Shown here: piece after piece, positions 1-64,000 of the stretch | Layout: every line of letters starts with the position of its first letter | Position numbering within the stretch: position 1 is the first letter of the stretch | NCBI GenBank assembly: GCA_035221665.1 | Contig: CM069131.1 | Coordinates: 27,280,001 to 27,344,000, forward strand | Source: Okamejei kenojei | Taxonomy: Eukaryota | DNA length: 64,000 nucleotides | Direction: 5' to 3' | Position numbers and translations under genes: made by a program | Notes under the pieces: generated by a model | What the model was told of the DNA's origin: nothing | What the model saw: only the letters and a program-made list of their open reading frames with translations | The model's database searches: none

Positions 1-87
1 CTTTTTTCTTTCATGCTGCCCATCCATTTGGTGACTTCTTCCATTTCAACTTCCATCACAGACGCTGCATCTTCCTCGAATATAGGG
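1..87 (-). CDS. TMEM154: TMEM154 cytoplasmic-tail exon (runs to the window edge)
   Basis: Acceptor ttatttttcttcaaaAG precedes position 87. The phase-2 frame gives (S)PIFEEDAASVMEVEMEEVTKWMGSMKEK, matching the conserved TMEM154 motif PIFEEDTPSVMEIEMEELDKWM as I recall it from the human protein. Confidence 0.9.
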
Positions 88-560
88 CTTTTGAAGAAAA
101 ATAACAAATAAATATCTGTTGGTCAGTTTGAAAAAACAGGTCTTTGTAACTAAAACCGTAAAAACTGAAAATATTGTTAGCTAATTAAAAAACAATTCAC
201 ACCTTGAAAATCCTCAAGGCACAAATCTGGCACAGCCTCCCAGCCTCCAGAATCACTTTTGTCAACTGTCAAGTCTGTGAATGTCCAGGCCACAGCCTAG
301 TTGGACCATCATGAAACAGATATGTCTCTATTTTGCTAAGGCTTTCCGACACCGGGTGACAAGGGTGAAAAGGATGACATCCAGCCTGAGAAGACCTCAC
401 TGTCATGAGATCCATCTCTGTGTGTTGATTGGGTCAAGTGACAGCTTCCATCCATTCATGGACTTTTTACAGTCCTTCTGCCTGAATTACAGGAGGCGTC
501 CATCACAAGACATGTGGCTATCTGGAACAAACTAGTCACTTTGCATGCTTTAAGTAGCAG

Positions 561-1001
561 TTTAGTTTAGTTTAAAGATAAGGCGCCAAAGCACGCCCTT
601 CAGCCTACCAAGTCTGCGCCAGCAGCAATCCCCGCACACAAGCACTATCCCGTACACTTGGGACAATTTACAATTTTTACCAAAGCCAATTATCCAACAA
701 CATGTTGTTAAAGAAGGAACTGCAGATGCTGGAGAATCGAGGGTACACAAAAAGCTGGAGAAACTCAGCGGGTGCAGCAGCATCTAAGGAGCGAAGGAGA
801 TAGGCGACGTTTCGGGTCGAGGTCTCGACCCGAAACGTCGCCTATCTCCTTCGCTCCTTAGATGCTGCTGCACCCGCTGAGTCTATCCAACAACATGTAT
901 GTCTTTGGAGTGTGGGGGGAAACTGGAGCTCCCAGGGAAAACCCTCATAGTCATGGGGAGAACGTCTAAACACCATACAGACAGCACCCGTAGTCAGGAT
1001 T
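561..1001 (-). mobile_element. HE1-type V-SINE, interrupted by a Penelope-derived palindrome
   Basis: (CTAAA)n tail on the minus strand and a V-domain-like segment (gtatggtgtttagacgttctcccc). Same family as 42586-42885. Confidence 0.75.
706..883. mobile_element. Penelope-derived palindromic short element
   Basis: Perfect 59-bp inverted arms at 763-821 and 824-882. Flanked by the 15-bp direct repeat TATCCAACAACATGT (691-705, 884-898). The arm sequence matches the terminal repeat of the Penelope fragment at 6570-6660. Confidence 0.8.
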
Positions 1002-1849
1002 TATATTCTGTCCAGTGGATTTTAAATCATTCTTGGATTTAATCTGTGAGCTTTCTGCAAGACCCATGGTGCAAGCACACACAACACAAGTGAGATGTTA
1101 TCTATTTAATCAGCTCCTACCAGTTGAGGAAGGAAGTCCTTGAGCAACATAAACTCAAGCATTTAGAACAGTAAACATTCACTCCTGACAAAGCAAAGAA
1201 AGGTATGTCTCATGTGTTTGGTGACCATCAGACAAAGTCGATGGCAACATACAACTAGCATTTCCCATCATTTTTCCCTGAAACCAGCAGCAACTGGGGC
1301 ATTTTCATGCACACATAGTTTAATGTAGGAGCCCTAAGATTACTGTCAGTAATTCCACTGAATGATCTACATCATCCTCAATATAATCAAAAGTCACTAG
1401 AATTGCTGTGAATAGGTATAGGTTTATTTTTGTCATGTGCCGAGGCGCAGTGAAAAACGTTGAATTGCATGCTATTCAAACAGATGTACCGTACATAGAT
1501 ACAATTAGTTCAAACTTAAGTACAATAAATTAAGTTTAAACAATTAGTTCAAAGTTAAGTACAATAAATATTGTAATTAAATACAATAAATCCCATTACA
1601 ATGGGATGTAAATTGGATTTACATCCCATCTGTAAATAGTGATGGTGCAGAGTGCTTAGAGAATATAAGGTACTATTCTTCCTATGAAATACTATAAAAA
1701 TCTTGTGTTTAGTTATGTGAGACCTTTTTAATTGTTTACTAAGCATAAATACTACTTAACAAACTATTAAATGACCCTCACACGATTATTTCAAATTATT
1801 AGGCATTTTATAAAGTGGCAGTGTATTTTAATGCACTGTGAAATTCCTA

Positions 1850-3320
1850 ACCTGGTTTGCAACACCTCAGACTTATCTACATTAAACTCCATTAACAACT
1901 CCTCAGCCCACCTCCCCAACTGATCAAGGTCCTGCTGATAACAATGTTAGCTATCGACGATACTCCCCACTTTGGTGTCATCTACAAACTTCATGTCTTG
2001 TACATTCTCTTCCAAATTATTGATATAAACCACAAGCATCAATGGTCCCAGCACCGGTCCTGTGGCACACCCCAGTCAGGCCTCCAGTCCAAAAAATAGT
2101 CTTCCACGATCACTCTCCGCTTCCTTCCGTGAAACCAATTCTCCATTCAGCCACCTAACTCTCTCTGGATCTCATACAATCTAATGTTCCAGCGCAGCCT
2201 ACCATGCGGAACCTTATCAGATGCCTTGCTGAAGTCCATATAGACAACATCTCGAGCTTTGCCCTCATTAACCTTTTCGGTTACGTCTTCAAAAACGTAA
2301 TAAGATTTGTTAGACAAGAACTCTTATGTATAAAACCATGCTAACTATCCTTAGTCAGCCCCTGTCTATCCAAATGCATATAGAAACATAGAAAAATAGG
2401 TGCAAGAGGAGGCCATTTGGCCCTTCGAGCCAGCACCACCATTCAATATGATCATGGCTGATCATCTAAAATCAGTACTCCGTTCCTGTTTTTCCCCATA
2501 TCCCTTGATTCCTTTAGCCCTACGAGCTAAATCTAACTATTTCCTGAAAACATTCAGTGAATTGGCCACTACTGTCTTTTGTGGCAGAGAATTCCACAGA
2601 TTCACAACTCTCTGGGTGACAACGTTTTTTCTCATCTCAGTCCTAAATGGCCTACCCCTTGTGACCCAATGCCTCGTCCCTCAGAATCCTCTCCAGTAAC
2701 TTGCCTACCACACATGCGAGGCTCACTGGTCTATAGTTCCCAGGCTTTTCCTTGCAACCCCTCTTAAACAGAAGCATAACATTAGCACCACACCAGTCCT
2801 CCGGCACCTCACCCATGTTTCAGGTTTCTATTAAATATTCCCCCTCCGCCCTCACCTTAAACCTATATCCTCTGGTTCCCGATTCCCCTACCCTGTGTAA
2901 AACACTCCATGCATTCACCCTATCAATTCCCTTCATGATTTTATACACCTCTATAAGATCACCCCTTAGCCTCCTATGTTCCAAAGAATAAAAGTTTAGC
3001 CTGCCCAACCTCTCCCTATAGCCCAGGCCCAATGATTCCTGGCAAATTCCTGCACTCTTTCCTGCTGAATGACATTCTTCCTACAGCAGAGCGACCAAAA
3101 CAGAACATAATACTCCAAACGCAGCCTCACCTTGTACAATAATATCATAATATCGCAACTTCTGGACTCAATACCCTAACTGATGAAGCCCAATGTGCCA
3201 AACACTTTCCTGACCACTCTATCTACCTATGATGCCACTTTCAGGGAATTGTGTACCTGTACTTCTAGATCCCTCTGCTCTACAACGCTCCCTGGGGACC
3301 TACCATTCACTGTAAAGGTT
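1850..3320 (-). mobile_element. Cluster of CR1/HER1-type LINE fragments
   Basis: ORF 2820-3032 (GYRERLGRLNFYSLEHRRLRGDLIEVYKIMKGIDRV) is the CR1 ORF2 C-terminus. An ATAGAAAC-type tail is near 2380. Confidence 0.85.
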
Positions 3321-4448
3321 TAAAATCTGAATCCCTGCCCCCTGCACCAAGTCTTCAGCCAACCTGTCCTCTATACCTGTATTTACCCTTACTAGCACAT
3401 ATCACCGGGAGCATTTCTGAGATTCCAACCCTGGAAGACCTGCACTTCTGCCGAGCTCCCTGTATTCATTCCACAGGACCTCATTCATTTTGCACCAAAA
3501 TCTGGATACATTACGATAAATTAACACAGTTTAAAGCCTGAACATTTCTACCAACTGATAACAGTTTGAAGGAGAGCTAAACTCAAATAGTTATTTCACA
3601 TTGAAGCTCATCTTCAAGTCTCTGGCATGGACATTGATGAACAGTTAGCATGCACTGACATGTCAAATAGAAGAACTGATTACATTTCAATGGATGTGAT
3701 TAACAGCAGCCTCTTGATTCAGATATGTGCGAGACAGGACTGCTAGGTTGGTTCTTATCTGTTTAAAGTGCACTTACAGAAGCAGCTGTGTTTATGGCAT
3801 GTATCTAACTTGCAGCATTAAGGTGGCCAGACTCACTGGCCACTCACCTAGCTGGCAACATTGCAACCGTGCCACACTGGTCTGTTGACTGTCCGCTGGT
3901 CCCTCGCTGTGCCACAGATGATGAGGAGTGTCCCTGCTCTAGCAACAGCAGGAAACCACCAGTGGCGGTGATCCAGGGCCCCCAGCGCATGCCAGTGCAG
4001 CTGACTGGCAAATATCCTCAAAATGAGCAAGAGCCTAAGCAGGAGCTCAGTGCGGTGGGGGGTGGGGTAGGAGAATGTGGGAGGCTGCATTTAATATTTT
4101 TACTTTAATCATCCTTTTATTCATATTTCTAGCAGAATCCACCTCCTGTCCCAAGGATATTGCACATTAGGGCAAGAAGGCAAGAGCAAGAAAGCATCCT
4201 TCCTCTCCGCTCTTCTGAGCGTCCTGCGCATCCCACGATGGAGTCTGAACAAATTAACATTCATGAAAGAAGAAAGCAGAGATCAGGCCTCGTTTTCCCT
4301 GGCTCACTGCTCTGAGGTTTTTGATCTACAGCACTCAAAAACAGTTCAATCAAAGAGCTGCAAATGGCGATGTAGATGTCACTTCACTGAATCCATGCAC
4401 GACGCAGAGTATTTCTCATTATAAGACCACTGACTGGCGCTAGTTTCT

Positions 4449-4672
4449 GCCGGGGAGCATAAATGTAAGCACGTGGAGTATGGGGAATGGGGAGCCGGGG
4501 AGCATAAATGTAAGCACGTGGAGTATGGGGAATGGGGAGCCAGGGAGCATAAATGTAAGCACGTGGAGTATGGGGAATGGGGAGCCGGGGAGCATAAATG
4601 TAAGCACGTGGAGTATGGGGAATGGGGAGCCAGGGAGCATAAATGTAAGCACGTGGAGTATGGGGAATGGGG
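4449..4672. repeat. 45-bp minisatellite, 5 units, in a TMEM154 intron
   Basis: Unit gcc(g/a)gggagcataaatgtaagcacgtggagtatggggaatgggga. AGCAT recurs at 4456, 4501, 4546, 4591 and 4636. Confidence 0.95.
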
Positions 4673-5829
4673 ATTTGGGTTGGGTGGTGGAGGGATGATT
4701 GTTGGTGGCAGAGAAATAGGTGCTAGGGAGTGTCATAGAAACGCGACAATAAATGTCACCTTGTAAAATTAAAAAGAAAATAAACCAGATGTGCCATGCC
4801 ATTTCATTTGGTTTTCATTACCGATTCACATCCTGAGGAAAAGGGAGGATTATTTTCATACTTATCCTCAACTGAAGATTATATTTCCCTCAACTAATAT
4901 ACCTCGCATCCCAGTACTCAGCATGTAAAAGGGGGGGCAGGGAGGGGCAGTGCTTTGAGACCATTTAACATAGATTCACTCTGCTCTTTCACCCGAGGTA
5001 AATAAAGTAAGATCAGGGGAGGGGAGGGGGGAGGGGGGGGGGGAACATGAGGCCTGCTTCCCAGAACTGTGGAGCAAAAGGGTGTGAGGGGAGGAGAGGG
5101 GGGTGCTGTTCAGAAAGGATATCCGGAGGGTTGGAAGGATGATCGAGGATGAGTGTGGGATGTCAGATCGATTAGGGCAACTGCTGGACAGATGTGGTGG
5201 GTTGGAATTGAATTCCAAGACTTGTGTAAAGGCTGAATAATATAACACTGGTTTCTTCCTGCCAGGCTGGAGATTATTTTAGGACCTGCACTTCCTGCCG
5301 ACAAAGATCCCAAAACGATGAGGAAGAGAGTTCAACTCATCTCCTTCATTTATCCAGAGCAACATTAAAGCTTCCCTTCAACTCTGAACCATCCATTTCA
5401 TTCCTAAATGATTCCAGGTTTTGTCGTCAGGAATTTATCCAGGAAACGTATTCTTAATATTATTGAATTATTTCAGATAATATTCCGTGAAACAAAACTT
5501 GTCATCAGTTGTAATTTTACCTGTTATCATTTAAAACCTGTGCCTCTACTTCCTCTATCAAGTTTGACTTTGTGTAATTATCCAATTGTTGGAATATGAA
5601 AGTATCTCTGTCTAATAGCAGCACAAATACTTTCGACCATTTACACCCAGCAACATTTCAAAGTGAAAAAAACCATCCAGAAACATAAAGACATTCACAT
5701 TAAGATGAAATGCTTTTGAAAAATGTCGTGTTTTCCTCTTAAAGCCTGTCCCAGCTAGCTTCAGAAACAATTTCAGTTTATATAAGTTTATTTAATTGTG
5801 TTTAAAAGAATGCATTAGAAACCTCATAC

Positions 5830-5866
5830 CTTGTTGGAATTTCACAGCTAACATCATTATATTTTC
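5830..5866 (-). CDS. TMEM154: TMEM154 short 37-nt juxtamembrane exon
   Basis: Acceptor cttctttttcacAG and donor GTatga. Phase 1 to phase 2, encoding (R)KYNDVSCEIPT(S), links the TM exon in frame to the PIFEED exon. Confidence 0.8.
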
Positions 5867-6049
5867 CTGTGAAAAAGAAGTAAATGCATGTTGAAACACA
5901 TTTCCACGCAAATTTTCTGAAATCTGGAGATACTTCACAACATTTCTTAGCAATCACTCTATTGTGAGTCAATATTTCAATTATTATTTAATATGAAATA
6001 AACCCAACACACTGGTAGCGGCCTGCTCCTCACTGCATTCTGAAACTTA

Positions 6050-6665
6050 CCATCGGTCCGCCAAGGCCTACTGCATCTCCCAGTTGTTAACCACTTTGAC
6101 TCCCCTTCCCATTTCCATACTGACTTCCTGTCCTGGGCTTCTTCCATTGCCAGACTTAGGCCACATGCAAACTGGAGCAACAGCACCTCATTTTCTGCTT
6201 TTGTAGCTTACAAGCCAATGGAACATTGAAATCTATCAACTTCCCCCGCACACTCCCCCCGCACACTCTAGCAACTTCCCCGCACACTCCCATTTTTCCC
6301 CCCACACCGCTCTTTTAGGTAACTTCTAGAAACACCTCTCTTCCCCCCCTCCGCCCACTAAAAATCTGTTAACCAGCTTCCTAGATCACAACCTTGTATT
6401 CCTCTCGGGCTCATATACTTGTTTCTATCTCTTGCCTTTGTCCAACTATCTGCCTATCAAAAGCACCTCGTCTGAGATCAACTGTTGCTGGCCACGTTTC
6501 ATCCAGCCTCTTTTCGCTTCTCTTTTTTTTCCCCACTGTCCCTACTACAAATAAATCCTTAAAAAGGATCTGAAGATGGGGCACGGCCCAAAACGTCACA
6601 TATATTTTCTCCAGAGATGCTGCCTGACCCGCTGAGGTACTTCAGCATTTTGTGTCTATCTTTTT
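6050..6665 (+). mobile_element. Penelope-like element 3' fragment (GIY-YIG endonuclease end plus terminal repeat with decayed hammerhead motif)
   Basis: Degenerate frame SVRQGLLHLPVVNHFDSPSH...CKLEQQHLIFCF..LQANG is typical of the PLE GIY-YIG C-terminus. It is followed by a C/T-rich UTR and CTGAAGA-TGGG..CCC-AAAACGTC at about 6570-6598. Confidence 0.75.
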
Positions 6666-7016
6666 ATGCTAATTTTTCATCAGACACAAATTCTAAATGT
6701 GATATTTTTCCAATGTGCTAGATTTCTCGTGAGATTGTTTGAGTGTGTCAAAGCAGTAATGAAAGTAAAATAACTTCCATTCTGCTATGGCACACTGGAC
6801 AGGGAACAAGTAGGATTATATTGGCCATTGTTCCTAGAAATTGGCTTCAAATTAAAGTAAATTTAATTACCCCCATGGTATCTCAGAGCATGCAACCTTG
6901 CCCACAGTCATCTGATTGGTTCTTCTTTACAGGCCAACTAGTTTGTTGGCTCCTTGATATTTATTTCAAGACAATACTGCTTGAACAAATCAGCAAAACA
7001 AAATTTTGTTGCTTAC

Positions 7017-7436
7017 TTTGTCTTTTCCCAGAGGAACAAGTCAGCGCAATGGCAATAATTAAACCAATCAGAAAAAGTATCAGAATTGGTAGCAGAATTA
7101 TCCCAATTAATTTTGGGTTATTCAAATTGATCTTCGTAGTATTTCCCGGTGATGAGTAAATGACCAATCCATATGTAGAATTTTCAGTTCTTTTCCAGAG
7201 ATGTTCAATTGCCTTTGTGATAGGATTTGCAATATCTTCGTTGCGGACATCTTCCAGAATGATTGTTGCTGATGAACTTTGTGAAGTTGTTGGTGACGCC
7301 TTACTGCTTGGTTGTGATGTCGGACAATTGTGGGTACAGGGACCATGGGGTGTAATAGCAGTATCTGTTTCGTATTCATCCGTCTGAGTTGCCTGAATCA
7401 TTGATGTAGCGGTTCCAGTTTTTCCTAATGAATAGC
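7017..7436 (-). CDS. TMEM154: TMEM154 exon encoding the Ser/Thr-rich ectodomain and transmembrane helix
   Basis: Acceptor ctctgattcatttcaacAG before 7436 and donor GTaagc after 7017. The exon is 420 nt, phase 1 to 1, stop-free, and contains LIGIILLPILILFLIGLIIAIALTC followed by the basic KRQ. Confidence 0.85.
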
Positions 7437-8000
7437 CTGTTGAAATGAATCAGAGGATTAAGAATCAATTACATATACATAATACATGAAGTTTATGAAG
7501 TCGCAGCTCCTCCAGAGTACTTGTAAGGAGCTCAGCAATCTTTACCATCCTCTCCATCACCAGTCCCTGCCCCATTCCTGTCACTTTCTCACCCTCCGAC
7601 TGCTCAAGGATTTATCCTGTCAAAGAATAATACAAATGGAATTTGCACATGCCACTGCTATTGCTTTGAAATTCTTCTCATCTGCTCGTCATTCATGGCC
7701 CTATTTATAGCTCATCCCCAAGATCACCCAGGTTTGATCCGATCAGAGACATACACCTTCCCCACCTTCCCTGCAGTTAAACAGGCTTCTTTCTAGTTGT
7801 GATTAAGGGTCAGATTTGAAACATTAAGTTTCTCTTTCCACAGATGTAATCTGACCTGCTGAGTGCCTCCAGTGTTTTCTGTTTTTGTTTCTCTCTGCCA
7901 CTCCAACGCGTCCTTGGTTTTAATCCACTGTGCTCAATGGATTACAAGCCTTTCCAAACTTTTATTTTGTTGAATCTGTTTTACACAACCCCAGGATTAT

Positions 8001-9312
8001 GCCCCTCTCCCACTTAGGAAACCTGAACCAAAACCTCTGGAGACCTTGCGCCCCATCCAAGGTTTCCCTGAGGTTCCCGGAGGTTCCGGTCACTCTCCAT
8101 GAGTCACCAGAGGTTTTGGTCACTTGCCTGGAAAGCCTCGACCGAAGCTGGAGCTGCATCTACTGACCAAAGATCCTATAGGATCTTTCCAACCGACCGC
8201 ACACACACACAAACACATCGCGAAGGTGGGGGCCAGGGACAGCGGAGGAGTGCTGTTAGATTAGATTAGATTATCCTTTATTGTCATTCAGACCTTTCGG
8301 TCTGAACGAAATTTCATTACCTTGCAGTCATAACATATAATAAAAAACAAAACACACAATAAACATATATTTAACATCCACCACAGTGAGTTCACCAGGC
8401 ACCTCCTCACTGTGGTGGAAGGCAAAAGTCTTAGAGTCTCTGTCTTCTTCCCTCCTTGTTCTCCCTCTGCGCTGAGGAGATCCAGGCCTCCGATGCTGCC
8501 ATCCAGCAGGCCCCCGGCCGAGCCTCCGAAGCCGGGCTGCCGCCACTGCCGTCGCCGGAGTGCCGGAACTCCACCACAGGGCCCCCCGCTGGAACGCTGG
8601 AGCACCGCAGCTCCAAAGCCAGGTCGCCGCTGGAATGTCACTGGAGCACCACAGCCTCGAAGCCAGGTCGCCGCTGGAGCACCGCAGCCTCGAAAGGCAG
8701 GTCGCCGCTGGAGCACCCGCAGCCCCGAAAGCCAGGTCGCTGCTGGAGCACCGCAGATGAAGAGGAATGTAAATGGCTGCCACAGAGCACAGTAAGTCCT
8801 TTAGAGAGCGTGGGAGGGAGGGAGGGAAGGAGAGAGAAAGAGGGAGAAAGGGAGAGAGAAGGGGAAGAGAAGGGGAGAGAGAAGGGGAGAGAAGAAGAGA
8901 GAACGGGAGAGAAGGGGGGAGAAGGGGAAAGAACGGGGGGGGGGGGTGGGAGAAGGAGTGGAGATAGTTTTAAGAAGTTTAATAAAGTTAGCGGGCATTT
9001 TACCTTCCGGCGATCTTCTAGGCCCTGAAAACCAAAGATCCTACAGGATCTTTGCTGAAAACTCCAATGAGCCAATTAAAATGGCCGTTCAGTAAAGGAG
9101 ATTGCCTTCGACTGCCTGTAAGTAAATAGCAACCCCACTCCACTGGCTTCGACCAAACGGCAACCTATTTTTAGTCGAGGCCGTTTTTTGTGTTATTTTT
9201 AATAATCGCTGGAACATAGAAGAAGCCTCGACTATGCGGAAACCACTTTCTACCATTAGGGAGAGTGACCAAAACTTCCGGGAACCTCACGGAAACCTTG
9301 GGTGGGGCGCAA
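8001..9312. mobile_element. Non-autonomous DNA transposon (Harbinger/PIF-like MITE), right tip truncated
   Basis: Long inverted repeats at 8046-8098 (ttgcgccccatccaaggtttccctgaggttcccgg...ggtcactctcc) and 9260-9312. The left terminus gcccctctcccactt resembles Harbinger-type ends. Superfamily assignment is inferred. Confidence 0.6.
8256..8790 (-). mobile_element. Non-autonomous retroposon nested in the MITE, with a GC-rich ~34-bp internal tandem repeat
   Basis: (ATCTA)n tail and AATAAA on the minus strand. Shares aacatccaccacagtg..ctcactgtg(g/a)tggaaggcaa with 38531-39338. Internal repeats ctggagcaccgcagc..aaagccaggtcgccg at 8590-8755. Confidence 0.6.
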
Positions 9313-10606
9313 TATCAATATTTGAGTGATTTTAGTATGAATTTTCCTTAGTCGTTTATCTTATTTCAAAAGATTGGTTTTCTTTTCCGCTGGTAATTTA
9401 AATCCTATCCATTTCTTGAAAAAGAGAAATAAATTGGGAGTTGAGTGGGAGATCTCTACATATGCGCATGTGTGTGTGTGTGTATCAATGTGTCAGGATC
9501 CTCATGGAGAATTCCAACAGTTGAGCGACAGTATATTGCTCCACTGTCACAGCCTAGAAGCTCACATGCTCTGTCTGAGCTCACTGTTATGATTGAGACA
9601 CAATAGACAGGAATTGTCCAGCATAAAGAACAAACCAATGGACAAACCAACTTCCAAAAGGACAAATCAGAACATGGGGACACTACAGTATCTTCATGAG
9701 TTGTATCTATTATGAATCGAGCTTGTTTAGGATTGTAGCAACTGCCCTGTGGAAAAAAGTGAATGTCCCATGCCCTCTGGCTCAATCTAATACAAAAACA
9801 GCACCCTGTGGTCATCAGTACATAGACTTCAACTCTGGAACCTCTGAAGACCAAGGAGGATCTTGAAACAAAAGCTCTAGTCAGGATCCAGAGGCAGACA
9901 AACTGGCCCTTTTGGGCAACTTCAGTGGTGGGGTTGGAAAGGCTGCAGCCATGTGTAAAACGGAGTCTGGAAGCAGATATGTAAAGTACTGTTAACACTG
10001 AGTCATAGAACTTCATAATAAGCACTTTAATAAGAATACATACAGAGACCATAACAACAGGTACTGTAGACTCAAAGTCCTAGCTCAAACTGCAAGCATG
10101 ATTGCTTACATTCCACAGGATGGCATGATGGAAACCCGACATGGATTAGGGATCGGGTCCTAAATAGCAAAACCAGACATGGATCAAATCAGCAATAGTG
10201 ATTGATTTGCAGCAGACTCCAACAGCATCCTCCTTGGAATATGGCCTTACTATAACTAACACCCTGGTCGACTCGTGGGAGAGTCACAGACAAGGAGATG
10301 CAGCAGCAAAATAAGTGACTAGTTACAAACAACTAAGGTTCATAGGAATTTCCTTTCCCAGAGAGTGGTGAATTTCTGCAATAGTCTGCCCCCAAGGGAA
10401 GTAGAGGACAGAGCATTCGGTATTTTGAAGTTGTAGATAGATAAATATTTTAAAGATAAAGGAGTTGAGGTTGTGAAGAACTGGGTTGTGAAGAACTGGG
10501 GCTCAGTAGAAGAGTTGAGGAACTACCATCACTGCATAGAGCAACTACAATCATAATGTTTGAGGGGTCCAGTGCCTTGCTTCTATTTTCTTGTGATCTG
10601 GTGTTT

Positions 10607-11521
10607 TAGAAACATAGAAACATTGAAAATAGGTGCAGGAGGAGGCCATTCGAGCCAGCACCACCATTCATTGTGATCATGGCTGATCGTCCCCTATCAA
10701 TAACCCGTGCCTGCCTTCTCCCCGTATCCCTCGACTCCACTAGCCCCTAGAGCTCTATCTAACTCTCTCTTAAATCCATCCAGTGACTTAGCCTCCACTG
10801 CCTTCTGTGGCAGGGAATACCATAAATTCACAACTCTCTGGGTGAAAAAGTTTTTTCTCACCTCAGTCTTAAATGACCTCCCCTTTATTCTAAGACTGTG
10901 GCCCCTGGTTCTGGACTCGCCCTGCATTGGGAACATTTTTCCTGCATCTAGCTTGTCCAGTCCTTTTATAATTTTATATGTTTCTATAAGATCCCCCCTC
11001 ATCATTCTAAACTCCAGTGAATAAAAGCCTAGTCTTTTCAATCTTTCCTCATATGGCACTCCCGCCATCCCAGGGATCAATCTCGTGAACCTACGCTGCA
11101 CTGCTTCAATCACAAGGATGTCCTTCCTCAAATTAGGATACCAAAACTGTACACAATACTCCAGATGTGGTCTCACCAGAGCCCTATACAACTGCAGAAG
11201 AACCTCTTTACTCCTATACTGAAATCCTCTTGTTATGAAGGCCAGCATTCCATTAGCTTTCTTCACATCCTGCTGTACCTGTAAGCCAACTTTCAGTGAC
11301 TGGTGTGCAAGGACGCCCAGGTCTCGCTGCACCTCCCCCTTACCTAACCTAACCCCATTGAGATAATGATCTGCCCTCTTGTTTTTTGCCACCAAAGTGG
11401 ATAACCTCACATTTATCTATATTATACTTCATCTGCCACGCATATGCCCACTCACTCAACCTGTCCAGGTCACCCTGCAACCTCCTAAGATCCTCTTCAC
11501 AGTTCACACTGCCACCCAGCC
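10607..11521 (-). mobile_element. CR1/HER1-type LINE, 5'-truncated, relatively young
   Basis: The 237-aa ORF 10697-11410 contains the CR1 RT C-terminus (QLYRALVRPHLEYCVQFW, RGDLIETYKI, RGHSLRI). (TTTCTATG)n-type tail at 10607-10630. Confidence 0.92.
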
Positions 11522-11569
11522 TTTCTTGTGTTTTGTCAGAGAAACAAGCATGAGGCCTCTTGGCAGCAC

Positions 11570-13860
11570 AGCCCACCTGGGTACCAGGACCTGTTAGAAT
11601 TTGTCAACATATGAGCAAGTATAACAAGTTTATCAGCACCAACTGTGACATGAGAGGTACTGTAAACCACTGGACTGATAAGCATCTGATCCACTCTGTT
11701 ATCTCCAACAAAATGTCATCAAAACAGTAATAATAAAATATCAATGAAGCCACCAGAATATTGATGATGGTGTTCTTAAGAATCCTGCCAAAAAATCCCT
11801 TCTGTGACAACACCCAATCAAGAGGTGCCTGGACTGCCCTGAGATCAACTAAAGGTACAATAGAAGAAGTGATTCTTGGCTTATTGGAAAGCACTAAAAG
11901 CAGTTTTATGAAAATGACCAGAAGATCCAAGAGCTAATTAAATCTAAATACAATGTATTCTAGAAGTGAACTGTCCAGCATGCCTCAAGGAAAATGACAT
12001 TGGCATCTATCAGGATATTGCCAGGACTAGAGGGTCTGAGCTATAGGGAGAGGTAGAGTAGGCTGCGTCTCTGTTCTTTTGAGTGCAGGAGGATGAGGGT
12101 GATCTTATAAAGGTGTACAAAATCATGAGAGGAATAGATCGGGTAGATGCACAGAGTCTCTTGCCCACAGTAGGGAAATCTTGGACCAGAGGACATAGAT
12201 TCAAGGTGAAGGGGAAAAGATTTAATAGGAATTTGAGGGGTCACCTTTTCACACAAAGGGTGGTGGGTGTATGGAACAACCTGCCGGAATATCCCATCGT
12301 TTAAAAAGCAGTTAGACATGTACATGGATAGGACAGGTTTGGAGGGATATGGACCAAGCGGTGGCAGATGGGACTAGTGTAGCTGGGACATGTAGGTCAG
12401 TGTGGGTAAATTGGACTGAAGGGCCTGTTTCCACACTGTATCACTCTACGACTCTATGACTCTATGAAAACCAAGATCCAACTAAAACCCCCCATAAGAA
12501 AAGATGGTGGCTGGTAAAATAGTGAAGAAGGTCGAGCAACTCACTGGCACCATGATATAGGCCGCCGCGGCTATCTACCACAGGCCAGAGGAACCAGGAA
12601 TGGGCAGGAGCTTGCCAAGGATAAAGATATAGTCAGCACCCACTCAAAAGAGCATGTTGATAAAGTCCAGAACTACGACCATATCTTTGACAGGAGTGTC
12701 CTTGACTTTATCCCAAAGCAAACTGTCAGCACTAGCCTCATCACCAAACTAGGCCAATAAGAAGGTGAACAGATCATATAAAAATTGGAAAAAAAAAACG
12801 GGACAAGATGCTGAACTCTAAAACTTGTCAGCGAGAAACTTCATCCATATTCATCTTTGACAATGGAAAGAGGACATACCAGTGTGCTTCATAGAAACCA
12901 CAATTGAGACCACCTTTAGGAAAGGAGATGAAAATGATAGTGTTAATTACAGAGGGGTTTTCCTTCTGCCTGCCACGGATATGGCCATCACCAGCGTGTC
13001 CTCATGAGGCCGCACAGCTGCTCTCTGAAACACAGTGTGTATCCCATCCATTTAGAGCCACAATGAACTTCATCACACAGTGAAAGGCCGGAAGCTGCAA
13101 CAACCATTACACGTGGCCTTTTTTGACCTTGTACTGTCTTTGACTCCATCAGTTGAGGGAGACTGTGGATCATCCTTTATAAATGTCACTGCCCTCAGAG
13201 GTTTACCTCCAACCTACATGTCTTTTTGATGTATTGCTGACTGGAGCAGTGGGCTCACAACAGATCCAACTCTCAGTGCAGCCTGGTGTCCCGCAAAGGT
13301 ACATTGTCACCGTAACACTTTCTAATCTTTCACATTGCAACATTGCACCTCATCTCCAACAAGCTCTCCACTAGATGGGGAGCTAACGTAAATATCAATG
13401 GGAAATTCTACCCCTGCATAACCTAGGTCACTTCAAACTCAGCTAGTGAGCTGTACAATGCAGGTGACACACCAAAGAGTATGAGAGAATGGGCCTTGCA
13501 CTTACTTAATATCTGCAAAACAAAGATCCTCCGCCAACCAGCCACCTCCACATAACACTCCCCTGACAATAAAGGACCACAACAAGAGAGTGGCAAATGT
13601 GCATCACGCTAGGTGAAGGCAGATGTCGATGATGAAATCTGCCTGTGCCTTTAGTGCACTAGCATAGCCTTAGGCATCTGAACAGGAAAGGTATTTGAAG
13701 ATCAACTCCTCAAATGTAGCGCAGTGCTCATGGTAGAACAGGCAGCAGTGATTGTCTCTTCACTTCAGAGATTGCCAACAATGGGCACCTCGATGAGCCT
13801 GTGAGGGACATATGCCATCTCAGAACCCAAAGTGTAGTGGAAACAAATCACCCTCAATCC
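11570..13860 (+). mobile_element. Highly decayed RTE-clade LINE, interrupted by a CR1 fragment
   Basis: Degenerate RT-like segments (aggaaaggagatg..aattacagaggggtttccttctg; gatgatgaaatc..tgcctttagtgcact) resemble RTE/BovB ORF2. No intact ORF remains. Confidence 0.5.
12010..12466 (+). mobile_element. CR1/HER1-type LINE 3' fragment
   Basis: ORF 12083-12304 reads GDLIKVYKIMRGIDRVD..TRGHRFKV..FTQRVVGVWN. (ACTCTATG)n tail at 12443-12466. Confidence 0.88.
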
Positions 13861-13868
13861 TGAGGGTC

Positions 13869-14092
13869 TGTGAGTGTGTCTATGTGTTTTGTGGCTGAGC
13901 GTATCCGTTTGTGTGTGTCTGTGTGTGTGTGTCCTGTAGGTGCAGGTGCGTATTTTGTGCGTGCACGTGTGTCTGTGTGCATGTCTGCGTGTGCATATGT
14001 GCATGTTTGTGGATATGTGTGTAGTTTGTCTGTGAGCATGTCTGTGTGTGTGCGTGTGTGTCTGTGTGTGTGGTTGTGAGTGAGTATGTGTG
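13869..14092. repeat. Degenerate (TG)n microsatellite
   Basis: Interrupted TG dinucleotide run. Confidence 0.9.
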
Positions 14093-16184
14093 AATATACC
14101 TCTCTCTTCACCTAGCCAGTCTTGCAGCTGATTGTGCAGAGGCAGCCCATTTTACACCGTGCTCACTAACATTAACAGGGAAGGAAGGAGAGCAGAGTGT
14201 GCAATGGGCTTTCAGTTCACTGTAAGCCACTATCTGAGGAAACGAGAACACAGTATCTCACTTTATGTCGCCAGTTTTCCCTTGTTGCACAGTAACTATA
14301 ATCTAAAGATCACAGATTACTTCACGCAGTTCACAAAATAAGATGATGAATTTCATCCCCCGGCATTGAGATAACGCTTCTTCCACATTTAAAAGTGGAA
14401 CTGAGATAACTGGCACACAAAATGGACAAATTACCATCCTGAATCATGAGTTGTTTTTAGCAAGAATCTCAGATTGAGCAAAGATTATATTTTTCCAACT
14501 ATGTATAAAATTACTTTTGGAGAGCATTCAGAATTTTTCTTTCCATTTGTTGAAGGGATGAGGACTTATCGCGTTAGGTCAACGTTTGATGCCCATATAA
14601 ACTTGCCCTTGTTGGTGGATGGTGAGTCATCTCCATAATTCTGTTGTATTGAGTGTTGCCGTATATAGATTCAGCAATGATGAAGGAATGGCAAAATATA
14701 TCCCAGTTGGATTGGTGTGGGCTCTGGAGAACAACCTGTAGATGAGTGGTTGTGGTTGTGTTACTCTGTACCAGCTGGTTTACCTTCAACATAATTCTAT
14801 GACTTCACGAGAGAAGGCTTTAATTCTTTCAAAACACTTCAGGACATGACTACAGTTGTAATTAATTATTTAAGGAAGGAATAAAGGAGATTCATCAAGC
14901 TTGGAATTAAATAAATTGTTTCCATACTTTTGCAACTTATTTTTGGGGTTCTTATTTTGTGAAACATTTTTAATTTGTACTTGCATTTTCATTTTCATTC
15001 ACCATGACTTGACTTGACTTGTTCAGTATCAGTTCGAACCACTTTTAGTGTTCGGACCTGAACTGCAAACTGCTTCCTCCATTGTGCAGCTTCCTTCTCT
15101 GGCAACAAAGACTGTCTGAACGAGAATATTGTCATTGATCATTCGCCACGATAATGCCGACAGGATCCAGCTACATTTTCCATTAATCCCCTTCCCTTGA
15201 AATATTTACAATTTGGCTTCATGAATAAAGTTCACACAGTGGCTTCTTAATCTTAACAGACCTAATGGAACCCAATTTATGAGTGTAAATTGAGCATAAG
15301 ATTGATGCATTAAAAAAGTCTTCACCTGAAATGTGGTGTGGCAGTTTTTAGGTACTTTGAAGACCACCTTACGAAAGTGCCTAATGCTTCTTTTATGTCC
15401 ACTCTGCCTTGTTAAAGTTTTTTACTGCCCAGTGAAAGTTAAGTTGAACAAAATGGCTCGTAATGCCCTCAAGGTTCCTTGTGTGGGACCAAGGGTAGCA
15501 GTAGTTTTCATATAACATAATAATGCAGCCACCTTGTGCACAGGATGTGGCTGACAAAGCGCAGGAGCAGCTGTGAATAGCACCTCAGCAATTCATAAAG
15601 TTTACACTGAGTGGGAGGTGCAGCAATAAATAAATGTTTTCAAATTCAAAATAATTATCATTAACGCAAGCATATAATCAGATCTAGGGGTAGTAGGGCA
15701 CCATCATAAACATGTTGTATCATAGTTATAATCGGTAAGAATTATAAATCAGTATGGTCAATGCCATTTCTCACAAATTATCATGAAAGGTGGCAATGTG
15801 TGTGAAAATACAATTTATTTTACAATTTTAATTTTATCTAATCTTTTGTACATTTCACAAATAGATGATGAGGATGAGTTTGAAAATGGAAACACATCAA
15901 TATCACAGTCCATGCAAACATATGTGAGGAATTTTCAACTAACTGTACAAAGAACTCCAAACAATTCATTTGCTGAGAGAAAAATAATAAGAAATGCAAT
16001 GCCCAATTAAAAAATCCTACAAAGTATACAAGTTTTAAAGTGCATTTAAATATTAAAGCATGTTTCAATCAAATCGCTCAGGCATCTGGGTGTGACTGTT
16101 GACTGAAGTAACCCAGAGGCAAGACAGGCAATGTAGTTATTTTAAACCAGGTTTAACAGAATAGCATTTCGTAGTGACACTTAC

Positions 16185-16248
16185 TTTTGCCAGAAAATAA
16201 GAGGACTAACGTCACGATCAAGTACAGCCATGAGTTATGCTGCTTCAT
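16185..16248 (-). CDS. TMEM154: TMEM154 first coding exon (signal peptide)
   Basis: ATG at 16248 in an aacATGa context, 64 nt, encoding MKQHNSWLYLIVTLVLLFSGK. The canonical donor GTAAGT is phase 1 and joins the 7436 exon in frame. Confidence 0.8.
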
Positions 16249-16299
16249 GTTATGTTATAGTGAACATGCATTCAGTTCCATTGTGCTCTGATTTCCTCT

Positions 16300-16400
16300 G
16301 CTACTCAAAGAAACGTCACCATTTCCTGTTTCCTGTAAGTTTTTCTGGCCTAAATGTTTCTTCAAGACCTGTTTTTGAATGATGATTTTAAGGAAGTGAT
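16300..16400 (-). promoter_or_regulatory. Putative TMEM154 proximal promoter with ETS-type motifs
   Basis: The minus strand reads caggaaacaggaaatggtgacg (tandem GGAA plus half-CRE) about 70-90 bp upstream of the ATG. AGGAAGTG is at 16391 on the plus strand. Confidence 0.35.
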
Positions 16401-17169
16401 GCAATATAACCTGAGATTACTGCTGCTTATGGTGTTTGCTCTCTTATTTATCATCTTTGAAGTATACCGTGCAGGCATTCACTGCACCAAATGACCAGGA
16501 TCCTCCAGCAACTGGTCATGGCTTGCAATTACAGGATGCAACCAATAAAAAATGTCATTTTTTTGATAAGATTACATTCATATAAAAATAAAGAATAATA
16601 CATTTTGCGCTCACATATTAAGTTCAGTCGATCTTGCCATGTGAGAAGGTCAAATAAATTGAATACGAATATCACTGTACCTTAATTGGTACACGTGGCA
16701 ATAAAAGACCTTTGAAACCTTTGATTCTATTTTTCATGCCCATAAGATCCATATTTGACTTCCACCAGGAAGAAGAGATGGTTACAAGATAGCCTAGAGC
16801 ACGGAGAAATTAGTCAATTTTCTATGCACATGAAAAGTCAAAGTGGACCAGTGATAAAAGATCAAGGGCGGTGGACCACAGTGGGTAGATATAATTCAAT
16901 GCCTATTGGGACAAGTGTCAGACCACCAGTGCCTACTCTCAATACAAGAGTGAGCCACTGGGACAAGTCTGAGATCGACTTATTCACATGCACACAGACG
17001 ATGTGGGACTACACTGCCACATGGACCCAGACCTCTGTCACTATTGTCTTTCACTATAAATGGAACTTATCTCGTGATCTCACTCCACCGCGAGTGTGTC
17101 GGTGTAATCATTTTTCACCCGGCATCGTCCCTCACGCCACAACGCTGGAGAATGTGGGCATGACTACAC

Positions 17170-17715
17170 TGGCTACTCACCTATGTACAAGCCTTCATAT
17201 CCCGCTTGCAGGCATCTTTGAAGCGTCCAATACGCTGAGAGCCAGTTGCAAGCTGGCCGGACAAGATGTCTTTTGGCATGCGGCCATCCTCCAGTCGGCA
17301 GAAGTGGCCAAGCCATTGGAGCCGTCGCTGACTCAACAGAGAGTAAGTGCTGGGGATTCCAGCACGCTCCAGGATGTTGGTCGAGGGTGCGGTTCTTCCA
17401 GGAGATACTGAAAATCCATTTAAGTCTTCGCATATGAAAATGTTTAGACGTCGCTCCTGCAGATGTATGTAGTCCGTGTCTCGCTGTCATACAGGAGGGT
17501 GGTGAGGATGCATGCCTGGTACACATGTAATTTGGTGTATACCGTGAGGAGCTTGTTTTTCCACACCCTCTTAACCAGCCTGGCCACGGTGGTTGCCACT
17601 ATACCGACTCGCCTGGTGATTTCAGTGTCCAGGCACAGGTTGGTGGAAACTGTAGATCCGAGGTGGGTGAAATCCTCAACCACTTCCAGTGTGTGGTCAC
17701 AGATTTTAATGCAAG
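17170..17715 (-). mobile_element. RTE-clade LINE fragment
   Basis: The frame TLEVVEDFTHLGSTVSTNLCLDTEITRRVG..RLVKRVW..TKLHVYQACILTTLLYDSET is the RTE RT C-terminal region. Confidence 0.8.
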
Positions 17716-19653
17716 CTGCGTGGCTAGTGCAGCACATTACGAGCCATGCGGAACAATCGCTCCCAAACACCGCCGCGATGGTACCCTGCTGGGGGTTAAA
17801 GTACCACCTTATCTCTCGCTGGAGCATAGCACTCTGGATCGTATCCTGATTCAAGCCATTGAGTGCTTCTCTCAATTCTCTTTAAATAAATAAAATTTGT
17901 GCTGATCTTAAAGATGAAACTTAACCTCGTTGACAGATGAATCTTCATAATACTTGGATGTAGGAGTCTGTGTCAAGTGTAGGTGCAACTTCAAGATATA
18001 CTGCCCTGCTTGCCATGCAGGTGAAGATTACACCATACCTTTTAACAAGACTTTGTCTACTCTTGATCGCTATAGGACCAAAGTAGTCTATTCCTACATC
18101 TGTAAATGGAGGTTTGTCTGGTAGAATCCTCTCCAGGGGCAAGTCTGCCATTTTTTGTTCCCCAACTCTTCCTCACTGTCGTCTACACCCAACACAGTCT
18201 GTTATGACCGTTCTTGCAGCAGAGTTCGCTTTGATAATCCAGTATCTTTTACGGGGGCGAGTCAGCATATGATTTCTTCCTCCATGTCCGAGTTGTTCAT
18301 GGATAAGTCGTAACAGTAGTGTTGATATGTGAAGGTCCGAGAGAATAATAAGATGTTTGGCTTCTTCAAACATCGCAAGCCTATTCAGGCAACCACCTAC
18401 TCTCAGAAGTCCTTTATCCAGCACCGGATCTAGCTTGTACAAATGACTGCTGCCTTTGACACCATTTTTACCAGCTTCTAGTACTGATAGCTCTTCTTTG
18501 AATCTTTATTATTGACTGAAAGAGATGACTGTGCTTTCTGTTTGGAAAGGACCTTCAGGACATAAACACATAAACGGAGTGTTGCTTTAAAGACTTGCAT
18601 CTCTCTATCAACTTTTTCCTTTAGTTTGCCAGGATCTTTTTCAAAGCTATTCACAGCAGTTTGAATCTCCTTTCTTTTTCGAGTCAACTGCAAGAGTGTT
18701 GTCCTTACTTTAAGAAGCCAAGCTACAGCAGTCTTCAGATTCCTCCATGATGAGAAATAGGTGATCAGAGAGTCTGTGAGGTTCACTGGGTCCTTGACGT
18801 TGACGTTCATTGTGATGTCTTGCTTGATTTCTGGATCATTGGCAGAGATTGCAGATTCCAAGTGAAGCTTCGGCCATTCTCTCTCTGGCTTACAGAGAAA
18901 CTCTGGTCCATTGATCCATCTCTTACAGCTTAAGAAGCGGTCTGCTGTTAGTCCTCTCTCTAGAGGCTTCATCTGCAGGATTTTCCTTTGTGTCAACATA
19001 TCTCCATTGTGGTATATCAGTAGCATCCCTTACGCAAAAGATCCTGTTTGCTACAAATGTTTGGAAGTGTTTGGTTTTGTTGTTGATGTACTTAAGCACT
19101 GTTGTGCTATCGGTCCAGAAGATGGATTTGTCCAATTGGAGCTGTAATTCTTTTTGCAGCATTGTGTCAACACTGACAGCTAGAACTGCAGCTGTTAGCT
19201 CCATTCTAGGATCGTCATTTGTTTTAATGGAGCCACTCTGGCTTTTCCTATTATGGATGCAACATGCACTTCTTTGTTATCATCTTCCAGTCTTAGATAT
19301 GAAACAGAACCGTAGCCACTTTCGCTTGCGTCTGAAAAGTGGTGCAGCTGTGCATATCTGATTTGCGGGCTGCATGCACCAGTCAACTTTAAATTCCACC
19401 ATCTTGTTGAGATGTGCTAACCATCCTGTCCATCGCTGAGAGAAGGTTTGCGGAATGGTTTCATCCCATCCGAGTCTTTTCTTAGAGAGCTCCTGCATAA
19501 TCGGATTGGCTGGCAGAGCAAAGGGTGCTAGAAATCCTAAAGGGTCGTATATAGAGCTGACCACAGGCAAGATGCTCCGTCTTGTGTATGGCCATTACTG
19601 TGCAGCAATTTTGAACTTGAACACATCTGTTTCAATGCACCAGTGCAATCCCA

Positions 19654-19707
19654 GGGGTGGAAGATTGCAACCTTCACGTGGTCCGCCCTGTTTCGACTAA
19701 TGCAATC
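19654..19707 (+). ncRNA. Predicted minimal HDV/CPEB3-like self-cleaving ribozyme
   Basis: P1 GGGGUGG/CCGCCCU (G1-U wobble), P2 GAUUGCA/UGCAAUC, P3 ACC/GGU, L3 UUCACGU, short P4 loop, J4/2 CUAA. The helix order is that of the HDV nested double pseudoknot. Folded by eye, activity untested. Confidence 0.78.
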
Positions 19708-19790
19708 AACTCGACGTGCACAAACAGAAGATCAAATAGTACAAGTTGTCCTGCAACTTTAGGCTGTGCACGCCACACGAAAGAAGAAGA
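19654..19790 (+). mobile_element. ~140-bp non-autonomous retroposon with 5' HDV-like ribozyme and (GAA)n tail (copy A)
   Basis: Inserted in the BEL element. 12-bp TSD AGTGCAA(T/C)CCCA at 19642-19653 and 19791-19802. A homologous copy lies at 29007-29150. Confidence 0.85.
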
Positions 19791-21421
19791 AGTGCAACCC
19801 CAATGCTCTTTCCATTGGCAGATTGTCCTTGTTCAAGTCCAACTCCCTGGTCTCCTTGGTTCTGTTTTCTTATAGAATGGATGCCAATCCAGCGCGGCTG
19901 TTGCTGATCCACTTTGACAGCATGAATCCTCCCATTTGGCAGAGGGAAGTCAGGTCTCTTGCCATTTGAACTGTTTCTTTTTCCGAAGGCATGGATTTTA
20001 AGCAATATTCTACATGGGTTGTTCTTTACTGTGTTTGTCACCTCTGCTGGAAAGTGAGCTTTGCTGTCTTCAGCAGTCATCCTCAATGCAAAATTTGTAC
20101 AACTTGGTGACGACAGGCTCCAAAAAGATGTACCTTAATCCGGTATCCAACAAGATCTTGCTGCACATCATCCTCGGGCCACCACAGGAATCGCAGATAG
20201 TCAACATGCTTTTCTGATACCTTGACATGATGAAACATTTCCCTGATATCAGCCATCGCAGCAACCGGTTCTTATCTGAATCTGATGAGAACTGCCATAA
20301 GTGAGTTGGTAAGGTTGCACCCTGCAGCAGTTGGCAGTTGTGATATTCCTTTGACGACTGCACGGCAGTCAAAGACTATCCTTACGGTTCCTTTTCTTGA
20401 GTGATTCACCCCGTGGTGAGGGATGTACCAGAGCGCTCCATCACTTCGATTCAGTTGGTCCACTGGTACCATTTCAGCATAACCATTGTCAATCATTTCT
20501 GTGAGGAAAGAAGTATATTCATCATGAAATTTCTTATTCCTGCGTTTCAGGCTCTGGATGAGCTGCTCTGCAATGCAACGGTTATTTGGCATGCTGATGC
20601 TTTCTTGTTTGAAGGCAATAGTGTCCATCTGCCATCTTTGCTGAACAATTCATAATATCCAAGAATTTTACCTCGTCTCTGGACATTTCCTCTGTTTCCT
20701 TGCTGGCTCTTTCACTGAAGTCGTGATTGTATTGTTTGACCGGAAGCTCCTCTAGGTTTACAATGGATATTCGATTAACAGCAGCAGCAGGGCAGCCATT
20801 TTCATCCCTGCTGTCCTTGCCTCTTCTCAGGGGACATAGGTGGCCCACCCTAGTAGGATCCTCATGGCATACGGTCCATCCCCTTGGCTGTTGACCAGCT
20901 CTCAAGATTCTAATACCTTTGAAGCATTTGTACCAATGAGTAGGTCAATGCCAGAGTCTATTTCAGGAATCTTGATATCCTTCACCAATCATATCATATC
21001 TTCGTCTGGGAATGTTTAGCTGATAAACAGGCATGGTCTTATGTGTGAACACATCTGATAGTTGAACAAAATCGTCTTTCTCCTGACTAGATATTTCCAA
21101 ACCTGAGATATGATGACAGATCACAGGCTTCACTTGGTTCATGGTACGCAAGAAAATATTGGTCCTTTGTCCTGCAATGTTCAGCCTTCCTATCAAGCTT
21201 TCTGTGCAAAAGGTAGTTGAACTTCCATGATCCAAAAATGCGTATGTTTGCAACACTGTGTCCCCCTTGTGGCTCTTTACCTGTACTGGTACAATGGAGA
21301 AGATGCAGGTTTCATCACCAGCCCCAATATGCCCATATTATGAGGTAAGGGAACAATGTTACTCACAATTGGCTTCTCATTCTGTTGTGTGTGCTCCGGC
21401 TTCTTCTCTTTGTCCTTTTCT

Positions 21422-21557
21422 TCAATGATGATTTTGTTCAGGATGATTTTGTTCAGGATGATTTTGTTCAGGATGATTTTGTTCAATGATGATTTTGTTC
21501 AGGATGATTTTGTTCAGGATGATTTTATTCAATGATCATTTTGTTCAGGATGATTTT
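21422..21557. repeat. 15-bp minisatellite inside the BEL gag-pol
   Basis: About 9 units of ggatgattttgttca, with a variant aatgatgattttgttc. Confidence 0.9.
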
Positions 21558-23452
21558 GGTTGCACACATCACAAGTCAAACGACTCTTGCAGTCTTTGCT
21601 CATGTGTCCTATCTTCAACCATCCAAAGCAGACTCCCTTCTCCTTTAAGAAGTCTATCTTTTCTCTATGCCCCTTCTTCCTGATCTGTGATCCCAATGTG
21701 TGACCACTTTTATTACAGAACAAACATGTTCTGTAATATCTAGGCATTGCAACAACATCTCAGGAACAGTGAGAACGCTTCCAATGCCTTCACATGGTCT
21801 GGTCTGATCACCGACCATGCAAATGCCTTGAGCATATACGTAGTGCCAATCTTGTGTTCATTACCAACATGTTCTTTAAGCAAATCCTTTGCTCTTTGAT
21901 AACCCTGGGCTGGAGGAAAATGCCGGCAACTGCGGACCAAGTCTTTTGGACACCCTCTTGTGCATTGCTCGAGAAAATGCAAGTAATCACTGACATCAAA
22001 TGGCATGATGAAATCTTCATACTGCAAAGGATCACCATCAGAACCAGGAATGTCTCTTGGTGGTAAAGTAGAAGAGAGATTTTGTTGATATCACCTTGGT
22101 TTCCATCATTCAGTATAGGGGGAGGGGGGTAGTGCGAACATGCCGCTGCACACCCTTATTCATATGAATCTGAACATTTTGCCTTTGAAGAGAGTATTGA
22201 GTTAGATGGGTCATATCATGGGCTCTAACAGATGGTCTATGAGTTATTTGTTTTGGTCTAACAACTTGTTGCTGGGAGGAAGATTCAGTTCCCATCAACA
22301 CAGTCTGTCTTTGTTGCACTTGATCAGGCAAATATTAATCTGCATGTAGTTCTAACTTAGCTGATGTTTCCCAAATAAGAGCTCCTCCCATCAGACACTC
22401 GAGAGCTGGTTCTTGATCCCTTGGCCTCAAATACTGTACATTGATCCTTGCTGCCAGCTAGGTCTCTAGTTCCAGCTGTTCCATCGCTCTCTTCAATTGT
22501 GCCTTTTGTGCCTCAAATACACGCCTTTTGTTCATGGCGGCAACACGTTCCAAGAGAGCAGTCTTATCTGCCTGAGCTTTAATACGAGCAGAGGCTGTTG
22601 AAGATGCACATGATGAAGAACTAGATCTGTGGCTTAATTTAAGTTTTTAGACATTTGAAACATCAGGTCCAATTTCTTTTGAGTTTACAACACTGTGATG
22701 GCACTTTCAGCTATCGAGTGTGTAGTTTGCTGTCCAACTTCAAGTAACCACACCTCTACATCTTGTATAAAACTATTAAACGTTTCCATTCTTTATTGAA
22801 ACCGCTGATCTTGCCTTTCAAGATCCTTTTCAGGCAGTGGTACGTACCTTCGCCAATGACACGTGGTTTTCTCTGACTTCATCTTAGAGCTTGATTAATT
22901 GAACCAGGTTAGATTGTACTTCATTTGCATTTTCCTCTGATTTCATGAGCTCTTTCAGCTTTTCAATTCACTTGTTAGCTTGTTTACATATCGAGTTTCT
23001 TGTCTTCAGACACTTTTCCATGAACAATTCCCAGCCTTTGTCAAACTCTTTTTTCCTTTTCAGAATCCTTTCCAACATCGCCATCTTGTGACTGAGCTTT
23101 AGACATACTTGTTCACTGTCCCTTTAAGACTCGTTCATGTGAAAGCCATATGCCGACAGCACAATATTTCAAACAACTGATATCATTCTGATTCTCAAGG
23201 TCACTTCTCAATTCTCCATTTTAGTAGCCATTTTCCAATACAGCTTATCATATATAGCTTCTCCAATAAAGCTTAATGCTGTATGTACTCACTCTCCCTG
23301 CCCGTTGGCTTTCAGGGGTTTCCAATCTCTGTTAGTCAGATTAACGCAGGTGGCGACCTTGTCTAGTTGATTGGGAATGTGAAATAAAACAATCCCTGTT
23401 CCCAGGCTTTCACTAGCTCCAGTTTCACTCTTAGAGCTAGTTCTCACTTAAA

Positions 23453-23811
23453 TGTAACGGCAAATTTCCAACTTTTCCAGTACCTCTTTTCCAGTTGCCA
23501 TTACTACACAGGTAAGTAGGAGTGATCTTACACAGGCCAGGTAGAACAGATCTTCCAGTCGTTATTTCCAGTATAATTGGTTGTTTATTGAAGCAGTTGT
23601 ACAAACAAAGAAATGAATGTACCAGGTTTTCCTTATTCCGCATACAAGCTGTAGCTGGTTCTTCTCCCCGGTCAGATTCTCCCTCCCTGTCTGGTCTGCC
23701 TGTCCTCTATGCCCATATATATACGCCCCTCTGTGCATCTAATGACCGCCCCCAAGCTCCAAAAATAATACTGCATGATATATCTAGACAAAATAATATA
23801 ATATGACAACA
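23453..23811 (-). mobile_element. Probable 5' LTR of the BEL element
   Basis: On the minus strand it starts TGTTGTCA and ends GTTACA, with a TATA-like tatatatatggg and AATAAA, upstream of gag. There is no second LTR to confirm the limits. Confidence 0.45.
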
Positions 23812-23995
23812 GTAGCTAGCCTAAACATAAATGGCTCCTACAAATATATTACCAATGCCAAAATGCCGTCTCTGAAATTGGTTATCTGCTGTGCAGCCAC
23901 AAATGCAACATCAAAAAGGGCAAAGACTGCATTGCCAATGATCATGAAGGTCATCATGGTAATGATTTTTATTACAACAGATATGTTGGGGAATA

Positions 23996-24152
23996 AAAGA
24001 CATAAAGTGCTGGAGTAGCTCAACGAGCCAGGCAGCATCTTGGAGAACATGGATAGGTGATGTTTTGGATCAGCTATCCATGTTCTCCGGAGATGTTGCC
24101 CGACCCGTTGAGTTACTCCAGCACGTTCTTTTGTAAACCAGCATCTGCAGGT
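23996..24152. mobile_element. Penelope-derived palindromic element (diverged)
   Basis: Arms gtgctggagtagctcaacgag..ggagaacatggatag and ctatccatgttctcc..cgttgagttactccagcac. Confidence 0.75.
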
Positions 24153-24615
24153 GCTTATGCTGGAGATATTTGCAACATCTCAGTTTCCATCAATGTTAGT
24201 GTAAGGAAGTTGACTGGAAATGTTATGCAGAGAGCTGACTATAATTAATTCCCTCTTGCCAGAGAGCATCGTACAAGGTTATTGATTGCTTGCAATGTCA
24301 CGTGCATAGCAACTTGGGATATACTTCAATCAAAATGGATTCCACTCCCCATTATCCTGCTGGCATGTAACAACAAGCAGTTGAAGTGGCAGCTCAAAGA
24401 TTGATATCTGGATAGCAGTAATCGTAACCTTTGTTCCAGTTGATTCTATATATGCATTTGATCAACTGACACGTCAAAGAGTTGGTACTATTCAGCAAGA
24501 TGTAATTATTGATGACATGACATAATGCTGACACAAAATCCATGCATTCACACTCCTCCTCATTGCTGCTTCTGCCTGGCCATGTAGCTAATGTAATAGC
24601 CAACACACAACAAAT

Positions 24616-25357
24616 ATTTTTTTTTTATTTTTTTTAAATTTCAAAATATACTTTATTCGAATGATAAATATATACAATACATTAACCTTGCTGTAAATCC
24701 ATCCGACATTTTCGGAGGCTGTACAATAGATCAATACAGTTTAGACATTTTCTTTTTCCCAAGTTTCCACAAATCAGTCCCCCACTCATGCCACAATGGC
24801 GTGGGATACCTTCCCTTATATTGAGGGGCGTCTCCACAATACTGTCTGTACCCCCCCCATGTCCAGCAGCGGAAGGGCGTTAGACTGTGGCCCTCCCCCA
24901 CCGAGCCTTGGCGTTGGCTGCACCGAGCTTCAGTGCGTCCCTCAGCACGTACTCCTGCAGTCTGCAGCGGGCCAGTCGGCAACATTCCCTGACGGACATC
25001 TCGCTCTGCTGGGTGGTGAACAATGCTCGGGCAGACCAAAGGGCGTCTTTTACCGAGTTGATGACCCTCCAGCAGCACTCGATGTCAGTCTCTGAATGTG
25101 TCCCTGGGAACAGTCCGTAAATCACAGAGTCCTCTGTGACGGAGCTGTTCGGGATAAAGCGTACCAGGGACCCTTGCATTTTTCTCCAGACTCTTTTAGC
25201 AAACCCACACTCTGTGAAGAGGTGGGCAACCGTCTCCTCGCCATAGCAGCCGTCCCGAGGGCAGCGTGCGCTGGTAGTGAGGTTCCGACGGTGCAGGAAG
25301 GATCTGACTGGGAGGGCTCCCCTCACCGCCAGCCAAGCCAGGTCTTGGTGCTTGTTG
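24616..25357 (-). mobile_element. Tx1/L1-clade LINE 3' fragment with poly(A) tail
   Basis: ORF 24880-25455 contains the zinc-finger-like C-terminal domain (DLAWLAVRGALPV..RCPRDGC..EETVAHLFTEC.FAKRVW). T-rich tail at 24616-24636. Confidence 0.85.
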
Positions 25358-26729
25358 TGGATGTGGTTAAAAACCAAAGCACAGGTGACTGATTTCCCTT
25401 GTGTATTTCGTTGTCTGTACGCCAATGCATGCCCACGTGCCTCACGCAGAGTCACACCTGAGACTGCAGCAGAGCTGCTGACAGGCTGCTAACTTGCATA
25501 GGAGCAAACTGCAGAAGGCCTTGGAGAACCGCAAGCAACAACAAACCTAGAAGGCTGGTCCTTAGACATCAAAGAGAGTGTCCTTATTGGCTGCTGGAGG
25601 GGAAGCAGATACTCATGCGGAGAGAGTTTGGAAGGTTCACACTGCATGGAATGCACCAGTGCTCTGGACCATCACTAGCCCTCGTTAACTGCGACGGGTA
25701 GATTGCTTGTGGATGGGTTGATCGTTTTGGACATAATGGACACTCATTAACAGCATAAGAAACCCATCCAGCCCTACCTGAGCCACTCCACCTTTCACCC
25801 CATCGCTTTTCAAAAAAATAAAGACACTGCTTTGCACTGCCCTTTGAGAAAGAGAGTTTCAAGGTTTCATGCTCCTTCATGTTATCTTGGAGGAGCTTCG
25901 GCTCTGAATGTTTCACAAGACGCTTCAGCTGGATACATTGGCTGTGAATGACAACCATCAACCCACAGGCAAATTAGTGTCACAGATTTGTGCATTCGGG
26001 ATTCCCGTTATTTGTCTTCAAGGAACAGGCTTGTCCAAAAATAATGTTTTTTCAATCTATTGATTTAAATGTGAGTTTCAGTTTTGGGATCACTGCAAAT
26101 GGTTGCAAACTGGACTTGAATCTGTTGTAGCTATTGTATTTTGATGCATAGGTGGTTTATACATAAAATGTATTAACTTGACGGCATTACGAAGTGATAG
26201 ACTTGACAGCACCGTGATTGTATAGCCCGGACGATGGTATGAGTGTAAAGCCAGCCGTGTACTGTTTTGCTATGATACCAAGTCAAACTCCTCTCCTCTG
26301 CCTGCATGTGATTGATATCCCTACATTCCCTGCATATCCATATACCTATCCGGAAGCCTTTTTAAATGCCATTCTCGTATCTGCCTCCACCCCCACCCTG
26401 TTAGTGCATTCTTGGCACTCACCACCCTCTGCGTAAAAAGAATTGCGCTACAAATCTCCTTTAAATTTTGCCCCTCTCATCTTAAAGCTATGTCTGCCAC
26501 TCTTTGACATTTTCACCCTGGGGAAAAAGGTTCTGACTATCTATGCCTCTCATACGTTTATAAACTTAATTCACAAAAATTACAAGAAATACAAGCAGTG
26601 CATGGCTTTCTTCACAATCACTACGTCTTCCAGTCTGAACATTCATAATGTTAGCAAGTCTATACAGGCCCCGTGCCATCAGGTTAATACATTCTCTGTA
26701 CAAAGCATCAATGCATTCTTGCGGCCTCT

Positions 26730-27070
26730 TTGAGTAAGACACCCTTCAAGTGTTTACGGGGCAGTTGCACTTAGATGCAGTTCTTTCCACCAAAGTCTTT
26801 GCATTGGCCGCACCAAGCTCCAGTGCATTACTTAGCATGGTTGTAGCATTTACTTATGGACATCTTGTTGTTCTGGAAGGCAAACAAGTTTTGGGCAGAT
26901 CAAAGAATAAAACTCACCAACTTGAAGATTTACCGGCAGCACTTGATGTTTATCCCAGTGCATGTCCCCGATATCAGGTCGTTGATCAGAGGGACATGGA
27001 TCATTCTGCCACTAATGATGCAAAACACAATCCCTTCAGCCAAACTTTTTATGAACTGGTTTTCATTTGA
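26730..27070 (-). mobile_element. Older Tx1/L1-clade fragment
   Basis: Degenerate homology to 24880-25200 (ttggccgcaccaagctccagtgca; gcagatcaaag; gcagcacttgatgt). Confidence 0.6.
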
Positions 27071-27341
27071 AACAAGCCTCCTGGAGCTGACAGAGATGCA
27101 GCGCCATCTTGTGGTAACACAATTGCAAGGATTGATAACAGAGAATTGCAGATGCCGGAATCTGAAATATAAAGAGAAAATGCTCGCGATACTCAGCAGG
27201 TGAAGCAACTTCTGTGAACAGAGTAACAATAGTTATAAGGATCCAGCAATTTGAGGTCAGACATCAAATTGTGTTGCCAAGATGGAGAATGACTACATGA
27301 CAGATTTATAATCTTTCAAAGTTCTAAACCTTCTTTGTAAC

Positions 27342-28410
27342 ATTAGTTTAGTTTATTATTGTCACATGTACCGAGGTAAATTAAAAGTTTTTGGTTGCAT
27401 GCTTTCTACTCAAAGAAGAGACTGTACATGAATACAACCAAGCAGTCCACAGTGCACAGATATAGGATAAAGGGCACAATATTCAGTGCAAGGATATTAC
27501 AGTGAAGTCCAATAAAGTCCAATTAAAGATTGTTCAAAGGTCTCCGATGAAGTGTATGGGAGGTCAGGACCACACTCTAGCTGATGAGAGGACAGTTCAA
27601 TTGCCTGATAACTGCTGAGAAGACACTGTTCATGAATCTAGAGATATGCGTTTTTAAACTTCAGTATCTCCTGCTTAATGGGAGAGGGGAGAAGAGGGAA
27701 TGACCAGGTGAGACTGGTCCTTGAAATGCTGGCGACCTTGCTGAGACAGTGTGAAGTGCAAATAGAGCCAATGGACAGGAGGCTGGTTTGTGTGATGAGT
27801 TCACAACTTGCAGTTTTGGATGTTGTTCCCAAACAAGGCTGTGATGCAGTTTTCTATGCTGAACTCCCTAAGCCTTGGAAGTAGAGACATTGGTATGCTT
27901 TCTAGGCCATTGCTTTGATATGACTGGTCCAGCACAAATTCTTGGTGATATTTATTCCAAGGAACTTTAAGCTTTACACTTACTTCAAGTCATCTAAGTA
28001 GACTGGGGTGCATGTTTTGCTTCATTTCCTGGTCAATCATTATCTCCTTTGCCTTGCTAACATCGACTGAGAGGTTGTTTTCTTGGTTATGTTTTCAATT
28101 TCCTTTCTGTACTTTGTCTCGTCATTATTCAATATCCGGGTCACTACAGCGGTGTTGTCTGCAAACATGTAGATTGAGTTGGATTGGTATTTGGCTGCAG
28201 AGTCGTCAGTGAATAAGGAGTACAGTAGGGGGCTGAGAACACATCCTTGCGGGGCACCAGTGTTGAGAATTATCTTGGAGGATGATTTGTCACCTATCCT
28301 CGTTGATTGCGATCTGTGGGTCTGGAAGTTATGGATCTAATTGCAGAGGGGAGTGCTGGCGCCTAGTTACACAAAATTAGAGATAAGTCAGGTTGGGTTA
28401 ATGGTATTAT
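27342..28410 (-). mobile_element. Rex1/Babar-like LINE fragment
   Basis: The minus strand has ILNTGAPQGCVLSPLLYSLFTDD..FADNTAVV-type RT motifs and a (CTAAA)n tail with AATAAA near 27345. Confidence 0.75.
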
Positions 28411-29006
28411 GGGATAATGACTCACCAAGCTGAGTACTGGTAACGTGATAATGACTGAGCAAAACCTCAGAATGTGGGAAGGAGTACTTTATTAGAAGGA
28501 AGAACAAGCAAACCTCAAGCGGCTGAGGTTTCACAGAAAGAGGTTTGAGCTTGCCACGTTGAATTTACGTGAGGTGTGGCTTGGAACAATAACTTGTTTT
28601 TGATTGAGGCCATTCAGAGAGGAGGGGGGCATGAGGACTATTTTATGGGTGGGGTGTACAGACAGGAGGGGGGCTAGTTTCTGAGTAATTGCTGGCAGGA
28701 AGATGCATGGTGAAGCCCGAAAGAGACATTTTGGAATTGGTTGTTAGTTTGTGATGCTGTTATTATGAGATAGTGAAGCATACATGCATAACTAGGTGAC
28801 CAGAAATGTCAAACTTGTTTTTTTTCCACTAGTTAGTTATCTAACAAGTTGCAGGTTGGAGGATGGAGCAGATAACTCACCTCAGCGAGGAATGTCGTAC
28901 CAAGCAATTTCCAAATGAGTGGGAGCAAGGGGTGGAGGGATTTCCTTGTTCTATTAAGTTGACAGCAGCTAGTAAAGATGAATAGAGATACATTAGACAC
29001 ATACTT

Positions 29007-29150
29007 CTTCTTCTTCTTCTTGCATATGGCCTGCACAGCCTAACGTTGTAGGACAACTTGTTCTATTTGATCTTATTTGATTGTGCACGCCAGGTTGATT
29101 GCATTTGTCGAAACAGGGCTGACCACGTGAAGGTTGCAATCTCCCACCCC
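29007..29150 (-). mobile_element. ~140-bp non-autonomous retroposon with 5' HDV-like ribozyme and (GAA)n tail (copy B)
   Basis: Homologous to 19654-19790 with the same 5' GGGGTGG start. 9-bp TSD CACATACTT at 28998-29006 and 29154-29162, with 3 extra nt before G1. Confidence 0.85.
29097..29150 (-). ncRNA. Predicted minimal HDV/CPEB3-like ribozyme (copy B, one P1 mismatch)
   Basis: GGGGUGG GA GAUUGCA ACC UUCACGU GGU CAGCCCU GU UUCGA C AAA UGCAAUC. Confidence 0.7.
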
Positions 29151-29769
29151 AGGCACATACTTGACCAAATAGAAGTTGTTGGCCTGAAATTGAAACATCA
29201 GTGTTCTGAGGAAGTTGCTTTCTGCAACAGGTCCGTATTTGGAAATTGAGATACGGAAGCGAGGAGGAAAAGTGAGAAGGGTCCCGACCCAAAACATCAC
29301 CTAGCCATATTCTCCGAAGATGTTGCCTGACCCACTGAGTTACTCCGGCACTTTGTGTCTGTTTTTTTTTTTTAAAGTGAGGGAGTGTTTGTTGAGAGAA
29401 ATAGACTTGTGACTAGCAAATGACACCACCATCTGAGGTTGCCCCTGCATTGGCGACCTTAGATGGTGAATAACGCAGCTCTGCCCATACAGTCAAATGG
29501 AGACACAAATGGAAATGATACAAACAGCTCAAAGTGCAAAACTATTGTAGTAATCAGAAAGGCCAGAAAGAAAATTGTACAGTTTAAGAGAAAGAATACC
29601 ACAAGAAGGAAACAGAAGAGTCAATGCAGAGGGAGGATGATTTGTCGCATGATGAAGTAGAGCGGTAAAGAAATAGGCATGTTAACAGTGTTGTGCAGGT
29701 TGAGAGATATCAGAGTGCGATGAAATTAATTGTAAGTTTATACCAGGTACAAGATATGGAACAAGTGTT

Positions 29770-30415
29770 GGTATTCAAGTGTTGGCACGTTGGCCTTCAT
29801 AGCGGGAGGATTTGAGTATGGGAGTAAGGAAGTCCTTCTGCAGTTGTACAGGGCCCAGTTTTGGTCTCCTAATTTGAGGAAGGACATTCTTGCTATTGAG
29901 GGAGTGCTGCGTAGGTTCACCAGGTTAATTCCCGGGATGGCGGGACTGACATATAATGAAAGAATGGAACAACTGGGCTTACATTCACTGGAATTTAGAA
30001 GGATGAGAGGGGATCTTATAGAAACACATAAAATTCTTAAGGGATTGGAAAGGCTAGATGCAGGAAAAATGTTCCCGATGTTGGGGGATCCAGAACCAGG
30101 GGTAACAGTTTTAAGAATAAGGGGTAGGCCATTGAGGACAGATGAGGAAAACGTTTTCACCCAGAGAGTTGTGAATCTGTGGAATTATCTGCCACAGAAG
30201 GCAGTGGAGGCCAATTCACTGGATGCTTTCAAGAGAGAGTTAGATAGTGATTAGATTAGAGAGAGATTTAACTCTTAGGGCTAATGGAATCTAGGGATAT
30301 GGGGAGAAAGCAGGAACGGGGTACTGAATTTCGATGATCAGCTATGATCATATTGAATGGCGGTGCTGCCTCGAAGGGCTGAATGGCCTACTCCTGTATG
30401 TATTTTCTATGTTTC
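29770..30415 (+). mobile_element. CR1/HER1-type LINE 3' fragment
   Basis: ORF 29790-30254 reads EVLLQLYRA..RRFTRLIPGM..RGDLIETHKI. The tail is tttctatgtttc. Confidence 0.9.
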
Positions 30416-32899
30416 AATTTGTCATTCTGCAACTGTTTCTCTATTCGCAAATGTTAGTTGATCTATGTATTATTTTCCAGCAATTTCTGTTTTTATTTCA
30501 GATTTTTAGCGATTGTGGTTTTTGACATTTTCACTAAATTATTAACACTTACAAAACCACAACTAGCAGCATCTTAATCAGGAAGAATTCACAATGATCA
30601 TATTGAATGGTGCTGGCCCAAAGCGCTGAATGGTCTACTCTGCCAGCTATTTTCGATGTTACTAAGAGGTCAAGGCAAAGTAGGCCAAGTACCCTACACA
30701 GATCTTTGCTATTATGGAAGAGATGACTCCAGGTAGACAGTGGTGCAAGATACAATATTATTCCAAAGAGGTTTGCAAGGAATCTTGAAGATGCGACAAA
30801 TGCTAACAACATGCAGGATGTCTCTTAAATGGTATTTACCTCCCTCTGCAATGAATATTCTGTTTCACTCCAGTGGCATTTTCTCCCCTTTACCTGTGCA
30901 ATTTTCTTGATGTCCTTCATGTTGATTACTACGATACTATCATGCTTTGAGCTGTTTTTGATATTTCCATCTGTGCCTCATTTGAAGGGCAGAGTTTTGT
31001 TGTCCACCATCTAGGGACGGCTCAACAGGGTTTGACACATTTTGCCAGCTACAGGTTTGTTTCTAACAACTCCCACATCTAAAATTCCAAATATGGACTA
31101 GTTGCAGATAAACAACTTCCTCACAATACTGATTTCAATTTGTACTCAATGAGTTCCATTTGATCAGGTATGTGCCTAATGTCTCTCCATTCACCTTTAT
31201 TAGTTGTTGCCAACTCAATAGAGAGAGAAAATCCCTCTGTCATTGCCCCCACTGATTTGGAACTGAGTTGGCGCAACCCTGCTACCTCCATGCAAATGGA
31301 AGCTAAAAATTAAAAATTAAAAGAATGAAAAGAAATAAGAAGCGTAATGTACTGCACTGCAACAGAACTGTGCACCAAATCCTTAGTACGCACACAGACG
31401 ATTAAACTAATAACAGGACAGAGAACATGATGAGAGCCCACACTACTGCACATACAAGTTTTCCACTCAACATGAAGCAGCTATTAACTGAATTGAAGGA
31501 ATCGGAAAGTCTACAGGAAAACTTAGTTACAAGTCTGATACTAACACAGCTGGAGCAAGCTATTTCAGAGACGTTCAATGACTGATCTTCTCCAAACAGC
31601 CTCTGGAGATCTTTCTTCAAGTTGGGCCAAGCAACCAGAGACCAATGTATTTTGTGCCTGCAAGTAGAACTTCTGGATCAGGTAGATACAGTAGGGACGG
31701 GACAACAGACAGTAAATAAGGATTACAATAGGGGGTAAACAGAGGGTCTATGCCACAATTTGGCAACAATCATCTCCAGATATCAGACCAAGTCTGCACC
31801 TGAACCTGAGTTAACATATCCAGGAAAATTGAGTCTAATTCAAATGGAATGAGATGTGTTCCACCCATTTTAGACCAGTGGCAGAAGTTGCTGAAAACAT
31901 GTTTGAGACAATTGTAATATTTAATTTATTCATTGTAATATTTAATGCTCTGCATAAGGTGCAAGTTGACGTCACAAAATAAAAATATCTAATGGTTTGC
32001 CAGCTGGCTTCTTTTCCTTGTGTTATACATGTCTCATTGACTTATAAAAATGTACTGCCCTTGAAACAGCAAATGAGAAATTCCAGAGATTTACTCATCA
32101 TTGGAGAGAAGATGACTCATTCGTCTGGAGGTATCAGTGACAATTTAAGTAGGTACAAGACACAATATGTTGGGGCTTGATATATAGAGAAAATATGATG
32201 CTGGATTCCACCGACATCATTATCATTATCACACGGTGAGGGTTTGTAGCAGGACAGAATTGCTAATGTGAAGTCTAGATAAGAATTGGAAACGAGTTAT
32301 GTACCCATTTGAAACTGTCTGTGTCATCAAAATTCTTTATTCCAAACTTCAGGAATTAATAAATACACGTTTGAATTTGAGACATAGTCCTTAAGAAAAT
32401 TCCTAACTAGAAATAATTTACCTGCTGTTTACGGTAATACATTAGTTCTCATTTTTTCTGGTCAATTTTGTCTGCTGTTGATTTAACTACTGACTTGCCA
32501 CTGAGGATGTGTCAAGTCAGCAGTTAAAGCACCAGTAGAATAAGACTGGTTTCACATTTAATACGCAGGATGCGTTTTCCTGAATAAGAACTGTTGTGAG
32601 GTAAATTAAACTTTCACTATTTGTAATTTACTTAACTTTATTTAAGCTTTAAGCAACTTATTTCTTTAATACATTACTCAGAAATGTCTGGCAAACATGG
32701 CTGATTCCGCAGATCTTTCCCGCCCGAAATACTTTGCACACGCGCACACTCCGGGAATGTCCTGCGCATGCGCACACTCTAGAAGAGCCCTGCACATGTG
32801 CACATGCACCCACTTCAAGAACATAAATGGAGTTGGAGCTCGAATAAATCTTTGTAATATTTTTTAATGTATTTTGTATATCAAGCGCAAGCTTCTACT

Positions 32900-33130
32900 C
32901 TTGTGTGCTTTGGCCATGAACCTGGTGGGAATCCAGCAATGAAACATGCCTCAACTTGTCATGGAAAAACTGCCTGTTAGGACGGATCTTGTGTTGGCCA
33001 CGGTGAGCATCATGGGCACTCAGTGTTATGGAGCCCAGGGCTGTCCACGGCCTGGCACAGTATGGGTCATTTCTGGGGGCAGGCAGCTCCTGTAGGATGT
33101 GAGGGAGGTTATGCGACCCCCCTCCCCTGG
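32900..33130 (-). pseudogene. Possible decayed Harbinger (HARBI1-like) transposase remnant
   Basis: Fragmentary minus-strand peptides LPHILQELP, LTVA..LTGSF and IAGFP.QVHG resemble the N-terminal part of Harbinger DDE transposases. The region is heavily frameshifted. Confidence 0.3.
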
Positions 33131-36100
33131 CTTGGCTGCATAAGCTGCACCAGTGATCATGGTTGAGCTTGTGACCGGAGGGAAATCCACAGGCTGGGGT
33201 TGTGGGGTGGAGCGCAGCCTCCATTACATTCAATAGAAGAGAATCAGGTTTCATCAGATCCAACAGGAGGTGATCGGAGAGATCCGTAGGTTCCAGGAGG
33301 TCTGTCACTACATGGAGCACGTGGATTGCCAGCCCCCAGCAATGGCCCACACTCACAGTGCAGGCCTGAGCCTCACATCTCAGCACCAAGCAGCTTCACC
33401 GTGGTCATGGCCTGCTCTGCACCAGGCCTCAGGCCGGCGTCTCCACATGAATTTGTTGCTGGGGGAGCACCAGTGGAAGGCAGGGCTTTGGCCCAAGATC
33501 ACAGCACCCAGGATCCTGGCACCGCACGTACAGTTGCAAGGAGCAGAGCATCTTGTACCCACATTCCCCGCACGGTAATACACAGCACATTCAAGGTGGG
33601 AATTCAGGCCAGATTCCCAGCGCAGCAGCCCTCGTCTTTTTAAAGTAAAGGGACAAATGCACCAGTGAGTCCCTGGACTCCAGGACTAAGAGGCTACAAA
33701 GAATCAAAACTCTGTGGGTAGCAACAGGCAGGGCACCTCTGTGCTTCTTCTGTGAGCGAATACGTTGCTGCCTGCCATCATTTTAATTGCATACTTCATG
33801 GCAGAAACCAAGGAACCTCAACAATCCATGAAATGGTGTCTTTTGACATGATTATTCATTGACATTATTTTAAATAAACAAAAGAAGCTTCCACCAGTAA
33901 ACTTTCCATCATTATTCAGTTGGTGATGACCAGCTATTAATGATGAACAGTTAAGAGGAATAGTCTGTAATCTGGAGAATAGTATGAGAGAGCTAGGCCA
34001 TCACTAGAATTGACAAACAACCTGAGAAGTAAAAGTCTCCGCACAGAATTCTATAGTAAAGGATTGGGTCTGCACAGATAACCATTAGGTTCTATTAGAT
34101 TCTGCTAGTTCTAAGGAAGAGCACCGTTTCTGTTAGTCTCTTTTGTTCACAGAATTATTGAATGGCCTAAATAGGGTATAGATTGAGATGGATGTTTCAA
34201 GAGAGCTCTCCATTATGATGTGGAAGCAGTCTGCGTGCTCTGTAACCCCTCATTGAGATGTCACAGTACGTGCGGACTTAGTTACTGTCAGCCCATACTG
34301 TGTAGCCAGGCAGTGGTAAGCTAGGCAGATGAAAATGTTGTTGCAAAATTGAAAGATTTTGAGACAACTCAGAAAGGTAAAGTCACAAGAGCTGACACTG
34401 TTACTGAAAATGAAAAGAAGAAAAATCCTATACACATATATTGTAAGTCAGTGGGAGACAGGAATGTAGTGAAAGCAGAAGCAGAAATATGGAAAACCAT
34501 ATCAAATATAGTTGGTTATGACAGACATCCAGTAATTTACTGAATATAATATATGTCGACTCTCCTGTATAAATTTTGAAGGCAGCCAATGGGACCAAGT
34601 CACTAAAAGCAAAGAACGCAGGCAGCACACGGCATCTGCACCTTCCGCAACAACCTTCTATGCCCTCACTGTGTCTGAGTGTGAGCCTCCAGGGCTGGTT
34701 TGCCAGTCACACTCCAGCTCACCTACAAAGACTGTAAAACTGGCATCATCAAACTCAATGGTCAACCGGCATACGGCATTTGATAGATGATAGTTGATAG
34801 TTGGTAGTTGGTAGTTGAGAGGAGTTATGTGGCCCAATTAAGTTTTACATGAGGTTATCCCAAGAAGACAGTGATCAAGAATATGTAACTCAGTGTATTG
34901 GCAACTATGAAGATAATTATGTTGAACGAACAACAGTGGAACTGGCTGGGACACCAGATTTGTAGGAAGCAGACCTGATGATCTACTGGAATGATTAGCC
35001 TCTGCAGGGAGATTTCAGATTCAAGTTGCAGCTTGCAGTGGAGTGTTCAGTGAACAAAGAAAGAAAAGGAACACATGAATTAATCTTTATTTGAATTTCT
35101 AACTACACATCAATCTACATAGTTTTAATGACTGTATCATTTCATGAATACAAATCGTTTAATAATTAGTATTTTTTTTAAAGGGGAAATTATGTAGTGT
35201 ATATGTTTACCTTAGTAACTGTATCATGTGGTAGGATTTTGATCCATTGCTGTACCTAGAGAATACTAGCTGGTTGGGAATTGCTGTGTTCAATAAATGA
35301 TGTGGTGTTAATAGCTCCAACTCTGTTATTGACCTTTGTTGTAGCAGGACTATAACTACAATGAAAAGTAAAGGGCCTGATTATGTACTAAATAATTTAG
35401 AGCAGCAGATTCCAGCTTCAACCCTTAACATGTGTCAGCTGAGCTGACGTCAGCAGCCATGGCAACGGCAGCCGTAAATGAAGGAAAGGTGAAAATAGTT
35501 GGAATTTGCTCTCTTCAGTCTGATACCGAGCAGGACATTCTCTTGGCCACCTGGATGTAATGTCTCCCTCTTGACAGCTGTGGAAATAAACTCCAAGTCA
35601 GCACTTTTGGGACGAAAATTAGAGGGATGAACAAGATATGGAGGTATTTGTACATTAGTATTTGCTGAATTAATACAATTTGCTTGTTTTCTCAGTTTAT
35701 TTCCAAGTCTGGAATATAGTGAAGCTCCCGCTTAACTTTTGCTGCTTGCTTTTGTGCTTCCTGCCCTCACTCCGACATATAGCACACTCAGTGTTGTCGA
35801 TCTCAGTGTCTCGTATCTGACTTGTTTGGGATTAGATTCCCAATGGACTCCATCACATTGTACAGTTGCCTTGCTGCCAATATTGCTATTTTATGAATGT
35901 CAATCGTTGGAGAAACTTCTCATTAAAGATGCAGCCTCACCCCACTATTCCACCAATCCCCCACCCCCACGACGAGAGGAAGTCCACCAGATTGACCGAT
36001 GTGCAGCCGAGCGTGGCCAATGAGATAAGGACTGGAAAGCTGCACTTTTTATTTATTGCCAGTGCTAGTGTCGAGTAACACGTTCATGGATAGGAAAAGA

Positions 36101-38530
36101 TTAAAGGGATATGGGTCAAACAAGGGGAAATGGGACTAGTTTAGGTGGGGCATCGTTGGCATGGATGAGTTAGGCTGAAGGGCCTGTTTCTGTGCTATTT
36201 CACTCTCTGGCTGCAGCAGTCCATCTTGGTTTTGTACGAAATTCAGGTATCTGCTGTCTCACGTGACTCCTCCTTCTGAATGTTAGTCTTAGGTTCATAC
36301 ACAGAGTTCTAGGATTCAGCAAGGAGTTAAATCCTGTTTGCAAGACCAATCTCCCTCATATCCCATTTGTTGTCCATCAATGACTTGATTCCTCATTGAG
36401 TTTCTGGTGGAATCAAGTCCTGGTGTCCTGTGCTGTATAACTCTGACTCTGAGAGGATGCATCTTCTTCATATTCACCCTGCTAAGACTGCTTAGGATCT
36501 TTGATGTTTCATTTGGTGAATGTCCAGAAAATATACATTATGTATGTTTTGTAATCTTAATTCAAAATCTACGATAATAAAAAACATTCAGGGTCAATAG
36601 AAATCAAAGTCAGAATCCAAAGAACAGTGGATTTTATAGGCCTGGGAGAGTCAGCAGGCTGTACAAAGCAGTTTTGAATAGCTGTAAATATTGCCTCCTA
36701 CTTAGTTAGCTCAGGTGGTGATTGATTAATCTACAGTTTTGACAAAAAAAATCAGTAGCTTGCATAAAACAAGGAGTTGGTTGCTTCATTCATTCTGAGA
36801 TATTTGTCGTCATTTTAGGATATTGATACAGTGTAGCTCATATGCTGTCATGGTCTTATTTTCCTTCTGACATCTCCTTCCTCAGTATTTGCTTCTACTA
36901 TTAGAAACATCAAAATATGTCCATTGTTCACTATCATCTATTTACCTCCGACTGAATGGCTGCTATTTGAATATGCCTACCACGTCATTTGCATTGGAAA
37001 AGATAGCAGAAGGCAAACCTTTATTTAAATCTCTCATTCTTGATTTGCCAGAAGGAGGACCAACTTGATTTTGTCACGTCATGAAATGTGTACCAATTAC
37101 TCCCTTTTGAAATAAGCAGTATTCTATGCATATTAAAATAACTCTTTCACATTAGTAAGATCGCAGCAGAAACCTAAAAGCAATGGCAGGACTTGGGCCT
37201 ATAAACACCTGAAAGAAATGTACAATATTATACTCTCAGTCACCCAGCATCCATGGGGTGTCAAATGCATAAATATGTTGGTCAAATGAGAATTCAAAGA
37301 ACCTAATAATAACTGTGGTCAAGACGGGCATGTGTTTAGTGACCAGTTGGGCTACACCTCAAAAGGATGCTAAATTTATGGTGACAATGTTGAGATGAAA
37401 TAGTAAGATAATAAAACTTAGGATGCCACCATATAACTTAAATTATAGCAAGAGGACAAACCATTGAGTTCCAGTTACTTTTTGAAAAGGCAGTGGTGTT
37501 AAATTTACAATTTAGTTTCTTTCTGTATTAAATTTGAACATTCGGATCTCTGTCTATCCATCTAAATAAGGTTCCCGACCCAAAATGTTACCTACCTCCA
37601 GAGATGCTGCCTGACCCGCTGAGTTACTCCAGCTTTTTGTGTTTATCTTCGGTTTAAACCGTCTTTGTTTGTAAACCCGCATCTGCAGTTCCTTCAGAGA
37701 TATTGTCAGAGTCCTCATGTTTGGCGTCTAGGCAGTGAAGGCCAGTTTGTCACACACTCTGTATCAGAGGTTGGATGATAATCTTGGGATCGATCCTCAG
37801 TGAGTAAGAGTGCTGCAAGTTTAAAGGGGTAGGTTTGAAAAAAGGGTATCGGTAAAATGATTAATGTTGCATCAAAAATATTTGATCATTAGATTCAGAG
37901 AGGGTAGGTATTCAGACGGATCCTTGTGGATTGGAAATTGGGAGGTCGGGAGAAGAATAAACAATTTTATGGTCTTGCTTCTGACGATTAATGCAAGAGA
38001 TTTAACATATTGTCAGACGTTTTACGTGTCCCAAAGGCAAGGCAGAAGACCAACCATATTTGGACGACTTAAGACAATTAAAGACTGGAAAATGTAGGTA
38101 TCTATTGTAAAGGAAGAAGGGAGGAAAGAAAGAGATGAGAGGGAGGAACGGGCATTGCTATGAACCCATTGTACCTTGAAGACAACTCAAAGTACATTAT
38201 TATTTTATTACTTTAGAACATAATAACTTGAGAAACAGATGCAGGGTAAGCCAATTGGCCCCTCAAGACCATGGTTTATTCAGTATTGTGACTGGATAGT
38301 AGTGCATTCAAAGGTTTGGATGAAAGTCCCGGTTTGATCATAGAGTATGTGGAATTAAGGGCAATATGCTTTCATTAATTGAGTCTACTTTTAATGTTTC
38401 TCATCAATTTACTCTCATATTATATCTTGTCTTTCTTTCTAAATTTGTTGGTCCTTCGGTGCTGAGTGCTAAAATTGCACCAAATTGTCAGATTAATTGT
38501 ATTTGGAGAATGTAACAGGAAAGTGGAGCA

Positions 38531-39338
38531 CAAGTTCAAGTTCACATTTATTGTCACATGCACCAATTAAGGTACAGAGAAATTTGAGTTACCATGCAAC
38601 CCTACAATCAAAAAGAAGACAATACAGAATAGAATTTAACATAAACATCCACCACAGTGGAATCAACATTCTTCACTGTGATGGAAGGCAATATCGTTCA
38701 GTCAATCTTCCTCTTTTGTTCACCCGTGGTCGGTGCCATCAACCCTCCGTAGTCGCCGATACAGATGGCCCGATGCACAAGCCCTCTCATCGGGATGATC
38801 GAAACCCCGACATCGGGACGGATCGGAACACACACTCCGCGGCTTGGAGTTCCCGTATCAGCCACTTTCTTACCAGAGACCGTGGCTCTGTGATGTTATA
38901 GGCCGCAGGCTGGCGGTCGAAGCACTTCTTCAGGCGATCCCCAGCAAGGGATTCCAGGCTCCGCGATGGAAAGTCCACATCGTGCCTGCGGCTAGAAGCT
39001 CCGCAGACCGTGGCTTCATGATGTTATAGTCCGCAGATCGGCGACGGAGCACTTCTTCTGACGATCCCCGGCAAGGGATCGCCTCGCTCCGCGATGTTAA
39101 AGTCCCACCACGCCTGCTGCTGAAGCTCTGGGCCGGTCTCTGAGAAAGGCCACACCAATCCAGTTGTTAGGCCGCGAGGGGGGTGAAGATGCGACAAAGT
39201 GAAAAGTCGCATCTCCGTCGAGGTAAGTGACTGAAAACGGTTTCCCCCTATTCCCTCCCATCACCCCCCACACTAAACATACATTTAGACATACTAAAAA
39301 AGGTTGAAAGGACGAACACGCTGCTGGCGAGGCAGCCA
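38531..39338 (-). mobile_element. Non-autonomous GC-rich retroposon (partial second copy at 48143-48812)
   Basis: (TGAACT)n tail with AATAAA on the minus strand. 3' region shared with 8256-8790. Internal ~130-bp imperfect repeats (ccgtggct..tgatgttatag..gcacttctt). Confidence 0.6.
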
Positions 39339-39724
39339 CCCAGTGACCTGTTCAAACATGAGAGATTGGGTGGTGTTGATGTTCAAAGGGACCTGGGTGT
39401 CCTTGTACAATGTTGTTCTACAACAACATGCAGGGGTAGCAAGTGATTAAGAGGGATATAAGCATGTTAGTCTTTGTTTGGAGAGAACTGAGGATAGGAA
39501 TAAGGAATTGAATAGAGTTTGGTGAGATTTCAACCAAGATTATTTAGTCAGTTTTGGTCCTTTTTCCTAAGAAATAATGTATGCCATGGAAGGGAACAGC
39601 CAAGATTAATGAGACTAGTTCCAGTACTGGGGTAGGAAAGAACTGCAGATGCTGGTTTAAATCGTAGGTAGACACAAAATGCTCGAGTAACTCAGTGAGA
39701 CAGGCAGCATCTCTGCAGAGAAGG

Positions 39725-41382
39725 CAGGGCCGGATTTAGATGAAGAGAGGCCCTGGGCTATTCCACTTGTCAGGCTCCTCCCAATCCCCCACCCCCACGA
39801 CGAGAGAAAGATGGAAGAGTCCACCAGATTGACACCGGTGTGCAGCCGAGCGTGGCCAATGAGATAAGGGCTGGAAAGCTGCGCTTTTTATTTATTGCCA
39901 GTGCTGGTGTCGAGTTATCGGCTTAAAACACTGTTATTATAAAATGGAGGGCAAGGAAAATTACTGAAGTGTTGTTTAGAGACTACAGTGCATTGTGACA
40001 GCATATGTAAGAAAGGCGTATGACAGTGTCAAAAATATTATACACCAGGCCTGTACGAAGCTTTTCAAAAAGGGGGGTGGTATGGTAGGATTACAAAAAC
40101 TTTATGTGAAATAAGTGCAAGCAGCGCATATCACAAGCGTGAAGCTCAAAGACCCTTGCGGCCGGCGTCTTTTGATACTCTCTGGTGCATTCTGATCCTT
40201 ATTTTGGAGCATTTTTGCACCAAATTTATGACCAGTATTCAGAAATAATTTCGGTTGAGTCAAGAGTAATGAGTGGTTGGAATGGGATGATTGGAGTCAT
40301 TGTTGTATACATTTTCTTTATTGAAGAATTGAAGCTATCCTTGTTTTAATAATCAAGTTGTATTGTAAAATGTTATGTAAAATGTTATAAAGGAGCATGC
40401 AAACACTGCAAATAAAATACTGTACGTTTTAGCAGCAAATAAAATCTTTTTTTAGAAAGTTTTGTGTGTTGATTTGATTGCCTGTTACTGTTCGACTGTG
40501 TTAGTGTGCTGATTAAAAATATGATGCAAAATGAAAGTCGCAAACTATGGAATACATAATTTTCAGTATTGTTATCAAGGAAAATAAAGTAGTTCCAATT
40601 GTTTGATATTATTCATATGGAGGAGAAAATATAATTGCTCTAAAACCTACCTTAATTTTGCAATCTCACTAAAGATAATCCCCCTTTCCCTCTCCCCCTC
40701 CTCCTTCCCCCTCCCTCCCCATCTCTCTCTCCCCTCCCCCACTCCCCCTCTCTCTCTCTCTCTCCCCCTCCCTCTCTCTCCCACCTGTGTCAAGCCCCCC
40801 TTTTCCCCCTCTCACAACCTCCCTCTCTCTCCCTCCCTCCCCCTCGCTCCCTCCCACGCAGCGAGGCTCCGACTCCGCGCCGCAGACACTGCAGCCCCCC
40901 CCCCCCCCGGCCCGGAGAAACGGGCACTCCCGCAACACAATATTCCACTACTTCCCTGGAGTAGACACCTAGGATCGTTGGTAGACACGAGGCATCGAGG
41001 TGATTGTGTGGAGTGCAAATGGAGATCTGAACCTGCCCGGGCCCACTGCGCACGCGCGGAGAGACAGCGTCATTTTGCGTCGCTACTGCGTCACCGGCTT
41101 CCCCCAACTGCGCAGGCGCGGATGGTCACAATTTCTTTCCCCAAATCTTCCAGCGGGCCGGAACCAGAATTTTGGGTTATTTCCGTCAAAGCACTCCAAT
41201 TTTTTTTTCTTAGGATTTTTTTTACTCTTGGAAATAAACACCTTGGCCGGAGGCCCCCTAGATTTTGAGGCCCTAGGCTTCAGCCTATGAAGCCTATGGG
41301 TAAATCCGGCCCTGCCGAGGCCCCCCTAGATCTCGAGGCCCTAAGCTTAAGCTTGTGAAGCTTATACGTAAATCCGGCCCTG
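39725..41382 (+). mobile_element. Non-autonomous hAT-type DNA transposon
   Basis: TIRs CAGGGCCGGATTTA and TAAATCCGGCCCTG. The right terminus is present twice (ending 41314 and 41382). No transposase ORF. Confidence 0.8.
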
Positions 41383-42585
41383 CCTCGCCCGCTGAGTTTC
41401 TCCAGCATTTTTGCCTACCTTCAATTTTCCAGCTCTGCAGTTCCTTCTTAAACATTCTCATGAAAGTACATTTGAAATGAGAGATGAATAATCAAAGTCT
41501 GACTGATTCAGCACTGGTCTGTGTCTGATCTTCCAGCACAGTTGGACACCAAGACAAAAAGTTTCACCTTGTTAACTAGATGTTGTTATGGATTAGCCAG
41601 TCCCCAGTGAGAGGAATCTTGAGCAAAAATGAACCAGCTGGGCTGAATGGCCTGTTTTTGTGTGTAGATTACTATATACATTTACCATCTTGCTTTCATT
41701 TCCATTTTGTGGTTAATTCTGCAACAAGCAACCATTTCTGGTGACAGTATGTGAGTCACTAGCTCAACAATTAATTGCTTCAACATGGACACAATTGGGC
41801 ATTTGTCCAAACGTTTAACTGTGATAAAAATGTATAAAATGATAAACTAGCAGAGAAATTATACAATGGATGACTGTAAATATGGTAATTTTGCCAGCAT
41901 CCCTTGCCCTCCCAAAATACATTTATGTATGGGGAAAAAGCAGGAACGGTGTCTTGATTTTGGATGATCAGCCATGATCATATTGAATGGCGGTGCTGGC
42001 TCGAAGGGCCGAATGGCCTACTCTTGCACCTATTTTCTATGTTTCTCAAATATGGGTATTGACTGCATCTTGCAGGCAAAGACTTTTAATATAATACTAT
42101 GTTTACTAAATAAAACAAAGTACAATTCCATATTCATTGTTTATGAACCAAACCATTCAATGACAGCAATAGTATATATTAATTGCATCAGGTGCTGTAT
42201 ATTTTAGAGTAGCAGCAGCAAGAATAACATATTTCAATAATCATAATATTAATAAATGAGTATATAAGTCTTTGTTATATGGTTTAGTTTACTGTCACGT
42301 GTACAGTGAAAAGTGTTTTTATTATGTACTATCCAGTCTGCGGAAATACTACATGCTTTAAAACTTCCCTCAGTTTTAACACCATTAAACTGGAAGTCAT
42401 TCAGTTTTCTGCTCCACAATTGAAGCTAATGGGTGAATGCATGTTAAACTAATGAAGAACAACAAATATGCACTTGCAGGACTTCACAGCAACACAGAAT
42501 ATTTTACAATTTCAGTTGACCAGCCATTAATATAATATGGTCAATACTAAAACAAAAATGTGACAATTACAAAGAATAGATATAA

Positions 42586-42885
42586 GGCACAGTGGCACAC
42601 TGGTATAGGTGGTGCCTTACAGCGCCAGAGACCTAGGTGCAAAACCTAGAGAGCGGGTGCTGTCTGTACGGAGTTTGTACGTTCTCCCAGTGACCCTGTG
42701 AGTTTTTCTCTGGAAGCTCCAGTTTCTTCCAATATTCCAAAGACGTGCAGGTTTGTAGGTTAATTGGCTTCTGTAAATTGTCCCTAGTTTGCAGTACGAA
42801 GCTAGTGTAAGGGTGATTGTTGATTGGCATAGACTTGCTGAGCCGGAGGGCCTGTTTTAATGATGTATCTCTAAACTAAACTAAA
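42586..42885 (+). mobile_element. HE1-type V-SINE, near full length
   Basis: tRNA-like head ggcacagtggc..ggta, V-domain tgtacggagtttgtacgttctccc, CR1-like 3' end gggcctgttt and (CTAAA)n tail. Confidence 0.85.
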
Positions 42886-43070
42886 CCAACTGCAGATACC
42901 TGTTACAAAAAAACACAAAATGCAGGAATACCTCAGCGGGTCACGCAGCATCTCTGGAGAACATGGATATGTGACGTTTCAGGTCAGGACGCTTTGTCAG
43001 TCTTCATTCCATGTTGTCCAAATAGTCTGCCTGATCTGCTGACTTATTCCAGCAATTTGTGTCTTTTTTT
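42886..43070. mobile_element. Penelope-derived palindromic element (diverged)
   Basis: Arms cacaaaatgcaggaatacctcagcgggtcacgcagc..ggagaacatgga and tccatgttgtcc..ctgcctgatctgctgacttattccagcaatttgtg. Confidence 0.7.
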
Positions 43071-43713
43071 TTAATGCAATGCTTATGTTTGGCCATCTGA
43101 TGTCACCATCACATAAGTAACTTGGAAAATATTCAGTCGTAATGCAGCTCATGGCAGCATGATAAAAGTTTTCTCAGAGTTGGCATTCAGTTACTGAAAC
43201 CATCAAATGGTCAAAAGAATCTATACTGAATAATTTGTAATGACTGTTCCACGGCCTGTTTCATTATTCAAAAATTAAAAACAGAAGTGCTGCCAGCATT
43301 TTCTGTCTTTAGTTTAGATTTCCCAGTGTTGGAAAAACCAATTAGTCAATTGCTGCAGAGATATTTGACGGGATTAAAAATGGGTGCTGGTGAATCTTCT
43401 ATCTACTTTACGTCTACTTTGCTATGAAATTAAGACCTTTCAGTCAGAGAGATCCTGCAGTCAGGAAGGGCAAACTGGCCATTATCTAGCAGACGTTAGC
43501 AGGGGGACCGCAGAGCCCGGGATTACAATCAGGGAGCAAGGTGGCAACAAGATGAGATTTCATCCCACAGCTTGGACCTTTATATAATCTTTACCGATTT
43601 GTTAGCTTTGCAGAGCATACTCCTGGCAGGGCCTGCGTCACCATTCACTACTGATAAGAAGAAATGAAGACGGTTCATCAGCAACACCAGCTCTGTAGAA
43701 CCCAAGGTCAGCT

Positions 43714-43817
43714 AATAGGGACTGTTAAAAATTATTTCTGTAGAGTAATAATAGGGACTGTTAAATTACTGTAGAGTAATAATAGGGACTGTTAAAAATT
43801 ATTACTGTAGAGTAATA
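43714..43817. repeat. AT-rich tandem repeat, 3 units of about 31-36 bp
   Basis: taatagggactgttaaa(aatt)attactgtagagtaa occurs three times. Confidence 0.85.
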
Positions 43818-45222
43818 AATTATATTTATTATTCTACTGAGATAGGGATTTAGACCTGAGAGGGAGAGGAGGGCACAATTGTGGTTTCTTCTTTCATTCT
43901 ATGATGTAGCTATCTTACCACTGTTATGCAACTAGTTACAATAACTATGGTAACGAGGCCCCGGACAATCCGTCTGGTAGTTCCATACAGTTGGCATCCA
44001 ATGACCATTTTGTATGAGAGTGAGGAGAAGATTAAGGGTAAAGTGTGAATACAGCATTGTGTTTTCCGGCTGAAAAATCACTAGATTTCACCAGTGAGGA
44101 AAATCCAGTTCTTATTAGCCTGCATACATACATAGACCTGGATTAGGAGCAGGGGTGAGCCACACAGCCCCCTAGGCCTGCTCTACTATTTAAAAGATCG
44201 TGGCTAATCTAATTGTTACCTTCACTTCATTTATCCACAGTAACCTTTCATCATCTAGCTTTTTAAGTATCCATCTATCCATAAAATTGCTCATAGTTTC
44301 TGCTTCCATTGCCCTTTGAAAAAGAAACATCCAAACACCTTTGAGAGAAAATGTTTCAGCTTATCTGTCTTAAATTGTGACATACCATTCTCTCCACATC
44401 TACCCTAACAGAGTCACTTGGTGATTTTAAATATTCATTCAAATCCCTTCGTACTCTTCCAAATACCAGCAGATGCAAGCCTGACCTGTCAATGTTCTTT
44501 GTTTAGTTTAGTTTAGTGTATTATTGTCACATATACCGAGGTACAGTGAAAAGCTTTTGTTTGCGTGCTATCCAGTCAGCGGTGAGATGATACATACTGT
44601 AAATACAGTCGAGCTGTTCACAGAGCACAAAGGATAAAGGGCACATTTAGTGCAAAGATGTAACACTGACATCCGATAAAGTGTGATTAAAGATAGTTCA
44701 AACGTGTCCAATGAGGTAGATGGGATGTCGGGACAGTGCTCTAGCTGATGAGCAGACCATTCAATTGCCTGACACCAACTGGGGAAAAATACCCGCACCG
44801 GTTATTAGTCAAATAAATGTTTTCTGTACTGCTTTCAATATATTAAGGTTCTTCCTTAGATAAGAAGACCAGTACTGTACACAATGGTCCTGATGTGCTC
44901 TTACCAATGCCCTAAATAATGATACATAACATTCCTACTTTGATATTCAATTTTCCTGGCAGTGAATAATAACATTCTGTTAGCTTTTCTAATTTCTTGC
45001 CATACCTACATACCAGCCTTTTCCAAATCCTACACTAAGACACCCAGACCCCTCTGTATGTTTTCTTTCACTCTCTTATCAAAATTAACAGTTTCACATT
45101 TCCCGACCTGATACTCCAGATCTTTGCTCACTCAATTAATCAATCTATATCCCCTATCCTCTCTTTTTGTCCTCTTTGCAACTTATTTTCCTTCTTTACA
45201 TAATCAACAAATGTATTACCCA

Positions 45223-45318
45223 AGGTAGACAAAAATGTTGGAGAAACTCAGCGGGTGAGGCAGCATCTATGGAGCGAAGGAAATAGGCAACGTTTCGGGC
45301 CGAAACCCTTCTTCAGAC
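45223..45318 (-). mobile_element. Single-arm Penelope-derived element with a complete minimal hammerhead core
   Basis: The minus strand reads CTGAAGA-A-GGGT-TTCG-GCCC-GAAA-CGTT. 8-bp TSD ATTACCCA at 45215-45222 and 45319-45326. Confidence 0.75.
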
Positions 45319-45477
45319 ATTACCCACTGGCTCATTTATGTAAATTGTAAATGGGTTGCGGCCCCAAACATTGAGCCTCGTGACATCGTTTGTTACATTT
45401 TGTCCTGAGAAAGACCATTTACTTTCTATTTCCTGTTAGCCAAACAATCTTCTGTCGATGCCAATATGCTGCCTTCT

Positions 45478-45697
45478 AGACAATAGACAATAGGTGCAGG
45501 AGTAGGCCATTCGGCCCCTCGAACCAGCACCGCCAATCAATGTGATCATGGCTGATCATCCACAATCAGCACCCCGTTCCTGCCTTCTCCCCATATCCCT
45601 TGACTCCACTATCTTTAAGAGCTCCGTCTAGCTCTCTCTTGAAAGCATCCAGAGAATCGGCCTCCACCGCCCTCTGAGGCAGAGAATTCCACAGACT
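45478..45697 (-). mobile_element. CR1/HER1-type LINE 3' end
   Basis: (TAGACAA)n tail followed by ggtgcaggagtaggccattcggccc..tgatcatggctgatc, as in the other CR1 copies. Confidence 0.85.
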
Positions 45698-46538
45698 AAA
45701 TTAATTTTTATTTTCTGCAATAAGCATTGCTGAGGCACCTTATCAAAAGCCATCTGGAAATCTAAGGCAAGTACCATACATCAACCAGATCCCCTTTATC
45801 CACTGATTCCTCAAAGAACTCTAGCAAATTAGTCAATCATCATTTCTGTTTCAAAATCATGTTGGTGTTGCCTGATTTTTCTCTTTCAATGATTTATTAA
45901 CTCATAAGAAGTTATTTCAATAACTTATAACATTTCTACTGTTCTTTTGGTGATTTTTCTCTATGTTCTCATCTTGAATGTACAATGTTGACCTTGAACA
46001 ACAGAATTTATTAACTTATAAATCTACCTACCTGATATGCAAATTGCTTATGACTTGATTTAAACAAACCCTTCATTGTCTAATGGCCACAACGGCTTGT
46101 TGTCACTGCCGATGTACAAATAACTGCTGTGCTCACATTTTATGCCACAAAGACCTTTTATAGTCCCATAGAAGATGGTGCGGGGAAGGCCAGTTCTTGC
46201 AACTTATTTAATCGTAGCAATTTACACTTATGACATGCTTGTAAACGTGTAGATCATGAAATAAAAATGCATCGTCCAAAAGTGGAGGATGTTTCCAATT
46301 GAATAGGTTGCGAGCAAATGCTGCAACTCTAGTGGAGAGTTGATCAGGAAATGATCTTATAGGGATGCATAAAATCATGAGTGAAATAGATAGGGTAAAT
46401 GCACAGATTCCCTTTCCCAGGGAAAATGTTATAGGAACCTGACGGGCAACTATGACACACTGAATGCGGTACGATGTGGAGCGAGCTGCCAGAGGAAGTA
46501 GTTGCGGTGGGAACAGAAACAACATTTAAAAGACATTT

Positions 46539-49500
46539 TAACACGTTCATGGATAGGAAAGGATTAAAGGGATATGGGTCAAACAAGGGGAAATGGGACT
46601 AGTTTAGGTGGGGCATCGTTGGCATGGATGAGTTAGGCCGAAGGGCCTGTCTCTGTGCTATTTGACTCTCTGGCTGCAGCAGTCCATCTTGTTTTTGTAC
46701 GAAATTCAGGTATCTGCTGTCTCACGTGACTCCTCCTTCTGAATGTTAGTCTTAGGTTCATACACAGAGTTCTAGGATTCGGCAAGGAGTTAAATCCTGT
46801 TTGCAAGACCAATCTCCCTCATATCCCATTTGTTGTCCATCAATGACTTGATTCCTCATTGAGTTTCTGGTGGAATCAAGTCCTGGTGTCCTGTGCTGTA
46901 TAACTCTGACTCTGAGAGGATGCATCTTCTTCATATTCACCCTGCTAAGACTGCTTAGGATCTTTGATGTTTCATTTGGTGAATGTCCAGAAAATATACA
47001 TTAGGTATGTTTTGTAATTCAAAATCTACGATAATAAAAACATTCAGGGTCAATAGAAATCAGAGTCAGAATCCAAAGAACAGTGGATTTTATAGGCCTG
47101 GGAGAGTCAACAGGCTGTACAAAACAGCTTTGAATAGCTGTAAATATTGCCTCCTACTTAGTTAGCTCAGGTGGTGATTGATTAATCTACAGTTTTGACA
47201 AAAAAATCAGTAGCTTGCATAAAACAAGGAGTTGGTTGCTTCATTCATTCTGAGATATTTGTCGTCATTTTAGGATATTGATACAGTGAAGCTCATCTGC
47301 TGTCATGGTCTTATTTTCCTTCTGACATCTCCTTCCTCAGTATTTGCTTCTACTATTAGAAACATCAAAATATGTCCATTGTTCACTATCATCTATTTAC
47401 CTCTGACTGAATGGCTGCTATTTGAATATGCCTACCACATCATTTGCATTGGAAAAGATAGCAGAAGGCAAACCTTTATTTAAATATCTCATTCTTGATT
47501 TGCCAGAAGGAGGACCAACTTGATTTTGTCACGTCATGAAATGTGTACCAATTACTCCCTTTTGAAATAAGCAGTCTTCTATGCATATTAAAATAACTCT
47601 TTCACATTAGTAAGATCGCAGCAGAAACTTGAAAGCAACGGCAGGACTTGGGCCTATAAACACCTGAAAGAAAAGTACAATATTATACTCTCAGTCAGCC
47701 AGCATCCATGGGGTGTCAAATGCAAACCCGCATCTGCAGTTCCTTCAGAGATATTGTCAGAGTTCTCATGTTCGGCGTCTAGGCAGTGAAGGCCAGTTTG
47801 TCACACACTCTGTATCAGAGGTTGGATGATAATCTTGGGATCGATCCTCAGTGAGTAAGAGTGCTGCAAGTTTAAAGGGGTAGGTTTGAAAAAAGGGTAT
47901 CGGTAAGATGATCAATATTGCATCAAAAATATTTGATCATTAGACTCAGAAAGGGTAGGTATTCAGACGGATACTTGTGGATTGGAAATTGGGAGGTCGG
48001 GAGAAGAATGAACAATTTTATGGTCTTGCTTCTGACGATTAATGCAAGAGATTTAACATGTTGTCGGACATTTTACGTGTCCCAAAAGCAAGGAAGAAGA
48101 CCAACCATATTTGGACGACTTAAGATAATTAAAGACTGGAAAATTCTTCACTGTGATGGAAGGCAATATCGTTCAGTCAATCTTCCTCTTTTGTTCACCC
48201 GTGGTCGGTGCCATCAACCCTCCGTAGTCGCCGATACAGATGGCCCGATGCACAAGCCCTCTCATCGAGATGATCGAAACCCCGACATCGGGACGGATCG
48301 GAACACACACTCCGCGGCTTGGAGTTCCCGTATCAGCCACTTTCTTACCAGAGACCGTGGCTCTGTGATGTTATAGGCCGCAGGCTGGCGGTCGAAGCAC
48401 TTCTTCAGGCGATCCCCAGCAAGGGATTCCAGGCTCCGCGATGGAAAGTCCACATCGTGCCTGCGGCTAGAAGCTCCGCAGACCGTGGCTTCATGATGTT
48501 ATAGTCCGCAGCCGGCGACGGAGCACTTCTTCTGATGATCCCCGGCAAGGGATCGCCTCGCTCCGCGATGTTAAAGTCCCGCCACGCCTGCTGCTGAAGC
48601 TCTGGGCCGGTCTCTGAGAAAGGCCACACCAATCCAGTTGTTAGGCCGCGAGGGGGGGTGAAGATGCGACAAAGTGAAAAGTTGCATCTCCGTCGAGGTA
48701 AGTGACTGAAAACGGTTTCTCCCTATTCCCCCCCATCGCCCCCCACACTAAACATACATTTAGACATACTAAAAAAGGTTGAAAGGACGAACACGCTGCT
48801 GGCGAGGCTGCCACCCAGTGACCTGTTCAAACATGAGAGATTGGGTGGTGTTGATGTTCAAAGGGACCTGGGTGTCCTTGTACAAAGTTGTTCTACAACA
48901 ACATGCAGGGGTAGCAAGTGATTAAGAGGGAGATAAGCATGTTAGTCTTTGTTTGGAGAGAACGGAGGATAGGAATAAGGAATTGAATAGGGTTTGGTGA
49001 GATTTCAACCAAGATTATTTAGTCAGTTTTGGTCTTTTTTCCTAAGAAATAATGTACGCCATGGAAGGGAACAGCCAAGATTAATGAGACTAGTTCCAGT
49101 ATTGGGGTAGGAAAGAACTGCAGATGCTGGTTTAAATCGTAGGTAGACACAAAATGCTCGAGTAACTCAGTGAGACAGGCAGCATCTCTGCAGAGAAGGC
49201 AGGGCTGGATTTAGGTGAAAGTCCCTGGGCTATTCCACTTGTGAGGGTCCTCCCAATCCCCCACCCCCACGACGAGAGAAAGATGGAAGAGTCCACCAGA
49301 TTGACACCGATGTGCAGCCGAGCGTGGCCAATGAGATAAGGGCTGGAAAGCTGCGCATTTTATTTATTGCCAGTGCTGGTGTCGAGTTATCAGCTTAAAA
49401 CGCTGTTATTCTAAAATGGAGGGCAAGGAAAATTACTGAAGTGTTGTTTAAAGACTACAGTGCATTGTGACAGCATATGTAAGAAAGGCGTATGACAGTG

Positions 49501-50233
49501 TCAAAAATATTATACACCAGGCCTGTACGAAGTTTTTCCAAAAGGGGGGGTGGCATGGCAGGATTACAAAAATTTTATGTGAAATAAGTGCACACAGCGC
49601 ATATCATAAGTGCGAAGCTCAAAGACATAACATTTCCCCCTCACACATCCCCCCATCTCTCTCCCTCCCTCCCTCCCTCTCTCTCGCTCCCACGCAGCGA
49701 GGCTCCGACTCCGCGCCACAGACACTGCAGCCCGCCCCCCCTCGGCCCGGAGAAACGGGCACTCCCGCAACGCAATATTCCATTACTTCCCTGGAGTAGA
49801 CACCTAGGATCGTTGGTAGACACGAGGCATCGAGGTGATTGTGTGGATTGCAAATGGAGATCCGAACCTGCCCGGGCCCACTGCGCACGCGCGGAGAGAC
49901 AGCGTCATTTTGCGTCGCTACTGCGTCACCGGCTTCCCCCAACTGCGCAGGCGCGGATGGTCACAATGTTTTTCCCAAAACTTCCAGCGGGCCGGAGCCA
50001 GAATTTCGGGTGATTTCCGTCAAAGTGGAAATTCTGATAGCACTCCAATTTTTTTTTTTCTCTGTTTTTTTTTACTCTTGGAAAAAAATACCTTGGCGCG
50101 GAGGCCCCCTAGATTTTGAGGCCCTAGGCTTCAGCCTATGAAGCCTATAGGTAAATCCGGCCCTGCCGAGGCCCCCCTAGATCTCGAGGCCCTAAGCTTA
50201 AGCTTGTGAAGCTTATACGTAAATCCGGCCCTG
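46539..50233 (+). repeat. Segmental duplication copy 2 (native flanks, three internal deletions)
   Basis: Colinear with 36076-41382 but lacks about 37269-37672, 38094-38669 and 40153-40810. The left flank continues a CR1 fragment and the right flank carries the TSD. Confidence 0.9.
49200..50233 (+). mobile_element. Non-autonomous hAT-type DNA transposon with 8-bp TSD
   Basis: TIRs CAGGGCTGGATTTA and TAAATCCGGCCCTG. TSD AGAGAAGG at 49192-49199 and 50234-50241. Inserted in a Penelope-derived palindrome (about 49110-50340). Confidence 0.88.
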
Positions 50234-51359
50234 AGAGAAGGAATGGGTGATGTTTTGGGTCGAGTCTGAAGCCCCGAAACGTCACCCATTCCTTCTCTCC
50301 AGAGATGCTGCCTGTCCTGCTGAGTTACTCCCGCATTTTGGGGTGTTTGCTTTATGAGAGATTGTGGGGAGTGCACCCTCAGGTTTAGAAGAGGGTAGGT
50401 GTCCTTGTAACATACAAAATTCATAAAGGGACTGCCAGACTAGATGTAGAAAGACATTTCCTCCAGCCTCATAGCCCCACAACAACACATGACAGAAGAG
50501 TCAATGAGCAGTGGGCACAGTGTCAGAAAAAGTACTATGCTCATTAGGACTGACATGAGGGGAAATTCCTTCATTCAGTGGGTCATGGGTCTTTGGAATT
50601 CTTTATCCTGGGTCTGTGGAAGCTCAGTTATTGATTAGCCTCCTAATCTGAGATCAAAATAATTATAAACCAAGGATAAGGGAGTAATGGTGGAAATTAT
50701 TCTCAGGTATAAGATTAATGGTGATTTTTGTGAATGGTGGGGCAGAGCCAAAGGCCTGGATGGCCAACCCCTGCGTCAGTTTCATGTCTTGATGTAATGA
50801 ATATGTAGAAGCTGCTCATTTTTTGTTAGTAAGGCCTCAAAAACGAGAAATAAATGAGAAGTTTGTTTTAGTGGAGTTTGTTGAGCACTAAGTATTGGGC
50901 ATGTCATTTAGCTAGGTCCCTTGCTTTTTCAAACAGTGTCTTAAGATCATTTCTGCACAAATGAAATGGAAAGAACATCTGACTGAAAGCTTCTGAATGT
51001 TTATTTTTAAAGAGCTGTCAAATTGCAAGGATTCTTCTGATATGCTTTAAGAAATATAAAGCAATTAGCCTACTTATCCCCATGACCTTGACATTTGGAA
51101 CTATTCAGTGAATTGATTTTAATTCATTATGATTCTGACCTGACCAGATGGAAATGATCGGTACCATTTAAAACTGAGCAGGGAATTACCCCGTTGTGTC
51201 TCTATACCAAGTTGGCTAACTGTTACTTTAAATTGTAAGCAGGCTGGAGGTCTGTTCCAAGTAAGTGTTGCCCCCTTTATGTAACCAGATTAGTCTCTAA
51301 ATAAAATCATCAAGATGTGATCTCCAATTTTCATCTGGGAACTGCTATGGTTTCTCTAC

Positions 51360-51700
51360 CAGGTTGGAAAGATCAGTCGGAGCGAGAGAAAACACCATGG
51401 GCAGATTATGCTGAAGGGATTGATTGGTCTACGCCTGTTATGGTTCATTTGTCTGGGATTGAGATGTCTGTCAGGGAATGTTGTTGACTGGCCCATTCCA
51501 GAGCATGTAATGAAGGACTCTCTGAAGCTTGGTGCCTCCAGTGTTAAGCGATTGTAGGGGAAGTCCATATTCTCGGGTTCTTCCATTACTGGACATGGAG
51601 TCTGGTGGGGACACCCCTCAAACAACAGAAGGGATATCACCCCAAAGAGCCACATAAGTGCCGAGGTTGGTTTGTTTAAAGGTGGGTGTGAGCACTACTG
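51360..51700 (-). mobile_element. Decayed Tx1/L1-clade fragment
   Basis: Degenerate similarity to 24880-25300 (ctgaagcttggtgcctcc..; cagggaatgttgttgactggccc). Orientation and limits are uncertain. Confidence 0.4.
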
Positions 51701-54016
51701 AATATGACACTATTGACTATATATAGACACTGGAACAGTGTGAAGAGTTTTTTTTGCATAGTTTTTGTTTCGTATATTGTTTTTAATCTGAATAACATTT
51801 ATTTTTGAAATAAAAATAATTGGGTTCAAAACTCTGGCCTTCCCTGGCCTTAGTTTATCTGACTCTATTATGAGATTCACCCCAACAACCCCCACATCAT
51901 CCTGCCAGTGCTTGCACAAGGGGACATATCCCAAATCTGTGGCAAAGGTATCTTCCTGTTTGGTGTTAGCATCCAAGCATCCACCAATGCTCTTTAATTA
52001 AGATTTGTGATCACCAATTGTTGAAATTGACCAAGTCTCCCCACAATTACACAACTTTATTCTTCAGCAATTGCCCCATCCCAACCGACACTACCAGCAA
52101 TTGGAATCAAGCTCAAACTTTCGTTCAGTTTTATTGTGCAATTCTGTAAACGTTTAACTTTAGATTGGAACTGTTCCAGCATTGGCAGATGGATAATAGA
52201 TTGCAGGTAAATTTGTCACTAATCTTGTGGTACCAGGTTACACTCATTGCTTTCTTTGCTGTGTGTCCAGTGTGATTTGTGCATTGATCATGATACAGGC
52301 TATCTTTTCTTAATCTCAGTTGTGATCATTGCATTAGCCTTGTGTTATGGTGTAAGGGGTTGACTGCAACAACCTTCTCAAGTACATAAATGAATATTGT
52401 TAGCAAAGAGGTTTACACAATAAAATAGATTGTCAAATCAACCTTTCCATGTGATTGATAGTTCTCTGTTTAGTACTGTTTCTCCATTGTTATTCACTGT
52501 GGATTCATGATACAGTACTGGGTTTCAATCATCAATAATGAGAGAAAATATATTTATTTGAAAGGTTATGTATTTTCTTGCTGGAGTAAATTATCTAATA
52601 CTATTTCCTGTATAGGGTCATTGATGGGGTGAGAATAAATAATATGATATGTAATCACACAAGAATACCTTTAAGTAAATATCTGCCAGAGGAAGCTGTA
52701 TGAGCTGATACAATTTCAACTTTCAAAAGATATTTGGACAGTATATGGATAGGGAAGTTTCGAAGAATATGTGCCAAATTTGGGTATGTGGGACTAGTCC
52801 AGAATGTCAACTTCGTTAGCACGGACAGGTTGGGCAGAAGGATCTTTTCCATGCAGTATGGCTCTGTACAATATTGTCCATCTTTAAATTCCTCTGAGGA
52901 GGTTGTGCTGAACCATTTTCTTGAGATGCTGCAGTCCTGGTGAAGGCAGTCCCAGTGAAGGCAGTCCCAGTTACTTGGTATGGAGAATATCTGGATTGAC
53001 CAACAAAAATGATGGTGATATACTTGCAAGGCAGGATATTGTGTCACTTGAAGGGGAATCTTCAGGGTGTTGTATTTTAATGTGTTTGGTGCCTTTGTAA
53101 TTCTTGCTGTTATAGGTGAGTTTGTGAAGAAGTGTAGATGTTAACACATTGAGTAACAGCACTAAGTAACTGACCAGGTTGCACACCAGCCATGATCTGC
53201 CAGCGCTGGAGGCAATTAGTGTCGAGGGTGGAGGATGGCATGCCAATCAAGTAGACCTTTTTTTTTTAAATAGCGGAGAGTTTCAAGTACTGTTGGAAGT
53301 ACATTAATCTGGGTAATTGGACAACATTGCACCGGTTTTATAGTTGATGGGAAGCTGCGGAGCAGCAAACGGTGACTCGTTTGTCACAGGATATCCAGTC
53401 CCCGACCAGCTATTGCAGATACACTATTTTTGTGATGGGTCCAAACTGATCACGGGAAGGTAGATTTGGTAATATAATCTGAAATGTTAAGTGTAGGGAG
53501 TTACATTCTCCCTTGTTGCTAATTATCTGGCACATATGATGTGATGACTATGTCACGTCCTTGCTTGAAGCTTTGTGAACACTGCACATTGCAAAACGTA
53601 GTGCGGAGCTGCGACGAAAATGCCATATTCTTCCTGGAAGATGCGACATCTCTCTCCGATGTTGTTGTCGAAGTCGAATGGGTCTCGTCTCCGGAATGCA
53701 TCAGCCATGCTCGTTTGGCAAACAGACTTTTCGTTCTCTCTTGTGAAAAGAGAGAGGAAAAACTCGAGCCGATGAAGTTCTGGAATAAAACTTCTGACAC
53801 CATGTATGAAGTTGTTGGAATAACGACAAGTATTGAACTTCATATGAAGTTGTTTATTAACCACGAGGCCTGCAGACTCAGCCAAAGCTACATTCCACCC
53901 CAGTGTGAGAGCCAGCCTGTGCAGGATAACATTGCACAGAAGCCGTCGATACAAGCGCCCATCATGGATCAGGCCTACACGAGGCGCCACATCACGCAGC
54001 AGATGCCGACTGGAGA

Positions 54017-54282
54017 CCCGGAAGTGACGGCAGGTGCCCCGCAGGCGGGCCGCGTAGAACCCGGAAGTGACGGCTGATGCCCCGCAGGCGGACCGTGCAA
54101 AACCAGGAAGTGACGGCTGATGCCCCGCAGGCGGGCCGCGCAAAACCAGGAAGTGACGGCTGATGCCCCGCAGGCGGGCCGTGCAAAACCAGGAAGTGAC
54201 GGCTGATGCCCCGCAGGCGGGCCGTGTCGAAGCCGGAAGTGACAACAGGGTGCCCCGCAGGCGGAGAACCCGGACGTGACGC
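54017..54282 (+). repeat. 43-bp VNTR, 6 units plus a degenerate seventh, in the promoter
   Basis: GGAAGTGAC starts at 54020, 54063, 54106, 54149, 54192 and 54235. The variant GGACGTGAC is at 54272. Confidence 0.95.
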
Positions 54283-54289
54283 CGCTTCT

Positions 54290-54462
54290 CTCCCCTGGTC
54301 GGTGGCGGCGGTGGCGGCGGCGGCGGCGGCGGCGGCGCGGAGAGACCCGGAGGTTGTTGCCAGCCTTGCTTCCGGGAGCGACTTGAATGAGTGGCGGTGG
54401 CGGCGGCGGCGGCGGCGGCGTCTGTGGCGGGGACGGGACGGGTCGCTGAAGGCTCCGGAGAG
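54290..54462 (+). other. Putative first (5'-UTR) exon with two GGC tracts and a short uORF
   Basis: Lies just downstream of the ETS cluster and ends at a consensus donor AG/GTGAGA. The start coordinate is a guess. Confidence 0.55.
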
Positions 54463-55929
54463 GTGAGAGCCGGGGAGGGAGAGACTGGGCGAGTGATGAA
54501 AGCCGCTGGCATTAATGGTCGGGTTGGCAGTCGGTGCCTGCCCCGCCCCCCTGCTCTACCCCCGGGCCCCGACCCGGTGCCGCCGCCGCCGCCGGCGCTG
54601 GGCTGTTCCTTCCTTGCTTGCTCGCTCTCCGCATCGCCCCAGGTTGTGTGTGCGTGGCTGCCTCGACCTCCGCCTATATGTTGATGTGGCGCTCGGCCTC
54701 GGGCTCTGCTCCGTCCAGTGACATGTCCCATGAGCTCCACAGCAGCTTGCCTTGTGAACTGTCTCGCAACCAATTGTCCCTTTGGCTCCTCTTATATTAT
54801 TGGCGTGCTGCAGGGGCTGGAATCGTGCCGGCGTTAATAACTCGTATTAAATGCAAGTTACTTCCTCCTTTACATTGAGGATTCTGGACACTTTCTTTGC
54901 AGAGGCGTCAGTGAATGGGATGAGAACTATCTTTTAGTGCTTTAATTTCCAAATTTGTCTGAGATACATTAGACAGGGAGCTTCAGACTTTGTAATTAAT
55001 AGCAAGAGGGGTTTTAAGGATAACAATTAGTGTTAATCAGGAAGAATCCGAAGAAGTCGTATATTTAGATCTTTGTTAAAGGATAGTTTGGAAGGTTGTT
55101 ACTTCAGGCCAGGCCTCTTGCCACTTGGGAATACATTGGTATGGCAAGGAAGTTATAGGGTTTGTTATGGATGTTAGGCTGTTATTCATTGGGTCAGTCC
55201 TAGGTCTTCAGATATTTGCTTTCTTTAGTAATAATGTATGTATTGAACGTGATGTATCCAAGCTTGCTTATCATTTAAAATGTGGGTGGGGAAAAAAGAT
55301 GTCTGAAAAGTGATGGAAACAAGTTAGAAGACGAAGGAGGAATGTGCAGCAAAAAAGTGAGATCTAGGGAAGGGTAATCTAAAGAAGTGTAATCATTTTA
55401 GTAGAAAGAATAGAAAAACAGAATATTTATAGGTGGTTGAAGTAAGTTTTATGTGTTCATAGTGAGTTGTCTCTTCTTACCCACAACATACAAAAGCATC
55501 AACAGAAGGTAGCTGGGGGGAGGGGGGGAAATGTTGGGGTGGAAGAAAGGGGGGAGGGGCAAGGTGTGGTTGTTTTCCTAGAAACTGGTCCACATCATGA
55601 CTTTCTGCAATACAGTGCCTGCATCAAGAAAAGTGACTTGACAAATTAATTTTATGAAAGCATCTTTTATTTTCTCACATTTTTGGTTAGTCATTTGTGA
55701 GGGTGAATTTCAATTACCCAAATAGCTACATCACGGGCGTCACCTGTACTAATATGGGCTTGAATACAGGAGTAATCTGGTCACATTGCAATTACAAAGA
55801 GCTTTAGTCGTGAATGGAAGAGCATACCAAAAATGCTTTATGGCCTGTTGCTGCTCCTGTTTCTTGTGTTCTGATGTCAGTCATCAATAATGTAAGAGAG
55901 TTCATTGAAAAATATATTTGTGCTCTATC

Positions 55930-56103
55930 TTAGTTTAGTTCAGTGAAACAGGCTCTTCGGCCCACCGAGTCAGCGCTGACCGACAATCACCCCGTACACT
56001 AGCACTATCCTATGCACTAGCAGCAATTTACAATTCTTATCAAAGCCAATTAACTTACAAACCAGTATGTCTTTGGAGTGTGGGCAGAAACCGGAGCACC
56101 CGG
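55930..56103 (-). mobile_element. HE1-type SINE 3' half
   Basis: ttagtttagtt tail, then aaacaggctcttcggccc..aagccaattaacttaca..gtctttggagtgtggg. Confidence 0.75.
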
Positions 56104-59100
56104 TTTATAACTTATGACAATTATTCAACTGAAAATAAGAGGCTAGTGTGTGTATAACATTCTACCAGAGATCTAAAGGGAAATCATTGTATAGAACATC
56201 GCCATTGGGTTCTGATCTGATGATGGAGCCGCGACATCCTTTGAGGAAAATCTGTCTCAGTGTTGAGTTTGGCTAGAGTTCTATCTGATCAGTTTTATTA
56301 AATGTTCAGTACATCTGTGAAGCTACTAGTCTTCACCCAAAACAAATTTAAATGTTCTGAAAATGCATATATATTCCTTTCTACTTCCTAAAATGTTTAA
56401 AATGAGGGGTGCTTTTTATTTGTTTCAAATTCCATGCAGCCCGATGATTTTCTTTCGGCTGATTTTTAATAGTTTGTTATAATGTGATGATGGAAAAAAT
56501 CTGGTATGGACTTTTTTTCTGAGCTGCTAGGTTTGTGAATGGAAGCACCGTGCCAAACCTATGTTGCCTGTTTGTGCGTGTTTTTCCATTCTGATTCTAC
56601 TGTCCAGCTGATTTTTGCGTATAATCTTTTTACTTATTCTTATTCACAGACATATTTGATTTGTCCATTATTGTCCATGTTTATGAACATATCCTGGCAA
56701 CAGTTTCTAGGATCTATGCATAACTGAGCATTCTTACAATGCAAATTTGTTTAACTGGCAAATTGTGTTGTTCCTCTTATCATTTATGTCAAAAACTTTC
56801 TTGATCAGTTAGCATTTTGTTTACTGCTAAAATAAGGTACTTCTGCAATCAATCTACTGAACAACATAATTAATTATATTCTTACATTGACTAAACTAGC
56901 GGAACTGTAGCAATAATTATGATTAGCACAAACCAGTTCCCGGATCAAAATCTTGAAGTATTTTTTCCCTATGTATTTATGTGTGGTTACTTACAATTTA
57001 AGACATGTTTTAACCTACAAATTTCCAAGAAAATAATTGTTTTAAACAAACCCTTGGGCTGTGTCATAATGGTTTTAATCCAGCTGAAATCATCTGGATG
57101 TGTACTTGTATTTCAGTCTTTTCCCTACTGATAATTTGTAATTACTTATGTATTGACTCATCAGTGTTGTGCCGATCTACAACACCAAATTTTCTTCATA
57201 GTCATTGCTTCAGATCTAAGCTTGTTTCTTTCAACTGCTTTTTAATCACAAATGCTTGTGTTACTCAATATTACATCCAATCCAAAGTAATGTAGAAACT
57301 GAGAGAGAGCCGCAGAGGCCCCTCTGTATGTTATGATGTCACCTTCCACGCCATGGCTTTGAAAAGCTGCTTTTCCCTAATCACAGACTCCAGTCCAATA
57401 TATGGAAAAGACCCTCTAGGGTCAGCTGCATTCCTTGTGCTTCTGCCCTTTTTTTCCCCATCATTCTTTTTATGTTCCCATTTTTGTCTTTCTGTTTTAC
57501 CATCTCTTGCATTTCATTGAATATTTTTGATATTTCTGCCTTAATCACATCTCTAAGCAGATGAATCCTTCCTGTTTTCAGTGTTTCTTTTCCATTACAC
57601 ATGGGGTTCTAATATTGCCTTTTATTTCCCAGACCTCTCTCGCTGCATTTACCGCAAAATTCAAAATGCTTCCGTGATCTTCTTTCAGGACCACAAATGT
57701 TTCCAGTGTGAGGAAGCAATGCATTTGCATTGCCTTTAGCCAAATTTAAAAATAGCCATACTATGGGCTGCAATTGTCTGATTCTTGGATTTCAAGAATC
57801 TTTTCTCTGCTGTCCATTTACATTTTATGTAAATATTTCTTTGATCAGAGGTTCCTCAGCCACTTGCTAATACGTTCAGCCAATAGATTTGTGATCTGTG
57901 AGCTGCACTTGCCTGTTGGATAGAAGTTCCCTACAATTGTCTCCACTGCACTGGCCATCAACTTATTGATGCAATAAATTTCACCTTTCACATCCCTAGC
58001 CATGCTCCCCAACCCCAATTGTATCTACTGGTTAAGGTCACCCAGTCATACCAGTCACTTTGAGGTGGGATAAGTAATTGAAATAATAATAGAGATCAGA
58101 GAAAGAAGTACAATAAGTAGAAGACTGGGAGAAAGATTATATTAAGAGGCAGAGGAGAATTGGGAGAGGGGATGAATCCATCCTGTTTTGACCAAAGGAA
58201 ATGCTAAGAAAAAAGGTGTTGCTGCATTCTTTCAAATCTTAGCGGGAGTTTGGCTTTTCTGACACTCCAAGTGGGAGCTCGGGTTTTATTTGACAGGTGA
58301 CTATCATTATGTATTATGTGAGGCTGTAAAGGTTTCTGTGCGTGCAAGTTGTGGAATTGGCTAAATCCAAAAGTTAATAAGTATATCGACAGTTGCATCT
58401 TCACCATTCAATCATTAATTAGTTCACATGGTGCCCTAATTAGTGTTGCATTGTCATGTATGCCATCTTTAAACAAAGGTTTTTATCCATTTGTCCACTG
58501 GTTAATGTTGCCATAATAAATAGCTATTCGTCAGACCATCTTGTACATTAGTTATGCTTGATTTTGACTGACTTCCTTGGTCTAATGAAATTTCAAATAT
58601 TAAAAAGGGATTGCATTTGAAAATTATTTGGGAAAGTCTATTCTAAACTGACTATATCAGAAGAGTGCATTGTCAAATTATCTCTTTCATTCACAACCAC
58701 AATTCCTGTTTTGTAATTATTATTGCACAGACACAGTTTCCGACATCGTTGCACACAAAATGTAATATGAGCATTAGGGACATTTATTTTGAACACTTTG
58801 GAAGTAGTTTGTTGGCTTTAATATTACCTTTTATTGACTTTAACTCTACCTCCTACATCCCCTGACTGAAATAGTGTGACTGGGTTGGCTGTGCTTAGTC
58901 TTTTGATTAGAAGTAGCTGACAGAGATTTGTAGTATAGCTTTGGGGATTATTTGTTCCCAGGCTTTTTAAATCTTCAAGACTTCTATTGTTAGTGAAGCC
59001 TATTTTGTTGTTTTTTTTAAATTTCCTCCATTCTCACAATCCTGCTGTTTAAGCTTGAGCTTTGTAGTATCATGTGACTTTTGTTTTTCATTTTCCTTTT

Positions 59101-59700
59101 ATTGTCTCTTGAGGAACATAGTGCGATCTTAAATATCTCCTGTTTCCCCTCAAGTGCTTTCTAATTTATTCTGGAAAACCACAGCGGTAGCAGAGGACAG
59201 AGTAGCATTTTGATCTGCGCAGTAAAGCCATTCGAATGTTACTAGAGCTTTATTGTTGGTCTTGGAGAGGAGGATGGCGTTGGTTTGGTAATATTGCCAA
59301 ATACTCTGGAGGACTGCAAAGGCATCACTGATGTTTTTGAAGTGCCCAAGAAAATGGGATTAAGGGCATGTAGGAGAACTCTCTGCTGGGTTTGGTGTCC
59401 AAAGGTGATGGTGAACTTTATGGATAGAAGTGAATTTTATGGTGGTTCCAGAGATGTGGACAATGACCCATATTTCCATGGTTTCATTGTGGATCAAAAT
59501 TGTTGGGGAGTTCTATTGGGCAGCAAAGACAGTTTTGAAAGTGTTTATTTTAAGTTTAGTGGGTCTGCAATGAGTTGGAGCTCAGAATCCATGTGTGCGC
59601 ATTTGTAATTATTGTGTACTTAGTTTGATGGCTGAGGTTGAAGTAACTTTGGTTTAGATTTCAGTCAATGTATGTTGAACTGTTTTCTATTTTCCTGTAG

Positions 59701-59783
59701 CAGCAGGAAGCTTGCTGAGGCTTGATCCAATATTGTGGTGAAAACTATTTTCTAAGGAACTTTTCAAGGTACTCTTTCACTGG
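59701..59783 (+). other. Candidate non-coding exon of the plus-strand gene
   Basis: Strong acceptor ttttctattttcctgTAG followed by CAGCAG. Possible donors are aag/GTactc (59768) or tgg/GTaaag (59783). The sequence is non-repetitive. Confidence 0.3.
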
Positions 59784-61239
59784 GTAAAGTCTCCTTTGTT
59801 CTTAAGCCTTAGCAAGTTGGCTCCTTGGATTGTTAAATTATAGATGGTCTTGAGAGCACATTGGAATCTATGCATGTCATGGTTATTAATGATAGCTTGA
59901 CAATGATACAGTTGCGATCTGATGAGCAGATGAGAACGATATCTTCAATAGCAGGTTTAAATGTATCTGCAATGTCCAAGAAATCCACTTCCTTGAAGAC
60001 TAAGTCAATTTGACAAGTCTCCAAAGACTGGCCAATTTTTACCGATCCCGCATTGAAAGCATCACTACCAGTTTTGATAAGGTCTCTGTCCACAGTTGCG
60101 AAAAATTGCAGAGTCGTGGATGTAGCTTAGTCCATAGCTGGTTATGATGTGTTAACTTATTCATTCCGCAGGGGAGTTATGCAAGGCTGGCTTATTCTTG
60201 GTGACAAAATTCCATGAAGACCATTTTCCACTTCTAGAAAGTGGTGTACCCATGGCTTTGTTTGGCTTCATTCAGATATGTAGCGTGGAAGCCGTCCCTT
60301 TTTTTTGATCGAGTCCGGGCTCTGGTGTTGTAAGGCAGCAACACTACTACTGCTTCACCTTGCTCTGTGTTCTTTGAGCTGTCTTACTCGGAGCATTGGG
60401 AGTTGATAAACAGTGTGTGCGTTTATAGGGGCAATGATAAACTCTGTGCTTTTTTTCCTTTTAAGAGTTGTCTGTAAAGGTTCTGACACACCAGGTCCTC
60501 AACATCACAATGAGGAGTGGATGAGACAGTCTGAAACTTAGGTGGGATTTGGAATGGCTAGACACCTCATAGGCTACAGAGAACAAGAGTTTTGGTTATG
60601 GTGACAAGGGGTTCCAAGAAGATTAGAGACTATACTCCTGTGGCATTAACTCATAAACATTGGGGAATTTTCCATGAACGCATGCGTGTGGGCTGACAAT
60701 GTAATCCTAATATTTTTGTTAACCATCCCTTCCCCCAATTTATTGATCTTGAGTCCTCATCTGCAAATATATACGATGACAGTGCCTTCACCCATCCTTG
60801 ATCACCCCAATTTCTCTCCGGCATTCAACATGGTGCCCTGGCTAACCAAGCAAAAGAAGTGCTTCCTTGTAGCAAATTGAATTTAGAAAGGGAAAGTTAC
60901 TTAATCACCCTGCTGATGAAACCTTGCACAAACTTTATTTTTAACTTTTTTTAGAGACTGACTTAATTTGAAGCAAAGTTGGTAACTTTAAATTTGTTAC
61001 TGGACTAGTTTGACATTATTACTTTGGACTAATACTGTGAATTATCAAAATTACTGTTTGTAATTTGTCCAGAAAGCTGTTGTAGTAGTATGATTTTTTG
61101 ACTGGCAACAAAATAGATGTTCTGTGGTCTCTTGTAATTCACTCATTTCTTTTTATATAGAACAAAATAACTAGATTCAATGCTGTCAGTTGTAAATATG
61201 CTTTCATTTTCGATTAGGATGTGACTGCATTGGCAATAA

Positions 61240-61709
61240 TCTATATACTATTAAAAGTCTCATCTTGTATGTATACGTGTGTGTGTCTATGTGTTTTTCT
61301 ACCTTCGTCAAAACGCTACGCGGCAACGCTAAAAATTTTACATAATCTGACTCTCGTTTTTCCCCTCCACGTAGTAATCAGGTTAACTTAATATTTCATC
61401 CTATATTTTACAAGTTATTGGTGATTAATGTTTTTTAAAAAAAAGGCAGAAAACGGTTCTCACATACACCCTTTTTCCAGGACTTTCCACTGATGATGTT
61501 CCAATCCCACTCACAGTGCACCAATGACATCCAATGGGATGTGGCCAACGGTAACAGCAGCTTCTCACAGACATCCTTTTTTCCAGGAGCCTCCAGTGAT
61601 GATAATCACAATCGGCTCTCAGGCTGCCGAGTGCCACACACTGCCCCCCTGCCCCCTCCCCCATCCCCCTGGTTATTCACACCACCTTCCTCCTCCACCC
61701 TCCTCCCCC

Positions 61710-61744
<35 letters not shown>

Positions 61745-61900
61745 CCCCCCCCCCCCCCCGGTTATTCACACCTCTCGCCCCCTCCCACCCCCCTCCCTGG
61801 GTTATTCATGATTAAAGTTTCAAAACCACCTTTTAAAGCACCAGCTTCCAGTGGCGTCACAATTTCCCCCCTCTCCCACTCTTCGCTATGGTACAGTGAA
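61240..61900 (+). mobile_element. Possible Helitron-like non-autonomous element with poly-C tract
   Basis: Begins A/TCTATATACTATTAAAA followed by a (TG)-type microsatellite, as in Helitron 5' ends. No clear 3' hairpin-CTAG end was found. Poly-C lies at about 61690-61800. Confidence 0.3.
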
Positions 61901-62453
61901 ACAGAATATTCCACCACCTTCTAGGAGGAGGGCCTCATTTCAAAAACAGTTTCATCAGCTCCCCAACGCACATGCATAGTTGTGCCAAGACATTGCTTGT
62001 CAAAGAACTCGGAGCGATGAATGTACCCTCAACGTCATCCGACAAAGTGTTCCGACATGAAAGGTCACCTGTCCATGTTCTTCATAGATGGTACCTGACA
62101 TGCTGAGTTAATTGTACTTTTGGTGTCTAACTTCAGTACACCAGCATCTGCTGTTAGTGTTACTTCATAACAGCCTGCTTCCTACGGTTCGTTGTTGCAC
62201 ATAATTTCTCTTAGAATTAAAATGAATCAAAATTCTAAACAGGGCCATCGTGTGGATATTTGTGATATTTTCTCTTTTAAAGATTTCATTCTTGTGTTCC
62301 CATTTTTGAATTGCTTTTGGGAAATTCTATTTTAGGTACAAAATAAACGTGTTTTGTTTCTTCCCCCTTCATTCAAGACAACGCTATCTTGATTTTCTTT
62401 CTGATTTGTTTCATTTTGCATCTTTCTCCCTATATCAACCCATATCAGTGAAA

Positions 62454-62551
62454 GATAGACGCAACATGCTGGAGTAACTCAGTGGGACAGGCAGCATCTC
62501 TGGAGAGAATGAATGGGTGACGTTTTGGGTCGAGACCCTTCTTCAGTCTGA
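62454..62551 (-). mobile_element. Single-arm Penelope-derived element with hammerhead motif (G12 mutated)
   Basis: The minus strand reads CTGAAGA-A-GGGTC-TC-GACCC-AAAA-CGTC. 14-bp TSD CCATATCAGTGAAA at 62440-62453 and 62552-62565. Confidence 0.75.
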
Positions 62552-62569
62552 CCATATCAGTGAAACTTC

Positions 62570-63310
62570 TACTTATCTAGAAATGGAGGTGAACCTCAAG
62601 AAACTTGACAGATGATACAGCTGCAATCTGATTAGAACAATATCTTTAATAGCAGATTTAAATTTATTTGCTATGTTCAAGAAAGCCTCTACTTCTTCAG
62701 AAGACAGGAAATGTGGCAATTCTCCAAAGGCTCTGGCCAATTTACACAGATGCAGCATAGAAGGCATCCTATCGGGATGCATGTCGCCTCGTTTGGCAAC
62801 AGCTCTGCCCACAACTGGGAGAAATTGCAAAGTTGTGGATGTAGCTTAATCTATCATACAAACAAGCCTCTCCAAACCCTTCCCTCCCTCCGTCCCCCAT
62901 TGACTCTTTCTATACTTCACGTTGCTCTCGGAAAACAACCAACAAAAGAAATGGCTGCTTATACCTTTTCTGGCCTCTCCCATCAGGTATAATACACAAG
63001 TTAGAAAGGAAGTACCAACAGATTCAGGAACAACTCCCCTGCTGTTATCATATTATTGAACAGTTCTCTCGTACACTAAGACACAGTCCTGATCTCTCAA
63101 CCCACCTTGTTGTGGCCCTTGCACTTTTCTTTTATCTGCACTTTGTCGTTGTAACACTGTATTCAGCATGTTGCTTATTTTTTTTCCTTTGCACTTGCTG
63201 TTGCAATTGTGTTATGGTTTGATTGTACTTGGGTATGATACTTGACTGACTAGAATGCATGCATATGCATTGGTACATGCGTCAATAATAAACCAATACC
63301 AATATCAAAT
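62570..63310 (+). mobile_element. Rex1/Babar-like LINE 3' fragment (related decayed piece at 59930-60135)
   Basis: Degenerate LANLHRCSIEGILSGCMSPRLAT / FGNSSAHNWEKLQ. AATAAA and (CCAATA)n tail at about 63288-63305. Confidence 0.7.
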
Positions 63311-63828
63311 CACATGAATGAGGAGCTGTTTCTTTGGCAAAACAATAATTGTAGTTATTAATAACAGTATATCATTGTTTCAAATGAAAATATTTCAAAA
63401 TTGTCTTAATATTATACATTTCACCCCAAAAATCAGTTAGGTTGTATGATTTATGTTGGAGACACAAGAAACTGCAGATGATGGAGTATCAACCAAAAAA
63501 TAGACTACTGGAGAAACTCAGCAGGTCAGACAGGGGAGTGGAGGAAGACATCATTTTGGGTTGGGACACTTCTTCAGGTTGATCTGTCTGTTATGTAGTA
63601 TGTTATTAGGTCTAATATGTCTAATATCATTAGATTTGCATAATACTTTCTTGCCATTGCTAACTCTGTGGAAATGTTATGCAAACTGTTTGGTAATTTC
63701 AAAGAGGACTTTTCTGCAAGTTGTGCTGTAATTGCGAGTTCCCATCGGGTCACTCAGAATTGCCTGCCACAGGCTTTAAACTGTTGATTTTTTTAAAAAT
63801 CTATTTACATTTTTATTTCTTATTTTAG

Positions 63829-64000
63829 ATTTAAGGCATTTCCCGAAGTTGTTCATTCTTCCCTGGCCACTTGCTTTTACTGAAACTCCTGCTCGGCTCC
63901 CTTCAATACAACACCATCTCATTTCAGTGTGCTACCTCATTTCAGAATAGTGTTGGCAGTGCCTCAGAAATTGGCTAATGCCTCTGAGAAATGGAGGCCA
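63829..64000 (+). other. Candidate exon of the plus-strand gene, possibly containing the start codon at 63991
   Basis: Strong acceptor ttttatttcttattttAG, unique sequence, and gaaATGG in good Kozak context at the window edge. Confidence 0.3.

Follow-up and report, generated by a model that had tools for sequence, protein, structure and literature searches.

Positions 19654-19790 (+) of the window (the whole 64,000-nucleotide stretch of Okamejei kenojei DNA analysed here) hold a 137-nt member of a young, non-coding retroposon family with roughly 10,000-80,000 copies; it is inserted antisense within the decayed pol region of a BEL/Pao LTR-retrotransposon. This host site lies outside the element on the minus strand, with approximate limits of 17945..20649, and contains Pfam matches to Peptidase_A17 (18926-19594) and Integrase_H2C2 (18176-18505). 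The copy is bracketed by 12-bp target-site duplications (TSDs) at 19642..19653 and 19791..19802 (+), which differ by one mismatch, and comprises a 54-nt head (19654..19707), a non-coding body (19708..19779) and a (GAA)n tail (19780..19790), all on the plus strand. An earlier, sequence-only reading of the locus had already placed the start of the element at G1, directly after the duplication, and its end in (GAA)n. The body is predicted to form a long stem closing an inner hairpin (-15.5 kcal/mol in a single folding, without shuffle comparison) and has a Vingi-like terminal motif at its end. A second copy, absent from that reading, lies on the minus strand at 29150-29012; it belongs to another subfamily, is 88% identical, has its own 12-bp TSD and carries one P1 mismatch.

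Nucleotides 1-54 (19654-19707) contain a complete HDV-like fold minus P4, with cleavage predicted directly 5' of G19654. The double-pseudoknot order P1-P2-P3-L3-P3-P1-P1.1-(P4)-J4/2-P2 is present throughout, all on the plus strand: P1 (19654-60/19683-89; 7/7 pairs, with a G1-U wobble) is separated by a 2-nt J1/2 from the 5' strand of P2 (19663-69/19701-07; 7/7 pairs), followed by P3 (19670-72/19680-82; 3/3 pairs), a 7-nt L3 (19673-79) and G37-U38 (19690-91). A 5-nt loop then stands in P4's place, before C-U-A-A and the 3' strand of P2, with the putative catalytic C (C44) at 19697. All 17/17 pairs are in register, as first described, with one correction: what had been called a vestigial P4 is this 5-nt loop, P4 itself being absent. 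The conserved HDV core is present (G1 wobble, L3 U..C..G, J4/2 C-N-A-A), and P1.1 consists of one G-C plus U-U only, like that of the CPEB3 ribozyme. At 19675-19680, L3 and the following base form a 6-nt palindrome; this exceeds the 4-nt palindrome of CPEB3, which dimerises CPEB3 ribozymes in crystals (bioRxiv 2022.09.22.508989).

Reality of the fold

When nt 1-54 were shuffled by mononucleotide, 0/200,000 sequences paired at all 17 places in register, and a generic short-J1/2 HDV descriptor returned the 19654 site as its sole match in 464 kb, both strands. The Rfam HDV and CPEB3 models, to which the sequence-only reading had pointed, leave the element below cut-off: a scan of the whole window gave no match at the element head, and in a local scan HDV-F-prausnitzii (RF02682) spanned exactly 19654-19707 at 16 bits against a gathering score of 44 (E 0.84), with no match from the CPEB3 model (RF00622). 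Such a chance-level Rfam score would suit a conventional Pol III SINE, or else the truncated tail of a LINE, in which the fold is coincidental, as would a stretch overlapping nt 37-46 that resembles the B-box consensus with two mismatches. Set against this are the shuffle and descriptor controls, the covariation between families and the fixed 5' end (28/30 copies) described below, and the lack of a tRNA head noted at the outset: ARAGORN found 0 tRNAs in the window, and no tRNA, 7SL or 5S-type Rfam match falls at the element. This explanation is highly improbable and largely refuted, and on these controls we take the HDV-like fold of nt 1-54 to be real.

The family in the genome

In the 2.76 Gb of genome searched (1,141 contigs), an exact 35-nt head pattern had 4,525 matches and a 3' pattern 5,487, with 0 for the reversed-pattern controls. 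The 400 kb of blocks that the analyst picked contain five copies, four of them whole and one partial, for a copy number of ~34,000 (95% range 11,000-80,000); by a second estimate, which is biased low, it is ~9,700. Copies are dispersed and without coding capacity, with target duplications of 10-13 bp and (GAA)n tails, and fall into two subfamilies, each 3-4% off its own consensus. One apparently longer copy (L161) was rejected as a normal copy split by another repeat.

A TSD of at least 8 bp lies at the boundary in 25/30 of the best matches. When 30 copies were taken in genome order by the 3' pattern alone, 28 reached nt 1 and two were truncated, 24/30 had a TSD and two shared one flank; three of the 28 full-length copies carried a substitution in the first bases. 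Copy 5' ends do, then, fall at G1, as had been surmised. Short elements are usually full length, so this pile-up alone is no proof of cleavage. The base preceding G1 was T in 55/96 copies and G in 6/96. Contig loose ends peaked before 19654 in three of four sequencing runs (67, 33 and 18), which were found in a search that drew on 12 sampled words and returned 24 rows with nine organism labels and a metagenome; because all four runs consist of contigs, no RNA start, strand or level is readable from them. Two metagenome pattern scans gave 0 matches.

Conservation and covariation of the head

Covariation across genomic copies, which the sequence-only reading had looked to, is absent within the family: 103 copies yielded a single compensatory pair, against 33 one-sided and 51 broken ones, because copies decay neutrally. 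C44 is kept in 101/103 copies and the whole core is intact in 61/103. The only head positions polymorphic at 10% or more are 8 (J1/2) and 45 (the second base of J4/2), both unpaired, giving 2/54 head positions against 11/73 in the body (Fisher p 0.03) and 0/34 among paired positions (p 0.01), in a test that covers two or three lineages and copies partly selected by likeness to the window copies. Low head polymorphism would suggest selection on the source lineages, few as these are.

A genome search with the Rfam CPEB3 model placed 30 of 59 scored candidates above the gathering score, at up to 66.8 bits and on many contigs, against 0 in 14 control genomes. Twenty above-threshold matches were retrieved and belong to several repeat families. 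Across seven families, the 38-nt core aligns gap-free in a common 7-2-7-3-7-3-7-2 layout and, with one representative each, 13/17 pairs have changed on both sides, in a count for which P2 3' strands were fitted and the heads of L257 and L261, being off the fixed register, were left out. For P1 and P3 in fixed register, 6/5,040 family permutations reach the observed pairing, a figure that is no strict probability because the families are related. Covariation, on this count, resides between families and not among copies. With the TSDs, tail and 5' ends, it upholds the original description of a non-autonomous retroposon headed at G1 by an HDV-like fold.

Several of these families merit description. 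L247-L250 represent a second element of ~170 nt with TSDs, a (GAA)n tail and a P4-less head with different P1, P2 and P3; it had three matches in the 400-kb sample, and further members lie at L108:1841-2007, L113:1940-2113, L119 and L022. In 5/6 of its full heads, a target T precedes four G, as if G1 were often lost on insertion. The closest heads to mammalian CPEB3, P4 stem included, are those of L233, L234, L238, L240 and L243, whose shared sequence ends ~20-40 nt past the ribozyme, with no tail in the retrieved stretch. A third CPEB3-like variant (L239, L244, L245 and L251) has a longer P4, and upstream sequence is common to L245 and L251. Lastly, L252-L254 and L257-L258 form a young Vingi-type family in which the head carries an additional base ahead of P3 and P4 is long; its protein is 87% and 82% identical to two teleost proteins, with the next at ~50%, a hint of possible horizontal transfer.

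The LINE partner

Six of the 59 CPEB3-model matches sit directly in front of sequence matching the N-terminal end of a single LINE protein, and three sampled heads are followed by the start of a LINE ORF whose relatives have an endonuclease and reverse transcriptase (RT) and no RNase H match. Several LINE families of ~3.1-3.4 kb share this plan: one ORF with endonuclease and RT, (GAA)n, TSDs of 10-13 bp and HDV-like heads. Pieces of three LINE copies and three database relatives (910-1052 aa) match PF14529, PF03372 and PF00078 in Pfam, with no match to RNase H families in either set. We assign these LINEs to the Vingi type from this architecture, from protein motifs that we take to be those of Vingi and from the likeness of their heads to those of named Vingi elements. 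The Vingi clade is described as having a single ORF of ~1000 aa with APE and RT and no RNase H (PMC13708176). An internally deleted ORF of this type lies at L237:195-575, its best relatives, which include a sea-urchin protein, being 65-73% identical over part of the ORF.

The core of the element is co-linear with the heads of Vingi-type LINEs. In one such LINE (L255/L256) the HDV fold is complete, P3 is the same as in the element, and the 3' terminus is the 16-nt motif-plus-tail seen in subfamily 2; the head of another (L259) is the best profile match to the element head (E 0.003). The sequence-only reading had proposed a search for a LINE sharing the 3' end and GAA tail; none of the LINEs examined here matches the body of the element beyond the terminal motif. 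Three exclusion-pattern searches for a parent, which by design would miss most unrelated flanks, returned 27, 246 (100 of them examined) and 8 matches, among which no alternative flank came up repeatedly, and an RT-motif scan of retrieved loci returned no RTE and no Vingi. The likely helper clade, judged from sequence, is Vingi; that the element is Vingi-mobilised is something we infer, since no LINE family shares its body and no parent emerged from the exclusion searches.

A second candidate helper is an RTE-like LINE family with a (GAA)n tail, detected through PF20049 (presumably a marker of the RTE clade) with 908 first-look candidates. The element could then be a hybrid, Vingi-derived at its head and copied by an RTE LINE in the manner of R2/R1 SIDEs; hybrid SIDEs do exist (PMC3414825), the RTE family is abundant, and the Vingi parent was not found in the exclusion-pattern searches. 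As a parent, this family was rejected, its 3' end being unmatched to the element profile in 20 loci (best E 1.8), and the terminal motif of the element matches a Vingi-type LINE instead, which leaves the hybrid distinctly improbable. The RTE-like copies (L192-L211) end in a small hairpin plus (GAA)n. A partner search with PF14529 was likewise set aside: the 30 best loci were one family and 20 more were a mixture that we label, on our own assumption, Nimb-like, CR1-like and unclassified, the 30 being Nimb-like. L162-L191 are a young LINE family of this presumed Nimb-like type, and one copy has an open frame of 1,276 aa.

A proposed route of mobilisation

We hold with good confidence that the element is a Vingi-dependent, non-autonomous (SIDE-like) retroposon whose HDV-like head cleaves at G1 and whose RNA is copied by a Vingi protein. 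A copy would be transcribed, probably by read-through from host transcription, and the 54-nt head, to go by its anatomy and covariation, would cleave directly 5' of G1 to give an RNA of ~130 nt with a defined 5' end. A Vingi endonuclease/RT, the presumed helper, would bind the 3' terminal motif and tail, and target-primed reverse transcription would generate the 10-13 bp duplications. The head would be a P4-deleted member of a lineage of Vingi 5' ribozymes that apparently includes the mammalian CPEB3 ribozyme as well.

The weak P1.1 and lack of P4 are a risk to this scheme, as they may count against activity of the head, and C44 could become trapped if nt 37-44 folded into a small UUCG hairpin. 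In vitro activity has been seen for HDV-like ribozymes without P4 (PMC10879173), and P1.1 is open in CPEB3 crystals (bioRxiv 2022.09.22.508989). Agam-2-1, with a J1/2 of 0-1 nt, is nearly inactive (PMC4908430); the corresponding worry over the 2-nt J1/2 of the element is weakened because CPEB3 also has 9 nt between P1 and P3. A rival view, in which the ancestry is unchanged, makes the head a ribozyme that is slow or inactive and has been retained as a Pol II internal promoter or protein-binding site, with transcription starting from G1. Besides its weak P1.1 and absent P4, this would accord with Pr77 of L1Tc/NARTc, which according to published abstracts is both ribozyme and internal promoter, with the inactivity of some well-folded SIDER heads (PMC4035085) and with the frequent loss of G1 in the ~170-nt sister family (5/6 full heads start with target T). 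The Pr77 parallel also makes the 'promoterless' label of the sequence-only reading a tentative one. Yet from family to family the stems covary and the catalytic C and J4/2 adenines persist, a pattern better explained by selection on RNA structure than by a DNA promoter; that P4 is missing from two families whose stems differ also speaks against this view. We regard it as unlikely, and continue with self-cleavage and copying by Vingi as the preferred account.

The CPEB3 ribozyme as a probable Vingi head

The CPEB3 ribozyme has been linked with memory. It was said in the sequence-only reading to share the L3 of the element and the GU after P1, and this is so: CPEB3 (RF00622) and the element have the same numbering over nt 1-38 (U20-U26, C18-G28, G37, U38), with identical L3 and P1.1, and 22/38 positions equal the Rfam CPEB3 consensus by eye. 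In the element, however, the stems have been replaced via compensatory changes, P4 has been lost and the CPEB3 model finds no match, and it is multicopy and mobile whereas CPEB3 is a single intronic locus. The window element is, by these comparisons, a distant CPEB3 cousin; the genome contains other Vingi heads that resemble CPEB3 much more. By eye, the L232 head, whose P2 carries two compensatory changes, equals the Rfam CPEB3 consensus at 54/67 positions; for the L233 head the count is 44 of the first 46.

Named Vingi elements of Repbase start with similar heads, according to the supplement of PMC5786205, which gives the 5' ends of Vingi-2_Gav, Vingi-4_Crp and Vingi-1_BF and a stretch of Vingi-2_SPur. 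Gharial Vingi-2_Gav matches the CPEB3 consensus at 38/40 positions of nt 2-41 and 14/14 of nt 54-67, or 52/54 outside distal P4, and alligator SINE2-1_AMi bears the CPEB3 P4 stem (PMC5786205 supplement). The main text of PMC5786205 nowhere mentions CPEB3 and does not name Vingi among the clades that carry ribozymes. A 2021 paper (PMC8233481) states that no CPEB3 ribozyme was known beyond mammals; traces of Vingi in the human genome are on record as X12_LINE (PMC5753468).

As stems are free to vary in an HDV-like fold, such identity argues for descent and not convergence, and the heads of amphioxus and sea urchin Vingi would set the direction as element to gene. The mammalian CPEB3 ribozyme is thus probably a domesticated Vingi head. 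With fair confidence, we propose that a Vingi 5' end inserted into the intron before the marsupial-placental split, that fish, crocodilian, amphioxus and sea-urchin Vingi heads are the missing outgroups, and that the window element is a P4-less miniature of the same lineage. The mobile origin once hinted at for CPEB3-type ribozymes thereby gains stronger support from CPEB3-like Vingi heads than was first guessed. HDV-like ribozymes were reportedly found in lancelet and sea urchin by Webb in 2009; these may be Vingi heads, in which case some of the link may already have been published. One proposal is that HDV took its ribozyme from CPEB3. If our reading is true, Vingi elements become a rival donor alongside CPEB3, and their heads give the CPEB3 ribozyme both outgroups and a concrete origin by exaptation.

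Relation to known systems

The general design is already known from SIDEs, NARTc/RIME and non-autonomous Vingi. Vingi-1_EE of hedgehog and bipartite non-autonomous LINEs (PMC5786205) are likewise short and non-coding, with a LINE-type 5' end, TSDs and, at the 3' end, a LINE-type terminal motif plus microsatellite tail. NARTc/RIME/SIDER (PMC4035085) and R2 SIDEs (PMC3414825) are non-autonomous retroposons with a 5' HDV-like ribozyme, which frees them from a co-transcript; their context is trypanosomes or insect rDNA, whereas the element is a dispersed, high-copy vertebrate retroposon of 137 nt with a ribozyme of 54 nt. Minimal HDV-like and theta ribozymes share the lack of P4 and the short J1/2 and L4, but nearly 99% are in tailed phages, often beside tRNAs (PMC10879173), whereas the present one, with its CPEB3-type L3 and weak P1.1, stands at the 5' end of a eukaryotic retroposon. 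In a review, certain LINEs and SINEs are said to employ HDV-like ribozymes (PMC6765202). What is apparently new is a P4-less ribozyme heading vertebrate retroposons, together with the CPEB3 link; a search of mostly open-access literature, with subscription journals, Repbase and patents largely outside its scope, returned no paper that describes the element family or derives CPEB3 from Vingi.

With the element, minimal P4-less HDV-like ribozymes, which earlier descriptions place in phages and metagenomes, become high-copy residents of a vertebrate genome, and Vingi would join the LINE clades with 5' ribozymes. If the account holds, this is one of the smallest retroposons, with a putative self-cleaving head of 54 nt, and Vingi proteins, now under development for gene insertion (PMC13708176), may find in it a minimal cis-template.

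Two further observations concern the remainder of the window. Hairpin (inverted-repeat) forms of a common short repeat lie at 706-892, 24004-24127 and 50233-50299, and chance miRNA and snoRNA Rfam matches in the window are due to such forms. A stretch of ~3.7 kb is duplicated between 36076-41382 and 46539-50233 at 92-97% identity.

What the first reader, a model, noticed from the sequence alone, without database searches (positions are those of the whole stretch)
29007..29153. Second, independent insertion of the HDV-like ribozyme retroposon
Seen: opposite strand, a different 9-bp TSD, the same 5' start (GGGGTGG, after 3 extra nt), and identical P2, P3 and L3. Within the ribozyme, differences from copy A fall in J1/2, the second J4/2 position (CAAA versus CUAA, catalytic C kept) and one P1 base. 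Inference: two copies within 10 kb suggest a high copy number, and the shared 5' end fits ribozyme-defined full-length insertion by target-primed reverse transcription.
Basis: partly seen in the sequence, partly recalled or inferred. Interest (0 to 1): 0.7.

Follow-up and report, generated by a model that had tools for sequence, protein, structure and literature searches.

The report
Minimal-ribozyme-headed Vingi-type short retroposon
This is one slightly worn copy of a 140-base jumping element, present in roughly 25,000 copies in this animal genome, that starts exactly where a stripped-down hepatitis-delta-type self-cutting RNA would cut itself free; the trick is known from trypanosomes and flies, but I found no report of this very small ribozyme form in an animal jumping element.

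Summary
Real. Window 29007-29150 (minus strand) is a full-length 144-nt non-autonomous retroposon: a 54-nt HDV-like double pseudoknot starting at G1, a stem-closed body and a (GAA)n tail.

Correction: the TSD is 12 bp with one mismatch and abuts G1, so there are no extra nucleotides.

The family has about 21,000-28,000 copies in three main subfamilies. 29 of 30 copies picked by their 3' end reach the 5' start, with no shared upstream sequence. Inserted copies decay neutrally (core 5.2% vs linker 5.9% non-CpG changes), and this copy has a broken P1 pair. The fold is supported between families instead: a second short family has the same 54-column head, with 10 of 18 pairs changed on both sides.

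Two autonomous single-ORF APE-RT LINEs of Vingi type in this genome have HDV-like heads (one scores 66.8 bits against Rfam CPEB3_ribozyme), 10-13-bp TSDs and GAA tails. The exact partner LINE was not found, and cleavage is untested.

Verdict: new variant of a known kind (RIME/NARTc/SIDE/Vingi-derivative) whose head has almost no P4.

The parts
29151..29162 (-). Target-site duplication, 5' copy (12 bp, abuts G1, ends in T at position -1)
   Evidence: family TSD lengths 11-12 bp in 63 of 97, offset 0 in 78 of 97
29097..29150 (-). 54-nt HDV-like (CPEB3-type) double pseudoknot with P4 reduced to a 6-nt loop; predicted cleavage 5' of G1 (29150)
   Evidence: sequence; pair counts; nucleotide numbering matches CPEB3 G1.U36, U20.G25, C22, G37; Rfam RF00622 only 11.9 bits, E 1.6 for this copy
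29144..29150 (-). P1 5' strand (nt 1-7)
29135..29141 (-). P2 5' strand (nt 10-16), after the 2-nt J1/2 at 29142-29143
29122..29134 (-). P3 (3 bp) with the 7-nt L3 loop, including U20, C22, G25
   Evidence: L3 identical in family 2 and LINE V-A
29114..29121 (-). P1 3' strand (nt 30-36) and G37 of P1.1; nt 31 (29120) is A in this copy and breaks G6-C31
29104..29113 (-). Vestigial P4 (nt 38-43) and J4/2 (nt 44-47); catalytic C44 at 29107; nt 45 is a CpG-decayed G
29097..29103 (-). P2 3' strand (nt 48-54)
29022..29096 (-). Body: 10-bp closing stem (29082-29091 with 29028-29037; one pair broken at 29031 in this copy) around an inner hairpin; probably LINE 5' UTR joined to LINE ORF end and 3' UTR
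   Evidence: folds; origin inferred from family 2
29007..29021 (-). (GAA)n microsatellite tail
   Evidence: same tail type on LINEs V-A and V-B
28995..29006 (-). Target-site duplication, 3' copy
19654..19790 (+). Copy A (CUAA subfamily; all P1, P2, P3 pairs intact), inside a decayed BEL/Pao-like element; TSD 19642-19653 / 19791-19802
   Evidence: RF00622 22.4 bits, E 5.5e-4

Best explanation
A non-autonomous, bipartite derivative of a Vingi/Ingi-type LINE.

Proposed cycle: (1) A source copy is transcribed, probably by read-through from host promoters (inferred). (2) The 54-nt HDV-like fold cuts 5' of G1 and releases an RNA with a fixed 5' end (fold supported; cleavage inferred). (3) The APE-RT protein of an autonomous Vingi-type LINE binds the 3' end, nicks DNA with a stagger of about 11-12 bp that prefers T next to G1, and reverse-transcribes the 140 nt, nearly always to full length (insertion signature shown; partner inferred). 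(4) Inserted copies decay neutrally (shown).

This copy is a B-subfamily insertion with four private changes. One of them breaks a P1 pair, so it is probably a slow or dead ribozyme.
For: Copy number: 10,537 and 9,310 exact 21-mer matches for head and body, controls 0; 4 copies in 400 kb of evenly spaced stretches; estimates 21,485, 26,342 and 27,565.

5' end: 29 of 30 3'-anchored copies carry nt 1-15. Loose contig ends before G1 agree only 0.34-0.42 in four runs from four coded organisms.

Insertion signature: TSD called in 97 of 138 copies, 0 of 138 in shuffled pairs; T at -1 in 85 of 138.

Fold: on 20 distinct heads of families 1 and 2, 94% of cells pair and 10 of 18 pairs change on both sides; slid controls give at most 50% and 2 pairs. 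Subfamily C turns the U5.G wobble into U-A.

Vingi link: family 2 has the same 54 columns, passes the RF00622 cut-off (38.5 bits), its first 36 nt are 92% identical to the LINE V-A head, its body encodes a Vingi-like C-terminus (0 of 6,051 null stops score as high), and its last 50 nt are 78% identical to a LINE V-B 3' end. V-A and V-B have 10- and 13-bp TSDs with T at -1 and GAA tails, APE and RT matches and no RNase H match. Vingi-2_Gav nt 2-74 shows the same architecture and L3 (supplement of PMC5786205).
Against: No cleavage data. All runs found are contigs, which cannot show RNA ends.

The covariation rests on one split between two families, not on many events; the count of double-changed pairs is not above the column shuffle (198 of 500).

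Only 12 of 30 unbiased heads are fully intact, and 7 of 30 share an A17.C29 mismatch in P3, so a lineage with an imperfect P3 may have spread.

Family 1 falls below the Rfam cut-off.

No LINE joined to either half of family 1 was found in five pattern searches. Its 3' part has no significant match to V-A, V-B or the RTE-like family. Its Vingi-like C-terminal reading is weak (1.3% of null stops score as high for subfamily C, 4.7% and 17% for A and B).
Confidence: 0.68

Rival explanations
1. Same Vingi-type retroposon, but the 5' end is set by an internal promoter in the head DNA (as for Pr77 of L1Tc/NARTc). The P4-less fold is slow or vestigial and serves mainly as a protective 5' structure or a protein-binding site.
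For: Pr77 is both promoter and ribozyme (PMC4035085 passages). A review describes the HDV-like fold as cap-like protection of R2 templates. A P3-mismatched variant occurs in 7 of 30 copies. Several family-2 copies have T in place of G1.
Against: C44, U20, G25, C22-G37 and G1.U36 are kept across families whose stems have turned over, which a DNA promoter would not require. The 5' junction is at the predicted cleavage site.
Confidence: 0.2
2. The head is Vingi-derived but the element is copied by the RTE-like LINE of this genome (a hybrid, like R2/R1 SIDEs).
For: An RTE-like family (Pfam DUF6451, 908 candidates; clade name recalled) ends in (GAA)n and has copies 85-96% alike, a similar age. Hybrid SIDEs exist (PMC3414825 abstract).
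Against: No similarity between the family-1 profile and 16 RTE-like 3' regions. TSD length and T at -1 match V-A, V-B and family 2. The A-subfamily end resembles the 3' end of a metagenomic relative of the Vingi-type proteins (L295). TSDs of the RTE-like family were not measured.
Confidence: 0.08
3. An ordinary small-RNA-derived (tRNA-type) SINE whose head only happens to draw as a pseudoknot.
For: nt 37-47 loosely resemble a B box (consensus recalled). Plain folding of the head is no better than shuffles, though such programs cannot form pseudoknots.
Against: No tRNA call. The best Rfam match on both copies is a ribozyme. The B-box-like letters are not kept in family 2. The pairings co-vary.
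Confidence: 0.03

Closest known systems
Bipartite ORF-less non-autonomous LINEs: RIME/ingi, NARTc/L1Tc, Vingi-1_EE derivatives (PMC5786205, passages and supplement passage; PMC4035085, passages)
   Same: Short, non-coding, keeps the LINE 5' end with an HDV-like ribozyme plus a LINE-type 3' end; depends on an APE-RT LINE.
   Different: Only about 140 nt, about 25,000 copies in an animal genome, P4 cut to a 6-nt loop, body closed by a stem between the 5'- and 3'-derived parts. [quoted passage not shown] The parent LINE is not identified.
R2 SIDEs and R2/R1 hybrid SIDEs of Drosophila (PMC3414825, abstract)
   Same: A 5' ribozyme fused to a LINE 3' end, copied by target-primed reverse transcription.
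   Different: Not site-specific, APE-type rather than R2, and highly abundant rather than rare.
Mammalian CPEB3 ribozyme, Rfam RF00622 (PMC4836649, passages)
   Same: Same helix lengths and numbering through nt 38, same L3, G1.U36, U20.G25, C22-G37 and a C-N-A-A J4/2.
   Different: Different P1, P2 and P3 sequences and almost no P4; scores 22.4 and 11.9 bits against a cut-off of 35. It sits in a mobile element rather than in a single conserved intron.
Minimal HDV-like and theta ribozymes (PMC10879173, passages)
   Same: P4 absent or nearly so.
   Different: Reported there as of undetermined origin and function and nearly 99% from phages. Here the form heads two animal retroposon families, with a full-P4 LINE relative in the same genome.

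Membership tests
HDV-like ribozymes | Nested double pseudoknot P1, P2, P3, P1.1 | tested here: met
   All pairs intact in copy A and in subfamily majorities; one P1 mismatch in copy B; between-family covariation
HDV-like ribozymes | Catalytic C in J4/2, U20.G25, G1.U36, C22-G37 | tested here: met
   C44, T20, G25, C22, G37 and T36 invariant in 22 aligned heads; roles from PMC4836649 passages
HDV-like ribozymes | Self-cleavage 5' of G1 | not testable with these tools
   Only contigs available; the 5' junction coincides with G1
Rfam RF00622 CPEB3_ribozyme | Score at or above 35 bits | tested here: not met
   Copy B 11.9, copy A 22.4; the relatives pass: family 2 38.5, LINE V-A 50.3-66.8
Minimal HDV-like ribozymes | Lack of the P4 domain | tested here: met
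   6 nt between G37 and C44 against 16 in LINE V-A; at most one base pair possible
Non-LTR retroposon | Dispersed copies, variable TSD, 3' microsatellite tail, no terminal repeats | tested here: met
Bipartite non-autonomous Vingi derivative | 5' part homologous to a Vingi-type LINE 5' end | tested here: met
   By structure and shared core through family 2 and V-A; no direct blastn match of family 1 to V-A or V-B
Bipartite non-autonomous Vingi derivative | 3' part homologous to the 3' end of the partner LINE | tested here: inconclusive
   No significant DNA match; weak C-terminal reading in subfamily C; met for family 2
Bipartite non-autonomous Vingi derivative | Same insertion signature as the LINE | tested here: met
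   TSD 11-12 bp mode and T at -1; V-A 10 bp, V-B 13 bp (second V-B copy only a 7-bp match), family 2 10-14 bp in 7 of 8
Vingi clade (for LINEs V-A and V-B) | Single ORF, APE plus RT, no RNase H | tested here: met
   definition from PMC13708176 passage
Vingi clade (for LINEs V-A and V-B) | Placement with named Vingi elements in an RT tree | not tested
   No named reference proteins available; homologues are unnamed or generic; the defining paper is not held
tRNA-derived SINE | tRNA-like head with A and B boxes | tested here: not met

The most novel reading that the evidence does not exclude
Vingi-type RNAs are built from two cis modules: a CPEB3-type self-cleaving head, and a long-range helix that pairs the bases just after the ribozyme with the bases just before the (GAA)n tail. 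The helix holds the two ends together, explains why this clade yields internally deleted derivatives that keep both ends, and is what the protein recognises. In two independent short families P4 was lost, giving active minimal HDV-like ribozymes in tens of thousands of copies. By extension, the mammalian CPEB3 ribozyme would be a domesticated Vingi 5' end.
Probability: 0.35. Interest if true: 0.72.

Novelty: new variant of a known kind. Interest (0 to 1): 0.5.

Why it matters
Ribozyme-headed short LINE derivatives are known, so the principle is not new. Three points would matter if they hold.

(1) Minimal, P4-less HDV-like ribozymes were described as of unknown origin and function and almost confined to phages (PMC10879173). 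Here they head two animal retroposon families next to a full-P4 LINE relative, which gives them a source and a job.

(2) About 40% of roughly 25,000 copies keep an intact fold (12 of 30), so thousands of potential self-cleavage sites could act on host transcripts. This is testable as a strand bias in introns.

(3) The 5'-3' helix and the close CPEB3 match of a LINE head bear on how Vingi templates are recognised (Vingi-1 is being used for gene insertion, PMC13708176) and on the origin of the CPEB3 ribozyme.

Tried and rejected
Rfam scans of the whole window and of three 3-kb loci showed no ribozyme; only short stretches gave sub-threshold hits. Plain MFE folding does not recover the pseudoknot.

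Five pattern searches for a LINE joined to either half gave only indel or truncated copies and two further short subfamilies; for only the first 100 of 138 and 224 hits were visible.

The RTE-like DUF6451 family has no 3' homology. V-A and V-B 3' ends do not match family 1 significantly. One search scored only 150 of 3,082 candidates, so a third Vingi-type family may be hidden. 18 of 20 expected V-B 5' windows held no head.

An apparent compensatory P3 change (A-U to G-C) was seen in 24 of 41 family-1 double mutants listed (my count). I do not count it as evidence, because C29 alone is common and A>G is a transition. The V-B head has clear P1, P3 and L3, but I could not assign P2 and J4/2; my descriptor did not find it and Rfam gives RF00094 27.2 bits, E 0.29. 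The descriptor also found no ribozyme in five metagenomic relatives.

Equal strand counts (5,266 vs 5,271) say nothing about intron bias. No host gene was evident in the window ORF list. The 'RNA?' runs are guesses and contigs, so they do not show expression or cleavage. Earlier scan findings had nothing on this sequence or genome.

Full report
OBSERVATION. The minus strand of 29007-29150 is a 144-nt copy of the element at 19654-19790 (plus strand), 88% identical. The 54-nt heads differ at nt 8, 31 and 45 only. The 12 bases 5' of G1 recur after the (GAA)n tail with one C/T mismatch (29151-29162 and 28995-29006), so the TSD abuts G1 and the '3 extra nt' are part of it. Copy A also has a 12-bp TSD with one mismatch.

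ANATOMY OF THE HEAD. It reads P1 (7 bp, G1.U36), a 2-nt J1/2, P2 (7 bp), P3 (3 bp) with a 7-nt L3, C22-G37, six nucleotides in place of P4, J4/2 with C44, then the P2 3' strand. The numbering matches the CPEB3 ribozyme as described in PMC4836649 (passages). Copy A has every P1, P2 and P3 pair. Copy B has a G6-A31 mismatch. Against the majority of 38 close B-type copies it has four changes: nt 31, nt 45 and nt 127 (the last two at CpG sites) and nt 120 in the closing stem.

FAMILY SIZE. A 21-mer of the head has 10,537 exact matches in the 2.76-Gb genome and a 21-mer of the body 9,310; reversed controls give 0. Forty evenly spaced 10-kb stretches held 4 copies. Three estimates give 21,485, 26,342 and 27,565 copies; the last has a 95% range of 7,500-70,600. 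There are three main subfamilies (A: CUAA; B: CGAA; C: U5-A pair in P1 and a different inner hairpin) and a minor one with 39 exact hits.

INSERTION SIGNATURE. 29 of 30 copies taken in genome order by the 3' 21-mer carry nt 1-15; this sample comes from the first 5 Mb of one contig. In 138 G1-anchored copies a TSD was called in 97 (0 of 138 shuffled pairs), 63 of them 11-12 bp and 78 abutting G1. T stands at -1 in 85 of 138, and upstream 30-mers are 27% alike.

OTHER ORGANISMS. Near-identical sequence occurs in runs of nine coded organisms (organism A may be the source species). In the four runs laid, loose ends before G1 agree only 0.34-0.42 (334 further rows were not shown). The repeat content of the window looks like a cartilaginous fish to me; this is recalled, not tested.

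IS THE FOLD SELECTED? Among inserted copies, no: non-CpG changes are 91 of 1,745 in the core, 29 of 492 in linkers and 87 of 2,214 in the body (core vs linker P=0.57). Twelve of 30 heads are fully intact, and 7 of 30 share an A17.C29 mismatch in P3. A generic pattern built on L3 and P1, with this family's P3 excluded, gave 82 hits against 4 for the control. By my count 37 belong to another group, 41 are family-1 double mutants and 4 are unrelated. Of 18 fetched, 15 are a second short family (about 170 nt) and 3 have a full P4. Family 2 aligns to family 1 without gaps over 54 columns. On 20 distinct rows 94% of cells pair and 10 of 18 pairs change on both sides (5 of 7 in P2, 2 of 3 in P3, 3 of 7 in P1); slid controls reach at most 50% and 2 pairs. 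This is one phylogenetic split, not many events, and the pair count is not above the column shuffle (198 of 500).

THE LINE CONNECTION. One full-P4 head (L254) opens a decayed 3.1-kb single-ORF LINE, called V-A here, with APE-like, RT and C-terminal cysteine segments, a GAA tail and a 10-bp TSD. Its homologues are 900-1,000-aa APE-RT proteins from lancelet, sea urchin, aphid and anole. V-A heads score 50.3-66.8 bits and a family-2 head 38.5 bits against Rfam CPEB3_ribozyme (cut-off 35); copies A and B score 22.4 and 11.9. A genome search with the V-A protein gave 3,082 candidates, 150 scored. Fourteen of 14 fetched hits near 50% identity belong to a second, younger LINE, V-B. Two of 20 expected 5' windows held its start, giving two full-length copies with APE and RT matches and no RNase H match, one with a 13-bp TSD ending in T. 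These features fit the Vingi description in PMC13708176 (passages), and Vingi-2_Gav nt 2-74 in the supplement of PMC5786205 has the same head architecture. No named-reference tree was made.

Family 2 is clearly bipartite: head 92% like V-A over 36 nt, a Vingi-like C-terminus and a 3' end 78% like V-B over 50 nt. Family 1 shares the head design, TSD, -1 T and tail, but has no significant DNA match to V-A, V-B or an RTE-like GAA-tailed family. Its subfamily C reads a Vingi-like C-terminus only weakly. Its partner is therefore inferred, not found.

A 5'-3' HELIX (noticed after the fact). In family 1 a 10-bp stem starts 5 nt after the ribozyme and ends 6 nt before the tail. In family 2 a 10-12-bp stem of unrelated sequence starts 4 nt after and ends 7 nt before, in 7 of 10 folded copies. 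In V-A, 3 kb apart, a perfect 9-bp complement sits in the same register as in family 2 (54 of 20,000 shuffles; best duplex window of the element for the last 30 nt, by a small margin; second for 35 and 45 nt, ninth for 25 nt). One V-B copy ranks a 5' UTR window first to fifth and the other does not (14th-25th). One metagenomic relative ranks first to fourth and another second to sixth, both with larger 5' regions. This is suggestive, not established.

MECHANISM. Read-through transcript, self-cleavage at G1, binding by a Vingi-type protein, target-primed reverse transcription to full length, then neutral decay. Shown: copy number, ends, TSDs, neutral decay, between-family covariation. Inferred: transcription route, cleavage, partner. 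The main rival is an internal promoter as for Pr77 (PMC4035085 passages).

LITERATURE. Bipartite non-autonomous LINEs from RTE, Ingi, Vingi and R2 are known and usually keep the LINE 5' end (PMC5786205, passages); SIDEs likewise (PMC3414825, abstract). Minimal P4-less forms were reported as of undetermined origin and nearly all from phages (PMC10879173, passages). Ten searches showed no paper on this family, on a Vingi ribozyme, on a Vingi origin of CPEB3 or on a 5'-3' helix; I judged most hits by listing only. PMC7761336 (passages) suggests in general terms that intronic HDV ribozymes were domesticated. PMC8233481 has none of my origin terms. PMC5753468, PMC3391268 and bioRxiv 2022.09.22.508989 (passages) add nothing on this. 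Ruminski 2011 and Kojima 2011 are not held; they, their supplements, Repbase and Dfam could already list this family or the Vingi ribozyme.

VERDICT. A real, well-read finding with one error (the TSD). It is a new variant of a known kind. Interest 0.5 for the family; this particular copy is an ordinary, slightly decayed member.

Noticed in passing
L245/L253 68-131 (G000:C14:40547627), L250/L254, L246: 5' end of LINE V-A matches Rfam CPEB3_ribozyme at 66.8, 52.8 and 50.3 bits; 54 of 67 consensus positions are identical in the best copy by my count. Suggests the mammalian CPEB3 ribozyme is a domesticated Vingi 5' end.
   Followed up: partly
L235-L244, L247-L249, L251, L252: Second non-autonomous family, about 170 nt, with the same P4-less 54-nt head design, a Vingi-like ORF end and a GAA tail; copy number not measured.
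   Followed up: partly
L291 67-3186, L292, L255-L268: Young, abundant Vingi-type LINE V-B with long open frames and its own HDV-like head whose P2 and J4/2 I could not assign.
   Followed up: partly
L202-L217: RTE-like LINE family (Pfam DUF6451) also ending in (GAA)n, copies 85-96% alike.
   Followed up: partly
window about 18170-22150, minus strand: Decayed LTR-retrotransposon frames of BEL/Pao type (recalled from motifs); copy A is inserted in it, antisense.
   Followed up: no
window 17444-17881: Fragment of an RTE-like reverse transcriptase frame (recalled from motifs).
   Followed up: no
window about 36000-41400 and 46500-50250: Multi-kilobase local duplication, 89-99% identical, spaced 8.8-10.5 kb.
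   Followed up: no
window 53973-54286, 4449-4673, 21401-21577: Minisatellites with 43-, 45- and 15-nt units; the 43-nt array lies in a GC-rich stretch.
   Followed up: no
run X15 laid on L221:440-640: One contig runs from the tail back to the head with a short spacer; more likely a head-to-tail genomic dimer than an RNA circle.
   Followed up: no
L295 and L297, 5' regions: Two metagenomic relatives of the Vingi-type proteins share a conserved 5' UTR block, with a segment complementary to their own 3' end just upstream of it.
   Followed up: partly
L319-L321: Animal-type LINE fragments on short contigs of an archaeal metagenome-assembled genome, probably host contamination.
   Followed up: no

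Follow-up and report, generated by a model that had tools for sequence, protein, structure and literature searches.

A sister-anchored hAT composite carrying a local duplication in the genome of Okamejei kenojei

We analyzed a 64,000-nucleotide stretch of Okamejei kenojei contig CM069131.1 (assembly GCA_035221665.1, positions 27,280,001 to 27,344,000 of the forward strand), which we refer to as the window. It contains two non-autonomous hAT copies of the same family, oriented alike and separated by about 10 kb; an 8-bp target duplication of its own brackets each of them. The left copy is part of a composite at 35935..41390, in which a stub of a hAT left end, captured DNA and a complete element are bracketed by an 8-bp target duplication. 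The captured DNA is copied flank that includes the target duplication of the sister element. A preliminary description of this DNA had listed these pieces, and each was found where it had been placed. The features of the composite are as follows.

35927..35934, + strand: remaining left part of the short palindromic repeat arm hit by the insertion (16-nt motif match, empty-site reconstruction)
35935..35942, + strand: target-site duplication, left copy, 8 bp, 7/8 identical to 41383-41390
35943..36076, + strand: damaged hAT left end, element positions 1-191; the final base supplies the 1-nt microhomology of the junction
36076..39724, + strand: captured DNA (3,649 bp), a duplicate of the flank on the left side of the donor element; identity to 46539-49199 is 98.0% over 2,660 aligned columns
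36076..36207, + strand: 3' remnant of a LINE reverse transcriptase, cut at the capture junction
37269..37672, + strand: 404-bp segment retained here and lost from the donor, 1-nt microhomology
38092..38667, + strand: 576-bp segment retained here and lost from the donor, 2-nt microhomology
39717..39724, + strand: copy of the donor's own left target-site duplication, identical to 49192-49199 and 50234-50241
39725..41382, + strand: complete non-autonomous hAT element, 1,658 bp, with perfect 14-bp terminal inverted repeats
41250..41382, + strand: right end doubled in tandem (unit length about 68 bp), both units finishing in a terminal repeat; common to the donor element
41383..41390, + strand: target-site duplication, right copy, 8 bp
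41391..41454, + strand: continuation of the interrupted repeat arm

The element pieces in the window number three, all in direct orientation. A search of the window for a fourth piece found none; an nhmmer match at 8808-9136 was rejected as a further copy, being low-complexity C/T sequence that disappeared after masking. MITEs are short, of uniform length and present in high copy number. The preliminary description called 39725..41382 a complete MITE; the element is indeed complete, but at 1,658 and 1,034 bp the two elements are long for that label. Matches to the 14-bp terminal repeat with at most two mismatches occur six times in the window (0.25 expected). These terminal inverted repeats and the 8-bp duplications at both sites place the elements among the non-autonomous hATs, for which short terminal inverted repeats and an 8-bp target duplication are the signature (PMC12511174). 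The terminal repeat fits the 11-bp repeat of Tip100-type hATs at 9 of 11 positions by eye, and the 8-bp target duplication is likewise shared with them (PMC12511174). Unlike in that group, no transposase was found here, so the Tip100 subgroup is assigned from the element ends only. The search for a transposase domain covered 70 of the 111 composite ORFs and, in the rest of the window, 259 of the 271 ORFs that have 62 aa or more. Stray copies of the family in bacterial and archaeal assemblies numbered zero.

The insertion site can be reconstructed. The two outer 8-mers agree at 7/8, a match with a chance of about 5e-4 for two arbitrary 8-mers, which bears out the 8-bp target duplication proposed earlier. 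The left flank (35927-35942) fits a 16-nt repeat-arm motif at 15/16, with one mismatch, and this motif occurs nine times in the window at no more than two mismatches against 0.05 expected. The empty site reassembles because the repeat arm resumes at 41391, as expected from the earlier proposal that the outer flanks rejoin into one arm. The flanking arms belong to a palindromic short repeat seen at 16 places in the window, which may be Penelope-derived, as the preliminary description has it.

The sister element, which we call the donor, lies where it had been reported, about 10 kb away.

46344..46660, + strand: LINE fragment, unbroken over 46539 and without an insertion footprint
46539..49199, + strand: donor flank, today 2,661 bp
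49200..50233, + strand: donor (sister) element, 1,034 bp after internal deletion, left terminal repeat with one mismatch
50234..50241, + strand: target-site duplication of the donor, right copy, 8 bp, perfect; beyond it the interrupted palindromic repeat goes on

The estimate of about 3.6 kb of captured neighboring DNA holds, at 3,649 bp. Its source within the window is single, and 41383-46538 is single copy in the window except for dispersed repeats. The donor flank begins inside the LINE fragment, presumably of CR1 type. The C-terminal reverse-transcriptase frame is unbroken over 46539 in the donor and cut in the composite, and ray and skate proteins aligned by tblastn to 46471-46590 as a single piece. 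The fragment is thus cut at the junction and intact at 46539, in agreement with the preliminary description. Copying ran from the 46.5-50.2 kb locus. The donor flank measures 2,661 bp against 3,649 bp in the composite owing to donor losses of 404 and 576 bp; a further loss of about 520-640 bp lies within its element. This shortening, and the donor's target duplication carried at 39717-39724, had been missed before. At 37269..37672 a repeat arm is whole in the composite and only its tail is left in the donor. The segment at 38092..38667 holds the end of a dispersed repeat that also occurs near 8.3 kb, an end that the donor is without.

We looked for host sequence in the captured DNA. Neither a host exon nor a protein domain was found there by Pfam on ORFs of at least 30 aa and a crude splice-site scan. 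Pfam, applied to 70 of the 111 such ORFs overlapping the composite, gave three sub-threshold hits only (E 0.003-0.045), and of 16 splice-site candidates in the window not one falls in the captured flank or in that of the donor. On these two results we consider host gene capture unlikely, though short or non-coding exons may be present. Rfam had no matches in the window, and no homolog was found for a putative exon at 7.0-7.4 kb.

The composite structure is real. A false duplication produced by the assembly or by haplotypes, judged from the sequence rather than from reads or depth, is improbable in the extreme, because the copies differ (2.0% in the flank, 4.0% in the element) and the donor lost three large segments. 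The copies carry 90 substitutions over 3,584 aligned columns, with a longest identical run of 243 nt, and several small indels accompany the three large ones. CpG decay has affected both copies (13 and 9 losses). The boundaries fall at element ends, a target duplication is present and the empty site can be reassembled. The window does not contain a single N.

The left stub differs from the other element copies. Relative to the element it has deletions of 31, 15, 9 and 2 nt, and its terminal repeat keeps 2 nt, with positions 3-33 missing. Over 134 three-way columns the stub has four private substitutions and the other two copies one each, and its four deletions compare with 0.11 expected at the flank rate. 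These substitutions and deletions indicate a separate history of the stub. At the capture junction to 46539 the copies share 1 nt, close to the microhomology previously described and at chance level. We considered whether hairpins had caused the break or the 31-nt deletion and set them aside as evidence because folding energies were no better than those of shuffles (z -0.99 to +0.60). The 31-nt deletion almost matches a 7-bp stem in position, and the break sits in a predicted loop. End-bypass transduction was also rejected, the left end being a true element end and not a cryptic one.

Seen from the element, the insert is 3,839 bp at element position 190/191, made up of the sister's left flank and the sister's first 190 bases, with no poly(A) tail at either end. 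One junction is blunt or shares 1 nt, and the other is homologous and carries the donor's target duplication, a pattern that points to one-ended invasion. We favor, with about even confidence, a repair-mediated local duplication anchored on the sister transposon. The resident left element would have broken, either internally or by a transposase cut at the left terminus. The broken end on the right would then have invaded the sister through shared element sequence, and synthesis would have passed the sister's left end and continued for about 3.65 kb. The released strand would have been end-joined to the left stub at the 1-nt microhomology. The small deletions that cluster in the stub are either scars of this repair or the result of older decay. 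The composite would have been assembled in place and never moved as a unit, and the donor would have lost its three large segments afterwards. The composite is probably immobile because its left terminal repeat is down to 2 nt, and it is very probably neutral. Of the two mechanisms put forward in the preliminary description, gap repair with template switching and alternative transposition, both fit and the former is favored; unequal crossover, a simpler route, had been left out.

The product of such repair cannot be distinguished from that of an unequal crossover followed by a deletion. Crossover between the two direct-repeat elements would duplicate about 10.4 kb, and a 6,624-bp deletion would then give exactly the observed order, with matching outer 8-mers and the donor target duplication inside. 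That deletion would leave little of the first element and would take away the initial 5.2 kb of the duplicate. Neither a transposase nor a special capture step is needed, and the uneven divergence described below would be accounted for by a hybrid internal element. In PMC3744419, tandem duplication by non-allelic homologous recombination (NAHR) is marked by three direct-orientation element copies, at both ends of and between the duplicated segments, as here. The first repeat unit, unlike in that description, is incomplete at this locus, so the NAHR route needs the further 6.6-kb deletion. Two events are therefore required instead of one. Loss of large segments is evident at this locus (the donor lost 404, 576 and about 520-640 bp), but the required deletion is about ten times larger than those observed, and the four clustered stub deletions are left without explanation. 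We consider this route unlikely.

We compared the divergence of the two parts of the duplication. Between composite and donor, the flank differs at 53/2660 columns (2.0%) and the element at 37/924 (4.0%), counts that omit the element's poly-T tract and C/T-rich tract. The element is the more diverged (Fisher p=0.0014; non-CpG p=0.003). An unlabelled change-point scan peaked at 39731, six bases inside the element, with a support interval of 39172-40081 and a permutation p of 0.037. A step near the element start is expected if the element was partly resident and not copied. On closer look the contrast in age is weak, because the circular-shift p is 0.044, the flank block 37673-38091 (15/419) is as diverged as the element (p=0.76 against it), CpG decay is equal in flank (13/79) and element (9/53; p=0.023 were the element twice as old), and the excess lies in the first 426 positions of the element (21/423), not in its right part (16/501, p=0.10 vs flank). 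A switch at position 191 predicts a flank-like rate in positions 1-191, which differ at 7/188 and are indistinguishable from 192-end (p=1.0); the support interval for the template switch is again 39172-40081. An attempt to polarize the faster-changing copy by CpG losses gave 13 vs 9 (p=0.52). The relative ages do not cleanly separate repair, crossover and alternative transposition.

Alternative transposition during replication generates solo composite insertions of Ac/Ds in maize (PMC4270019), and its architecture resembles ours: hAT elements, an 8-bp duplication around two ends that enclose duplicated flank, an internal junction made by end-joining, and a distance to the donor of about 10-16 kb. 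The maize junctions have 0-4 nt of microhomology, and two cases lie 13.4 and 16.5 kb from their donor (PMC4270019). By this route a left and a right end, taken from the donor's sister chromatids or one from the donor and one from a partner since lost, would insert into unreplicated DNA at 35935. Re-replication would follow until the forks aborted and their ends were joined, and the 8-bp duplication would date from the same event. The elements carry the hAT signature, and the equal CpG decay of flank and element fits a single age. However, a single-age origin predicts less divergence than is found in the stub and the element body, and the left terminal repeat, today 2 nt, had to be intact at insertion. 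Unlike in maize, no second, reversed-end element lies beside the donor, whether in the 13.8 kb to its right or elsewhere in the window. The composite is also shorter (5.4 kb vs about 10-24 kb), its left end is degraded and its ages are possibly uneven. An accompanying tandem duplication is missing, though the solo cases are without one too. The version with a single element on sister chromatids is our extrapolation; hybrid element insertion is mentioned in the literature. We regard alternative transposition as a doubtful origin. We are just as tentative about its stronger form, a natural case of transposition-induced re-replication in a vertebrate, in which one hAT, present on both sister chromatids, would have supplied the two ends that inserted into unreplicated DNA at a distance of 10 kb and left a solo composite insertion. 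If it were true, the four stub deletions and the three large donor deletions would be scars of the event.

The separate history of the stub would also be accounted for by compound transposition. Here a third copy just left of 46539 would have contributed its left end and the donor its right end, and a deletion would have fused the pieces. The third copy could have been on a lost haplotype or part of a template-switch chimera at the donor, in a Pack-CACTA-like or FoSTeST-like manner. Tandem direct insertions with terminal deletions are described for Pack-CACTA (PMC6379663). Against this origin, no footprint lies at or just left of 46539, a lost haplotype and an additional deletion are required, and the internal element is predicted to be a plain donor copy. 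We judge it very improbable.

The label Pack-hAT proposed earlier is overstated: by the definition used in the animal Pack-TIR survey (PMC8277862), the composite falls short on three counts, namely its 2-nt outer left repeat, a parent that adjoins a same-family element and a length ratio of 137%. The survey asks for at least 10 bp of termini in both pieces, a transposon-free 100 bp beside the parent, where our donor flank adjoins an element at 49200, and an internal/parental length ratio of 80-120%, which is exceeded here because of the donor deletions. Other parts of the definition describe the composite well: 3,649 bp of internal sequence (limits 100-5,000 bp) lies between two pieces of the same element, and one parental copy in the window has 98.0% identity over 2,660 columns (at least 90% required). 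As in single-copy Pack-TIRs, host DNA sits between ends of one TIR family inside an outer target duplication, the parent is in cis within 15 kb, microhomology is little or none and the composite is apparently single copy (PMC8277862). It differs in capturing 3,649 bp, where the survey median is 224 bp and the largest human case 3,585 bp. Other differences are a right part that begins anew from element position 1 and brings along the target duplication of the donor, a parent of a class that the survey excluded, and the loss of the outer left terminal repeat. We describe it as a sister-anchored variant at the upper size limit.

Such capture had been called less documented in vertebrates, a statement now out of date (PMC8277862, PMC2671141). 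Animal Pack-TIRs number 370, of which 208 are hAT, and 57% of the unique ones lie within 15 kb of the parent; single-copy cases are mostly near the parent and are ascribed to gap filling (PMC8277862). The elephant shark has none, the one cartilaginous fish found by keyword in the supplements (PMC8277862). Repair duplications within transposons, attributed to synthesis-dependent strand annealing, are common in vertebrates, with 824 proximal cases inside human transposons (PMC2671141). Like them, our element is interrupted by at least 50 bp copied from one nearby chromosomal location, without a poly(A) tail and with an end-joining-type breakpoint. Unlike them, one end is a long homology to a sister copy instead of microhomology, and the donor, whose start at 46539 is 6.6 kb from the insert end at 39914, is past the 5-kb cut-off for confident cases (PMC2671141). 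The insert of 3,839 bp exceeds all the human maxima (619 bp in the proximal and 3,424 bp in the distant class), which counts against the repair reading. The composite is nonetheless a large and tidy case of an already known process.

We give the locus modest weight: it shows one duplication, probably neutral, whose DNA is rich in repeats and yielded no gene. It does provide a searchable pattern: an element stub, foreign flank, a foreign target duplication, a whole element and the element's own target duplication. The criteria of the main animal survey leave this sister-anchored pattern out (PMC8277862). If such composites are common, a class of transposon-driven duplications is removed by the design of Pack-TIR screens. 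Genome-wide counts with outgroups would show how frequent sister-templated multi-kilobase duplications are in vertebrates, and any contribution of the maize type. The composite also keeps about 1.6 kb no longer present in the donor, and so offers an internal snapshot for the study of deletion in a ray or skate genome.

Self-comparison, which the preliminary description had proposed, resolves a single large duplication in the window. It pairs 36076-41382 with 46539-50233 in four blocks, and the parts involved are:

35943-36076: stub, a damaged left end of a hAT element and the third piece of that element, matching element positions 1-191 except for four deletions (31, 15, 9 and 2 nt)
36076-39724: captured copy of the donor flank (the cargo)
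39725-41382: complete non-autonomous hAT element
46539-49199: donor flank
49200-50233: sister element, in the same orientation as the composite's element

The first three parts form a composite (35935-41390) bracketed, as originally described, by an 8-bp target duplication; the 8-mers at 35935 and 41383 are identical at 7 of 8 bases. Excising everything between them rebuilds one arm of a short palindromic repeat, which confirms the reported rejoining of the outer flanks. This repeat, putatively Penelope-derived, occurs at 16 places and makes up about 2.5% of the window. The donor element is likewise flanked by an 8-bp duplication, a perfect one at 49192 and 50234, and the same 8-mer recurs within the composite at 39717. 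With up to two mismatches allowed, the 14-bp terminal repeat matches six times in the window against 0.25 expected, and each element carries it once at the left end and twice in a doubled right end. Microhomology at the capture junction amounts to 1 nt, the value first estimated. This junction cuts a LINE fragment, presumably CR1, that had been read as intact at the donor; indeed, the reverse-transcriptase C-terminus is continuous across 46539 and cut at 36076. This makes the right-hand locus the donor and the left-hand structure the derived one.

The earlier estimate of about 3.6 kb captured fits the composite's copy (3,649 bp) but missed that the donor flank is now 2,661 bp. Two donor deletions, of 404 bp (1 nt microhomology) and 576 bp (2 nt), account for the gap, and each truncates a repeat that the composite keeps whole. 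The donor element lacks about 520-640 bp, and the composite's element lacks 15 bp. Because of these donor losses, the composite is a snapshot of an older donor. All three large losses after copying fall on the donor side (46539-50233); CpG decay is symmetric (13 versus 9).

A false duplication introduced by assembly is unlikely, since the copies differ by 90 substitutions in 3,584 aligned columns, share no identical run longer than 243 nt, carry indels on both sides, and have boundaries that coincide with element ends and the target duplication. The window contains no N bases.

Most simply described, the structure is a single element that carries, at position 190/191, an interruption of 3,839 bp made up of the sister's flank and the sister's first 190 bases. 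The two junctions differ: one is end-joined, and the other lies within element homology. If one broken end invaded the sister copy during break repair, this one-ended event would yield one junction of each kind, and it is our best explanation, at about even confidence. The product would be identical letter for letter if the two copies underwent unequal crossover and a 6,624-bp deletion followed; PMC3744419 names three direct copies as the signature of this route, which we consider unlikely. Solo composite insertions in maize share the layout and lie 13-16 kb from their donors (PMC4270019), but they require a reversed partner end and none was found in the window; a vertebrate product of such alternative transposition is considered equally unlikely. 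Compound transposition of the Pack-CACTA kind (PMC6379663) left no footprint at this locus and is very unlikely.

Had an element already been resident at the left-hand site, some of the composite would be expected to predate the copied flank. With poly-T and C/T-rich tracts left out, the element has diverged from the donor more than the flank has (37/924 versus 53/2660, p=0.0014; non-CpG p=0.003), and an unlabelled change point falls at 39731 (permutation p=0.037). The stub has four private substitutions, against one in each of the other two element copies, and four deletions where 0.11 are expected. These results lean towards a resident element. They do not settle the matter, because the circular-shift p is 0.044, one flank block is as diverged as the element (15/419), CpG decay is equal in flank and element (13/79 and 9/53), and the element's excess lies mostly in positions 1-426 and less in the right end. 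On the plus strand, three of the stub's four private substitutions read G to A (36031, 36044 and 36067), and within 35935-36076 the mismatch in the target duplication may be another. These few sites possibly record deamination at a break where the DNA was single-stranded.

We compared the composite with known systems. By analogy, it behaves like a single-copy Pack-TIR (host DNA between the ends of one TIR element family) or a repair-mediated duplication. The label Pack-hAT-like overstates this: by the criteria of PMC8277862, the composite is not a Pack-TIR member because its outer left repeat is 2 nt, its internal-to-parental length ratio is 137%, and its parent adjoins a transposon, a class purposely removed from that survey. 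That survey reports 370 animal cases (208 hAT, median 224 bp), a largest human case of 3,585 bp and, by keyword search of 12 supplementary files, none in elephant shark. Proximal human repair-mediated duplications number 824 and reach 619 bp (PMC2671141), and the portion consulted of a 2026 plant review (PMC13317346) holds nothing specific to such composites. The partially covered literature described neither this locus nor such a composite in cartilaginous fish. The composite is real and cleanly readable. It is best classed as an unusually large variant, anchored on a sister element, of the repair duplications associated with transposons, and it is probably immobile as a unit.

No gene was found in the composite: 70 of its 111 ORFs gave nothing above threshold in Pfam, Rfam had no matches in the whole window, and a rough splice-site scan found no candidate exons in the captured or donor flank. 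The cargo may still hold short exons or regulatory sequence. On our reading, about one third of it can be recognised as dispersed repeat.

At 1.0-1.7 kb, the hAT element is long for a MITE. Its ends resemble Tip100, with 9 of 11 bases matching by eye. A domain search found no transposase among 70 of the composite's 111 ORFs or among 259 of 271 ORFs of at least 62 aa elsewhere in the window. An 8-bp target duplication is the hAT signature (PMC12511174). The right end is a tandem duplicate (41250-41382 and 50098-50233): its two units, each about 68 bp, are 85% alike and both carry a perfect terminal repeat, so either could serve as the right end. Both insertions (35935-35942 and 49192-49199) lie within the same palindromic repeat family, for which the chance is about 6e-4 if they are independent. 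In the arm consensus the two target sites are close to one another, which suggests a target preference. By eye, a few bases of 35905-35934, immediately left of the 35935 target site, resemble the opposite arm, as if the palindrome had collapsed through deletion.

Elsewhere in the window, 7017-7436 on the minus strand is likely a host exon with splice sites, with a predicted Ser/Thr-rich stalk and hydrophobic transmembrane-like stretch; a homolog search found none. A CpG island at 54000-54800 (GC 0.63, observed/expected 0.94) contains short tandem repeats and a possible splice donor near 54460; lying about 4 kb to the right of the donor element, it is probably a gene promoter. For a LINE reverse-transcriptase frame at 10700-11416, the best named relatives are in Mobula, Leucoraja, Hypanus and Pristis (63-77% identity), so a ray or skate is the most likely source of the DNA. 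The remaining features are:

18176-19594, minus strand: broken BEL/Pao-type LTR retrotransposon whose Pao peptidase and integrase zinc-binding domains lie in different frames
24883-25488 and 28043-28336, minus strand: non-LTR retrotransposon reverse transcriptase fragments (zf-RVT and RVT_1)
4449-4673: short tandem repeat, near-perfect (135 bp, 99% identity, offset 90), from the self-comparison
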